DNA of 64,000 bases from Gnetum montanum (Eukaryota; Plantae; Gnetophyta). Positions 1-64,000 of this stretch are shown piece after piece (the first letter of the stretch is position 1; the number at the start of each line of letters is the position of its first letter). A program made the translations under genes and the position numbers. The DNA lies in NCBI GenBank assembly GCA_015680685.1, contig MNCI01001919.1, forward strand, positions 342,079-406,078. The letters run 5' to 3'. The notes below the pieces were generated by a model. It did no database searches, was not told where the DNA came from, and worked only from the letters and a program-made list of their open reading frames with translations.

Positions 1-1
1 G

Positions 2-679
2 TGAATGATGTGATGAAGGGGAAGAAGAAGGGGATCCATCACCATGGTGATGTTTCTTGCCTTCTCTTCGGCTGCTTCGGTCTCGATCGTTGTCACGATC
101 TGCATGTCTGTCATTAGTGTGAGTGATTGTTCCTACAGCGAACAGCTTGTGCTCACGGGGATCAGAGCCTGGAATGTGTATCGTTGATCTAAGGCCCTGA
201 TGCCTAACCTTTTCAGTAGAGTGAGGAGGAGGAACATCATTTTCCAAGAAACCCGTTGTGAGGGGTTCCTCGTCTCCTATTTCACTAATGACGTGGGAAA
301 CCTTGCCCTTCAGTAGTGAATGTTGGCTCTCCTGCCTTGCATCCCGAATACGTTGGGCGTTTGTGGGTTGATAGTCCCTTGTATCATGGTCATCCAAAAC
401 GTATTCTGCGAACAGCTCATGCATGCCAATCTGTACCAAGGCACGGAAAAGCATGTTGGGAGCGGATCGATCTGGGGGTAACACGATGTTACCTTGCATG
501 TCTCTCCACCGCAGTTGCTCATCTTGATGGAAAACAAAGGTAAAATCCGGCACATACTCATCGGGATGAGTATATGTGACCTTAGATTGTTGAGGACATG
601 GTTGATCTCGGTTATGCGTATGATGCTGACTTTCTCCTGTATTGTCCTTAGGTGAGTTGATTTCGTGAGAAGAAGCCAT
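2..679 (-). CDS. gag: N-terminal part of gag(-pol) ORF of young Athila-type element Y (runs off window edge)
   Basis: ATG at 679 lies ~130 nt downstream of the PBS. Manual translation MASSHEINSPKDNTGESQHH...PDFTFVFHQDEQLRWRDMQGNIVLPP...GSPSSSPSSHHS has no stop for 226 codons. It is absent from the ORF track because there is no stop in the window. Homologous to the decayed ORF starting at 3493 (NFTFILHQDKQLCWRDMKGNIVL). Confidence 0.85.
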   Translation of the reverse strand, partial: MASSHEINSPKDNTGESQHHTHNRDQPCPQQSKVTYTHPDEYVPDFTFVFHQDEQLRWRDMQGNIVLPPDRSAPNMLFRALVQIGMHELFAEYVLDDHDTRDYQPTNAQRIRDARQESQHSLLKGKVSHVISEIGDEEPLTTGFLENDVPPPHSTEKVRHQGLRSTIHIPGSDPREHKLFAVGTITHTNDRHADRDNDRDRSSRREGKKHHHGDGSPSSSPSSHHS

Positions 680-806
680 TTCTATTGGTGTGCTAATTTC
701 ACCGTTATTTATTGTTCTTGATTAACTGATTAACCCTAAGGTTCGTTTTAAGCTCACAACGATGTGAGTGATATCCCTTATGTTAAATTGGCGAAAAAAC
801 ACTTAG

Positions 807-824
807 TCCCCGGCAACGGCGCCA
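807..824 (-). promoter_or_regulatory. Primer-binding site, tRNA-Asp (Athila type)
   Basis: Minus strand TGGCGCCGTTGCCGGGGA is an 18-nt complement of the plant tRNA-Asp(GTC) 3' end, 1 nt from the LTR end. Confidence 0.92.
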
Positions 825-1106
825 ATGATGAGTGGCGAGGTACCCCTACACTCCACCATACGAATACGAGCGTACACGCGCGATCCGGTCGAACTCCGCA
901 GACTAAATGCCTTAACGCCACAAGAAACACTTGGGGTTAATCGTTCGTTGTCTTCCCAGGCTTGCTTGTATGTGTCACGGTGTATGGTTAAGCAAGTCTG
1001 AGGTATGTGATTTTTTTGGTATTTTCGGCTTATCTTCTATGCTACCAGGAGAAAGGGTTGAGAAAACTAAACTAACTCTAACTAAGATCTAAGTCTAAAT
1101 TAACTA

Positions 1107-1531
1107 GCGTCAGCATCCGTTCCCACTTGCCGGACACACCCTGAACTATGCAACTGCAGCTTACCAAACGCTAATCGTTACTGGGATCGCCACACGTAAC
1201 GCAAGTGCTCGAAGTGGTCGTACTGAGGCACCTATTTAGCCTACGTGTGATAAGCAGCCGATTCCTTAGCCAGCCGTACACACCCGTGGGTGCTCGTAAC
1301 TAAGTCGTACTTATCACACGATCTAGCCTAGCAATGAGCAGCCGATTCCTCAACTAGCCGTACACATTAGACCCGGGAGTTACCAAGCGCAGAATCCTGG
1401 AATACGCTACTGGGTTACCAAGCATCCAATGCTCGTAATTGAGTCGTACTCATGCATTGCGTCAAGCAGCCGATTCCTTGACTAGCCGTACACGTCCGTA
1501 GACGCTCGTAATCAAGTCGTACTTGAACGCA
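1107..1531 (-). ncRNA. Array of four covarying cis-acting RNA stem-loop motifs in the U5/leader of LTR Y
   Basis: Units at 1107-1229, 1244-1320, 1331-1460 and 1458-1531 share near-invariant loop sequences while their paired stems differ compensatorily (see findings). Confidence 0.7.
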
Positions 1532-1599
1532 CTAGGAAAGCAGGAAATAAAGCAATAAATGAAACCACGTGCTGCAAGGTTTATCCAAACAAGTTCGTC

Positions 1600-1780
1600 T
1601 TTATTGCCGTACACAACTTGGGTTCAGGTTACAAGCTGCTCGAATAAAGAGCCGTTCACTCTAGGACTCCTACTGCGGGCACATGGGGAAAAATTCTAAC
1701 TCTGGAGTGATCAATCTGCCAGAGCTTCGCTACACTAGCCAGGATTAGAAAATGAAGGGAGTGCCGCCTCTTATTTATAG
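1600..1780 (-). promoter_or_regulatory. TATA box (1771-1780) and AATAAA polyA signal (1600-1605) of LTR Y
   Basis: Minus strand CTATAAATAA lies ~50 nt inside the LTR start, with GGCAATAAAGAC downstream. Both are also present in the old LTR O (cctatataa ~2578; gacaataaagac ~2754). Confidence 0.6.
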
Positions 1781-1831
1781 AAATGGTGGCGGGACGCGAT
1801 ATCGCGGCCTAGTGTAAATCGCGTCTCATCA

Positions 1832-2476
1832 ATTGTCTATAATTACCTTGTGGGTAAGGCAATATTTTTGGAATTTTCTTTTCTACAAACTTGGAATTCA
1901 AAAAAAAAAGAGCCCCAAGCTCTTGTAGATGTAACATAATAGGGAAATAGCCCTTTAGATCTTCAAATTGACACATGTCACATCCATCCTCCTCCTCTAT
2001 ATTTGAATCTGTAACCTTCTCTACAACAACTATTTCCTCTTTTTGCTGATAAGTATCCTTACCTATTTCTTTGTTCTTTTTCCTCTTCTTGTTTTGATCA
2101 TTTGATCCTATTTGTTTTATCTTCTCCTCTATGATTTTCAAGTTGGTTGTAAATTTTTCATTCATAAAATATCACATCTTATCTACCATTTCTTAAATCT
2201 TAGTGATAGAATTTTGTATTAGTAAGGTTTTATGATAAATTAACTCATTTAAAGCTACCTCTCTTTTTTGATTATAAATATGGATTTTCTTTTTAGAAAG
2301 GGTTGGCTCTTGGTTATATTCCTATATGCTCTCCCTTTTACGTAACTCTCCTTCTTTCTTTGTCACCTATTTTATTAGCCTTTATATTTAATGGGCTCTT
2401 AGTTTTGATAATCTTCTTTGGGCATAGATTCCAAGGGTCTTCCTTGTTTTATTACTAATGAAGTGTAGTTGATTGG
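1832..2476 (-). pseudogene. gag: Decayed Athila-type gag fragment (host of the Y insertion)
   Basis: ORF 1809-2165 (NEKFTTNLKIIEE...CDMCQFED...LPYPQGNYRQ) aligns by eye with the plus-strand gag at ~4830-5490 of element O. It is cut at 1832 by the Y LTR. Confidence 0.75.
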
Positions 2477-3345
2477 GTGTGTCAATGGGCATGCATCGAC
2501 ACAGCCCATCGACACAGCCTCCTTGACATATTCCCATCAAGGCATGGTTACATGCATTGATGTAGATGTAGGTCAAGCCTATATAATTGCATGCATCCAT
2601 CACATTTATGGCACTTTTAGTTAGTAGTATAGAAAAGTTCTTATGGTTTGTTCTTTTATTAGAATATTTTCCATCTAAGTGCCTATAATATGAATTAAGA
2701 GATTGCATGGATCTTTATTCAAGCATCATATACATAAACACTTTGATATGAATGACAATAAAGACAAGACTTCTGATATTCATTGTAGCACTTAAATTAG
2801 ATGAATCTTTCTTAATTAGTACTTTACATGCTTTTTGCATTCTGTGTTATAGTAATTAAAGTAATTAATATAATAAATAATGAACACATAAGTATGACCA
2901 CTTTGAGCATAGCATATAATGCTTGGTAATCCCAACAATGGACATTTGGTATGCCATGTAATTATTACTTGGTAACCCAGTAGTGTTAATACAAGTTCAA
3001 GATATGTACAACAAGTATGTACAGATACTTATGTTAGGATACTTATCTTTAGAACCATGAGATAGTTAGAATAGTTAATTATCAACCATTCATCTTTCCA
3101 CCCAACAATTAAGCTAAAAACGTATAAAAAATATAAATATAAATAAATATCATATTTCTAACTCATACTTAACCATACATAAGAGCATACAAAAGTGAGA
3201 GTTAGGATGATAATGATCATACACTTCCTTTAGTCACATTTTTTGTCTATAGGAACACTTAGGAGCTAAGTCCATGAAATTTGACTAGATTTCTAGCGCA
3301 TGCTTATGATTTGTCTGGTTGGGTGTAGGGACTACTTGTTGCTCA
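2470..3345 (+). repeat. Decayed 5' LTR of O
   Basis: Collinear similarity to the reverse complement of 826-1831 (TATA, tctttattc, aataaagac, ggtgtaggg..ctca end). Start position uncertain. Confidence 0.65.
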
Positions 3346-3349
3346 GAAT

Positions 3350-3367
3350 TGGCACCATTGTCAAGGA
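3350..3367 (+). promoter_or_regulatory. Decayed tRNA-Asp PBS of O
   Basis: tggcaccattgtcaagga derives from TGGCGCCGTTGCCGGGGA by transition mutations only, and follows the LTR end. Confidence 0.75.
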
Positions 3368-3492
3368 CTTAGTTAGCTATGTGCATAAAGTAGAAAAAGA
3401 TAGTGACATTATACAAAGATTTTTTAAGGACTAATCAATGATAAATCATTAAGAAAATAAGGGTAAGCACAATATTTTTTGCAAAAGCTAAC

Positions 3493-6400
3493 ATGGCTTC
3501 TTCTCATAGGGATAAATCTCCACTATTTATAGGTAGAATCAATCAAAGATAGGAGTCTAAAAAATGCCCTAACAACTTCGTGTTGTTTACATCCATCTAG
3601 ATCCCTACAATCTAAATTTCACTTTCATCCTACATCAAGACAAGCAACTATGTTGGAGGGATATGAAGGGAAACATTGTGTTATTTTCTAATTGATCTAT
3701 TCTTACCATGCTGATGAGTAATCTCATCAGGCTTGTCATCAATATACTTAACATAGAGTATGAGGTTCAAGGCCATGCTTACTAGTATTATCACCCCATC
3801 AATGTCTAACAAAATAAGGATCAACATATGAAGGCATGATATGAGACATCTAAGGGTAAGAGGATCCCTCCTTTCTATGATGAGAAGATCCTTAACTAAA
3901 GGTTGTAGTTAACTATGGAAAACCTAGGTGAGGGAAAGAATGATTTTTAAGACTAGGGGGCCTGAAAAGATAACAACCATAGCCACTCATTTAAAAGCAA
4001 GGATAACAACAGCATAAAGATCAAGACAAGTAAGTTGATTGGGATAAGGCTTGAAGAAGAAAAACTAGTAAGGATCATTCTAGTGCTGGTCCTCCTTTTA
4101 TCTCATCCTCATCATCATCCTCATTATCTTTCTCCTCCAACTATGACAAGAGGAGTAGAGGTTAAGTGAGGAAAAAGAACAACTAAAATTGGGATGAAAA
4201 TTAATGATTGGATAGGTATGAACATAGATCCTATTAGTATGAATGAGAAAAAGAATAATGACAACAAAAAAGGGTAGACTATCATCAAGAAAGAAGGCAT
4301 AGCAAGACTTATCATAGAATCATGACCATGATTGGGATCACTAAGATCATTATGACTATGATGATCCTCTACTGGCTACCTAAAACATGTTGAACATTTC
4401 AAAGGAAATTAGAATTCCAACAAGGCACTTTGAATGATAGTCAAATCAAGAGGTTGGATATGAACAATATTTCTAGGTTTGAAGGAGGATACAATTTAGA
4501 TCCATAAAATCATGATCAAGCCTTTCATGATGCTTGTGTCTTATAGAACAAAGAGAATGAATGACAGAAGCTAAAATTATTCCCAAGGATACTCATCAAG
4601 CAAGCTACAAGCTGGTACTAGTCCTTAGGATTAGAGTCCATTTGCTAATGAAGTACTATATCAGAGCTTTTGATGACAAATACCAAATGTACTCTAGAGT
4701 GTCCAACTTTTAGAGATAGATATAAGTATGGAAACAAGGTGATAATGAGTGTGTGGATGCAACCTTTGGCTTGTTCTATTCTTTTTTGCACTAATGCCTA
4801 GGCCATGGATACTTTTAAAGGGGTCAGCTACACCATATCATAGATGGGCTTAGAAATGAAATAAGGAAAACTCTTGAAATCTATGTCCAAGGTAGACTTT
4901 CTGAGCTATAGGTCCATTAGATCTAGGCTAATAGATTAGGTGGCCAAAGAAAAATATGGGCTTAAAAAGTAAGAGAATGTAGAAGAATATAATGGGGACA
5001 CCTCCATTTGCAAAAGGAGGGGGCGGGGGGTGGTTGGTGGTGCATGGGGGGTGCATTTCTGTGATGCTTAAGAGGAGGCACCACTTGATGAAGTTGTGTA
5101 GAAGAAAATCTTATTGATATGAAAATTTTTCATCAAAATATCAGCTAAGATAGAAAAAATGTGAAACTCCTTTAATGAGAAGTTTAAAACAACTTTTAAA
5201 ATTATAGAGGAATGAAGAGATTAAGGAACTAGTGGTTAAGAAAGTAGGAAGAAAAAGGATGCAGACATAGATATTGTAAGAACAAGGATAAAGCAACAGT
5301 AGTAGAGGAGGTTGTAGATTCTAAAATAGATGATGATGGCTATGACATTTGCCAATATGAACATCCTAAGGAATGTTGCCCAATGGTATCATATCTATAA
5401 GAATCTAGGATTTATGCTTTAAATTCTAGATTAGCAAAATGGTAAGCACCCAAGAGATTACCATATTCACAAGGAAACTATAGGTAATAGATCTATGAAA
5501 AAATGTATTATAAAAGTAAAGCGCCTCCTCAAACCTTAAAATTAGTATTAGTAGCGTAAACACCCATAGTCATGGGGGATTCCACCACTATGGAAGCAAT
5601 ATTCTTATCGGTAAATTGATCCTCATGGATACTATTTTCAGTAGCCTATATCTCCATTTGACTCATCTAGCCATCCCTCATTCCTTTACCATTACTACCC
5701 TCTAGAATACAATAGAGAACCTTCTCCAAGGGGGAGCCTCCTTTTCCCTTCCATCCTCATCAACATCCATCAATTCTTGCACCACAACTAACTACATCCT
5801 TTTTACTTACTCCATCCATACAGGGTGAAATGCATGCATAACCACAACAAAAAATTCTACAAAGGTAGTGAATCTATAGTCAAGTATCTATTTGAGTGGT
5901 CCTAAACTCAAGTCTTACAAAAGACCATTCTTTAGAACTAGCAGTCCCATGAAATCCTCATAAACACCTATGGTTGCCAACCTTGTTGCTCCTATCTCTG
6001 AAGATTCTACTAAGCCATCTTCAAACTAAACATCTTTCCAAATCCATACTATCATGTTAAACTATGCAATCATAGATTAGATAAATACTAGCCACTTTTC
6101 AAGAAAATAATTTAATCCTAGGAGTCCCTTCATCTACTTACAGATTGTAGGAAATGAACCATGTAAGGCTCTCTTAGATTTGACTTTCAGAGTTAACTTT
6201 GTTTTCCAAGAAATGTACAAGGCTTGGAACCTACCTCCTTTGAAAAGGAGCAATATCAAATTGAAGCTTGAAGATTAGTCCATCACTATCTCTTTGGGGC
6301 TAGTAGAGGACATTATGTCCATCATTTGTGGGTGGTCCTATCTTGCTAATTTTCTTATGATCCATGTAGAGAATTGTAAGGGTGAATTTCTTATTATTAT

Positions 6401-9400
6401 GGAAAGGGCATGAATAAGAAAAATGAATGCTAGAATTGGAATTTGAAACCTTTCCTTAGAAATTTCCAAGGAAAATGAATTTGATAAAGTTGAGAAGAAG
6501 AGAGTTCCATGCATCGCATATAGTAACATAGGGTGCCATTGCATGTAGAAACTATGGACCATCAAAGATACATTACTTTAATAATGTAATTAGGATGCTA
6601 AAATAGTAGTGATTCAAAGGTTCTTTTATGTAGTAGCCACAGAAGAGGAAGATACCTAATGACTGATAATAGATGACCAAATTGAATCAACTATGTGCAT
6701 GGAACCAGTTGAGAGCCTTACCAACATCTATGTTGAATACATGGATAAAATGGAGTAGCTCCATTTCTAACTCTTTAATGCATAAAGTGTAATGGATTAT
6801 AGAGAGTTGAAGATCTTTGATAACTTCAAATAAGAGCCCCTTGAACTAAAGGTGTTATCAGTAGGCATGGAATATATTTTTCTCAATAATGATAAGTCGA
6901 TGATCATTAATGCTAGACTTGCTCCTAAATAAAAATAAAAATTACTGAATGTGGTGAAAAAATGGCCAATATAATTTTCTTGGTTATATCATGACCTGAT
7001 AGAAATAGATCCATGGATATACCATCACCATATCTAAATAGACTCCTCCATCAAGCCAAAGAGACAACTACAATGATGATTGATCCCCAAACTCAAGTAG
7101 GTGGTTAAGGAGGAGATTGAACAACCTTTCAAGGCTAGGTTAATCTACCTAATTAAAAATAACTAATGGGTTAGCCCACTTGTTATTATTCAAAAAGAAA
7201 TAAATAAAATTAAGGGTTTGCATAGAATTTTGGCTATTGAACATGGCAACTTACAAAGACCACTTTCTATTGCCATTTGTGGACCAAGTATTGGATACCA
7301 TAGTCGGGCATTGCTACTATAGCTTCTTGGATAATTAATGTAGCTATAACCAAGTCTAGGTAGCACTAAAGGACTAGGCCAAAACTAAATTCAAAAGTCC
7401 CTAGGGGACTTTTGCATATAGGAAGATGTCCTTTGGCCTATGAAATGCTCTTGATACACTCCAATGGTTGGTCCTTAGCATCTTTTAACAATAAATTGGT
7501 AGTGGGATAGAAGTATTTATGGATGACTTTTCTACCTATGGGGATACATTTAAGTGAGCCTTCGACTAACTTAAGCAAGTACTTCAAAGACATGTAGAGA
7601 CCTATTTGAGGCTCAACTAGCAAAATGGCCATTTGATGATCCAAGAAGGTAATGTCTTATGGCACAGAATTTCTAGCAAAGGGATTGAGATGAACTCAGA
7701 AAAAGGTACAAGTTATCCATTTGATCATTAAATAAATATAAATGGTAAAAGATATTAGGTCATTCCTTTTTCAAACTAGTTATTACATGTGCTTCATTGA
7801 TAACTTCTTAAAAATCACTAAACCATTGGTGGAACTAACAAGGAAGGATGCATCATTCACTTAGACTAGGGAATGTGAGAGTGCTTTCTAATAGTTAAAA
7901 TAGAAGCTCATAGAAATTATAATTCTATGGGCACTAACTAATTTTGGCCATTGCACATCATGATTGATGCATCCAATTATTCTTTGGGAGCCATGCTTAC
8001 ATTGAATAATTAGAAATGTTTCTACTACATCCATTATGCAAACCAAAGCATTATGAATGCATAATTGAACTACATCATCATTAAAAAGGAGCTCATGATA
8101 GTGATATCAAGTTTTTGTGCACATGGACCATAATGCTATTTGGTTTTTCATGAACAAAATAATGATGAGTCCCTGTGTCATATAGTGGCTCATGATTCTT
8201 TATGAGTTTGACCTTACTAGGGTGGAAAGAAAGGAGACCAAGAATGTGGTTATTGACCAGTTGGCTTGGTTATGATGGAAAAAACAAATAGGATGAAGGA
8301 CCATTATTTGATCAATTTCTAGATGAACTTCTCTTTGCTAGAGTTATTGAAGTTTAAAATCCAAAAGATTGTAACTAGTATGATTACATCCTCTTCTACC
8401 TACTTACCCAAGAGATTCCACATGAATGGAATAGTAGGAAGAAACAAAAATTTCTTCACTAGGCCAAACACTACATGGAAATCAAGAGCAACCTCTATAA
8501 GAGCTATGTTGATGGCTTGGTATGATGGTGTATACCTAAGGCTAAACAACTTTGAGTCCTCTAGAATGCTCATGAAGGCCCTTGTGGGGGCCACAGTGTT
8601 GGGAAAAGAACAACCATTAAAATCCTTAATGTTAAGATATTGCTAGTCCATGATCTTTAGGGATACCCATAAGTTCTTCTTTTCATTTGATAGATGCCAA
8701 AGAGATGAAGGGATGACTGCATGGATGGAAGGGCTCTAATAGTGAATTCAACCATTAGAGCCTTTTGATCTTTGGGACATTGACTTCATGACATTCATCA
8801 ATCCCATGTATAATGAAAATGTGTTCATCATCATTATTGTTGACTACTACACTAAGTAGGTTGAAGTTGCTACCATCACTAATTTTTCTTCCTCTATGGA
8901 GGCATGGTTTATACAACAAAATTTGGTAAACAGGTTTGGTATGCTAAGGGTACTAATTTCTAATAGTGAATTACATTTTATAGATGTTAGTTTTCAAAAA
9001 CTTATGCAATGCTTGGGGGTAGAACACAAACTCACAACTCCATATGACCCCCATGTTAATGGCTAAGCAAAGGTCATTAATAGGGAATAACTAAGATACT
9101 AACATGTACAATTAGTAAGTATAGGAAGGATTAGAGCACCAAAATCAACAATGCTCTTTGGGCTTATTGGTTGGCTTGGAAACTTCCTATATATTATTTC
9201 CATTATGAGTTAGTGTATGGGAAAATTCCAACTCTTCTTATCTAGGTAGAGCTATGTAAACTTTTAAAAGCTTCCGAACTTGATCTTGATTTGCATCTAG
9301 CCCAAAGAGAAATATTAATGACATTAAATATACTAGAAAAAAATGATTAGTAGTCTTATCCATGAATGAATTGCATAAGGCAACAATAAATAATGTCATG

Positions 9401-9612
9401 ATCTCAAAATAAGAAAAGTTAAATTTCAACTAGGAGATAAGGTTATCTATTGGAATTTCATGCATGTACCCCAACACACAAAGTTTCAAATGCTATGGGA
9501 AGAATCTTTCATCATTCATATAATGTTTTCATCTGGGACCATGGTTTACGAGATTGCTAGCCCAAACAAAAAATTATTGATGAACATGCAACAACTCAAA
9601 CCTTTCCTAGAA
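3493..9612 (+). pseudogene. gag-pol: Decayed gag-pol of O (gag ~3493-6000, PR ~6130-6450, RT ~6950-7800, RH ~7950-8250, INT ~8550-9612)
   Basis: Recognisable remnants: KDHFLLPFVDQVLDTIVGHCYYSFLD (RT), IMIDASNYSLGAML (RH), HEGPCGGH..DRCQR and WDIDFM (INT), FQMLWEESF (GPF-like). Confidence 0.85.
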
Positions 9613-10310
9613 TTAAGGGTAATTAGTGGTAAGAACATCTCAACTAATGGCCAAGTACATTCTAACTTTTAGATCTCCTCCCTTCCACTTAGTTGTGGGG
9701 GAGATGGCCATTTATGCTAAGATCTTGTAATAGCTCCTAAATTCTTGAACTCTTTTATTACACTATTCTTTATGTATTTTTCATTTTCTTGAGTATTTTG
9801 CAACTTATTTTAGATATTTTTCCTTGTTTAACTTTTCTTACATGTGTTTTCTTCTTTATCACCATCAAGACTTTGGTGCTTAATATGGTTGCTAATTACT
9901 GGAAGTTCAATTGAACTATACTGCATATCTAGATTGACTACTTAATAATTAGATTTTATCTTTGGATATGACATTGATTTTCTTATGGTATCAGGTAGCA
10001 ATATCATGTCATCCAACCATTCCACTCATCTCCATGGAGTTATTTTATCTTGGAAGCATGAGGTCACTTCTTAATTACATATTATAAAAAAATTAGTGAC
10101 CTTGATACTTAAAGAACTTAGAATGAATTAAGTAGGATAGATAAGGGTGTGGCTTCAAGGGGACTTATCATGTTTTGTACCTACCTACCTTCTTGAGTTT
10201 TATGGGTACTCTCATTGATCTCTCATCATTCCTATTGTCAACCATTAATAGGAAGACTGTCTTTGCATGATTTTGTTACCATAATAAAAAATAAGAAAAA
10301 AAAAACATGA

Positions 10311-10511
10311 GAATTCAAAGCACACCCCTTAGATACAATAATGGGCTATAGGCATTGGTTATGGGGTTGGAAAGACATCTTATCCATGCTTGAAGGAACC
10401 CCTCTAACTAAGGTCCTTCTTAAAATGGGAATTCAAAGCACACCCCTTAGATACAATAATGGGCTACAAGCACTGGTTATGGGGCTAGAAAGACATGTTA
10501 TCCATGCTTGA
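10311..10511. repeat. ~82-bp direct repeat x2 in the 3' non-coding region of O
   Basis: gaattcaaagcacaccccttagatacaataatgggcta...tatccatgcttga occurs at ~10311 and ~10430. Confidence 0.85.
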
Positions 10512-10678
10512 GAGTAGTAAAGAACTCTTGAGGATTGAACAGTATAAACATGCCAATGTGAAGTTATTGGAAGTGGATGGACTTAGTTCCAAGTAAGGAT
10601 GGGATAATATCAAGTTACATTAACCACATGTTTCACAATGAATTCATGTGATTAGGATGCAAGACTCCATTACAACAG

Positions 10679-10718
10679 ACACACACACACACACACACAC
10701 ACTCTCTCTCTCTCTCTC
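10679..10718. repeat. (AC)n(TC)n compound microsatellite
   Basis: Directly visible in the sequence. Confidence 0.95.
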
Positions 10719-11782
10719 ATCGTTCAAATCTTATCATCGATCACCTCATTACCTCCTATCATGGTTAATTAATGTGTCCCTTTTGGCATGTCTTTATTCT
10801 TTGATGATTTCTCATGTGGATTTGATTCTTAATGGTTCATGATCATTAATCATCCTTGGTGCCTACAATCTCCTAGGTATGATGGCATGCAAGGCTATTA
10901 ATGGCATGAGCTTGCTATAGGAAGGATCCACTTGCACACTCTTTGATCTGGTTTAGTTAAACTTCTTGTTCCTTAGTTATTTTGCATTTAATTCCATCAT
11001 TTTCCATAAGAAACATCCAATTTTGCAATCCTTGGCATATGCAATATTCTCCAAATCTCCTTTTCTAAGCCAATCTCATGCCCTCTTTCATGATTTGTCA
11101 TCATTTTAGGGTTTTATGGCTTCCTTTGGACTCTAATTTCATCTTTAAACTCTTCCCCAATACTTAGTTTTTTAATGTGAAGAATTTTTGCAAATAGTTG
11201 CATTGATGCAATGTGATGCATCAATGCATAACAAAAATTATATAAATATGTGTCAACACTTAGCCATTTTTCATAGTTGCAAACAAATGCAAGAGGAATT
11301 TTTGATGTTTTTAGAGCTTAGAAACCTTCCAAATGTGCTAACTTTCAAACTGCTTATCTGATCAATCTTGTTCTTCAATCGCTTAGCTACCAAAAGGTAC
11401 GCTTTATGTCATGGGGACCATAAAACTATGGTTTATGATGAAAAAGTTTTTGGAAGTTTTTCTAGCTCCCTAAGGTTTAACAATTAAAATAACATTACAA
11501 CTCTTATCTACATCAAGTTAAACCTCATAAATAAAATTTGGTAGCTAATGAATAGAATAATAATAAAATAATGAACCTACCACAATCACAATGAACCTAA
11601 GTGTAACTTAATTAAATAAGAAAGGTATAGAAAAAGAACTAAGGATTGCACATTTACTGCTAATTCTTGGTTATGTTTGTAATCACAAATGGTATCAAAG
11701 ATGGAAGCACTAATAGGGGGACCTTTGTAACCATGAGAGAAGTAGCCATGAGGAGGAAGATACCACTAGTAGCCATAGTAGT

Positions 11783-12371
11783 TGTAGCGACTGAAAATGT
11801 TGACGACTAGAATGATCATGTTGAGGGGTCCATGGCCATGGTACAACCCTAACTCTAGCCTCTTTTGAAGGGCCATTGCTAGAGGAAAAAAAATGAAGGC
11901 AAAGCACCTGGGATAATCTTGTTGATCAAACTAGGATTTATAGAGTGTTTTGATGAATGAGTACTAGGGGTTCGTATGGTGTTTTCGATGGTATTAGGGC
12001 TAACTAAGCCCAAGTGTAGTGGGGTTTCCTATTGTAAGAACGATGGTGCAAATGTGAAAATAAGTGCAAAATAGCAAAAAAAATGCCAGTGTAATGCTAA
12101 ATGCCAAAGGAAATGCTTGAAAATGTAAAGGAGTTTCAAGAGAGGAAGAATGGCAGCACCCCAAATAAGGGGAGCATAGTAATTGCAAAGAAGAGGTGAG
12201 AAGGTATGTGGTGTACAAATAGATGCAGTAGTTGCAAGGAAGAGGTGAGAAGGTATGTGGTGTACAAATAGGTGTAGTAGGTAGTGTAGTCACAGTCCCT
12301 AGGGTGTCTAGGTGATGGAAACTGACATTTGTTATGAAGCTTGTGCTTATTGGGTTGGCTACTATGGTGAC
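11783..12371 (-). repeat. 3' LTR of D, distal part
   Basis: Starts tgtagcgac and is collinear with 61009-61548. Interrupted by A after atggtgac. Confidence 0.85.
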
Positions 12372-14451
12372 TAAAACACCATCAATTTTGGGCTCTCATG
12401 GCTCAGCATGAGATTTGCTCAAGGATGATGGGCTACATAGATCGCGTGGCACCCCAAAAGTCCAAACACCTACAAAGTTCTCTTTGAGCTTGTTTGCTAC
12501 ACTCTTCAGCACAGTCAACGTAGCACCTAGTTACAAAGGGGGCAGTGCAGGTGGACCATATAGTTTCCAAAATTTTGTATCTCTTGGGTTGTCCTAGTTG
12601 TCAGTCCACCTAAGTACCAGGCTAAGAGAAGTCAAAAGTATTCAGGATGTGCAATGGAAAATTTTCTATTTTTGACCTGTTATGCTACACTATGTTGCAT
12701 AGCATAGACAATGTAGCAGGCCATGCGGTGCTAAAACTTTTTCTAAGTGTTGAACCAAACATAGAAGATGCATTTGGGTAATTTTTTAACTTCCAAGTAT
12801 GCCTATCCTACTGCATCCTTGGAGTATGGTCAACGTGACATGGAAAAATCTAGCAAGTGGCATAAAAGTCATCCTATTTTAGGTGCTATGTTGCACAGCG
12901 TAGCATAGCGTAGCAGGGTGCCAACATTAACAAAATCCTCCTTCAAGTTATTTTGACATGGAAAATGCACTTCATCATTCTTTGATCTCCAAAGTTTCCT
13001 ATCCCACTTCACCCTCAAAACATGGCCAAGGTCCCATGGTAGAGCATTGTAGATTAAGTTAAAATTCATGCAAAATCAGGTGTTATGCTATGCTACACTA
13101 CATGGCATAGCACAACGTAGTAGAGATATCAAAGCTGAAAAGTGTACTAAAAATGAAACTGGAAGATCTCAAGCTCTTTTGACATGGAAAGCATGGTTGT
13201 CAATTGTTGAAGTTGCTTGTATTTTTGGGTCTTGAAATGATATTTTCAATTTCTGACAACATTCATTCACAAAGGGGGTGCTATGTTGTGCTATGCTATG
13301 TAGCGTAGCACAACGTAGCAAGCTAGTGTTCATGCTACTTTTCTATGCTAGATAGTGTAGACAACATAACACTTGAGAAGAAGTCTTAGAACCTCTCCAG
13401 AAATTCTAGAACTTGTCGTCAATAGTCATTTCTACTCCAGCATCCCCTCAATAGCCAAGATCAGTAGTTTGGTTTGTTTTTGCACCCCTTGTTGATCCCC
13501 AAAAGTTGACCCTATTCGAAAGAGAAGGGAAGATGTAGTCCCAGAGCATTGGCTCCAATTTGCATTTGTTATAGCCATCTTGTAAAAATGTGGCAATCTC
13601 AGATTTTGGCACATGTAGTCTGGGCAATGTGGACATAGTTGGACAGCTGTTCCTGCTCTTGCTCTTGTTCCATTTGGAATAGCATATTAATGTAGCACCA
13701 CACTTTGAGTGTAGCACACTGGCATGACACATCTACATTCATGCTACGTGGGACCCAAGACACGTGGCATCCAAACCACATCCCTTTCTCAATGCTAGGC
13801 TCTATAAATATCCCAGTAAATGACATTCTAAGGGTTGGCTTTTGTAGTTGGATTTGGTAGAAGATTGACAAGTAGAAGGTTGATGAGTGGAAAATCCCAA
13901 CATTAGAGCCTCTCAAATCTCTCTTCAACTCTAGTGTAGTAGCTCTCTATCTAGTAAGGATAAGCTCATTCATGCCTGCTAGCACCATGTCTATAGCATC
14001 CCAGAAGCTATGACCATATTGCTCCGTTGCCCAGCTTTATCTGTCCAATGCTACTCTCTAGTTTTAGACATCCATCATTCAATAAAAAGTCAAGTTTTCC
14101 AATCTCGGGGTGTTGCATTTTCTTACTCAAATTCTCATTTTACTTTTCTAAAGCATACATGTTGCACTATCTTGTATTTATTTGTGTTTATTGCCACTGT
14201 TATGTACATTGATATGCTTCTACTATTGTTCATGCTACGTTCTTACTTGTTTCAAATTCTACGTGTAACATGCTAAAAATATTGTTTGCAAATGGTAATT
14301 GAAAACCATGTAAATCCCTATCTAATCAACTAGACCATTCAGGGTGCCCCGTTTTCATTTTCTCTAGCACAACCCTCCTGTGAACTCGGGGTTAGATTGT
14401 GCACTTGATAACCTCTTAGTGTTCCAGCCACCAATGTTTTTGGATGCTATA
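12372..14451 (+). repeat. A LTR copy 1 (~2.08 kb)
   Basis: t(g/a)aaacacc...gcta(t/c)a termini, TATA ctataaata ~13802, homologous to 41118-43224. Confidence 0.9.
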
Positions 14452-14457
14452 GTTTTT

Positions 14458-14484
14458 TGGCATTAAAAGGAGGGCTTGAACCTC
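14458..14484 (+). promoter_or_regulatory. tRNA-Asn PBS (first copy) of A
   Basis: tggcattaaaaggagggcttgaacctc is a decayed complement of the plant tRNA-Asn(GTT) 3' end, the Tat1-type primer. Confidence 0.75.
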
Positions 14485-15039
14485 TTTTCTATCTATTATT
14501 GGTATTCTTACATGCTTTCTACACCCTCATCAATAGCAAAAAGCTAATGTAGACATAATGCCCTTGTGGACCTGCTATGGCAGTAGCTGGCTCTTAAGCT
14601 AACATAGGAGTGGTCCACGTTTATGTTGGTGTAGATCGGTCCCTATTGATGATTCCATTGGAACCCCCGTAGGATGAAAAGCCTAGCATTATCTAATGCA
14701 TTATGTTATTTTTGTTCCACATAGCATAGCATGAATAGTGTAACACCTACAACGTAACACTTTTCTCTAGCGTAGCAGTTCCCTCCAGTGTAGCATAATA
14801 GTATAAACTACTATTTTTGGTAGTTTCTTCAGACTTTCTCATCTTTGTCTATTTAGGTACATTAGCTCAAAGGTTACTATATTTCACCATTTTCCATTGA
14901 TTGCTGTATTATGCACCCCCTCTTTGCCACAATAAGAATGAATCCACAAAATACCTCCCTTGTCACTTTGGGCTTGGAAATAGCTCATGATGGATAGGTG
15001 ATACATCTTTCGAGATTTCTATATGGATAGGTGATACAC

Positions 15040-16952
15040 CTATCAAAATGCCTAAAAATTTCTCTCTGAGTCTATCTACTATGCTCTTTAGCACAATCAG
15101 CATAGCACCTAGTTACAAGGCTAGTTTGCATAAAGGGGGCACTGCGGGTGGACCATACAATTTGCTAAATTTTGTATCTATTAGGCTGTCCCAGTCGTCG
15201 ATCCACCCAAATACCAGGCTAAGAGTAGTCAAACATGTTTAGGATGTGCAAAATAGTTTAGGAAATTTTCTATTTTTGACCTATTACGCCATGCTATGCT
15301 ACACAGCGTAGCAGGCCATGCGGTGCTGAAACGTTTTCTAAGTGTTGAACCAAAAATAGAAGATGCATTTGGATAATTTTTTGACTTCCAAGGATGCCTG
15401 TCTTGCTACTTCCTTGGAGTATGGTTAGCGTGACATGGAAAAATCTAGCAAGTGGAACCAAAGTCATCCTATTTTGGATGATATGCTATGCTACGCTGCA
15501 CAACATAGCATAGCGTAGTAGGGTGCCAACATTAACAAAATCCTCCCTCAAGTTATTTTGACATGGAAAATGCACTTCACTATTCTTTGACCTCTAAAGC
15601 TACCTATCCCACTTCACCCTTAGAACATGGCCAAGGTCCCATGGCTGAGCATTGCAGATTAAGTCAAAATTCATGCAAAATCGGGTGTTACGCTGTGCTA
15701 TGCTACACAACGTAGCAGAGATATCAAAGCTGAAAAGTGTCCTAAGAATGAAACTGGGAGATCTCAAGCTCTTTTGACGTGGAAAGCATGGTTGCTAATT
15801 GTTGAAGTTGCTTGTCTTTCTGGGTCTTGAAATGATATTTTTAGTTTTTGACAACATTGATTTGCAAAGTGGGTGCTATGCTATGGTACGCTGTATAGCG
15901 TAGCACAACATAGCAAGCCAGTGTTCATACTACTTTTCTATGCTGGACAATGTAGACAACGTAAAACTTGAGAAGAAGCCTTAGGACCTCTCTAGAAATT
16001 CTAGAACTCATCATCAATGGTAATTTCTACTCCAGCATCCCCTCAATAGCCAAGATTAGCAATTTGCTTAATTTTTGCACCCCTTGTTAATCCCTAAAAG
16101 TTGTCCCTATACTTAACCCTACTTGAAAGAGAAGGGAAGACGTAGTCCCAGAGCATAGGCTCCAATTTGCATTTGTTCTAGAAACTCTTGTAAAAATGTG
16201 GTAGTCTCAAATTTTGGCACATGCAGTCTGTGTAATGTGGTCATAGTTGGACAACTGTTCCTACTCTCACTCTTGTTCCATTCAAAATAGCATATCAGCA
16301 TAGCACCATACTTTGAGCATAGCACACCAGCATGACACATCCACATTCATGCTATGTGGGACCTAGGACATGTGGTGTCCAAACCACATCTCTTTCTCAA
16401 CTTTGGGCTCTATAAATAGGCCAGTAAATGACATTCTAAGGATTGGCTTTTGCAATTGGCTTTGGTAGAAGATTGGCAAGTAGAAGGTAGATAGGCGGCA
16501 AATCCCAGCATTCCAAATCTCTCTTCAACTCCAGCGTAGCAACTCTTCATCCAGCAAGCATCAGCTCATTCATGCCTGCTTACACCACATCTGTAGCATC
16601 CTAGAAATTGTGCTCATATTACTCTGTTGCCCAGCTGTGTTTGTCCAACGCTGCTCTCCAGTTATACACATCCATCATCCAGCTGTGTTTATTACTACTA
16701 TTATGTACATTGATACGCTTCTACTATTGTGCATGCTATGTTCTTACTTGTTTTTGCTTTTACATGTAACATGCTAAAAATATTGTTTTCAAATGTTAAT
16801 TGAACACCACGTAAGTCCTTGTCTAATCGACCAAACCATTCAAGATGCCTCATATCTATTTTTTCTAGCATGATCCTCCCATGGACTCGGGGTTAGATTG
16901 TGTGCCTGATAACCTCTCGGTGTTCCAGCCACTAACATTTTTAGATGCTACA
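15040..16952 (+). repeat. A LTR copy 2 (5'-truncated by ~75 bp)
   Basis: Collinear with 12450-14451 and followed by a PBS. Confidence 0.88.
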
Positions 16953-16958
16953 AGTTTT

Positions 16959-16987
16959 TGGTGTTAGAAGGAGGGTTTGAACCTCCG
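16959..16987 (+). promoter_or_regulatory. tRNA-Asn PBS (second copy) of A
   Basis: tggtgttagaaggagggtttgaacctccg immediately after the LTR. Confidence 0.8.
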
Positions 16988-17499
16988 TTCTATCTATAAT
17001 GGGTAGTCCTACATGCTTTCTACACTCTCATCAGTAGCAACAAGCTAACATAAACATAACACCCCTATGGACCTACTATGGTAGTAGCTAGCTCTTAGGC
17101 TAGGGCAGGAGTGGTCCACATCTGTGTCGGTGTAGATCAGTCCCTGTTGACGGTTCCACTGGAACCCTTGTAGGATGAAAATCCTAGCATTTTCTACTGT
17201 GTTACATTATTTTTGTTTTGTGTAGCGTAGCATGAATAGTGTAACACCTATAACGTAACACTTTTCTCCAGCATAGCAGTTCCCTCCAGTGTAGCATAAC
17301 AATGTAAACTACTATTTTTGGTAGTTTCTTTAGACTTTCTCATCTTTGGCTATTTAGGCACGTTAGCTTAAAGGTTACTATATTTTACCATTTTCCATTG
17401 ATTGCTATATTGTGTACACCCTCTCTAACACAAAAAGAATGAGTCCACCAAATACCATGCCTGCGACTTTGGGCTTAGAAATAGCTCATCCCCTACAAT

Positions 17500-19653
17500 G
17501 TGGGATTGATCACGAGCAATCACTTAGCCCAATACAAATACCATGGTAGTCTCTTCGGCTGCAACATCAATCACCTAAATGTATGCCTTGTGATGAAGAG
17601 CAATACAACTTATTATGTGCAAAATTCCAAGGAAACCTACCATTAGATTGTCACAAATTCGAGGAAAAGTGTAATTTTGAAATTATCCATTGGAATGAAA
17701 GGGAGTTCCTTCCTACTCCTGAGACCACCATCTCGCTCACTAAAACATTTTACTGGCTTTTAAAGCAACTTGTACAATTGGGTAGGTCAAGAAAATGAGA
17801 CACCATGTCTCACTATGATGAGCCCCTTCATGATGGCCAAGAGGGGTTAGAATCCCACTCTGAGGGTGGTGGCCCCATCTATACCACAACTCCTTAGTCT
17901 ACTTCCATCTTTAGTTCACACCAGTCACAATATTCCACTTCTTTTGTGACTGCCATGACACTACCACATTCCAAACCCTTCATGGTGATGGGTATTCATT
18001 AACTGTTATCATCACAATAGCATGTAGGGCCTTTGACCTCATTCCCCTTTATCATTCCTTCTCAGTCCATTCAAGTTGCACATTCAATGTCTGTGACACC
18101 TACACTACCCTATGTGCATACCATGCCCACATCACAACCGTATATAAGTGCCACTTCTATTACCTCTTCTATAACCATTTCATCATCAGTAGCAAGCCCC
18201 ACCTCAACTGCATGGTAGCTAGCAACATCTTTTCCTATAGTTCAAGCATCTTAGATACCACAATATGTGTAGCCCCACATGTATCAAGCATCACACATGG
18301 TGCAATCAACCACGGGGCTGTGGGATACCCTAGCAACTGGACATGTAACCGTTTCCATGACACCACCAATGGTAGCTACTCTAGTAGCACCACCCACTGG
18401 GCTATGGGCCACTTAGGCAGCCCCATTAGTGGGAGTTGCTCCCACATCACCTCTGATGGGACTGGTTGCTGCACTAGCAACACCTCCAATGATGGCTACT
18501 CTAGCAGCTCCACAAGTAGTCTAGTTCATGCAACCTCTTCTAACACCTCCAGGACTAGACCAAGCCTTTCAGCTTATCTAGATCCTCATGGATGAAGTTA
18601 ATTAGCTTAAAGCTACTGGTTCTGAAATGGTCCAAGTAATGGACTTTTACCACGATGACCCAATAAGCCCAGTCATTCCTCTACTTATATTGCCCCCTAG
18701 GGTGGAACTTTCCCAGTTTACAAAATACAACAAAGAGGACAATCCAAATGCCCACCTGGTTACCTTCAGATCTGAATCCTTGTTATTACAATCATGGCCA
18801 CATGCCATCATTCATGTTTTTGCAATGTCATTAACTAGAAAGGCTTTGGATTGGTATCACATGCTTCCTCATGCATCAATTTCAACATTAAAAGATTTTT
18901 TGAGTCAATTTGTGACTCGCTTCAAGTATAACTTGAAGCCAGAAGTTACCCTAGATCAACTTATGAATGTTAAGCAAGAACCATTAGAACCCATTCAAAA
19001 ATTTATACAACATTGGAGCACTACTCTAAATGAAATCCATGAACCGATTGCCAAATCCCACTTACTTGCAATCTTTAAAGGGGTTGTAAATGATTTTATC
19101 AAATCTAACCTATATTACCTAGTGCTATGTTCCCTTAGTCAAGCTTTTGTGCAAACAAAAAGTATACAAGACACAATAGAAGCAAGTAAAGACCTGGGTT
19201 AAATAACTTACAAAAATGCATACGCGAAGAAAGAGAAAGAAAAGGGAAAGGCCATTGTGGCCACTGTGGCCAATGAAACTAAGCGCAACAACAAACAACC
19301 TACCAAAGTGCCTAAAACCACAACCACCAGTAGCAAAGCATCAAGCTCTTGAAACATGGGGGTTAGCGAACCTGCAACGTCAACAGCCATGACACAAACT
19401 ATGCCAAGGCCAAATTTTGAGTGTAAGGATTGCTTGAAATATACTCCATTTCCAATTAAGTTATCAGAGCTATTGGACGAACTCCTGAATGTTGGACACA
19501 TTTAGTTTAAGCAAATGTTAGCAGAGGCCCATAAGGGGCACAAGAGATATTATGAAATCCCCCTCTATAGCCACACTTAACGAGCCTCTTGTGCCTAAAA
19601 ATTTTAGGCTTAAATGATTTTACAACTACCACCAATTGTGTGGTCATGATACC
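17500..19653 (+). pseudogene. gag: gag of A, 5' part (interrupted by B in the zinc knuckle)
   Basis: ORFs 17583-17798 and 18627-19202 (FTKYNKEDNPNAHL...ALDWYHMLPHASIST, retrotrans_gag-like) and the remnant YHQLCGHDT. Confidence 0.85.
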
Positions 19654-21189
19654 TGAAACACCATGAAAATTTTGAGGCCTCAATGGTTCAGTAAAATCTT
19701 GCGATTTAGGCAAGGATTTGCAACAAGTCATGGCTCAGCAAGTTCCCTTCTCGGCTAAGGGTCTGTTATGCCACACTATGTAGCGCAGCGTAATAGACTC
19801 CAGAGGATAGAACAAGATAAGGGGTATACAATGGGAAGCCTTCAACTTTGCAAGTTAGCTATGTTTCAAAAATTTTAACTTTTAATGTATTACGCTGCAT
19901 TATGCAATGCAACGTAATGTAGCATAATGCAGTGTAATGCAAGAAGACAATCCATCTAGTCACAACAACGGAGATAGTAAAATTTGAGACCTCGATGGTC
20001 CAGCAAAATCTCAAGGCTTAAGCAAGGATCTGCAACATGTCGCACATCTCAGCAAGTTTTCCTTTTTTTGGCTAAGGGCCTATTACGCTACATTATGTAG
20101 TGTAGTGTAATAAACCCCAGAAAGATTGAACAGAAACAAGGGAAGCGCGGCGACAACACTTCAATTTTTTGCAGGTTCGCTATCTTACGCTGAATTACGC
20201 TATGCAGCTTAATGTAGCATGATGTAGTGTAATACAAGCAACAACAGAGATAACAAAATCTAGGCATCAAGAGTTCATATGTCACAATACACTCTCTAGC
20301 ATATTACAGCATAACCATAGAATAGTTTGTTACCAAAGCTCTAGCAAAGGTAGATTACAACACATTACGCTTCAGAGCCTAACGTAGCGTAGTGCCACAA
20401 GCTTCAAATACAAATGCATCAAGTCAACAACATTTTGTAGGTTCAGGACACACATCATCTAAACCGCATTTTTATCCTAACCCTAACCTTATAAATACTC
20501 CAGTTGACAAGGATCAAAGGGTTGGCAAATTTTTTTTCTCGATTGGCAAATTTTCTCTATGAGAAATTTTCTTTCATTGGCAATTATTGACAACTTTTGG
20601 CAAAGATTGACAAGAGAACAAAAGAAGATCAGCGATCGTAAGAGCATCGAAGGTGATTGGCAAGAATCTTTGATCAAAAATAGCTAGTTAGTGGATATTC
20701 TACTTCGGGTCTGACTCCCTTGCCCCCAGATTGGCTAGAACAAGGTAGATTGACCTTTTGCTTGTTTTATCTTTAAATAGATTTCCTGTTCTTGGCACAT
20801 GCTTCTTCTAAACCGAAGTTTTCCTGTAATCATTGTATCCAACATATTTTGTTTATAAGCTAAATCCTAGATCTCGAGATTGCACACTCTCTAAATCTAA
20901 TTTCTTGCATCCTATCTATATAGATTTTGCAATCACTTTGAATCGTTTACATCACTCTCAATTACCTTCAAAATTAACGATATTATATCTCCTCATTGAA
21001 ATCACCATTTTTCCATCTGGTTATTACAAAATTTTACTAATTAGGTAAGCCCCTATCTGATCGACAAGACCATTTAGGGCATCTCAGATTCGTCTTCTCC
21101 AGCATGGCCCTTGCACGGATCCAGGGTTGGAACTGTGTACATGAAACTCCGCTCGGTATTTCCAGTGACCAACGTTTTCCATCGTTACA
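19654..21189 (+). repeat. 5' LTR of B
   Basis: tgaaacacc...gttaca, TATA cttataaata ~20488, matches 37492-39026. Confidence 0.93.
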
Positions 21190-21195
21190 TTTTTC

Positions 21196-21212
21196 TGGCA
21201 CTAGAAGAAGGG
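21196..21212 (+). promoter_or_regulatory. tRNA-Asn PBS of B
   Basis: tggcactagaagaaggg after the LTR end. Confidence 0.8.
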
Positions 21213-21444
21213 CCTAAACCTTTGATCCACATTTTACAAGTAGTTCTGTAAGCTGTCTATACCCATTATCTATCGACGTAAACGTAATACTTCCATGGTT
21301 GTTTACGAGATTGTGTGGTGTAGATTGGTCGCTTCGACGATTCCTTTGGAATCCTGCAGGGTAGAAAGCCCGATCATTGCCTTAGTGTGCCTTTGACCTT
21401 ATGATCTTTATCCTTGTCATCATTACTATTGAACCATGTAGATA

Positions 21445-24400
21445 ATGGTTACATCAACCACTGCTGTTGACACTGCTAACCTCAAGAATCATTGGACTCT
21501 GCAAGTCACCTCTCCTGTGGTCGAGCCGCCAACTAGTCTGGTGTGACCACCCCACTTCCTTAGGCTTCAAAACAAAGAGCCTAAGAGGCATGATCAGTGC
21601 AAGGAACATTAAAATTTCCTCTATGCTAAACTTGCAGCAAATCTACCCATGTATCCATAAGAACTAGAAGAGAAACGAGAATACGAGTTCACATACTGCA
21701 ATGGGAAGGAATTTATTCCTTTGTCAAATGCCACAGTACCCATGAAAAATCAACTATAGTGGATCCTAGATCAAATGCTGATGGTTAGGACATCGATAGA
21801 ATAATGAGAGGAGTTGTTCCATGATGAAGCACTTCATGACGGGTAGGACGATCTAGATTCCCACTCTGAGGGAGGTAGTCATGCTGATTTGGCTATGGCC
21901 CCCCCCTCCATGACGTCTTGTGTAAATCCGTTATTCATGGTCACCACGCCCTTAACATTATCTAATACTAATCGAGTCTCACACTCACCCCAGCTACATT
22001 TTCTATCTCCGACTACCCTCTAGGGTGGTGTCTCATCACAAATCATTCCTTAGCAGGTGTAGTTAGCTAATCCATCTCATCGTACACCTACGCCCATGTC
22101 ATCGTATGTACACGCGATACCTACTTCGTAGTTACATACAACACCTACATTCATCCCGACTCACATGATAGGGTCTACCACTACAGCATGGTGGGTTCCA
22201 AACATGTCTCTCGTTGCGCATCCTACACAGATGTCCCATCTCCCCCATCATCAAAACCAGGTTCCGCAGGCGCTAAACCCCACTACAGGGTCATTGTTTG
22301 TGCCCCTAGCCATGCAAACAACATATTCAATGGCACAACTGATGGAGGTTGCCCCATCCGTGCCACCTACCAGGTGGTGGATGCCACAAGCAGCATTGCC
22401 TACAGGGACAATTCCAATAGCATTGCCCATCATCCAAGTTGCCGCCCCTATTCTGCCACCCAGCGTGGCTCCTCTTGCCATTCCACAAACGACCTCTTCA
22501 TCTACGAGTCTAGATCAAGCCTTCTAGCTTATTCAGACCCTTACTGAGGAAGTTAAACACCTCAAGGCTGTTGGTTTTGACACAGTACAAGTCATGGATT
22601 TTTACCATTATGATCCTATTAGTTCGGTAGTGCCTATTTTATCGTTACCTCCTAGGATGCTACTCCCCCATTTTAAAAAATACAATGGGGAAGGTGATCC
22701 CAATGTGCCTTTAATTACTTTCAGGTCAGAGTTGTTGTTATTGCAACAATGGCCACATACTATCATCTGTATCTTTGCTATGTCCCTAATTGGTAAAGCT
22801 TTAGACTAGTATCAAGCACTCCCACGTGCTTCCATTTCAACTTTGGAAGAGCTATTAACTCAGTTCATGACTCGTTTCAAGTACAAATTGAAACTAGAAG
22901 TCATGCTAGATTAGCTCATGGAAGTTAAGCAAGACCCACTCAAGTCGGTTCAAAAGTTTATACAACGGTGGAGTGCCACCTTGAATGAAATCCATGAACC
23001 CATCGCGGAGGCCCATCTGTTGGAAATCTTCAAGGGGGTAGTTAACGACTTTATCAAGTCTAAGTTATATTACCTCGCTCCCTGCTCCCTTAGGCAAGCC
23101 TTTGTTTAAACTAAGAGCATCCAAGATGCAGCAGAGGCTAGCAAGGATCCAGCATATGTGGTCTACAAAAATGCCCACAGCAAGGGTAAAGATAAAGGTA
23201 AAGCTACAACAATGATAGTAGCAGCAGTTGCTGAGGGGGCCAAGAAGAAAAACAACAATAAGAAAATATTTGTAGAGCCTGCTGAGCCCACAACTAGCTC
23301 AAATAGTGCTGATCAAGAAACTCCTTCTGCCCCTGAAGCACCTCTGCAACCAAAGCCTATTTTTGAGTGTAAAGACTGTTCAAAATACGAGGCTCTACCT
23401 ATAAAGCCTTCAGAACTTCTGAAGCAATTGCTAGGAATTGGCCACATCCAACATAAGAAGGTATCCAAGGAGGGTCTGAAGAGCCACAAACAACATTGTG
23501 AGCTGCTCAAGAATCCCTCCTTGGCTCTGCTGAATGAACCCCCAATCCCAAAAAACTTTAGGCTGGACCACCTCTGTGACTATCACCAGCTGTGTGATCA
23601 TGACACGGATTACTGCTAGGCATTAAAAGATGACATTGAATGCATGATCGATCAAGGTAGACTGATCTTAGATAGCAATAGTTTGGTCCATCCCAAAAAC
23701 CAATCCATGCATGTGTACCAAGACCCGTTAAATGCTAATAACGCAGGGTACACTATCAATGTGGTAGGTACAGAAGGTGATGATCAGGCATAGCCAAAGT
23801 AGCCCTTTTTCTTGCATGTACCTCCTGGCTCATCTCAAGTGACAAGTGTGTCGACATCGACGGGCGTGGTTCAGTGAAAACCTTTTATCCTTCGAGTCCC
23901 ATCTCCTATCATCGCTCCACAGCCTACTATTGGTAAAGCCGTGGCTTAGCCCGCATCCACACCTAAGGCATCCTTTGTCATCAGGGTGCCAAAGCCATCA
24001 GTTGTTCCTGTTATGCAGGGGCAACCATTTAAGTCAACGCCCCAATCACAACCTAATAGGAAAAGAGAAGGGCACATGACATCTGACACAGCCAAGGATC
24101 GTCTTATGTTGGGATTCCCTAGACCTACACCCCTCGCCTTGGTGGCCTTGGCCCCACCTTCTTCTAAAAATGATGACATTACGCAAACGCGGCCACCTTC
24201 TCCCTACCCAAGAAAATACAATCCTCAACCAGAAACTATTCCACTCTGAGAGATCCATCTCCTAGGATGAATGGAAGAAGAAAAGGGCAACAAACAACCA
24301 GATCATGTGCATGATCTCCTTAACACTTTTACGCAAGTCAAGTAGGCTCTCAAACAGAAAAATACAATGTTGAGCCTGTACGACTTGTTGATGACATCCC

Positions 24401-25206
24401 AAAAGCATCGCGAAGCCATGGTTCATGTGCTAACGTCCATACCAGTGGACGAAAACTTGCCAGCAGATGAAGAAGCAATCCATTAGATTATGCTTCGTCA
24501 CACTGCTAAATAACTATGATCCCCCCAACTGATATTTCATGATGAATCCATTAAGGATGACCCAGAAAAGGGTTAGGTGACAACATCACCCATGTTCATT
24601 ACTATCCAGGTCGGCTAGTACAAAATTCAGAGAGTACACGTAGATGACGGGGCCACTGCTAATGTCATTCCATTCCCTATAGTGGACAAACTGGGTTTGC
24701 TCGACTAGATCAATCCCACGATGACATCATGTTTGAAGTCATTTAACTGGGCAAGAGTGCAAGTTAAGGGAATGGTACACATCAAGTTTGTAGCAGGGGA
24801 TTAATTCCCCACAAATGCAGTGTTCATCGTTGTCGAGGAGATGCCTGACTTCAACCTAATCTTAGGGAGGTCTTGGTTAGCTCAATTAAGGGTAGTCTCA
24901 TCACCCATTCATCAAGAGATCCACTTTCCCTATGTAGGAGGGGAAGTGATCATCCATGGTGATAAGATGACCCCTCAAGCGGTTAACAACGTAGAAATGG
25001 AACAAGGGTTAGAGGTTGAAGTCCCCAAAGATTAAACCCCTATCCCAACAGTTGAACATGCCGACACAGTAGCTAATGAAAGCTTGACTTGGGCTGAACT
25101 ACCCTTCCAGAGAGAAGATGGTAGCGTAGAGGAATGCTATAATAAGCCTCCTCACCCATACGCATCGCCAAACCTAAAAATGATCAAGAAACAGCTACAG
25201 AGCTAG
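21445..25206 (+). pseudogene. gag-pro: gag-protease ORF of B
   Basis: Gag core (FKKYNGEGDPNVPL), zinc knuckle CDYHQLCDHDTDYC, protease RVHVDDGATANVIP and FNLILGRSWL. Ends ...MIKKQLQS* at 25206. In-frame stops are mostly consistent with C>T decay. Confidence 0.88.
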
Positions 25207-25309
25207 CAAATGAAGATGTTAACATGACATGTTGTATCAGTCCACATTGTTTACTATTATGCAATTTACACTCTTTCTTGTGTCGCATTGTTCCTGTTAT
25301 GCATATGGT

Positions 25310-25735
25310 AGTTTGGCCCGAAAATGGCCTTAAACTATTTACGGCCCACCACGACCTAAAATTGGCAACTTGGTTTTTATTTATTTTATCCTTTTATGCT
25401 TACGATGACTGGCCCAGAATGGCTTTAAACTATTTATAGCCTACTACGACCTAAAACTGGAAATTTTGCTTTTTGTTTTTTTTTCTTTATGCTTACGATG
25501 GCTTGGCTTGAAATGGCCTTAAACTAGTTGCGGCCTGCTACGGCCTAAAACTGGCAAATGTAATTTACCCCTTTATGCTTATGATGATTTGGCCTGAAAT
25601 AGCCTTAAACTATTTATGGCTTGCCATAGCCTAAAACTAGCAACTCGGTTTTAATTTATTTTATCCTTTTATGCTTACGATGGATTGGCCCGAAATGGCC
25701 TTAAACTATTAACAGCCCGTAGTGGCCTAAAACAA
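25310..25735. repeat. Degenerate ~115-120-bp tandem repeat after the gag-PR stop of B
   Basis: About 5 copies of atggccttaaactatt...acgacctaaaactggcaa...ttatgcttacgatg. Confidence 0.85.
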
Positions 25736-27282
25736 ACAACCTTTCTAACGATACACTTTCTTCCAATTTTTTTTAGAATCACATTGATCCAAGAATTCTA
25801 TTCTTTATTCCTTTTCATTACGACAAGATGTTTAGGCTAATATTGCCACGTCACACGTCACCTTTACTAACACTTGCACCTGTGTCATCCAACTCCACCT
25901 CTACCTCAAGAAAATCGTCCTCGTAGGGACCTTCTTCTTGTGGGGTCTCTTCGTGAGGACAGTCCTCTCTGCAAGGCTCTTCCTCATGGGATTTCTCTTC
26001 ATGAGGATCATCATCTTCATTATGCTCCTCCTCGTGAAGACTCTCTTCACATGGACCATAATCTCCATTACACTCATCCTCATGAGGATCCTCCTCGTTC
26101 CGATCCTACTGTTTGACATGATGCCCATGTTAGCATTGTCATCGAGACTGCACATAATAAGAATGCAATAGGCCTACAAATTACTTGTGATGGTCCTGCG
26201 TCAGCCGTGAAGGGAATCTATTCCAAACCAACCCATAGGCGTTGCATGATCTCGTCCTCGGTAAGCTCAGAACAAATGCCATCTCCTAGATCAGTTCCAG
26301 CCTTAACCTTCCCCTTCTCCACAGGAGTCCATTGGGGTAGTTCAGGAAAGAAGGAAGGGAAAATGGTCTCCCTGCTAGGGAGGGTTATTTCCCTCTCTGG
26401 GGAAGCGGTTACTGTCACTTGCTCCTGAAACTTTTTGTACGCTCTAGAAGCACCGATGACATCAAGAAATAGTCGAAGGGACCGTGCTTCAACAGCAGAA
26501 TCCTTGTAATGTTGGCAGTAGGCAACACATTCTCGCTTATACATGTGCTTATGATCTTTCTGTGTCTACCCCCATTCTTGGACCATCGCGCTGTAATCCT
26601 TCCAGTCTTGGTTCTTATGGGCTAGGAGATTCATTTGCATCCGTTGCTCAATGAGTTCATGACTGGCTTAGACATTATTTCTGAAGACCGTCCAATAGTG
26701 GGCATAGTCAATTACAGCTATCTACAAGTTCTCATCATTGGTCTCTCGAGCTAGCAGAAATTCATTTCGAGACTCCAGGTCCTCAACCCTACCAGTTAGG
26801 AACGTCTTCTTCTTTTCTGCTTTTTGCAATCTCTTCGAAAGAGCTTCGTTGACATTCTGGAACTCCCATAAAGAGCGGGTCAAGCGTAACACACATTTAA
26901 ACATTTTTTCATAAAGGTTGCGTGGTATTTCGGTCAGCTCTGATGAGGGTTCAGGGACAGTGTCCAAGTCAACAAGCTCTTTGGGATCCCATCTGAGGCG
27001 AGATCCTATAACATAAAAATAATAGTGAGATGCAACAAAATGATACAATATCATAATGCCAAAAATCCCTACATTATAACACTTGCATAATAATCTTAGG
27101 ATTGATTCACTCTAGATAGCTGATCATATCCTTCGCAATGCCTTTCATAAAGGTAAATTTATTAGTGGCCTTACCCCAATGCTGAGTGGGTGCCATTGAC
27201 AAGGGCACTATACCGTTCGAAATCATCGATCTCCAGTTGGAATGAATCAGAAACTAGGAGATCCCTGGACAAGCATAGATGA

Positions 27283-27287
27283 NNNNN
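27283..27287. other. Assembly gap (5 N)
   Basis: nnnnn in the sequence. Confidence 1.
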
Positions 27288-27519
27288 AAGTCCAGCGTAT
27301 AGGATGCAGGTTTCTCAATTTGCTTAGTGTGGTCTGCCCCAATTTTTGCCAAGATGCTTACCATTTTTGAACCTGGATCTGGTCAAAAATTGAAGTTTTT
27401 ATACGGGTTTCGACGTTAGACCTAGGTCTGAAAGGGGATGAGTCATTGTAAGGTGAGAAAAATTTGGATCGGGAGACAGGTGGTGCATTGATTGAGTGCA
27501 GGATATGTTGCAACTGTAT

Positions 27520-27783
27520 AGTGTATAGCATGCCAGCATACAGCATGTTAGCATACAGGATGCCAGCATATAGCATGCCAGCGTATAGCATGCCAGCGTA
27601 CAGGATGCCAGCGTAGAGCATGCCAGCGTAGAGGATGCCAGTGTATAGCATGCCAATGTATAGGATGCCAGTGTATAGGATGCCAGCATACAACATGCCA
27701 GCATATAGGATGCCAGTGTATAGGATACCTGCGTAGAACATGCCAGCGTACAGGATGCCAGCGTACAGCATGCCAGCGTACAC
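27520..27783. repeat. 15-bp minisatellite (G(C/G)ATGCCAGCGTATA consensus, ~17 copies)
   Basis: Directly visible. It produces repetitive ORFs in three minus frames. Confidence 0.95.
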
Positions 27784-27829
27784 CAAAAATGTACCCAACG
27801 TACACACATGAAAATGCTTCATTTTAAGG

Positions 27830-28565
27830 TCAAACCTTGATTTTCAAGTACCTAAGAGCTACTAGGGACCCTGAGAAAGGTCTTGCGGGGTCCAGACACT
27901 CAGTTCTGGCATGTTTTGACTCATTTTTGGGGCCCACAAGTTGCTCTACGCTGGCTGCATGCTGGGCGTATACGTTGTACGTAGAGGAATGAAAGACCAT
28001 TATTTGGAGCCCAAAATTTGATTCTCAAGTTCCTGAGAGCTACTAGGGACCTTGGTAAAGTTCCTAGGGGGTCCAAACGCTCAGTTCTGGCGTGTTTTGA
28101 CTCATTTTTGGGGCTCGAAAGTTGCTCTACGCTGGGCTATACGTTGGGCGTAGAGGAATGAAAGACCATCATTTGGAGCCCAAAATTTGATTTTCAAGTG
28201 CTTGAGAGCTGCTAAGGACCTTGGGTAACGTCCTAGGGGGTCTAGATGCTTAGTTTTGGCATGTTTTAACTCATTTTTGGGGCCCAAAAGTTGCTCTATG
28301 TTGGGCTATACGCTGGGCATATACGTTGGGTGTAGAGGAATGAAAGACCATTATTTGGAGCCCAAAATTTGATTTTCAAGTGCCTGAGAGCTATTGAGAA
28401 CCTTGGGGAAGGTCCTAGGGGGTCCAAAAAATCAGTTCTGGCATGTTTTGACTTATTTTTGGGGCCCAAAAGTTGCTATACGCTAGGCTATACGCTAGCC
28501 AGCGTACACCAAGGTGTGCCCAGAGTATACTTGGTTAAAACCAAGTATTTTGGACCCAAAACTTG
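27830..28565. repeat. ~170-180-bp tandem repeat (~4 copies)
   Basis: gaggaatgaaagacc recurs at ~27984, 28154 and 28335, and catttttgggg(c)cc-like motifs recur 4 times. Confidence 0.9.
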
Positions 28566-31500
28566 AAATTCCTAATGCCAGATGCTAATGTAGTCACTTG
28601 TGGATCCTGAAGAACTCTCTCTTATTTAAATATGCTCCGTTTGATGCTATTTTTAAGGTTCACAAGTTTCAGTCATGCTGGGAAGTATCATGACTTAGCT
28701 TGATTCTTGTCTGAAAGTGCTGGGTCCAAATTTTTGTGGTGTTTCAAGCATGATGCCAATGTCAGAAGTACCTATTACACAAAGAAAAATGAGTTAGACA
28801 TAGTATGATGGACATAAATGACAATTGGAACATTACAATAATGCAAAACTCAATCCAAAAAAACCCTCAATGGTAGTAACATGAGATTTTCCTCTGAGGA
28901 AAAGTCAAACTCACGAGCGATAAGCTACTCCCCTTTTCTTAGCTCATTCGAAAGGACTTTAGTGTCCTCTACTTCCATCTCTTCTTCATGAACAGGAACC
29001 TGTGTTCCACCTGCATTACTAACAGGGGCCTCCTTTTCCAAAATTTGGACCCCTCCTTCATGTCGAATGACTATTGTCGCTGTTTTAGGGGTCAACTCCT
29101 CTACATTCTTCCCTTGGTTTACTAAAAAATAGTTAATCAAAACACTTACAAATGCTACGAAATTCCACTTCTATATGCATCGTAACAAATATATAAACTA
29201 ATTACGCATCTCTGTACTTACCAGCTAGTGGATCGTTCCTATGAAACTTAATTTGCAACCTCTTTCTCTCTACATCAGTTGAACCAGCAGACTCCATAGC
29301 TAGACGATGCTTTTTCCGCTGGACTAACGAATCCACTATTTCTTCTGCAAGGCATTTCCCCCTTGACACACTACTGGTGAAAGAAGGAAGTACGTGGCCT
29401 AGCCCCGCATATGAGGCACCACCAAACTCTTAGTCGTAAGTGAAAGGGAATCCCCAATGCCTTCGGGGGGATCTTGCAATCGGGTAGTGCTGAAAACCTA
29501 GGAAATCTAAGGTTTGGAAATCTGGTTACGATCTTGCTACACCCAGATTCCATTCCTCCAAACCACCAGGAATTTGGCAAAATGCCGAAAGCAAGCTATA
29601 AAGAAGGTAAAATGCACGTTGAAGCAGGACTTAAGATTCTTACGAAGCTTGACCATTTCAGCCTGCAGGCCTTCAGCAAAGTAGCTGGCCCAATTATATC
29701 ATGTTCCCTCCTTCATATCCTCCCACATGATCTGAGCCTACTCTATGGTAAGGATTCTCCCTTGGGAAAGCCACTTGGGGAAGGCGCGGGCTCGGAAGAG
29801 GGGATAAATGGTATGAGCCACCTCTAGCTCGATTTTATTAGCAGTGATTCCTTTCACTTCCTTGTTAACCCCTAGCCACTCTTCTATCTCCTTCTGGTGC
29901 TTAGAACTCCTCTTTGACTTTTCTTCTACTGGAAGAACATTAGAGGGAATGCCAAAAAAGTTAGTGAATAGTCGAGTGTCAATATCAAAACTTACATGCA
30001 TGTTACGCATGTGTATGCAAAGACGCTCAGCTTATTTGCTGAAGGAGTTAACTAAGGTTAGCATTTCTCCTATGGTGACGTCGGGGGTTACAGCTAAAAA
30101 TAGCTCAATTAGTCCAGCTTCTCAGAGATTATTGGTTAGTACAACTGGGGCCGCACTATGGCTGAGCCAACATTGCGTTTCTTTTATGTCACCATAACAA
30201 AACAAAAGACTGCTCGCTTCACACTCGGAAGCCATAACCATGATCTTCCATGATTCCTTAACTATAAACATAAAACAAGGGTTTAGATAATATAGTAAAA
30301 TAAAATGATTTTACACATTGTTTCCATTTCGTAAGATTGTACAATGAACCATTGTAGCGTAATTTACTACGTCTGAAAGGCGAAGGAAACGGTGGGATTT
30401 TCTCTTGCACGTCTGCAACAGTGAGAGGACGATCCAAAGTCCACTCTTTATCTACCCATCCAAGCCTTTTTCACTTGGTAAAAAATTTGACATAGCGGTT
30501 AGGGTAATGTGGGATTTCCAATTCTAGTTGTCCCATAACACTAGCACATACATTGCTAATAAAGGTGAACTCCTTTATGGCCATTTTAGCCATAGACAAC
30601 GTATCTGTATCACCCTGGAGACCATCCTTATTGATGAAAAACCTACATCACAGAATGTAGACAATTGTTTACACTGGACACAAATTCAGACAAATGGTTA
30701 GCATATTATGACAACGTGGAAACACTTACCCACATGCATAATACACAATCCTAGGTGGATTCTGGAAGTAGGTCGTAAGATGAAGAGCCACGAACAATGT
30801 GTTGTAGGTGTGATAAAAATTAAATTTGGGCATATCCCAGATCCAAGACAAATGCCTCAAACCCCTAGCACTTTGTTCACGATCTTGCACCCACACGGTT
30901 TTGATTGAGCCATCCACCAGAAAGGTCAAAATGCTCTGTGTTGATCCAACCAGTAGCATCTCCAGAATGGCAGCGGCTATCTCAACTGGCAGATGCAACC
31001 AAATAATTACACTGTAATTATGTAAAAAAAAACTACAAAAACTTCCATGCACCTCTTCGAAATCAAATCGCCTCCTCCTTTACACGAGCATGAGGAGGAG
31101 GAACATTGGCCATGGGAACATGTAAACAACACAAAACTCTCACAATGTCCAAGACGATCAGGAAAGGCTTTAGCGTAATCCTTTACAATAAAATAGACTT
31201 CTATTAGAAATAGCAATGTAGACATACTAATGATGTAAGAGAAAAACACAAAAATAAAAGGAAAAAGGGGAGAGACGCACAAAAATTAATTACGCAACAC
31301 TAGAGTTTCCGTTACCTTGACTCCCAGGAAATTCTAGGTTACGCTGGAAATGCATTAGGAAAATTGCCCAAACCCTTGTGATCATGCAAGGTCTGTCCCT
31401 AACAATAGTGATAAAAGTAATACTACATATTACCCCAGCGTAACATGCAACATTTATGGGAGAGACGATGGAATCCTATTCATACTACATAAGGGTATAA

Positions 31501-32429
31501 TACCTGGACTCCTCCAGTTATGTATTGTGTTCGCACAATATTGCCCAAGATCACCTTAACCCTTACAACTACGTAAGGTCTATCTCTGACAATTGCTATA
31601 GCAGTAATAGTACAAACTACGATAGCTTAGCCCGCGTGACCAGTTATCAATACCCACCATAATACACATATTCAAAATAGGTACAATTGTGATGCCATAA
31701 CAATGGAAATAACAATCATGCAGGAGGGTAAAAGGCCACTTACCAAGCGAGTGGAGTAGCCTCCTGTGTTTCGACCTTGGCCTTTGAAACCTGCTACAAA
31801 CTCTCCTGCACTTCATCCATCTTTGCCAATTTGACATGTTTGCCTTTGATCTTCGGTGCCATGGTCACGATTGAACAACCTTCGCAAAATCGTCTGCTTA
31901 CGCCTTACTTCTGCTATAGCCCAATTCAAATTCCCAATGTCTCCAGTCTGTTTTGAGGATGAATCATTGACTTATAAATGAATTGGTTAAAACTAACTGT
32001 TGCATGCCCAACACAATGCAGAATTTTCTCGAAACACAGGTATGTCAGTGTGATATGAAACATGAAGATCACAACATTAATCTCATAGATATCATATAGA
32101 TTATAGTCTGAAAAGACCCTAAACTAACACGTAGCTCATCGTTTCATAATCCGATCACATTAACTATGGTTTGCACAAAATTATAAATTAGCTGTCTTGA
32201 CACGATAGATGCACCATGTTACACTTCCCACCATAGTTCATAGAAGTCTTATGCTAACATCTAGGAAATTGTGCTTACCACCTTCACAAATCATGAATAT
32301 GATACCAGTCCACTAGGACCTCAAACTGGCAGCTCTTTAACACGTACCACTAAAAAAAGAAAACCTTCTATCATTTCAACAGGTCGACAAAAAACAATGT
32401 AAAAACCTCCATTTTTGGTAGTTTTGTAG

Positions 32430-35400
32430 GTCAATTCACAAATGGACGCAGCTTTACTCATACCCCTAGCCTTAACAGGCCCATATGGGGAAATTATTAA
32501 ATAGCTCAATCACGCACTGATAGGAACTGATGCTTTCCTTTGTGATACAACCATAGCACCATTGGAAGTATCCCTAGACTGACTAGAACATTTGGCCTGA
32601 ACCCTAGACCTGGAAGCTGGTGATGTGACTGAGGATTCCCTCACTGAGGTCCCTGCGGTTACGCACAAAGGAGAAAGTAAAACTCTAAAAGTTAGTTCTC
32701 TCATTGACCAACAAACGTAGAGCGATATATCTCAAGTGCTCCAAGATAACATTACAGTGTTCGCATGGTCATATGAAGATATGCCGGGTTTAGACCCAAG
32801 GCTAATATAGCACAACATAGTTTTAGACCTGCATATCAAAGTGGTTAAATAGAAAGCACGGAAGATTAAGCCTAAAATCGTGCTAGCAGTGCGTGATGAA
32901 ATCACTAAGCTATATCAGGTTGATTTCATTTGTGCAGTCGATTATTCGGAATAGGTATCAAACATCGTAGTTGTCTCTAAGAAAACAGAAGAAATATGCA
33001 TCTATATACACTTCCATGATCTAAACAAGGCCACGATTAAAGACAACTTCCCATTACCGAGTATCGACCAACTTATCGATACAACAGCTGGCCATGCATT
33101 ACTATCCTTTATGGATGGGTTTTCAGGCTATAATCAAATCTATATCAACCCAGAACACCAACTGACTATGACTTTCATGACCCCCTGGGGAACTTTCTGT
33201 TACACCATGATGCCTTTTGGGTTAAAAAATGCTGGAGCAACCTATCAATGCGCTATGACATACATCTTTAGGGATTACCTCTTAGAGAGATTGAACAACT
33301 ATGTAGACGACATAGCTGTCAAATCTAAAAAGTTGGAATATCACTCAGAAGACCTACAGTTAATTCTTAAATGATGTCTCACACACGACCTATGGCTCAA
33401 CCCAAGAAAATGCGTGCTTGGAGTCAAAACTGGGCACATGTTGGGGTATGCGGTATTAGAGACTTGCATCCGAGTTGACCCCAACAAGGATAAATCCATT
33501 GTTAATCTGGCACCACCTACAAACTTCAAAGAACTACGTGGGCTACAAGGTAGGTTGCAATTTATTAGGCACTTCATCCCGAGATTAATAGACAAGTTAC
33601 ACCCTATGCAACATTTGCTCAGGAAAGGGGTTAACTTCGAATGGACCGAGAATTGCCAACGTGCATTTGAAAATCTAAAGAAAGAGCTGTTACATTTGCC
33701 AACAGTTTTCCTGCCACAAAGGGATCAACCTTTCTACATATACCTGGCAAGCTCAGAGGTGTCTATAGCTATGTTGTTGTGCCAAAGAAGGGACAACGGG
33801 TTAGAAGTTCCTATCTACTATCTAAGTCAGACTCTATTTGCGTACGAAACATGGTACAATGAAGTAGAGCGTAATTGTTTAGCATTGGTTTTTGCACTCA
33901 AGAAATTTAGGCACTATCTTTTCTATAGCCAAGTCAAAATAATCTGTAAAAATAACATTCTATGAGCCATCACAAAAAATTTATATGAAAGTAGTAGGAT
34001 AGCCTGCTGGAAATCCATCACAATAGAATTCGACTTGCACTACGTTAGCCAATCTTCCACGAAAGGCCAAACGACAACTGACCAGCTTGCAACATCACCG
34101 ATTAATGATCAAGCCACGATAGAACCTGAGTTTCCTGATGAATAGATATGTATTTTAAGCCTTGTATCGATAGGCCTCGAAGTGACATTATACTTCGATG
34201 GAGCTTCAACTACCAGAGGTGGCAGTGCCGCTACTGTCATTACGCTCTCCCCTAAGGATGTTCATCCATTGGCTTACCACTTGGCATTCCCTTATATGAA
34301 CAATGTGGAAGAGTACGAGGGGCTCCTTAAGGGATTGTTAATAGCCAGAGAACTCAATGTTCAACACCTGGCAATTTGAGGTAATTCGATGCTTGTCATT
34401 AATCAAATCATAGGGGTCTATGCCTGTGAAGCTATGCATCTACAACCCTATTGCGATATGGCTAAAGATCTCCTGAAACAATTTATGACAACTGATGTCC
34501 AACATGTGCCATGTAATGAAAATGTTGTAGCCAATGTACTAGCCACACTGGCCTTAAATGTGCCACCACATTTGTTTGCCACTTGGCCCGCTTTAATGAT
34601 GGAATGTACAAAGCCTATCATTCAAGTAGAGCAAATTTCTTCTCTAAGCACAGGTGGAACGCCAGAATGGTACGATAACATTAAAGCCTACCTTCTGCAT
34701 GGCGAACCACTGGACGAGCTAACACCCACACAAAAAGACGCAATTCGCAAGCGTGCTTGGCAATATGTCATCACTGAAGACATTACTCTCTATAGATGCT
34801 CTTTTGATGAAGTATTGCTAACCTGCATTAATAATGACCAAGCACAATGAATAGTTAGTGAAGTCCATGAAGGACTATGTGGGGGACATATAACCCCATG
34901 AGCCATGGCCACTAAAATCAGATACTTAGGGTATTATTGGTCGTACATGGAACAATACTGCCTCACTAAGGTTAAGACATGTGACACATGCCAATGTTAC
35001 GCAAATCTAATACATGTGTTACCAACTGAATTGCATATTACACAGATCACTTGGCCATTCCAATGATGGGAACTAGACATCATAGGTCCCATCACGCCTA
35101 AGTCTTTTGTAGGACATAGCTTCATCATCACCGCCACTGAGTATTTCACGAAGTGGGTCGAGGCTATTCCCCTATGAAAGATTACATCTCAATAGGCTTG
35201 CCATTTTATCTTGGACAATATAGTAGCTAGGTTTGGGCTTCCCATGACTATTGTGATTGACAACGGGCCATAATTTAGTAGCATCAAAACCAAATCTTTT
35301 TGCAATAACCTTGGTATCAAGCAATCTTTTTCCTCACCTTATTACCCATGAGTAGATGGTCAAGTAGAAGCAACAAAAAAGGTGGTCATCAATCTACTCA

Positions 35401-35910
35401 AGAAGATGCTCAGTAGTAACAAAAAATGATGGCATGAAAAAATCCTCTATGTGCTATGGGCCTATCATATGACATGCAGAATAGCTACCGATAACGACAC
35501 CCTACAACCTAGTCTGTAGATCTGAAGTAGTGTTGCCCCTGGAACTACAAATTCCATCATTGTGGATGGTCCTCTCCATTATTATAAATGAGACTCAACA
35601 CAACGAGTCCAGGATTGTGGATTTAGACTCAATAGAGGAGAAACACATCTAGACGCTCGACACCATCGAAAGGTATCAAGATGGGCAGAAACAAAAGCAT
35701 CATCACAACTTGCATCAATGACCGATCAAGAAAGGAGACTTGGTTCTCAAAGCCGTTTGTGAACCAGCAGGAAAATTCTCTACAAGTTGGGAAGGCCCTT
35801 TCCTGGTTGTCAATGCATATGGCAACAGAGCATTCAGGCTAGTAGACATCAATGGAAATAAACACCTGAACCTAGTGAATCATATGTATCTAAAGCGGTA
35901 CCACATCTAA
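32430..35910 (+). pseudogene. pol: RT-RNaseH-additional RNaseH-integrase of B
   Basis: FAWSYEDMPGLDP, MDGFSGYNQI, YVDD (33300), PFYIYLASSEVSIA (RH), LYFDGAS...NNVEEYEGLLKGL...NSMLVINQ (aRH), EVHEGLCGGH..CDTCQ and WEGPF (INT). The RT-RH-aRH-INT order is diagnostic of the Tat clade. Confidence 0.93.
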
Positions 35911-35949
35911 ACATTGACTCGGCTCAAACGCAAGGTAAAAAAAATCTGC

Positions 35950-36300
35950 TACAATGTAAAACTAGAAATGTTGTACACATTCGCTATGACGTAAAATTGG
36001 CATTTCTTGCATGCGTCCGTCACAACGATAAACTGGCAAAGTTTCTGACTGTCCACCATGACGTGAAACTGGCAAGGTAAGCATCCATCTACTAAGATGC
36101 TAAACCAGCACAGACTTGTACCTGGGTCACGACATAAAACTGACACCCACAGCACAGTTGACTGGGACCATAAACTAGCTCTTCCACTATCTGCTATGAC
36201 ATAAAACTAGCCGGCTTCAGTATGCGCAGACTTTAAACTGGGACCACAGTTTGCTGAGACTTAAAACCAACAACAACGGTCAACTAGGACTCAAAATTGA
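35950..36300. repeat. Degenerate ~35-40-bp tandem repeats in the 3' UTR of B
   Basis: Recurrent gac(g/a)taaaactggca-like core. Confidence 0.75.
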
Positions 36301-37478
36301 AATCTGTTAATAGAAAATCCATGAAGTAAGCGAGCGTGATCACTCTTGCACTGCATCCCTACCAGATGGAATGGGTAAGGTGTTGGAAAAGATGCAATGC
36401 CGCTACCCCACTGGCATCCTACTAATTCCTCGGATATGCGAAAAGGCATACTATTGACCTCTTGGAGATGTTGCTATGACAGCCACTCTGTAGTTGCAAC
36501 TCCTGGGATCAACTTCATTGCTTGGAATCCCAAAGAAACTATGGTCATCCATAGCCTCGGTGGCCTCCACCCATCACCACCACCAAACTCTGGCTTAGTA
36601 GATTCATTTGACTGGTTCTTTGCCAATCGTTTGAGCAAGATGAATCTAGTTGTTGACGATGAATTCATGAATCATGGCATCAACATAGGGACCCTTGCTT
36701 CTTGCTACAGTCCCTTTTTCGTGGCCGATGCTCTCCTTTTCACTTCGGATGGCACTTGTTTCAACAACCTCCCTAGAGATTAGGAAGATTTCTTTTGCTC
36801 TCTGTTCTCTGTTATGTTTGTAGGTTACTTGCTATGATGGCGTTGATCAAGAATGCATTCACTAGGAGGTGAGGTATCATGGCATTTTGAGGTGGCTACT
36901 TAGACTATCCTAACTACTTGGGAGTGCAAACCCTACCTTTCCCTCCATTAGACAGCTTACTTCACTTTCTTCTTCTCTTATCCTTACAACTGCCTTTACC
37001 CTCTTCTTTGTTTGTACAAGATGTGAGCATATAATTAATTATTTCACACCATCATGTCCATGAACTAGTGTAACACAACTTGCCTCGTGGAATGTAAGTT
37101 ACACTCTCAAAAAAAATGGGCAAAGCTAGGCAAAATGGATGTAAAACAACTCATCTAGGCCATATAGGCATAACACAACTCGTCTGTGCAAGCCCTTCAT
37201 ATGCAGTATAGCAGCGTAACCTCTCGCGAATACACCCACGAAAGGATGCCTAATAAATTTTTTGTGAAAGTTTCCTGTTCACATGCTTGACTCTTCCCTG
37301 AACCTCCCTCCTCTCACTTCTTTAAGATCCCTCCTATTCTCCTCCTCCCTCCTTCGCACTTCCAGGTTTGAGAGAGCAACATCTGAGTAGTTGCCGATGG
37401 ACGCTGTTGGTGTCTTTATCTCTCTGGTGTTTCATATTCTTTGTTGATGTTTATCAGGTAAGCCCTCTAAACATCAAC

Positions 37479-37489
37479 AAAGAGGGGCC
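37479..37489 (+). promoter_or_regulatory. Polypurine tract of B
   Basis: aaagaggggcc immediately before the 3' LTR. Confidence 0.85.
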
Positions 37490-37491
37490 AT

Positions 37492-39026
37492 TGAAACACT
37501 ATAAAAATTTCGAAGCCTCAATAGTTTAGCAAAATCTTACAATTCACGTAAGGATTTGCAACAAGTCGTGGCTCAGCAAGTTCCCTTCTCGGCTAAGGGT
37601 CTGTTACGCCACACTATGCAACGTAGCGTAATAGACTCCAGAGGATAGAACAAGACAAGGGGTGCGCAATGGTAAGCCTTCAACTTTGCAAGTTAGCTAT
37701 GTTTCAAAAATTTTAACTTTTAACGTATTACGCTGCATTACGCAATGCAACATAATGTAGTGTAACGCAGTGTAATGCAAGAAGATAGTGCATCTAGTCA
37801 AAACAACAGAGATAGTAAAATTTGAGACCTCGATGGTCTAGCAAAATCTCAAGGCTCAAGCAAGGATCTGCAACATGTCGCACATCTTAGAAAGTTTTCC
37901 TTTTTTCAGCTAAGGGTCTATTATGCTATATTATGTAGTGTAGCGTAATAAACCCTAGAAATATTGAATAGAAACAAGGAAAGCATGACGAAAACACTTC
38001 AATTTTTTGCAGGTTTGCTATCTTACGCTGAATTACGCTATGCAGCGTAATGTAGCATGATGCAGCGTAATACAAGCAACAACAGAGATAACACAATCCA
38101 GGCATCAACAGTTCATATGTCATGATACGCTCTCTAGCATATTACAGCGTAATCGCAGAACAGTTTGTTACCAAAGCTCCAGCAAAGGTAGATTACAACA
38201 CATTATGCTTCAGAGTGTAACGCAGCATAGCACCACGAGCTTCAAATACAAATGCATCAAGTCAATAGCATTTTGTAGGTTTAGGACACACTTCATCTAA
38301 ACCACATTTTTCTCTTGAACCTAACCTTATAAATACTCCAGTTGACAAGGATCAAAGGGTTGGCAAAAAATTTTTCTCGATTGGTAAATTTTCTCAGTGA
38401 GCAATTTTCTTTCATTGGCAATTTTTGACAACTTTTGGCAAAGATTGATAAGAGAACAAAAGAAGATCAGTGATCGTAAGAGCATCAAAGATGATTGACA
38501 AGAATCTTTAATTAGAAACAGCTAGTTAGCGAATATTCTGCTTCGAGTCTAACTCCCTTGCACCCAGATTGGCTAGAACAAGGTAGATCAACCTTTTTCT
38601 TGTTTTATCTTTAAATAGCTTTCCTATTCTTGGCATGTGCTTTGTCTAAACTGAAGTTCTCCTGTAATCATTGTATCCAACATATTTTTTTATAAGCTAA
38701 CTCCCAGATCTTGGGATTGCACACTCTCTAAATCTGGTTTCTTGCATCCTATCTATATAGATTTTGCAATCACTTTGAATCGTTTACATTGCTCTCAATT
38801 ACCTTCAAAATTAATGATATTATATCTCCTCATTGAAATCGTCATTTTGTCATCTGGTTATTACAAAATTTTATTTATTAAGTAAGTCCATGTCTGATAG
38901 ACAAGACCATTCAGGGCACCTCGGATTTGTCTTCTCCAGAATGGCCCTCGCATGGATCTGGGGTTGGAACTGTGTACATGGAACTCCGCTCAGTATTTCC
39001 AGCGATCGACATTTTACGTCGTTACA
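37492..39026 (+). repeat. 3' LTR of B
   Basis: tgaaacact...gttaca, followed by the TSD copy ATACT. Confidence 0.93.
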
Positions 39027-40490
39027 ATACTGACTATTTCCTAGCATTAAAAGATGATGTTCAATGCATGATTGATCAAGGTAAGTTGATCCTTGATGAA
39101 ACTAGTCCTATTCAACCTAAAAACTAGTCAATGAATGTTTACCTATACTCATTGAACACCAATAGCGTAGGTTATACTATCAATTCTATTAGCATTGATG
39201 ATAATATGGAGTTTACACACAAGGCATTTGTGGTCCATGTGCCTTCTCAGAGGGTTGAGGCTCCAACAACACTTCAGCAACACTCCCCTTTTGTCATCAA
39301 GATGTCAGCACAAGGGTTTGTTACCCCTTTCATGGCAAACATCCCTCAACATGCTGCCCCAACAACACAAGCACCCTTCATTATAAGGGTACCAAAGCCT
39401 ACACATTCACCACCTATTCAAAGTCCACTGGTGGGAACTGCATCATAGACTTCTCATTCAAGGAAATGTAATTAATGCCTAGCAGAGAGGTTGGCTAGAG
39501 AACGTATTGCATTAGGACCCCTGAAGCCCATCCCTTTGTTGGTAGTTCCTATGACCTCATTAGCAAAAGACACTTGTACTGAAAAACATATGAAACTATC
39601 ACCCCTTGATCCAAACAAGGTCATTGTTTAGTCCAAAGCCACACCTCCTTGGGAGATTCGTCTTCCAGGGCATATAGAAGAAGCAAAAGCCAACAAAAAA
39701 CTGGATGGTGGGTAAGATTTTCTAGATGTGCTTTCATAGGTTAGATAGGCTTTGAAACAAAAAAATACAACATTAAGCATGTATGATTTAATAATGACTT
39801 TTGTAGCCCACTATGAAGCTTTGGTTCATATGGTCGCATCTATCCCTATTAGTGAAAACATGCCACCCAAGGAGAGAGCCATCCATGGTGTTATGCTTCC
39901 ATTTATGGAGGCAGAATCCTAGCTAGCTCATCTGGTTTTTCATGACAAAGCCATCAAAGCTAACCCTGAAAAGGATCAAGTAACAATTGCCCCCATGTTT
40001 ATAACAATTCATGTAGGTCATTACAAAATTCGTAAGGTGCATGTTGATGGAGAAGCTGCAACTAATGTGATCCCATTTCCCATTGTTGACAAGTTGGGCC
40101 TGGTGGATCAGATTAAGCCCACAACAACTTCTTATTTAAAGTCATTCAACAAGGCATGTGTCATGGTTAAATGAACTATTACGATTAATTTTGTGGCTAG
40201 GGACTATTTGTCCACTAATGCAGAATTTATCGTGGTAGAGGAGATGCTTGGATTTAACTTGATCTTGGAAAGATCATGGTTAGCCTAGTTAAGGGCTATC
40301 TCCTCACTTATACACTAATAAATCCACCTACCCTACATGAGTGGAGAGGTGGTAATTTTTGATGATGACGTAGCCCCTTGGGCTATAAACAATATAAACA
40401 TGGAGCAAGGATCAGAGATAAAAATATCTGAAGATGTATCATCTATCCATACTAAAATTTGACCTATCCATACTGAAATTCTACTAGTAA
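39027..40490 (+). pseudogene. gag-pro: gag 3' part and protease of A
   Basis: Resumes TDYFLALKDDVQCMIDQGKLILD. Contains protease KVHVDGEAATNVIP and FNLILERSWL, then jumps to 3' UTR sequence. Confidence 0.85.
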
Positions 40491-41117
40491 GTCCATGATG
40501 GATGTCCCATGGGAAACCTTTGTAGGCTGGTCAAAGCCCCACATAGATGTAACACAACTCATCCTAGGGAGGAAACACCTGTCCTACAGCGACACTACGA
40601 TTGCCTTCAAATAGATATGGGTGTGAAAATTTGTTAAAAAAATAATGATAAAAAAAAAAGAGTAGAAAGAAGAAAATAAAATAAAAAAGAAAAAGAGAGA
40701 ATTAGATAAGAAAAGTGCCCAAGTTAAATGGCATAGTCATTACTTTGAAACTATCTCAACCCTGGATCAACCATCTCCAAGCATTTCGTTGAGAGGTTGA
40801 AATATAAAGGGGAAAGATACCCATGCATGATGACTCCCTCATAAACACCCTGATGAGGGATCACACCATAGCAACAGCCCTCATGGTGTCACATCCTACC
40901 TTTTTTCTTTTTCCATACATTGTTCCTTGACCCCATCTCCTCAAACCTGTCCCCTGTTCTCTCTCATACTACACTTTCCTAGCACTCTTAAGCATAGTGA
41001 AGCATCATCTAAGTGGGTACTAACGAATGGTGTTGGTGTCATTTTAGTGATGGTGTTTTTTATTCTTTATTGATGTCTCTTGGGAAAATCCTCTAGACAT
41101 CGACAAAGAGGGGCTAG

Positions 41118-43224
41118 TGAAACACCATCAATTTTTGGCTCTCGTGGCTCAGCATGAGATCTACTCAAGCATGATGGGCCACATAGATCACGTAGCACCT
41201 TACAAGTCCAAATGGCTACAAAGTTCTCTCTAAGCCTGTCTACTATGCTCTTCAACATAGTGAGTGTAGCACCACTTACAAGGCTAGTTTGCACAAAGGG
41301 GCACTGTGGGTGGACCATACAGTTCACCAAATTTTCTATCTCTTAGGCCATCCTAGTCGTTGGTCCACCCAAGTACTAGGCTAAGAGCAGTTAAAAGTGT
41401 TTAGGATTTGCAAAATAGTTTGGAAAATTTTCTATTTTTGACTTGTTATGCTATGCTACGTTGCACAACGTAGACAGTATAGTAGGCCATGTGGTGCTGA
41501 AACTTTTTCTAAGTGTTGAACCAAACATAGAAGATGCATTTGGACAATTTTTTGACTTCTAAGGATGCCTATCCTACTGCATCCTTGGAGTATGGTTAGC
41601 ATGACATGGAAGAATTTGGCAAGTGGCACAAAATTCATCCTATTTTGGATGCTATGCTGTGCTACGCTACACAGCATAGCACAACATAGTAGGATGCCAA
41701 CATTAACAACATCCTCCCTCAAGTTTTTTTGACATGGAAAACACACTTCACCATTCGTCAGCCTGCAATGCTGCTTGTCCAACTTCATCCTCAGAACATG
41801 GCCAAGGTCCCATGGTAGAGCATTGTAGATTAAGTTAAAATTCATGCAATATTGGGTGCTACGCTGTGTTGCACTACATAATGTAGCACAACATAGCAGA
41901 GATATCAAAGCTAAAAAGTGTCCTAAGAATGAAATTGAGAATCTCAGGCTCTTTTGACATGGAAGGCATGGTTGCTAATTATTGAAGTTGCTTGTCTTGC
42001 TAGGTCTCAAAATGATATTTTCAATTTTTGACAACATTCATTCACAAAGGGGTTGCCACGCTGTGTAGCGTAGCACAACATAGCAAGCCAGTGTTCATGC
42101 TACTTTCCTACACTGGACACCGTAAACAGTGTATCACTTGAGAAGAAGCCTCAAGACCTCTCCAAAAATTCTAGAACTCATTGTTGATGGTTATTTTTGC
42201 TCTAGCATGCCCTCAATAGCCAAGATCAGTAGTTTGCTTTATTTTTGCACCCCTTGTTGATCCTCAAAAGTTGTGCCTATGCTTGACCCTACTCGAAAGA
42301 GAAGGGAAGATGTAGTCCCAGAGTGTAGGCTCCAATTTGTGTTTGTTCTAGACACTCTTGTAAAAATGTGGTAGTCTCAAATTTTGGCACATGCACTCTG
42401 GGTAATGTGGTCACAGTTACATAGTTGTTCCTGCTCTCGCTCTTGTTCCATTCAGAATAGCATATCATCATAGCACCACACTTTGAGCATAGCACACTAG
42501 CGTGACACATCCACATTCATGCTATGTGGGACCTAGGACACGTGGCATCCAAACCATGTCACTTTCTCAAAACTAGGCTCTATAAATATCCTAGTAAATG
42601 AAATTCTAAGGGTTGGCTTTTGCAGTTGGCTTTGGCAGAAGGTTGGCAAGAAGAAGGTTGATGAGCGGCAAATCCTAGCATTAGAGCCTTCCAAATCTCT
42701 CTTCAACTTGAGTGTAGCAACTGTCTGTCTAAAAAGCATTAGCTCATTTGTTCCTACCAGCATCACATCTGTAGCATCCTAGAAGTTGTGACTGTATTGC
42801 TCTGTTGCTCAGTTGTGTTTGTCCAAAGCTGGTCTCTAGTTGTACACATCCATCATTCAATCAAGAGTCAAGTCCCCCAATCTCGAGGTGATGCATTTTC
42901 TTGAATTCTCATTTTACTTTTCTATAGCATACATGTTGCACTATCGTGTATTTATTTGTGTTTATTGCCACTATTATGTACATTGATACGCTTCTACTGT
43001 TGTGCATGCTACATTCTTACTTATTTCAACTTCTATGTGTAACATGATAAAAATATTATTTACAAATGTAATTGAACATCATGTAAGTACTTGTCTGATT
43101 GACCAAACCATTTAGGATGCCCCATTTTCATTTTCTCTAGCACAATCCTCCTATAGACTCAGGGTTAGATTGTGCACCTGATAACCTCTCAGTGTTCTAG
43201 CCACTGACATTTTCAGACACTACA
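41118..43224 (+). repeat. 3' LTR of A (PPT aaagaggggct at ~41105-41115)
   Basis: tgaaacacc...actaca, homologous to 12372-14451. Confidence 0.9.
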
Positions 43225-43229
43225 GTTTT

Positions 43230-44391
43230 TTATGGGCTACTATGTGCTAGGTAGTGGTGCAAAGGTGTCCTTGAGGTGTAGAGTGTTTTGGGGGTGCGAG
43301 GTGCTCCAAATGACTTTGATGCCAAATGATGCTTGGGTTTGCCAAACGGATGTAAGGATTGCCAATCAAAATGCCAAAATGCCAATTGCCAAATGAAATT
43401 GCCAACCCCTAAAACATGAGGTGTAGGGGTATTTATAGGACAAGGGTTAACATGAAATTTGGATTAGGTGCCATGTGGCAAAAGGGGTAGTTGGGGCTAT
43501 GCTAGATCTAACTATGCTCCCACTAGAGTAATTGGTGCTACACTCTAGTGTGCTTCAATGGACCCCAAGAGACTACCAAACCATGACGAAGCTACCAAGA
43601 TCACATGTGGTAGTGTTGAAAAGAATGTAATGTACCTACAAGTAGTGCAACCTAGTGTAATTTGGAGGCTAAGCTTTGGGACTACGCTCTTCCCTCTTTT
43701 GAGTGAAGTTGAGTGTAGGTACAATTTTGGGATAAATAGGGGGTGAAAAAGAGATGAAAATTGCTAATCTTACTTGTTGGAGGAATGTTGAGGCTGAGAT
43801 GGAGGTCAGTGTTAAGCTCTAGAAGCTTTTGGAGGTTGTTTTGCATTACTACATTAGCTATGCTCTACAGTGTAACCTAATAGTTAGGAAAATTCTGCAA
43901 AAATTGAAGTCCAATGCTAGCTACACTGGCTACACTCTAGAGCATAGTGAGAAAATTAAGAGCATACCATTGAAACTTAGAAGAAATTAGCAAAACTTGC
44001 AGCCCTCATCCAAGCTATGCTGGCTATGCTCTGGAGCATAGTAGAAGGGGTAACCTCAATAGTTATAAAAAAAAACCAAAATGCTTTTTCCTAACTTGAT
44101 AGCTTCTAGCTTGATACTTACACAAATTGGACATTGAAATGCATGCTATGTTGGCTATGATCTAGAGCCTGGTAGGGAGAATGGGAGTGTAGCATGACAC
44201 TTAGAAAATTTTTGCCACTGCTATAGACACTTAGAAAATTTTGCAATAATGGTTCTATGCTACAGGCTATGCTGACTACACTTTGGAGCATAGTCCAAAT
44301 AGTGGAGGGATGGGCCAAATACTTAAAAAAATTTTAACACTTAGACAAATTTTCCATTGAGGTGTTATTGCCAAAATTTGGTGGTGTTTCA
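43230..44391 (-). repeat. 3' LTR of D, proximal part (PPT at 44394-44404)
   Basis: Collinear with ~61550-62697. Ends ggtgtttca (TGAAACACC on minus) next to ggcccctcttt. Confidence 0.88.
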
Positions 44392-46059
44392 TTGGCCCCT
44401 CTTTGTCAACATTTGGAGGAGTGGCCCAAGAGATGTCAACAAAGAACCTGAAACACCACAGCAGGCATGGCACCAACATTCCTTGTTAGTACTTGGTCGA
44501 ATGGTACTTCACTAGGCTTAAGAGTGCTAAAGGTAATGGTATGCTAAAGGTAATGGATGTAGGGAATTGGCTTGGGATGACAAGGAAGGATTGAGATATA
44601 AGTGGTATATCATGGTACAAGTTGCAGAGTTAGCACGGTCAACCATGATCATGGCACCAGGGTGGCTTGTTACCAAAATGGTGACCTGTTGTTAGAATGC
44701 TTGTGAGAGAGCTATTGCCCATAGCACCAAGATGGCTTACCCCTAACATGTTGACCTCTTGTGAGAGTGCTTATAAGAAGGATAATGCGAATTTAGCGTT
44801 GGACCAGTTGCAAAATTGCAGCTTTGCTAAATTTTGCTAGGGGACATGTTTTACCCCTTCTTGCCTTTTTGCCCCTTTTTTTGGAGTTTTATACTTTTTT
44901 CTTTAACTTTTTGCTTTTTTTTTTTCTTTGCAAAATGGTAGCTGCAAGATGCTTATCATTGAGTGGAACGTAGTCCACTTGATGGGCTTTGCCCAAAGGC
45001 AACCACATTGCATTTGTAGGATAGGTGTTTCCTTTGTAGGATGAGTTACATTACATCCACTTGGGCTTTGACCAATCCATAGAGAATCCTCATTGGATGA
45101 GTTGCATTACATCTATCATGGGGTTTATGGTTGATTGAAAGAAGAGTTCCATGTGCATTGGAGAAGCTTGTAGGAGAGGTGAGGAAATGTGAGGTATAGG
45201 GGTAAATGCAAGTGGGCTATAGTGAGGTAATAGGAATGTGCACTCTTGAGTGGCTTGGCAAGTCTAACTAGGCACATTGAAGTAATGTGGTCAATTGCCA
45301 TTTCGATGAAACATGCCTCTAAATGACTACCTCTGGGGATTTGTCCTGCAAACACAATGTAGAAAAAACAAGAAAACAACCACACAACATGAGATAAGAG
45401 CAAATTGTTAGTTGCGAGGGCACTACAAGTGCTATGAGTGCTAGACTAGTTGCAAGAGCTTGCAGTGCTAAAGTAAGAAGGCCAATGTGGGGGTTGAAGC
45501 TAGAAGGCTACAAAAGCTCCAGTAGCCACATCAAAAACAAGCACCCCAAGCAGGGCCAACAAGGTAGTTAAGGGTGATGGTGATGTAGGTACTTGAGACT
45601 CCACACCAAGAATAGGAGCATGGAAATCTAGCAAAATGGCAAAGAGCTAGGATGCTGAATGCGCTTACAACCCCTAGTAATGGTAAGGGCTAGAAGACAA
45701 TGGTAAGGTGGCTGGGCCATAGTATTGTTGGAACTTTAGTGAGTGGTGCTGATGGTGAGAGCTCTAACCAATAATGAAGTACCCAAGGCCAATAATGTTA
45801 TTGGTGTTTCTAGGGGATGGTACCACTAGTGATGGTGGTGGGAGCTCTAGAAGGTTATTAAAATCATCAAGGGAATCTCTAGAGGATCAGCAAAATGCTA
45901 AGGGTTATAATGCTGATGATGTGAACTCTATTCTAGAATTGCAACACTTTGCCTTGCTTTGATTGCAAGGTGTAGGTAGATTATGGAGAATCAAAAGTAT
46001 TTGCTTTTGTTTTGTCTGTAGAACTATGTGTGTTGAGTTGTGCATGCTAAATTGCAAAT

Positions 46060-46725
46060 TGATTTTAAGGTCCTAGTAGACCACATGTTGTGCTAATTTA
46101 AGGTCCTAGTAGATCGTGAACTTAGTTTAAGGTCCTAGTAGACCATGATATGCTAGTTCATAGTCCTAGTAGACTATTGTGTGCTAGTTTAATGTCATAG
46201 TGGATGGTGGATGTTGTGCCACTTTAACGTCATGACGCAAGGATGAACTATGCTAGTTTATAGTTATAGTGGACTCTCTATTTCTATTTAACATCATAGA
46301 AGATGCTCTGTGCTAGTTTAATGTCATAGAGGATGCTCTGTGCTAGTTTAACATCATAACGGATGCTTTGTGCCAGTTGATAATCATAGTGGACTCTCTG
46401 TGCCAGTTTGACATTGTAGCAGATGTCCTATGCTAGTTTAATATCATAGTAGACTCTTTGTGCTAGTTTAACATCGTAGTGGATTTTTTGTGCTAGTTTA
46501 ACATCATAGCAGATGCTCTATGCTAATTTAACATTGTAGCAGACTCTCTGTGCTAGTTTAACATCATAGCAAATACTTTGTGCTAGTTTAACATTATAGT
46601 AGATGCTTTGTGCTAGTTTATAGTCATAGTGAACTCTCTGTGCTAGTTTAACATTATAGTAGATGCTTTGTGCTAGTTTATAGTCATAGTAAACTCTCTG
46701 TGCTAGTTTAACATCATACAGGATG
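46060..46725. repeat. ~30-40-bp tandem array in the 3' UTR of D
   Basis: More than 15 copies of a tgtgctagttta(acat/tagt)catag-like core. Confidence 0.93.
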
Positions 46726-46764
46726 CTTGCTTACCTTAATTTTTCATTGATGTAGCATTGTGTA

Positions 46765-49700
46765 CTAGGCATAATACATATTTAAGTATGAATGGTTGAT
46801 CGGATTAGTAGACTCTTTGCCATCTAAGCCAACAAGCTTGAATGCTCTATTTTCATAGGCCTTGGAGACCAAGAAAGGCCCTTTCTAGTTGGCTAAGAAT
46901 TTATCCAGGGGTTTTTGAATGACCTTGAGAACTAAGTACCCCTCTTGATTGAGTGTTGATGCTGATTGTGGTGGTGCTTTTACCATTGCTTTTCTTGGTA
47001 CCATGCGATGTGGTTAAGTGTCTACATGCGCTTCTTCTCTATAGAGTTGAGATCAATGATTCTCAACTCGTTGTTCTAAGCCTCATCAATGAAGCTTGAG
47101 AAGATCACATGGAGCAATGAGACCTATAATTCAAGAGGCAAAATCACTTTAGACCCATACACAAGGCTATATGGTGTCTTACCTATTGTTGTTCTGCATG
47201 TTGTGCAGTAGGCCCATAGTGCATAGACTAGTTGCTTGTTCCATCATCGTTTGTTGATACTAAGCATCTTCTTTAGAAGGTTCATGATGACTTTGTTTAT
47301 ATCCTCTTCTTGTCCATTCACCTATGGGTAGTATGGTGATGAATAGGAATGGTTAATGCCAAGGTGTTCATAAAAGGCCTTGGTTTCTGCACTACTAAAC
47401 TGTGGCCCAGTGTCTATGACTATAGTCATGGGTAAAACAAATTGGGTCACTATGTTTTCAAGGATGAATTTGAAAACCTATTACAATGTTATTTTCCTAA
47501 GGGGAATAGCCTCAACTTACTTGGTAAAGTATTTGGTTGTAGTTATGATGAAGCTATATCCTGTGAAAGACTTAGGTGTGATAGGTCCTATGATATTCAA
47601 CCCCCAATGTTGGAATAGCCACATAATCTATGTGGTGTGTATTTCAATGGGTGGCACATGCATTATGTTGTAATTCCATTGATACACATCACATGTCTTG
47701 ACCTTGGAAATGAAATTGTGCTATATGTAAGGCCAATAGTAGAATAAGCATTTGATTTTCGATGCCATTACCTTGGGTGCTATGTGACCTTCGCACCATC
47801 CCTCATGAACTTGATAAATGATCATTTGCACTTTGCTATCACTAACATAGGTTAGTAGTATGCCATTATAAGATCTATGACATAGTGTGTTATCACCTAT
47901 GAGGACATACTACTGTGACCATTTTCACACTACATATTTTTGGGTAGTGGCTACATGTTGTTAAAGCTCACCATGTTGAAGGTACACCTTAATGTCATCA
48001 TACCATTCTTTTGCATGAGTTGTGCTTATTGTGGCTACGAATGAAATGTTAGTTATTTTTGTAATAGGCTTAGTGAAATCCATTACTGAGGCAAGCAAGG
48101 CATGAAACATGTTAGGTGCAATGTTTAAGGTTAAGGTGGCTAATGCGTCAATAATGGTGTTCTCATTATGAGGAATGTGTTGGATATCTATGGTTGCAAA
48201 TTGTTTGAGAAAGTGATTTGTCAAGTTGCAGTAAGGCTGTAAATGTTATGATTTGCAAGCATAAACCTCTGTAACTTCATTAACAACTAACTATGAATTG
48301 CCTCAGATCACTAGGTTTTGGATTCTTAAATCATAGGCTACTAAGATGCCTCTAAGGAGACCCTTGTACTCTGCTACATTGTTGGTGTAAGGAAATGCAA
48401 ACATGATTATAGTAGTAGCATTACCTCCTTGAGAGGTTGAAGCACCATTAAAGTGTAAGACTACCTCAAAGTTGGTAGGAACTTGGCTTATGCTACTAAT
48501 ATGCTCATTCAGAAATTTTTAATCTATTGTTGCTTGGTCATTTATTGTGAAGCTGTGAGTTGTGTAGCTATTTCTTGACCTTTAGTTGATGCTTGTGCTA
48601 TGTAGTGCAAATCAAACTTTGTGGTTACTACTTTCCACCATGCAAACTTACTACTTTTGTAAATGTTTATGATGATTGCTCGAAGTACATTACTTTTGTA
48701 GATGATGTTTAGCTAACTGTAGTAAAGATAGTGCCTCCACTTCTTAAGCATAAAGACAAAGACAAGGTAATTCTTTTCCACATTGTTGTATTTTTCTTCA
48801 TGGTCCACTAATGCATGGCTTAGGTAGTATATAGGATGTTTAAGCCATCATCTCACTTTTGGCAAAGTAGAGAGGTAATGGACATGTTGGAGGTTGCAAG
48901 GTAGATGTGGAATGGTTTATCTCCTTGTAGAGGGTAGACTGTAGGAAGTTGAGCCAACTCTTGTTTAAGGTTATCAAATGCCTCTTGGCATTAATTAGTT
49001 CACTCGAAGTGGACTCCCTTTTTGAGTAGATGGTGCATTGGATGTAGCTTGTTAGTTATGTAATAAACCTACAAATGAATTGCAATCTACCTTGTAACTC
49101 ATGTAGCTCCTTAAGGTTAGTTGATGGTGCTATGTTGATAATGACCTTAATCTTATCAGGGTCTACGTGTGTGCCTACTTTTGATACTACGAAACCTAGC
49201 ATGCGACCCATCTTAACATCAAAGATACAATTCTTAGGATTTAATCTAAGGTCATATCTTAGGAAATGTTTGAGTATGTAGTCTAAGTCATCTACATGGT
49301 TGTGTGTCATTTTGGACTTAACTACTATGTCATCAACATAGTCATTAAGCAAATCCAACAAGTAATCACTAAAAATGTATGTTATGGTGCATTGATAGGT
49401 TGCTCCTATGTTCTTTAGTCTAAAAGGGATTATTGTATAGTAAAATGTACCCCAAGGGGTAATGAAGGTAGTACTGAGTTGGTGCTTCAGGTTGATACAA
49501 ATATGGTTGTAACCAAAGAACCCATCCATAAAGGACAACAAGGCATGACTAGCTGTAGTATTGATGAGTTGATCAATACTAGGCAGTAGAAAATTATCAT
49601 TAATCGTCACCTTGTTTAGGTCCCAAAAATATATGAAAATGCATATAATTCCATTTTTCTTGGGTACAACCATGATGTTGGAGACCTAGTCTATGTAGTT

Positions 49701-50225
49701 AACTACCCAAATGAAACCAACTTTGTAAAGCTTGGTGATTTCATTATGGACTACTAATGACACCTCAGGCCTAACCTTGTAAGCTTTCTACTTAATTGAT
49801 TTTATATGAGGATCAAGGATTATATTGTGCTATACAATGCAAGAATCTAGGCTTGGCATATCTTCATAAGACCATGCAAATGCCTTCATGTTGTTGTTGA
49901 GTACCTTGGTGATGTTCTAGGTGTTTTGAGGTTATAACAAGGAACCAAGTTTTAGTGTTTTTGCCTCACCACTAAGTGTCGTTATAGGGACTTCAACTAG
50001 GGAATCCTCAGTGATGTCACTTTTTTCTAGATCTAGAGATTTAACTAGATGGTCTAGCCAATCTAGTGGTGCTTCTATAAATGTTATGTGTTCATCATAG
50101 GCTCTAGGCTCAAGGTCTAGGCATTTGACATTAATGCATCATGTGAGGTTACCATGAGGCTTAGTAAGGACCATAAGTGAATGAAGATGCCCACATGTGC
50201 TCATGTTGCAATCTTGCCAAGTATC
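46765..50225 (-). pseudogene. pol: RT-RNaseH-aRNaseH-integrase of D
   Basis: ORF 49056-49673 (LSFMDGFFGYNHI, DYVDDIVVKS), aRH remnant LHFNGAS..NNVAEYKGLL, ORF 47961-48224, and integrase remnants. Confidence 0.92.
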
Positions 50226-51098
50226 CTACAAAACAACTAGAAAGAACATCAAGCCACACCTATCTTAAATGGAGTCAAAATGCATAAAATAATGATAGTA
50301 ATGTAATGAAATTCATGTAAGTGTGTAAATGTGAAGTTATAGAAACAAGTATGCAAGCTATTTTCAGGCCTTGGAAAGCCATGGGGTGCTAGTTTAAGAT
50401 CATAGAGGACCATGAGGTGCCAGTTTAAGACCATAGTGGACCATGGGGTGTGCAAGCTATGTTGGTTTAGGTAAGGTTGGGAGTGCTTGCAACATGGAGT
50501 TAGGCTAGGCGTTCACTGGGCATTTAGAAAAATTTAGAAAATTTTTCAAGTCTAGGAATTGCCAAAAAAGTGTGAAAATTTTCTAACTCTAGTTGCTACA
50601 CTCTACCCTTTGTTATGCTCAAACCCTTACTACACTCAGGAAAAAAAATTATAAAATTTTCCTAAGTGTGGGACACTATCCTAGTAGGTAGCACATTTAA
50701 TTACCTTAGAAGGGTATATATGCATATTTCACCAATAGTAAACTATCATTTTTTAAAGTGAAAACAAGAAGTTATAGAGCATAGCATGGTTAGAGTAAGG
50801 AGTGGAAGCTAGAGCATAACAACTAGAGCATAGTAGCTAGAGCATGATAGCTAGAGCGTAGCAACCAGCATGATGCACCGAAGTGAACGTTAGCACCCTA
50901 AACTTGTCAACATCGATGAGGGAGAGTAAGCACTAAGACATCTACCCTAGGCATGCATGAAGAAATGGAAGGAGCCTATTATGCTCCACCCTTTGCATAA
51001 TGTTTGCTTTGTATTTTCTTTCACCTTGCATTGGGGTTTAGGGCTTGGGGCAACTTGCCTTGGTAGGGATTGCTACCATCATGGCCACGATCATTGCC

Positions 51099-54000
51099 AT
51101 GGCCAGGAAGAGAGGGCACATTCATGGGAAAAAGGGTCTTTCTTTATGTAGTTTTCTTTTATATTATGTGGTTGTATGTAACTGGAGTGTGGCTAAGAAG
51201 CATTTCTCTCGACCTGCAGTAGTGGTAGTGTATGGCTATGTGTAGGAGTGAGGGTTTCATTCTTGGTGCTTTTACTTTTTGAATGGGATTCCATGGCTAT
51301 GTGGGGCATGGGGGAAATGGAAAAAATTGCGGTTTTGTGATTGTAGCTAGGGTGGCCATGACCTAGGAGTGAGGGGTTATGGGACCCCCTTGTCCTTCTC
51401 TTTTTTTTCTGTGTGATCATGTAGGTGGAGGAATTGGGGTTTGGCAGTGACCCTAGGACTAATGAAATGAAAAAGGAGGATTACAAGGCACACGACACCT
51501 AGGAAGAGAGATTTTTTGTGTGTTCCCTATGGACCCAAGACCAAGGTATGGAAAATGGTGTAGCCACAAGGGCAGTGGCCACAATGGGGAAGTAAGGGGT
51601 AGGAAGAGCAATGACAAGCCATGGCCATTACGAGTGCCTCAACGCATGCTATTAGGATGCAATGGAGCTAGGTGCCATTATGAAGGGGGCATAGTGCCTA
51701 GTGTGAGGGTACAAATGAGAGTGGGGGTGGAAATTAGTATTTTTTATTTTTGAAAATTTTTTCTTTAGGAATTTTGGGGCTACGCTCCCAACCGTTAAAA
51801 TTTTTTTGTTGATTTTTCATGTTTTGGGGCTATGCTCCTTGGGGAGTGTAGCCAACAGTTAGAAACAAATTGATGATTTCTGGGGGCTATGCTCTTTGGG
51901 GAGCATAGCTAACACTTAGAATTTTTCGATATTTATTTGGGTTATGCTCTCAAGGAGGGGTAACCTAGAGTTATAATTTTTCATGAACACCTTATGCTAC
52001 ATTGCATGGAGTTAGAAAAAAATTGAAAATTTGCTATGTGCAACAATGAAGAATTTACTAAGTGTAAAAATAAAATGCCAAATGTGAGAATGATAAGTGT
52101 GAGAATGCAAAGTGCTAGAATACCACATGTAAAACAAAATGCAAAGTGTACCAAAGCTTTGCCAAAGTGCTAAACTTGCAAATTGAACATGCAAAACTAC
52201 TAAAACATGCAAACCGCATCAATGTAAACATGCAAATGTGAAGGAAAATGTTAATGCTATACCCCAGTGAGCATCAGGCATGTCAAATGTATGTATTGAT
52301 GTCCTATGCCCACAGGGCCCATAGGAGACCCTAAGGATATGTTTCCTACTAAGTTATGCTATCCTATGTTAGCTTTGCTAATTTTGATAAGTGTAATTTA
52401 ATGTATTTTTGTGCATCCAATGTCTAATAACACTTTTTTTTTTCTTTTTACAGTTGCAGGTTGTTGTTGAAGCCAATCTTCATCATGGTGGAGCTCGTTA
52501 GCATCCTTTGCTATATGAGCGAGCTTGTTTTGAACATGTCTTCATTAGACATGTAGTTGGATCAATAGGTGGTATGGTTTTGGCTAGGAGCATGTGAGTT
52601 TTTGGAATTCCTACTCCAACACTTTAGCATGTTGATGTGGTCACACTTAGTGGAAAAAGCTACTAGTGTGTGATTGCTGCCTAGAACAAACCAAAGCATT
52701 TTGAGGTTAATGTCCAATGAGCCTACTACCAGTGATGGTGAAGCTGAGGGTTCAGGCTGAGGTCCTAGGGATGTTAGGCCTTTGTCTAGGATTTGGTAGA
52801 TGCTAGAATTTAGTTGTTATAGCAAGATAAACACTCTCTTTGTTGCTTGGTGCATGCATAACCTATTTTAGAACCCACTTGGGATAGTGTATAGTGTAAG
52901 AGGATAAGTGTTCCTATCATTTTTGGCTCTTCTTTATTTTTTGGCTATTATCTTATATTAAGATGCTAACTGCTCATGTTTAGTGCTAGGTTTAGTGTTG
53001 ATGAGCATGGCTTTCATGATGAGGAGGGGGACCTGAACCTAACCCACACTACCTTGCAAAGATTTCATCCTGTAAGAGTGTTCATGTGGGGGTGATTGGG
53101 TAGATTAGATCTAACTTGGTGGAGTATCCTCTTTGGTATCTAAAAGCCTATGAGAGGTGTTAGACCCATGGTTGGATGTGGGGTGGATGGATGGGATACC
53201 TAGCATCAAGGAATCATTGGTTCCATCACCACCATCATGCACATCTTTTGTCCTGCATAAGAAATTTATCATTTTATTCTCATGCATTTACTACTTTGGC
53301 TTTTTGCATGATGCTAATGTTGTTTTTGCCTACATTGTAACTATAGTTGTTTCAGGAGAGGTCACAATGGTTACTACGAGTTGCATTGAGGCCACCCTCA
53401 TCATGAAGTATGGTGATGTTGAGGATACACAACATTGGTTATGCCACCAGGCCCCAACAGAGTTAACTAGTAGGCTTATGTAGGCTAGGTTGATGGACCT
53501 ATTCTTGGCCCTTAGCCCAAGCATTTCAATGGTTGAAATGGTTGCTATTATTGATTCCTTCAACAATGAGGCTCATCACTTTGTCATGTGGATATGTGGT
53601 GTGAGAATGGTCCTAGACCTTACTGATGACTTCTTTGTAGATCTCTTTGGCCTTCCCTTTGATGGCCCATTGGTCATTAATAAGACCAATAGAGAGGTGG
53701 ACCATTGAGGTGATGTCAAGGAGTGGCTAGGAACCTCTGAATCATGCAAAGGCATAGTCATTAAGAATGTGTAGGTGCCTATGGTCCATAAGCTTTACCC
53801 TCTCTTCCATGCTCATGTGTTTCCAAAGTTGCTCTCCCAGGGAAAATCCTTGGGATGGACCAAGCTTGAGTGATAAGGGATGTGCTAGAGGAGGACATAA
53901 GGTATAAGTAGGCCTCTCACATTGCTAATGGCCTACATTTCAAGGTCTTCAAGTTGTGCCACAACTTTCAGGTGAGGTCTAATGTGCACTTCACATTCTT

Positions 54001-56026
54001 TGTAGGATTCCTATAAAGGTTTGCTGAGTTTTTGGTGGTTTGTGAGGATGGATGATGGGTGGTGAAAGACTACACATAGCTCTTGAAGTTGTGGGTCAAG
54101 CACTTGTTTGCTACCATGTGAGCATAGGATCCCCTAGAGGTAATTGGTGAGTTATTTTCCATAATGGCTAAAGGTCACTTGGGGTGATCTCACTAGCATG
54201 ATAATGTAGGTGAAGCTCTAGTAGCTAGTATCGGGAATGTGATTAGAATGAAGTGTTACATGCTAAGATGGTGGAACCATCTAAGAAAAATATTAAGAGG
54301 CCATGTGTTGTAGAGGAGCCTACACAAAAGGTTGAAAAGGTGGATGGCAAGAAGATCTACCTAAAGTTTCATGGCTTGCACATGGATGTTGCAAGTTAGT
54401 ATGAGTTATTGGATGCATCTTTTGCATTTTGTGTATTTATATTTTTATGTTTTTTATTCTATCCTATATTGTGCAAAGTTTTTATGCTAAGTGTTAAAAT
54501 GCTAATCTTGACATGTGTGTGAATTGTTGGAATTAGGTGAGAGGGATATTAGGGTAGTGATAGAAGTAGTAGTAGAAGAGGTCCCTCCTCAAACTGAGGA
54601 GGAAGAGGCATAGGAGGAGGAGCTGCATGAGGCTACAAAAGTCCTCTAATAGTTGGAGGAGGAGGAACTACTTCACCATGATGGGGGTAACTTTGATAGC
54701 CTCTTTGATGGTGTGTATTTGCATGATCCCCCCTCTCACACTTGAGGGTTTGCTAGGTAAGTGCTCTGAGTTGCCATCTATAATTACTCTCTTTTTGCTC
54801 TTGCATCTTTGGCTGTTTGATTGTTGCTAAATGTGTTATTGCATTGTAGTTGCAGAAGTACCTACTAATGGTCCAATGTCCACCTCTACCTATTACATGG
54901 AGCCATGGGTAGAGGCACCTAACAAATTCACCTGCATGGAAGGTCTAGTTGAGGACATGGTAGATTGCTTATAGTAGGTGGATCCTAGGCTTGGTATGCT
55001 TGTGATGTTTCTTTGTTTATCTTGCTCTAATATTTTGAAACTTAGTCTATGCCTAATGCTATTTTTCTTGTTGTATGCAAATAGGTTCTAAGCTTCACTA
55101 GGATTTGAGTAGGGTGGCCAAGGTGGATGCCATCCTCAATTTTCCCCCTTAAGTGGAGCAAGTGCCCTATCGTGTATATGAGGTAGCGAGTAAGTGCATG
55201 ACTTCATGTGTGAAAGTGTTATGGATTTGCAAGTGCACTAATGAGTAGTAGGTGCATGAGCTCTAGGATAGGGTAGTGAGCCAGGATGCTATGATTGAGG
55301 ACCTGCAATATTTCATTGTAGCTTTCACATGAGGGGATAGTACCTAGTGAACAACTAAGATCAACTATGCCAGATACTAGTCAACAACTTGGGGTAAAAA
55401 TAACCAAACTAGGATTGGAAGGATAAGAGCACAAAAGTTTATTAGTGGGAAAAGACTCAGAATAACAACAAGCACCACTACAAGAATGAATGAAATGAAT
55501 ACCTTAAATGGTATAAAGAGGAGTTCATTGAATGTCATTTCCATGATATGTTCCTTGAGGTGATTGGTGGGACATAGGCTTACGAGTTGTTTGTTCATCA
55601 TGTAGTGGTGAGTGGGTCTCTAGAGAGGTAGATTACTATGCCCTAAAGAGAGGTTTCCTTTGCCATGTTTTTGATGAAGTTGCCTACATGGACTGCTTTG
55701 GACAAAGGCAACACCCTTGTGGGTATTGACTTTGGCTCAGAGGATTGGATGTGGCTATCAAAGGCTAAAATACTCCAATGCCTAGAGGAGGGCCTTGATA
55801 GATTGCCTCCAAAGATGGATGTGGGATCCTCTTAGGTTAGATTTTTTTGTTGTTTTTCAAGTTTTTTTTTAGTTTTGCATGCTGTGCATTTGTTGATTGA
55901 TTTGTTATTTTACATTGCTTTGAATAGGCACTAGGTAATGTTGTAGGCCCCAACGGAGTAGTAGAGGAAGAGGAAGAGGAGCCTCAACCCCCATTGAATA
56001 CCATCGACTTAACAATCCTGCTGTAG
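51099..56026 (+). pseudogene. Antisense multi-exon accessory gene of D (homologue of 25851-31862)
   Basis: Candidate start MARKRGHIHGKK. T-rich introns at ~52905-52989, 53256-53356, 54398-54536, 54757-54849, 54994-55083 and 55836-55927. Exon peptides match B. Stop at 56026, AATAAA at 56104. 5' end uncertain. Confidence 0.72.
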
Positions 56027-56199
56027 CCCTACTATTTGGGTAATTTTGCATTTTTTTGATAATTTTTGCTATATAGTCATGCCATGTATTTTTTTGATGG
56101 ATTAATAAACTATTTTTTTACTATGTGAATTGCACATTATTGAAATTCTTTCATTCATTTGCTAAGTGTTGCATGCTAATAATGTAGGGGATTGATGTT

Positions 56200-56530
56200 A
56201 TTAGGTCCTTTGTGGACCCCATGCTAGTTTAATGCCATAGTGGGAGGGCCATTGCTAGTTTAGGGCCACTTAGGGTTGCAAATGAAGAGGAAATGTCTTG
56301 CTAGTTTTAGGCCATGATGGGCCATGTGATAGTTTTAGGTCATTTCAGGTTGCAAGATGCTAGTTTAAACCCTTGGTGGACCATAGCAATTATTTTGGGC
56401 CACTCTGGGCCATTATGATGAAAGAAAAAGGGTTGCCATTTTTAGGCCATAGTAGGTTGTACACTAGTTTAAGGCCTTTTTGGGCCATGACAATGTTAGA
56501 AAGGTGGCCATTTTTAGGCCATGACAAGCC
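56200..56530. repeat. Degenerate tandem repeats after the gag-PR stop of D
   Basis: Recurrent gctagtttt(a)ggcca-like core, the reverse complement of the B repeat core. Confidence 0.7.
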
Positions 56531-56764
56531 ATATATAATTTTTGGTAATTTTGAATTTTGTGATTTTTATGTATTTTAGTGTTTTTTAATGTGTAAGAAA
56601 ATCAAATGAAAATCCATAAACAAAAAGAATGAATGCATAATAAAATGAATGATGTAAAACACAGGCAACCATGAAAAATGTAATTACACAAGCAAAAGGA
56701 AAAAGAGGCATGCAAAGATTAGGAGCAAGTAAGCACTTAGCACCCATTGGACTAAGGGGGTGCC

Positions 56765-59700
56765 TTAGTCATGTAGTTGCTTCTTAACCCAAGGTGGGTT
56801 GGGGGGTGCATAGGGTCTAGGTAGTACAAGGTGATATTCACCAAGACCTTCATCAGTGATGTTGAAAGATAACTCTACCCAAAGAGCTTCCTCAGGGAGG
56901 TCGTTGGCTTCTTTTGGTTCCTCAAGTGGGCTTGCTGGACAAGGTTGATCCTCATCCTTCATGGGCAACATGTCATTGGAAAAATCTACCTCTAATCCTT
57001 ATTCTATGTCAAGGTTATTTATGGTCAGAGGGGCTGCATTGTCATCATGTATGATCACTTCTCTAACTTTGTATGGAAGGTGGATTTCTTGGTGGATGGG
57101 TAAGGAGACCATCTACAATTAGGCTAGCCAAGGCCTTCCCAAGATTATATTGAACCTAAACATCTACTCAATGATAATGAATTCAACTATAGTGGGGAAT
57201 TTCTCCCTTTCCATGAAAGCTATTGTGACCATCCCCCTTACAACAACATGTGATCCATTAAAGGACTTTAAGCATGTTGTTTTTGTGGGTTTGATTTGGT
57301 CAGTGAGACTGAGTTTGTCAATGATTGGGAATGGGATGACATTAGTTGCTGCCCTATCATGGACACGCATCCTATGAATCTTGCATTTCCCTACAAGGAT
57401 AGTTATGAACATTGGTGTGGCGGTGACCTGATCCTTTTCAACGTCAATCTTGGTCATGTTGTTGCAAAAAATTAGGGGTGTTGAGTCTAACTCCTGAGGT
57501 GTAGGGGAAAGCATCACAACATGGATGACTTTTTCATCCATTAGGATGTCCTTGTTAATAGGAATAGAGGTCAACATGTAAAGTAATTCTTTATAGTGAG
57601 TGGAGGAGGTCATGACCAAGTTGTATAGGCTCAAGGATGTGTTTTTTTTTCTTCAAAGACTATTTGTCTTGTGACAATGAATCTAGGAAATCCTTATTAT
57701 TGTTAGCTATCTTGTTGGCCTTCATTTCCTCCATGCAGCCTAAGAGATGGATCTCTTGGGAAGGAGATTTGGGCTTTGCTTGTTTTGCTTACTTTTGAGC
57801 ATCAATGCTTGATTTTTGATTACTTGTAGTGGCATTCTCAGTTGACATGGACATGGGAATAGAAGATAAGGGGATGGACTTAAGTGGACCTAGCTCCATG
57901 TTTTTCTAATTATTTTTTTGGTGACGTGCTTGCTAGGCCTCTTGGGCTACCACCTAGACTATCTATTGTGGTATGTGGGATAAGGCTTTAGGTAGGCAAG
58001 GTCTCATGTAGAGCCCACCACCGAACTGTAAGTAGGCAAAGAGTCTACACATTGAGGCATCCTAATGACAAAGGATGTCTAAGTTGCTATTGTTGCAACA
58101 TGTTGTAGGGCCCTAATAATAAAGGGTGTCATGTGTGCTTGAGGTGATGCTTTGATGACAAAAGAAAACCTCAAACTAATTGATGCTGAGGAGGCCCCAG
58201 TGTTTCCAGAGGACACACGAATCATAAATGGTTGTTGTTTTGGTTCTGAGTAACCATTAATGTTGATGGCATTGATAAAGTAATCCACACCACTCACATT
58301 GAAAGGGTCTTTGTACACCTTCATCGATTGATTTTTAGGGAAAACTAGGTTGGTCACATCAAGGACAAGTTAACCTTGGTTAATCATGCATTGTATGTTA
58401 TCCTGTAAGGCCATGTAGAAATCCATGTCAAGGCCAGGTAGTTGATGGTAATGGTAGAACCAGTTTAACCTGAAATATTTTGAGACCAAAGGCTCATTTG
58501 GTGTGGCAATTGATGGGTTTCTAAGGAGCTTGTAGTAGGGATCATGTCCTTGTAAGCATCTTCAAACATTTTCTTATACTAGATGCACCCAACATTAAGT
58601 AGTTGACCTAAGAGCTCCAATGGCTTGATGGGTAATGATGTATATTTTGAGTAGTCCTTACACTCAAAGTTTGGCCTTGGGGTAGTTTGCCCTATGGCCA
58701 TTGATGGTATGGACTAGTTTTTTGCTGTAGTGCTAGAGTGGGATGCCTTACTATTGTCTAGGGCCTGGGTGCCTTGGTTGTTGGTTTGGCATTATTTGGC
58801 TTGGCCTCATTGGCCATCGTTGCAATAGTTGTGGTTTCCTTGCCCTTTTTCTTGTCTTTCTTTGCATGCACATTCTTATAGGCCACATAGGTTGGGCCTT
58901 TACTAGCCTCTGCTGCATCCTAGATGCTCTTTGTTTGAGCAAATTCTTGGCTCAAGGAGTGTAGGGAAAGGTAGTACAACTTTAACTTGATGAAGTCATT
59001 CACTACACATTTGAAAATAGCTAGTAGATGGCTTTTTTCAATGGGATTGCAAATTTCATTGAGAGTAGTGCTTTAGTGCTAGATGAATTTTTGTACAAGC
59101 TCTAAGTGGCCCTACTTGATCTACATTAGTTGATCCAAGGTCACCTTGGGCTTTAAGTTGTACTTGAAGTGAGTGATGAATTGACTAAGAAATTTCTCTA
59201 AAGAGGATGTGGAGGCCCTGGGGAGTGCATGGTATCGTTCTAGTGCCTTGCCAATTAGGAGCATGACAAATGCATAGATGATTACATGTGGTCATGCCTA
59301 CAATAGAAGGCATTTAGAATGGAAGGTCATTAGATGGGTGCTAGGATTCCTTTCACCATTGTATTTAGTGAACTGGGAAAGTTGGACTATGGGAGGTAGG
59401 GTTAATGATGGGATTGTAGGCTTGATTAGGTTATCTTGGTAAAAGTGCATCACATGAACCATTTTAGAGGAGGTAGCTTTAAGTTGCTTAACCTCCTTGG
59501 TGAGCATCTGAATCAGTTGGAATGCTTGGCCCAAGCTTAAGGTGGGTGTAGTAGGCTACCCTAGTTGTGCTATCCATTGTGCTACTTGAGTGATCCATAG
59601 CCCTAATATGGGCTGCACGACCACATGAGATGCCTATTGTGTGTGCTATTGCATGTGTTTCTGTGTGTGTTGCATCATGGACACAAAGATTGGAGCCCAC

Positions 59701-60490
59701 CACGCAGTTGTGACTTGTGCCATTGTAGGAGGGGCCAATGAGATAGGAAAAACATATGATGCTTGAGTCAGTGGTAGTTGGGACATCTACACAATGTGTA
59801 GGTAAGGTTGCATGGGCATGATGGATGATTGTAGGGAGGATTGCATAGGTTGTGTTGATGTCATGAAGGGGAGGATGGTAGATGATCCTACACCCTAATG
59901 TGTGTAATGTGAAAAGAAAGGAATGACAGATGGTCCTACACCCTGATGCACAGTCACTTAATGCTTGCCATCATAGGGGTTGACTTAGGAGGTGATAAAG
60001 GGGATATAACCATCTAATAGAAGGTAGATGGCTAGGGTTGTAGAGGGATGAAACTAGATGTAGCCTATTGAAAAGAGGCATGAAAGGGATTCTCATGCTT
60101 TGAATGAGCCTCAAACTCATCCTACCCATCTTGTAGGGGATCCTCATAGTCAGTTGCCACATCATGCTCATTCGACCCAGTTAGTTGAATGAGTTAGTCA
60201 AGTAGCCACCGAAAGGTCTTAGTGAGTAGAATGAAATCATTAGGGGTAGGGAAGTACTCCCTCCCATTCTGGTGTATGATTTTGTAACCTCATTTGACAG
60301 TCATTTCTTAGTGGTATAGGGATAGACCTACTTAGATTTTTGTGCAAAGGAAGTTATATTTTTTGTTGTTGACTACCATGTATTTGGGAGGTTGATTGCA
60401 TATTCTAAGTGATTGCCTCTCTACCAAAGCAGACCCCTTAACCCTAGGAAGATCAATTGTGATCTCCTACTGAATAGGTTGAACAATGAC
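56765..60490 (-). pseudogene. gag-pro: gag-protease ORF of D
   Basis: ORFs 59298-59534 (FTKYNGERNPSTHL), 57164-57634 (RVHDRAATNVIPFPI) and 56765-56971 ending WVKKQLHD*. Start approximate. Confidence 0.85.
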
Positions 60491-60985
60491 TATGCTTAGG
60501 GTAGAGGTTGAGGACTACTTAGGGTTCATGATGCTATGTAAAAAATGCAAAAGTTGTAGATGCTAAAAAATAGCTAAGTATAGGAATGTTGAAAAATGGC
60601 TAAGTATGAAGATGTTGAAAAATGTTAAAAAAGTGGCTAAGTCTAACAAAACTACTAAAAAAAACTAACTTTAGTGTGCTACACTTGCTATACTAAGGTT
60701 TTCTATGCTCTTACATTGAGAGCTAGCTATGCTCTCTTGAGCACATAGAGTTTTGGCTAAGTGCCAAAGATATGCTTTGGATTTAGTCCAATGGGGTTCT
60801 AGGGAAATTGACAACTGGGTCCAATCTATAGCAACTCTCTCATAGATAACTCTTGTGTTGGCCTATGATCTAGCTATTACCATGGTAGGTCCATAGGGGT
60901 GTTGGGTCTATGCTAGTTTGAGGCTAGTAACAGAGGTGCAAAGAGCATGTGAGACTACCACTGAACAAAGAAGGAAATGGCATGG

Positions 60986-61002
60986 CCCTCCTTCTAGCAC
61001 CA
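60986..61002 (-). promoter_or_regulatory. tRNA-Asn PBS of D
   Basis: Minus strand TGGTGCTAGAAGGAGGG next to the LTR end. Confidence 0.85.
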
Positions 61003-61008
61003 GAAAAC

Positions 61009-62697
61009 TATAGCGACCAAAACCATCAGTGGTTGGAATGGTCATGTCGAGGGTTCTAAAGGCTATGATATAGTTGTAACCCCATCCCCATTTGAAGGGC
61101 TATCTTTGGAGGGGAAAATGAAGGTAGAGCACTTGGGACGATCTTATCAATCAAATTGGGACTTACAAAGTGTTTCGATGAATGAGTTCTAGGGGTTTGG
61201 ATAGTGTTTTCAGTCATACCAGGGTCAACTAAGCTTGAGTGTAGCAAGATTTCCCAGTGCAAGAACGATGGTGAAAACATGAAAATACATGCAAAATAGC
61301 AAAAAAAAATGTGAGTGGAATGCTAAATGCCAAAATAAGTACTTGAAAATGTAAAGGATTTTCAAGAGAGGAAGAATGGCACCACCCCAAATGGGGGGAG
61401 TGTCGCAATTACAAAGAAAAGGTAAGGAGGTACATGTTGTATAGATGGGCATAATAGGTAGCATATTCATAGTCCCTAGGGTGTCCAGGTTGTGGAAACT
61501 AACATGTGTCATGAAGCCTATGCTTGCTGGGTTGGCTACTATGGTGACTCATGGGCTGCGGTGTGCTTGGTAGTTGTGAAAACGTGTTGCCAAGGTGCAA
61601 AGTGTTTTAGGGGTGCGAGGTGCTCCAAATGACTTAGATACTAAGTGATTCTTGGGTTTTTCAAATAGATGCAAGGATTGCCAATCAAAATGCCAAAATG
61701 CCAACTGCCAAATGAAATTACCAACCAACCCCTAAAATGTGAGTCATAGGGGTATTTATAGGCCTAGGGTTGATGTGAAATGCAAATCAACCACCATGTG
61801 GCAAAAGGAGTAGTTGTGGCTATGCTAGATCCAACTACGCTAGAGTAATTGGTGATATGCTTTGGTGTGCTCTAATGGACCCCAAGAGGCTACTATATTG
61901 TGACTACATTGCCAAGACTACATGTTCTAGAGTTGAAAAGATTGCAATGTACCTACAAACAGTGAAAAATAATGCAATTTGGAGGCTACACTCTAGGACT
62001 ATGTTGTCCCCTCTTTCAAGTGGGATCAAGCATGAAAATAATTTGAGGACAAATAGGGGATGCAAAAGAGATTCAAATTGCTAATCTTGCTTGCTAGAGG
62101 AATGTTGAGGTTGAGATGGATGCTAGTGTTGAGCTCTAGAAGCTTGTGGAGGTTGTTCTACATTGCTATGCTAGCTACACTCTAGAGCGTAACCCAACAG
62201 TTAGGCAAATTCTGCAAAAATTGAAGTCTAGTACTTGCTATGCTAGCTATGCTCTGGAGCGTAGCATTGACACTTAGAAAAAATTGGCAAAACTTGTAAT
62301 CATCATCTAGGCTATGTTGGCTATGCTCTAGAGCATAGCAAGAAGGGTAGCCTCAAGAGTTAGAAAATCTACCAAAATGCTTTTTCCTAACTTGATAGCT
62401 CCTAGCTTGATACTTAGGAAAAATGGACATTGAAATGCATGCTATGCTAGCTACACTCTAGAGTGCAGCAGGAAGAATGGGAATGTAGCGGAACACTTAG
62501 AAAATTTTTGCAACTACTATCAACACTTAGAAAATTTTGCAATTCTAGTTTTATGCTACATGCTACATTGACTACACTCTAGAGCATAGTCCTAGTAGTG
62601 GAGGGATGGGCCAAACACTTGGAAAAAATTTGCTTGGTGTTGACACTTAGACAAATTTGCCATTGAGGTGTTTTTGCCCAAATTTTGTGGTTTTTTT
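61009..62697 (-). repeat. 5' LTR of D (~1.69 kb)
   Basis: Matches 11783-12371 plus 43230-44391. TATA (minus) cctataaata ~61753-61762. Confidence 0.88.
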
Positions 62698-63700
62698 AAG
62701 CCCCAAGAGCAAGAAGCTAAAGTGACTCATGTCATAAGACTTCTTTGGGAGGATCCCAAAGTGGAATCTATTCATTAGATTCTCATTGCTGAAACTGTCT
62801 AGTCAAGGTAAGATGAGGTGCTAAGGCCAAGACCCAATTTGGAGGTCACATTAACAAAGGCCTACCTTGAAAAGATCTAAAACAAGGAGGTTTAGAGTTT
62901 GATTCCTCAAGAACTCAAATTTTGATCCTTCTTAGAACTAGCATCCAAGAAAGTTCATACATAATAGTAGGAATCTCCCATGTGGTCCATTCTTTTCTCT
63001 AGGGGGAATGGTACATGTAGGATATTTACTTATTCTAGAAAAAACACTAAGAAAGATGCATCAGATAAAATCAAAGACATCACCATTTCCAACTCAATTG
63101 AGGCCTTTTTTGAGGCCCTTAGTTTATCCAACATTAGGATAACTTTGATGAAGATATTCATCCAAGTAGACCTTGAAGCAAAGAAAGAGTGGGTCCAACA
63201 CTGCTATGGGATGGATTTCAAGGAGTATGAGGCACTCACTAAGGCAAAGTGCATATATTTCAAAATTTCACCCTATGACTTAAACCCAATGATGAGGCCT
63301 AGTAAGATCATAGCCTTCTCCACCCATGCATGTGCCACTTTCAATAGGAAATTCCGTATCAACCTTCCTTAGCTTATCTATGTAGAGATAGAGAAGTAGT
63401 TCAAAGAAAATAAGCAAGGAAGAAAGAAACTTCTATTTCCAAGTCTAATTTGAAAACTCTACAAGAGGAAAGGCATAACATGCTATGAAAATGGTACACT
63501 TTGTTATGTTCCTACCGAATCTTGATAGGAGATGCTGAAAGGTAAAGTAGATGTAAAGTTGTAAGTAGAGGAGTAGCCATCACCATCACCTATCAGGGAG
63601 ACCATATCAAAAGTACATAAAGCTATAGAAATAATTACAAAACTCTATGAGTAGCTACTATAATAATAATAATAGGGTTCAGCAAGTGATGGGGAGCCAT
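62698..63700 (+). pseudogene. Decayed accessory (env-like/ORF after pol) gene, probably of Athila-type element O
   Basis: ORF 62980-63372 (KIKDITISNSIEAFFEALSLSNI...FRINLP) resembles plant-transposon accessory proteins. It lies where O would resume once D is removed. Confidence 0.45.
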
Positions 63701-64000
63701 TAGTTTACCATCCAACATTAAGCCATCTTAATGAGGTCATTAGGACCATCATTTGGTTGGAGGAAACCATCCCATTGTTCTTAACACAACAAATGTAGGA
63801 ATCCACAGGAATAAATCCTAGTACTTGAGAAGTTATGGTGTTAATCCCTAGGCAAGAATTCCATGAAATCTCTAAAAATTCCATAACTTTCTCAGTGCAC
63901 TTAGAGGTAGCCAAGGGGGTAATTGTCCTAATGATGTAGCACCATAGACAAGAGATAGTGGAAAAAGTGGTGGATGATAGGATGGCCAAGGTCCTAAACA

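Follow-up and report, generated by a model that had tools for sequence, protein, structure and literature searches.

At one end of a 64,000-nucleotide stretch of Gnetum montanum DNA (the window), a long terminal repeat (LTR) carries a series of short units with near-identical linkers and differing stems, and the question raised by this locus is what such an array does in a retrotransposon. A preliminary description had taken it for a four-copy RNA structure under selection rather than a simple tandem duplication. Our results showed that the array is a real, selected RNA structure and a new variant of the known cis-acting RNA elements of LTRs. The features discussed below are collected in Table 1.

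Table 1. Coordinates of the array, its host element and the older neighbouring element within the window
Feature	Coordinates	Strand	Description	Basis
Unit 4	1462..1526	-	Full bulged rod; c(UACG)g tetraloop at 1500-1497	Pairing, covariation, folding
Unit 3	1334..1453	-	Full rod; apical insert with two UUGGUAA words (1421-1415, 1386-1380)	Pairing, covariation
Unit 2	1244..1320	-	Full rod; 11-bp P1; c(CACG)g tetraloop at 1288-1285	z -4.2, pairing, covariation
Unit 1	1110..1226	-	Looser variant; apical insert with one UUGGUAA word (1167-1161)	Model match, homologue in older element
Fifth module	1598..1650	-	Half-size (CG-AG opposite UGUA-CG-GC), on an 8-bp stem	Model match, descriptor scan
U-rich tract	1551..1559	-	Complementary to hexamer; alternative partner in some folds	Pairing up to 0.72
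5' LTR	826..1830	-	1005 bp, complete; high-copy Ty3/gypsy, probably Athila-type	Sequence; 7-bp terminal inverted repeats
TATA-like box	1774..1779	-	About 50 nt from LTR 5' end; putative promoter	Only TATAAA in LTR
Primer-binding site (PBS)	807..824	-	tRNA-Asp/Asn type, 18 nt, 1 nt past LTR end	Sequence
ORF	2..679	-	At least 226 codons, starting 128 nt after PBS, open to window edge	Start at 679
Older poly(A) hairpin	2712..2764	+	In older decayed related LTR; AATAAA at 2757-2762	Alignment, z -3.2
Older unit-1-type module	2886..3034	+	Single module of older LTR	Alignment

Host LTR and its older neighbour

The host LTR is of the TG...CA form. Loose contig ends accumulated at 826, and depth was more than 20-fold lower past 1827, in each of the four DNA runs. 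Copy number in the family is very high, with 68,000-106,000 contigs placed per run. RNA runs X19 and X20 represented a small share of the window, and X19 contigs occurred over all 30 bins, as contigs that show neither strand nor transcription. The TATA-like box stands 174 nt upstream of AATAAA, a distance of 177 nt in the older neighbouring element. Immediately upstream of this box lies a palindromic CpG-rich stretch (1794-1806). More than 400 contigs per run diverged from the window sequence at 1806, so that U3 differs among subfamilies. A separate long hairpin occupies the 3' part of U5 (949-1008); its match to a microRNA family was at chance level (E 0.068).

The first 13 letters of the PBS are identical to the 13-mer given for ATHILA in a section of bioRxiv 10.64898/2026.03.20.713144 and for FIDEL in a section of PMC2844528. 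The element is likely Athila-type; this call comes from the PBS, the reverse transcriptase (RT) lying outside the window, and REXdb lineages are defined by RT/RH/INT according to an excerpt of PMC6317226. For pine Gymny, the excerpt of PMC2633040 gave no information on LTR structure. The ORF is likely a Gag N-terminus or an extra 5' ORF. It contained a short basic stretch but no Pfam domain, no Atlas match and no recognisable Gag or RNA-binding domain, the rest of the element being outside the window. Homologue searches returned one relative of 111 aa, an unnamed fragment, and otherwise none, and the ORF displayed 40% identity over 98 aa to the first ORF of the older neighbour. Scans of viral contigs with the PBS and the ORF found nothing.

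The right flank of the LTR is similar to the interior of the older element. This relative (2560-10000, plus strand) lies head-to-head with the element and displays a CpG observed/expected ratio of 0.11, versus 1.09. It contains an LTR, a decayed PBS near 3350, a homologous first ORF, and protease-like and integrase-like fragments, the integrase match being weak (E 0.048); a homologue search with this relative returned none. It aligned to the LTR far above shuffles; its decayed module copies were not found in register by the covariance model of units 2-4 and were placed by alignment. Elsewhere in the window, tandem arrays of 15 nt and 30 nt occur within other retroelements (27477-27815 and 46191-46784), and another LTR-like repeat, in which palindromic tracts are rich in TGCTA, has three copies at 12500-17000 and 41300-43200. 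Neither the covariance model nor the descriptor used for the RNA module matched this repeat.

The repeated rod and its strand

On the minus strand, P1 is followed along the rod by U·G and A-U pairs, then by a GC bulge, CGA paired with UCG and a GAA bulge; P2, which is lengthened by three pairs, comes next, and another GC bulge, CG/CG and an AG/UGUA loop lead on to P3. Each full unit comprises two sub-modules, in each of which a bulge of 2 nt and a CG/CG pair of pairs are combined with an asymmetric loop. The stems P1, P2 and P3 originally proposed for units 2-4 were recovered: in the alignment of these three full units of one LTR, all 72 cells pair and 9 of the 24 pairs are changed on both sides. 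Only P3 of unit 2 had to be redrawn, from 5 bp around a 2-nt loop to 4 bp closing a tetraloop. No shuffle out of 500 matched this pairing, in a comparison that ignores relatedness and uses a structure derived from the sequences being tested; partners slid out of register were only 17-40% paired.

The same alignment bore out the compensatory stems and near-invariant linkers. Variable columns amounted to 18 of 28 in stems versus 1 of 33 in linkers (Fisher p 1.5e-7), and all 12 linker CpGs were kept, which indicates that the units did not drift evenly after duplication. The linkers of units 2-4 had three occurrences in the window versus none in 100 shuffles, and Tandem Repeats Finder did not report the units. 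The rejection of a simple tandem duplication was right, according to the column distribution, but the arms of units 2-4 (1247-1529, minus strand) follow each other in the order X, X', X, X'. Covariation thus also exists between P1 and P2, and homogenisation of the arms is a possible source of part of the pattern. This arm symmetry may reflect either a structural switch or such homogenisation. Eight of the nine two-sided changes were transitions.

Unit 1 was, as first described, a looser variant, with a 4-bp P1, a 6-bp P2 and a 3-bp Watson-Crick P3, and with UGUC in place of UGUA in its loop. The covariance model of units 2-4 recovered it with 29 bits (E about 2e-5). Its P2 had a pair probability of 0.0 in a span-limited fold, and its fold therefore rests on homology and not on energy. 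Stability was ordinary for the region as a whole when compared with shuffles (z = -0.64). Among single units, only unit 2 was clearly stable alone (-4.2), with z values of -1.5 for unit 4, -0.9 for unit 3 and +1.25 for unit 1; in context, unit 3 displayed pair probabilities of 0.3-0.56.

All three UUGGUAA words were located, as expected, in the large apical inserts of two units, starting on the minus strand at 1421 and 1386 (unit 3) and at 1167 (unit 1). They form a second conserved motif and are usually followed by CCCA. Within the leader, all three GGTA[AT] words fall in apical inserts; the older element has four such words, three of them in an apical insert, and its stretch with UUGGUA words spans 2923-2975 (plus strand). 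The UUGGUAA words may serve as nucleocapsid sites with an exposed GG, or else as weak U1 sites; as U1 splice donors, they were not outstanding among 81 GT sites by a crude score.

The initial assignment of the structure to the transcribed strand was also supported. In-context pair probabilities were higher on the minus than on the plus strand for 15 of 15 helices. Four further runs provided 26 substitution rows between 1236 and 1535, of which 22 fell at paired positions and 4 outside the model. The 39 unpaired core positions had no variant at all, versus 21 variable positions among the 164 paired ones (p 0.009). Taken singly, the 22 rows kept the pair in 14 cases on the minus strand and in 9 on the plus strand, these rows being unphased, drawn from mixed subfamilies and passed through an 80% likeness filter that favours contigs matching the linkers. 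Transitions at paired positions kept the minus-strand pair in 14 of 17 cases, versus 91 of 164 possible ones (p 0.02), and six variants converted a G·U into a Watson-Crick pair on that strand. The remaining eight rows, taken singly, break a minus-strand pair. In one of them, the listed changes include the partner as well (1351 with 1441). Three fall in the outer P1 of unit 4, a place of loose contig ends; two (1275 and 1284) are supported by one or two contigs per run, and the last two adjoin the indel-rich insert. YNMG-type tetraloops, c(CACG)g in unit 2 and c(UACG)g in unit 4, occur on the minus strand only and are presumably of the stable YNMG/UNCG class. A structure of the plus strand, or of single-stranded DNA, was rejected since the corresponding folds share nothing common between units 2 and 4. 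Altogether, the evidence supports a structure belonging to the transcribed minus strand, where variants in other copies favour G·U.

Searches for a known counterpart covered RNA families, sequence collections and the literature. In Rfam 15, no family reached its gathering threshold, in line with the novelty first suggested: the best match (21.9 bits versus a threshold of 57) was outside the units, and 1240-1660 gave one chance match. Scans with the 5' half of the motif gave 1 viral and 82 metagenome matches, none of the 83 with the 3' half in place; scans with the 3' half gave 12 prokaryote matches and 1 viral match, none of the 13 with the first linker. The covariance model matched none of the 60 loci examined out of 96, the 36 omitted being mostly repeats of the same chance matches; these viral, metagenomic and prokaryotic collections say little about plants. 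K-turn, sarcin-ricin and hairpin-ribozyme loops were rejected by eye against their consensuses, as the required letters do not stand opposite each other. In the literature covered, with most subscription journals and supplements outside it, the motif was undescribed, and no account was found of how plant LTR retrotransposons avoid termination in the 5' LTR or select RNA for packaging; one LTR survey was unable to model the LTRs of plant Metaviridae, according to an excerpt of PMC3601003.

A fifth module at the poly(A) hexamer

The four units announced were all present, and a fifth, half-size copy was found beyond their coordinates, at the hexamer AAUAAA (1605-1600), which lies in the 3' arm of its 8-bp outer stem. 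The covariance model of units 2-4 gave this copy an E of 0.077. A strict descriptor of the inner module matched five times in 64 kb, all five within this LTR, and in none of 30 shuffles; a looser one added two matches outside the LTR, at shuffle level. The hairpin had a z of -2.0. Five of the six hexamer bases were predicted to be paired at all six transcript lengths tried. In two of these, the hexamer paired mainly with the downstream U-rich tract, an alternative not evident in the older element and reaching a probability of 0.72 at some lengths. The fifth module is thus predicted to be a hairpin that occludes the poly(A) signal.

The hexamer would be the poly(A) signal and would lie in R, being the only AATAAA of the LTR and having a conserved spacing from the TATA-like box. 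The array lies between this hexamer and the PBS, as already noted, and the R/U5 border is placed by inference between the hexamer hairpin and the array. According to parts of PMC12789967, PMC3694450 and PMC2664473, retroviruses with the signal in R must suppress its 5' copy, the means including promoter proximity, upstream elements, a stem-loop and U1 snRNP. The presence of a module on the hexamer stem is the best clue to the function of the array.

The hairpin was also retained in the older element, with 32 of 34 cells paired and 4 of 17 pairs changed on both sides (28 of 500 shuffles were as high). Its 8-bp hexamer stem is letter-identical, and its inner arms are changed yet paired. In the unit-1-type module of that element, P1 has other letters yet pairs over 7 bp, the insert contains three UUGGUA words, and P2 and P3 are partly decayed. 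In the two inner modules of the older element, the CG/CG core pairs are changed on both sides and still pair. Joints in family contigs at 1220-1523 skip or repeat whole units. Loose contig ends suggest that, in some relatives, one or two units with other P1 arms stand between flanks that are the same.

Functional readings and known systems

We tentatively favour, as the best explanation though at somewhat under an even chance, that the five module copies are a multi-site dock for one protein, most likely Gag, that packages full-length RNA in a manner tied to read-through of the 5' LTR. Transcription would start near 1750 and the hexamer would act as poly(A) signal, which would put the fifth copy in R, at both RNA ends, and units 1-4 in U5, at the 5' end only. 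Loop letters held constant on freely changing stems would reflect sequence-specific recognition, and their repetition would raise avidity, the array being carried only by RNA in which transcription has passed the 5' poly(A) site. A protein bound to the fifth copy would also stabilise the hairpin hiding AAUAAA and link read-through with packaging. This link would parallel the HIV-1 polyA hairpin, thought to help suppress the 5'-LTR signal (parts of PMC12789967 and PMC2664473), and leader packaging signals and poly(A) hairpins have retroviral precedent (part of PMC12789967).

Docking is favoured by the fixed linkers on covarying stems, the invariance of the unpaired core and the retention of minus-strand pairs, as well as by the fifth copy on the hexamer stem and its conservation in a diverged element. 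Additive sites would also be expected to vary in number between family copies, and the variable number of units is counted in its favour. Against it stand an ORF without recognisable Gag or RNA-binding domain, the 8 of 22 unphased, likeness-filtered rows that break a minus-strand pair, an alignment of three full units of one LTR in which 8 of 9 two-sided changes are transitions, the crosswise covariation of P1 and P2 arms, and a drawn structure of unit 1 that folding does not predict. Since the array is encoded by both LTRs, it cannot alone separate the 5' from the 3' poly(A) site, which is the main weakness of any role in polyadenylation. The array also precedes the PBS, and core packaging signals of retroviruses mostly follow it.

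Two related readings attach the module to polyadenylation more directly, and we hold each of them to be possible but unlikely. The module may be a protein-controlled poly(A) switch, with one copy on the AAUAAA stem and one to four or more downstream loading the same protein; if so, an element product or a captured CFI25 would set the balance between short terminated RNA and full-length packageable genome, and U5 copy number would tune this switch between subfamilies. Alternatively, nuclear poly(A) or export control might be exerted by a host 3'-end factor (CFI25 via UGUA) or by a Rex-like protein deciding on the use of the hidden AAUAAA. The position of the module directly on the hexamer stem and the predicted pairing of five hexamer bases at all six lengths agree with such control, as does the letter-identical stem of the older element with its changed inner arms, although the A/U-rich composition of this stem protects it from methyl-C decay. 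Module loops account for 4 of the 8 UGUA words of the LTR, UGUA being the CFIm25 site (part of PMC7457121), but unit 1 carries UGUC. The LTR-borne RexRE and the structure switches of foamy viruses are precedents; yet cleavage would most likely occur upstream of units 1-4, which are part of the transcript at either LTR, and the UUGGUAA words, donor-like as they are, were unremarkable among the 81 GT sites. A switch between structures, which we consider improbable, would have the rod refold into small hairpins whose complementary loops, UACGA and GAAUCGGCUG, form a kissing contact that extends into a duplex of two genomes. The X, X', X, X' order permits a three-hairpin fold in which 38 of 42 cells pair and two-sided changes number 7, the shared P3 accounting for 3 of these. 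The first small hairpin of this fold is the minimum-energy structure of its fragment in all three units, and kissing-to-duplex transitions are known for retroviruses and discussed for Ty1 (parts of PMC12789967 and PMC6844567). The second small hairpin, however, is the minimum-energy fold in only one of three units, the rod dominates in context in units 2 and 4, and the four-arm symmetry does not extend to unit 1, nor to the fifth copy or the older element.

That symmetry is equally claimed by homogenisation, to which we give a similarly small probability: covariation would largely be a by-product of nested hairpin duplication and template switching, the linkers being kept as DNA sites for transcription factors, for instance SBP/SPL. 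The core site of SBP/SPL proteins is CGTAC, and the five modules contain 8 of the 9 CGTAC words of the LTR; the predominance of transitions among two-sided changes and the unremarkable folding energy of the whole region fit as well. Homogenisation, however, leaves unaccounted for the G·U bias on the transcribed strand, with its six variants turning G·U to Watson-Crick, the confinement of YNMG-type tetraloops to that strand, a P3 covarying independently of the four arms, asymmetric loops never corrected to perfect palindromes, and the hairpin retained in the diverged element. A role in translation, as an IRES or shunt helping ribosomes past a leader of about 1070 nt, is very unlikely; seven upstream AUGs between the presumed start and the ORF would call for one, but the array ends about 430 nt short of the ORF, Rfam gave no IRES family match, and the copy on the poly(A) hexamer would be left unexplained. 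Least credible of all, the units might each be a self-cleaving ribozyme, as first entertained. Invariant loops on covarying stems would fit, and plant retrozymes do have ribozymes in their LTRs (part of PMC11722881), but the rod is unbranched, no Rfam match and no hammerhead core pattern were found in the LTR, and four cuts in the leader would separate the cap from the PBS in genomic RNA. A retrozyme was rejected likewise, by the missing hammerhead (Rfam and pattern), a PBS of Asp/Asn type instead of tRNA-Met, and the ORF of at least 226 codons that follows; the array is neither a retrozyme nor a known Rfam family.

The module is compact (70 nt) and supported by covariation; it belongs to a family of very high copy number and has been conserved in a diverged relative. 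What makes it most interesting is its link to the poly(A) hexamer. The module makes the questions of 5'-LTR read-through and packaging testable on isolated RNA fragments and provides a structure-based marker for this retrotransposon lineage.

Among known systems, plant retrozymes share the presence of a structured RNA selected inside a plant LTR (part of PMC11722881), but the present element is coding, has no hammerhead and has a PBS other than tRNA-Met. ATHILA and FIDEL have the same PBS 13-mer directly after an LTR ending in ATCA; the available sections of their descriptions mention no RNA module of this kind, and the 5' UTR of FIDEL is 1009 bp long whereas the ORF begins here 128 nt past the PBS. 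The HTLV-1 RexRE, the HERV-K RcRE and the R-region switch of foamy viruses are likewise LTR-encoded RNA structures, tied to polyadenylation or export of full-length RNA (parts of PMC12789967, PMC2664473 and PMC3694450). They differ in consisting of one long stem-loop instead of tandem modules, and neither a clear splice donor nor a Rex-like protein was found in the part of the present element covered by the window.

Packaging and dimerisation signals in the 5' leaders of retroviruses and Ty1 are comparable in their structured leader, conserved loops and repeated small motifs, and two units display NACG-type apical loops here. Moloney murine leukaemia virus (MoMLV) has a GACG hairpin pair in its leader. 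The array is distinguished by its location wholly inside the LTR, upstream of the PBS, and by a double-bulged rod of variable copy number in place of a palindromic loop or hairpin pair. The closest parallel to the fifth module is the polyA hairpin in R of HIV-1 and other lentiviruses, where AAUAAA also occurs shortly downstream of the promoter and within a hairpin. There, the hexamer is in the loop according to the model in part of PMC2664473, whereas it is predicted here to form a stem arm, in a plant element where the same internal-loop module recurs four more times downstream.

Follow-up and report, generated by a model that had tools for sequence, protein, structure and literature searches.

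Two Tat-type Ty3/gypsy retrotransposons, B and D, in the window (the whole 64,000-nucleotide stretch of DNA analysed) each carry an antisense gene of approximately 1000 codons in the gap between protease (PR) and RT, and the codon positions of this spacer gene show that it was under purifying selection. In addition, one 15-nt motif was found arrayed at three non-coding junctions in both elements, always on the same strand. On balance, we lean towards the reading that these Tat-lineage families share a selected antisense gene within an enlarged Ogre-type intron, and that its protein would likely regulate the element via the flanking arrays.

Assignment of B to the Tat clade follows from its Pfam domain order (RVT_1, RT_RNaseH, RVT_3, Integrase_H2C2 and rve, i.e. 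RT-RH-aRH-INT), and translation and blastn revealed an equivalent pol region in D, with an RT-RH identity of 57%. As in Ogre, PR was fused to Gag and the aRH lay between RH and INT, rather than before RT or after INT as in TatII/TatIII. In an RT-RH tree, B and D formed a single clade (UFBoot 99). The tree placed this clade, with weak support (51 and 22), apart from the Ogre-like and Retand-like loci that were sampled (labelled by their extra-ORF content), and the best Pol identity was 39–42%. The LTRs of B and D were unrelated (best local score of 33 vs a shuffle maximum of 32), and the LTR pair of B showed a K2P distance of 0.11 and 5-bp flanks agreeing at four of five positions. The remainder of the D 3′ LTR appears to lie at approximately 11784–12372, separated by the nested element C, which contains gag-PR and lacks both the spacer gene and motif enrichment. 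The PR-RT distance was 7776 nt in B (1543-nt insertion included) and 7141 nt in D, vs 292–1713 nt in all 42 related loci with both domains placed (of 80 fetched), while the stretch from pol to the 3′ LTR measured 1.6 kb in B and 2.4 kb in D. Rfam yielded no matches within 44000–64000, nor did a viral_contigs search yield any match.

Features of elements B and D, with positions in the window.
Feature	Position	Strand	Remarks
B 5′ LTR	19654–21188	+	3′ LTR 37492–39026
B gag-protease	22100–25206	+	protease 24601–24960; start approximate
B motif array past gag-PR stop	25314–25751	−	96-nt period
B antisense gene	25851–31180	−	~1099 codons
B predicted exons E2–E5	E2 31180–30730, E3 30642–30317, E4 30261–29222, E5 29121–28856	−	
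B predicted exons E6–E8	E6 28771–28748 + 27204–27091, E7 27005–26185, E8 26105–25851	−	
Repeat insertion splitting B exon E6	27205–28747	−	1543 nt
B possible exon 1	31862–31744	−	support from B alone
B splice-acceptor-like site, sense strand	32418–32429	+	conserved; phase 0 with pol
B pol	32430–35910	+	RVT_1, RT_RNaseH, RVT_3 (aRH), Integrase_H2C2, rve
B motif sites past pol	35987–36211	−	5 and 8 sites with two matrices, 0.32 expected
D 3′ LTR, first part	43232–44390	−	
D 30-nt tandem array past pol	46092–46716	+	14 sites with B's matrix, 0.47 expected
D pol	46750–50225	−	RT, RH, additional RNase H, integrase; broken
D splice-acceptor-like site, sense strand	50226–50237	−	conserved; phase 0 with pol
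D motif sites upstream of pol	50357–50433	+	3 sites, 0.17 expected
D putative 5′ part (first-pass annotation)	51099–52459	+	B homology unsupported
D E2 (predicted exon)	52460–52903	+	
D E3 (predicted exon)	52990–53256	+	frameshifted; 3′ end uncertain
D E4 (predicted exon), conserved core	53347–54390	+	35–37% aa identity to B; stops and frameshifts
D E5 (predicted exon), acidic	54537–54756	+	
D E6 (predicted exon)	54856–54993	+	
D E7 (predicted exon)	55085–55835	+	41% identity to B across last 144 codons
D E8 (predicted last exon), acidic	55928–56026	+	B alignment: composition only
D motif array just past gag-PR stop	56223–56521	+	9 sites, 0.13 expected
D gag-protease	56765–59900	−	protease 57403–57044; stop aligned with B's; start approximate
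D 5′ LTR	61009–62695	−	primer-binding site ~61002–60986, type as in B

The first-pass annotation of this DNA had proposed that D carries the same antisense spacer gene as B despite its different LTRs, and this homology was borne out for positions 52460–56026. All six peptide pairs it quoted were present in the sequence, and a tblastx comparison of the two spacers revealed colinear blocks (D 52458–55832 on the plus strand, B 31182–26188 on the minus strand; sum E of 1e-93). The proposed gene start at 51099, on the other hand, found no support, because D 50900–52459 resembled B 32000–31181 at chance level only (74 of 100 shuffles equalled the score); for the putative exon 1 peptides, 867 of 1000 shuffles reached the score of the B–D pair. 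Global alignment of exon and intron pairs against 60–200 shuffles further indicated that similarity resides in the exons, as six of the seven exon pairs scored above the shuffles (z of 14.7 for E2, 20.0 for E4, 3.1 for E5, 6.6 for E6 and 13.8 for E7, with weak pairs for E3 at 2.1 and E8 at 1.8, reached by 7 and 10 of 200 shuffles, respectively) and none of the six intron pairs did (I2–I7, z from –0.8 to 0.8). Confinement to the exons was not complete, however, since a non-coding stretch past the 3′ end of the gene is also common to both elements (score of 180, shuffle maximum of 98.5).

The motif arrays were examined with a matrix built from the post-gag array of B alone, which retrieved 9, 3 and 14 sites at the D junctions and 1 and 5 sites at the other two junctions of B (0.11–0.47 expected each). 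All of these junction sites were on the strand of the gene, and no coding or LTR region held more than two; since the motif had first been noticed by eye across all arrays, this matrix test was not fully blind. The link between gene and motif covers three elements in all, and post-pol arrays are described as common in Tat elements (PMC11963269). VANC target motifs are defined in PMC5735166 as same-orientation, dense, tandem and non-coding, and dense same-orientation non-coding motif arrays are also what B and D display. The gene product is likely a self-regulator of the element and possibly anti-silencing. Specifically, it might, though we hold this to be unlikely, be that the product, of ~1000 residues with a helical core, a predicted coiled coil and an acidic tail, acted in the manner of VANC in VANDAL, binding the arrays and counteracting silencing. 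A VANC-like, sequence-specific anti-silencing system of an LTR retrotransposon, consisting of an intron-rich antisense gene for a new protein family in a PR-RT intron together with its target motif at three non-coding junctions, would be a slightly bolder proposal still, and we put it forward only tentatively.

Possible as well, albeit with the odds against it, is that the protein is a remote PMD/DUF1985/Transposase_32-like helical accessory whose role has nothing to do with the motif; in that case, the arrays would be host-factor enhancers, or signals for RNA stability or 3′-end formation, positioned behind stop codons. Two of the three arrays indeed start 30–250 nt past a stop codon, and a helix-hairpin-helix stretch in E4 resembles, by eye and as a lead only, the N-terminal part of PMD in alignment A3; moreover, PMD and the DUF1985 of VANC are reported to be structurally alike (bioRxiv 10.1101/2024.09.27.615353). 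Yet the third motif cluster precedes pol instead of following a stop, and profile tests were negative, with a probability of 0.06–0.09% for the Ogre PMD/DUF7745 profile, although a remote kinship might escape a query that is decayed and two copies deep. The spacer exons matched no Pfam family at E ≤ 0.01, including DUF1985, PF10536 (PMD) and PF04195. Retand, by comparison, has its antisense TRP28 ORF in a pol–3′ LTR region of 2.9–6.6 kb, longer than that of B or D, in which the Pfam scan for PF04195 covered the spacer exons. No matches emerged from phmmer among 1.84 billion representatives, from protein word searches with B E4 (lengths 170–543 only) or alignment A2 (lengths 29–485 only), or from a metagenome scan (0 of 90 candidates), while tblastn of the spacer gene against the 80 fetched loci reached a best E of 0.11. 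A profile of 11 Ogre-locus ORFs, searched for the Ogre 5′ extra ORF in six frames of the window, found no match (best E of 5). The best PDB match, a GTP pyrophosphokinase (E of 0.0025, in a helical stretch), was rejected as unrelated and taken as coiled-coil bias, and the AlphaFold2 model of E4 had a mean pLDDT of 32, at which the absence of Foldseek matches at E ≤ 0.001 is uninformative.

On the sense strand, gag-PR of B and D end at aligned stops, and approximately 100 codons upstream of RT both elements contain a pyrimidine-rich, AG-ending acceptor-like site with 10 nt identical between them, its 8-mer occurring once in the B spacer and twice in the D spacer. An intron between gag-PR and pol has been described for Ogre (PMC4408406), and a stop-gap-pol layout was also seen in the nine fetched Ogre-like loci inspected. 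The conserved in-frame acceptor before pol suggests that the sense transcript contains the spacer as an Ogre-type intron that has become enlarged. Unspliced sense RNA would then probably serve for Gag-PR and packaging, and spacer removal for Pol. No convincing sense donor was found, the sole aligned phase-0 GT being accounted for by codon conservation as well, and no spacer-less DNA form was present among the best 15 of ~600 DNA joints.

A less probable arrangement, to which we give roughly one chance in a handful, consists of two transcription units, in which pol would be expressed from its own subgenomic RNA, a divergent promoter would be common to pol and the antisense gene, and the acceptor would close a short leader intron. 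The 5′ ends of gene and pol do lie head to head, 0.5–0.9 kb apart, an ATG follows within 4–7 codons past the acceptor in both copies, and a conserved donor near PR was not seen. Moreover, an intron of 6–7 kb is long for plants. An internal promoter is also described for gene23 of Grande (PMC7264820). Against such an arrangement, a Pol separated from PR would presumably require processing in trans, the nearest fetched relatives have the Ogre stop-gap-pol layout, and the inter-gene stretch shows no conservation from B to D (score equalled by 35 of 100 shuffles).

Returning to the antisense strand, the gene was very probably spliced from its own antisense transcript. Facing backwards, the gene would retain its introns when the element is reverse transcribed, since they are not recognised as such in the sense RNA that is packaged. 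The first-pass claim of shared intron positions stood for the acceptors, which are AG in both copies at equal place and phase in all seven pairs (a count that is no blind test, since boundaries were set by eye). Flanking peptide similarity anchors both sides of I2, I5 and I6, and only one side of I1, I3, I4 and I7. GT donors were present in four of six introns in B and three of six in D, and each of the six has GT in at least one copy; the two introns quoted in that annotation each have a decayed donor in one copy. Among the five RNA runs mapped on B (55–648 reads each, mostly <90% alike, with thin coverage), none revealed intron joints or a PR-RT joint, and run X11 had 16 reads over position 27045, within predicted intron I6 of B. 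That run also showed a strand-biased pile on E7 (depth of 22 vs 0.5). Depending on the strand rule of the library, this pile may reflect antisense transcripts of other copies, and we leave it out of the evidence. These missing joints, the reads inside I6 and the five non-GT donors among 12 would fit a coding region that is real but whose "introns" are unspliced, low-complexity linkers between separate small ORFs. We nevertheless regard this as highly improbable given the coinciding acceptors, the lengths of 55–146 nt, the GC contents of introns (0.20–0.39) and exons (0.40–0.49) with disjoint ranges (14 exons, 12 introns, p = 9e-6), and the reading frames that run on across I2, I5 and I6.

Purifying selection is indicated by identities at codon positions 1/2/3 of 0.53/0.68/0.36 in the gene (pN 0.385, pS 0.767; 573 gap-free aligned codons), compared to 0.71/0.81/0.43 in the pol control (pN 0.224, pS 0.792; 902 codons). 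Synonymous sites are equally saturated in gene and pol, so that the two divergences are compatible; this saturation leaves neither a usable dN/dS point value nor a real basis for judging whether the gene and RT trees agree. The 2>1>3 pattern fits the antisense strand only, and the antisense frame ranked top of six (BLOSUM score of 899 vs ≤444), a comparison biased by blocks having been picked in that frame. The earlier view of the gene as an ancestral, selected part of the lineage is therefore upheld as to selection; as to ancestry, two copies take it back to the ancestor that B and D have in common. That the gene is a passenger, i.e. a host or DNA-transposon gene captured once in an ancestral spacer and decaying slowly since, is largely refuted and has only the slimmest chance: its intron-rich structure could hint at DNA-level capture and both copies are broken (with 13 stops in 346 codons of B E4), but positions 1–2 were kept while third positions and introns were randomised, which implies selection during the B–D split, phmmer found no host homologue among its representatives, and the spacer ends bear no terminal inverted repeat pair. 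For the same lack of a terminal pair, a CACTA-type origin was rejected. In all three DNA runs (three organism labels), the 30 bins of the B spacer were all at high summed contig depth, a high copy number result for B's family only, and the 1543-nt insertion was missing from some contigs.

Antisense extra ORFs are already known, the present gene being a variant located between PR and RT with intron-like gaps; the conserved in-frame sense acceptor and the shared motif arrays at the junctions are new here. A literature search (titles and abstract openings) retrieved no description of a gene lying antisense in the PR-RT interval. Extra-ORF surveys are described to have sought single ORFs of at least 250 codons on either side of the polyprotein (PMC6317226), an approach by which a gene of several exons located between PR and RT would be missed. 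The extra ORFs of plant Tat elements are without established function, and a candidate protein with a candidate target motif renders the role of antisense genes directly testable. The layout also shows how a retroelement that passes through RNA can retain a gene rich in introns. With gag-PR set far from RT, annotation tools may misread such elements.

Among known systems, Ogre (Tat lineage IV) is described with the same RT-RH-aRH-INT order and Gag-fused PR, and its PR and RT are separated by a stop and a non-coding stretch considered a spliceable intron (PMC4408406, PMC6317226). The gap between ORFs spans ~0.1–0.6 kb in the fetched Ogre-like loci, vs 6.5–7.2 kb in B and D, and the Ogre-like extra ORF (DUF7745/PMD) is sense and 5′ of gag, whereas the B/D gene is antisense, inside the gap and without PMD match. 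Retand/Grande/RIRE2 (TRP28) and TatIII (PMD) share with B and D a family-wide conserved antisense accessory coding region with nearby tandem repeats, for which a probably nuclear function is reported (PMC11963269, PMC4408406, PMC7264820); these are described as ORFs (with "intron" appearing 0 times in PMC11963269), while the B/D gene has at least seven predicted exons. Moreover, they are placed between pol and the 3′ LTR, in contrast to the PR-RT position in B and D. The brtn gene of Boty reportedly contains introns. In this Ty3/gypsy element of Botrytis, brtn likewise constitutes an extra antisense gene (PMC8365987, PMC7264820), but it is fungal and 3′ of pol, whereas ours is from a plant and between PR and RT. 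VANC of VANDAL resembles the B/D system in being an element-encoded multi-exon gene accompanied by a short motif in one orientation, in tandem-repeat arrays and non-coding regions (PMC5735166). VANDAL is a DNA transposon with DUF1985, shown binding and family-specific motifs (PMC5735166), while B and D are LTR retrotransposons without DUF1985 match, and their candidate target motif is common to two distant families.

The match between the antisense genes in the PR-RT spacers of the two Tat-type elements, B and D, is real. The peptides quoted from both copies in the first-pass annotation were found in the sequence, and tblastx showed the two spacers to be colinear (sum E 1e-93); the first 1.3 kb of the interval assigned to D (51099-56109) had no similarity to B. 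With boundaries set by eye, seven exon pairs (E2-E8) and six full intron pairs were compared. As had been claimed, exons were conserved around unalignable introns: six of the seven exon pairs (z 2.1-20.0; last exon z 1.8), and none of the six intron pairs, aligned above shuffles. Intron positions also coincided as proposed, with AG acceptors and identical phase in both copies at 7/7 of these by-eye boundaries. Donors were GT in 7/12 cases, every intron having GT in at least one copy, and the introns (55-146 nt) are AT-rich, their GC range not overlapping that of the exons. E6 of B is interrupted by a 1543-nt insertion, which some contigs lacked in all three DNA runs; once removed, E6 measures 138 nt in both B and D. 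The insertion is high-copy and has an LTR-like start; it contains tandem arrays (15 nt and 182 nt) along with an N gap of 5 nt, and is possibly a solo LTR from another family.

Over 573 aligned codons of the spacer gene, identity at positions 1/2/3 was 0.53/0.68/0.36, with pN 0.385 and pS 0.767, compared with 0.71/0.81/0.43, 0.224 and 0.792 for the pol control. The gene has therefore diverged for about as long as pol, and the codon-position pattern indicates purifying selection on the antisense strand, weaker than on pol but clear. Because sites were saturated, no point estimate of dN/dS is given (finite in 266 of 1000 bootstrap samples). The view of the gene as ancestral and selected holds for the B-D ancestor. 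All 30 bins of the B spacer were covered in each of three DNA runs with three organism labels (58,644-80,250 contigs per run), so the B spacer belongs to a high-copy family; this copy-number evidence concerns the B family only.

Counted over E2 to E8, the predicted product has about 990-1100 codons. Its conserved core is encoded by E4, E7 contributes a helical stretch of heptad-like character, and both E5 and E8 are acidic. No protein family was matched in Pfam, word searches, phmmer, PDB sequences, a metagenome scan or tblastn against 80 fetched loci. By eye, the protein resembles PMD and Transposase_32-type proteins, as a lead only. A profile built from 11 DUF7745/PMD ORFs of fetched Ogre-like loci gave no match (for the history of PMD, see PMC5418596 and PMC9289625).

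Features of the window
Feature	Position	Strand
D 5' LTR	62695-61009	minus
D 3' LTR	begins 44390	minus
B LTRs	19654-21188 and 37492-39026	
C LTRs	12374-14458 and 41120-43231	
Element C	12374-43231	
Element C after B	39027-41119	
Third C-type LTR copy	15043-17489	
Gag, C	18555-19635	
Gag, B	22510-23203	
Gag, D	59529-58442	
Primer-binding site, B	21195-21211	
Primer-binding site, D	61002-60986	
CpG region, B	25850-35900	
CpG region, D	46800-56100	
E6 insertion, B	27205-28747	
Distant gypsy pol	6975-9063	

The window holds decayed plant LTR retrotransposons, one nested in another. A third element, C, appears to interrupt the D 3' LTR, and C-type gag sequence surrounds B. LTR distance is higher in D (0.20) than in B (0.11); between the elements, LTR similarity was not above chance, in agreement with the different LTRs first reported, though their primer-binding sites are of one sequence type. 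D has few CpG sites (observed/expected 0.09-0.15, against 0.50 in B), in line with greater age and deamination of this element. The B pol domains (RVT_1, RT_RNaseH, RVT_3, Integrase_H2C2, rve) give the order RT-RH-aRH-INT, the Tat-element layout that the literature records from angiosperm Ogre and Retand (PMC6317226) and from gymnosperms, ferns and others (PMC10508981; PMC13468544). The best of 1052 Pol relatives were about 40% identical, and the named ones among the 120 listed were angiosperm, except two bacterial labels. RT-RH of B and D are 57% identical (387 residues). A 44-row tree groups the two together (support 99) and did not settle their position relative to Ogre and Retand; its outgroup was a more distant gypsy pol in the window, about 30% identical to B and without a spacer gene. 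In element C, gag-PR and the 3' LTR are about 0.7 kb apart; the element lacks the spacer gene, pol and motif arrays, and is a non-autonomous relative with gag-PR only. Its protease is 67% identical to that of B, and its gag shares 65-70% DNA identity with those of B and D. The third C-type LTR copy, 2.5-2.6 kb from the one beginning at 12374, is a tandem or rearranged LTR.

The PR-RT distance is 7776 nt for B and 7141 nt for D. Of the 80 fetched loci, 42 had both domains placed, and in these the distance was 292-1713 nt. The gag-PR stops of B and D align, the acceptor-like site before pol is identical over 10 nt and in phase 0 in both, and Ogre carries a spliceable intron at the corresponding place (PMC4408406). 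We infer that the spacer is an Ogre-type intron enlarged by the antisense gene. No convincing sense-strand donor was found for the spacer intron, and five RNA runs of thin depth gave no joints, 16 reads of one run lying inside predicted intron I6. The main rival is that pol has its own transcript from a divergent promoter. Whether the spacer is an enlarged intron or separates two transcripts, the LTR life cycle implies that the gene's introns would outlast reverse transcription because the gene is antisense; introns are rare in plant LTR elements (PMC12786077). The stop codon of gag-PR overlaps a GT in several fetched Ogre-like loci (L013:6470-6700 and similar), whereas B and D have none in that position.

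Outside the exons, B and D have a non-coding repeat in common. Arrays of a 15-nt motif, a pattern initially spotted by eye, follow the gag-PR stop, precede the pol acceptor and follow pol in both elements, always in the orientation of the antisense gene. A matrix of B's first array found 9, 3, 14, 1 and 5 sites in the other five clusters (expected 0.11-0.47), and one of D's post-pol array 3, 3, 8, 2 and 4; element C showed no enrichment, and the strict pattern had 6 matches across the 740 kb of the fetched loci. VANC targets in VANDAL transposons are similarly arranged (PMC5735166), and PMD-C reportedly resembles DUF1985 of VANC (bioRxiv 10.1101/2024.09.27.615353). However, VANC motifs are family-specific whereas this motif is shared by two families, and DUF1985 was not matched in the spacer-gene protein; both points speak against a VANC-like role, as do the discovery of the pattern by eye and the frequency of post-pol arrays in Retand (PMC11963269). 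The arrays may instead be host enhancers or RNA signals.

A literature search, with key papers partly outside its reach, listed no paper that describes an antisense gene of several exons in the PR-RT interval. According to the literature, antisense extra ORFs lie 3' of pol in Retand, Grande, RIRE2 and TatIII (PMC7264820; PMC4408406; PMC11963269), and fungal Boty has one too (PMC8365987).
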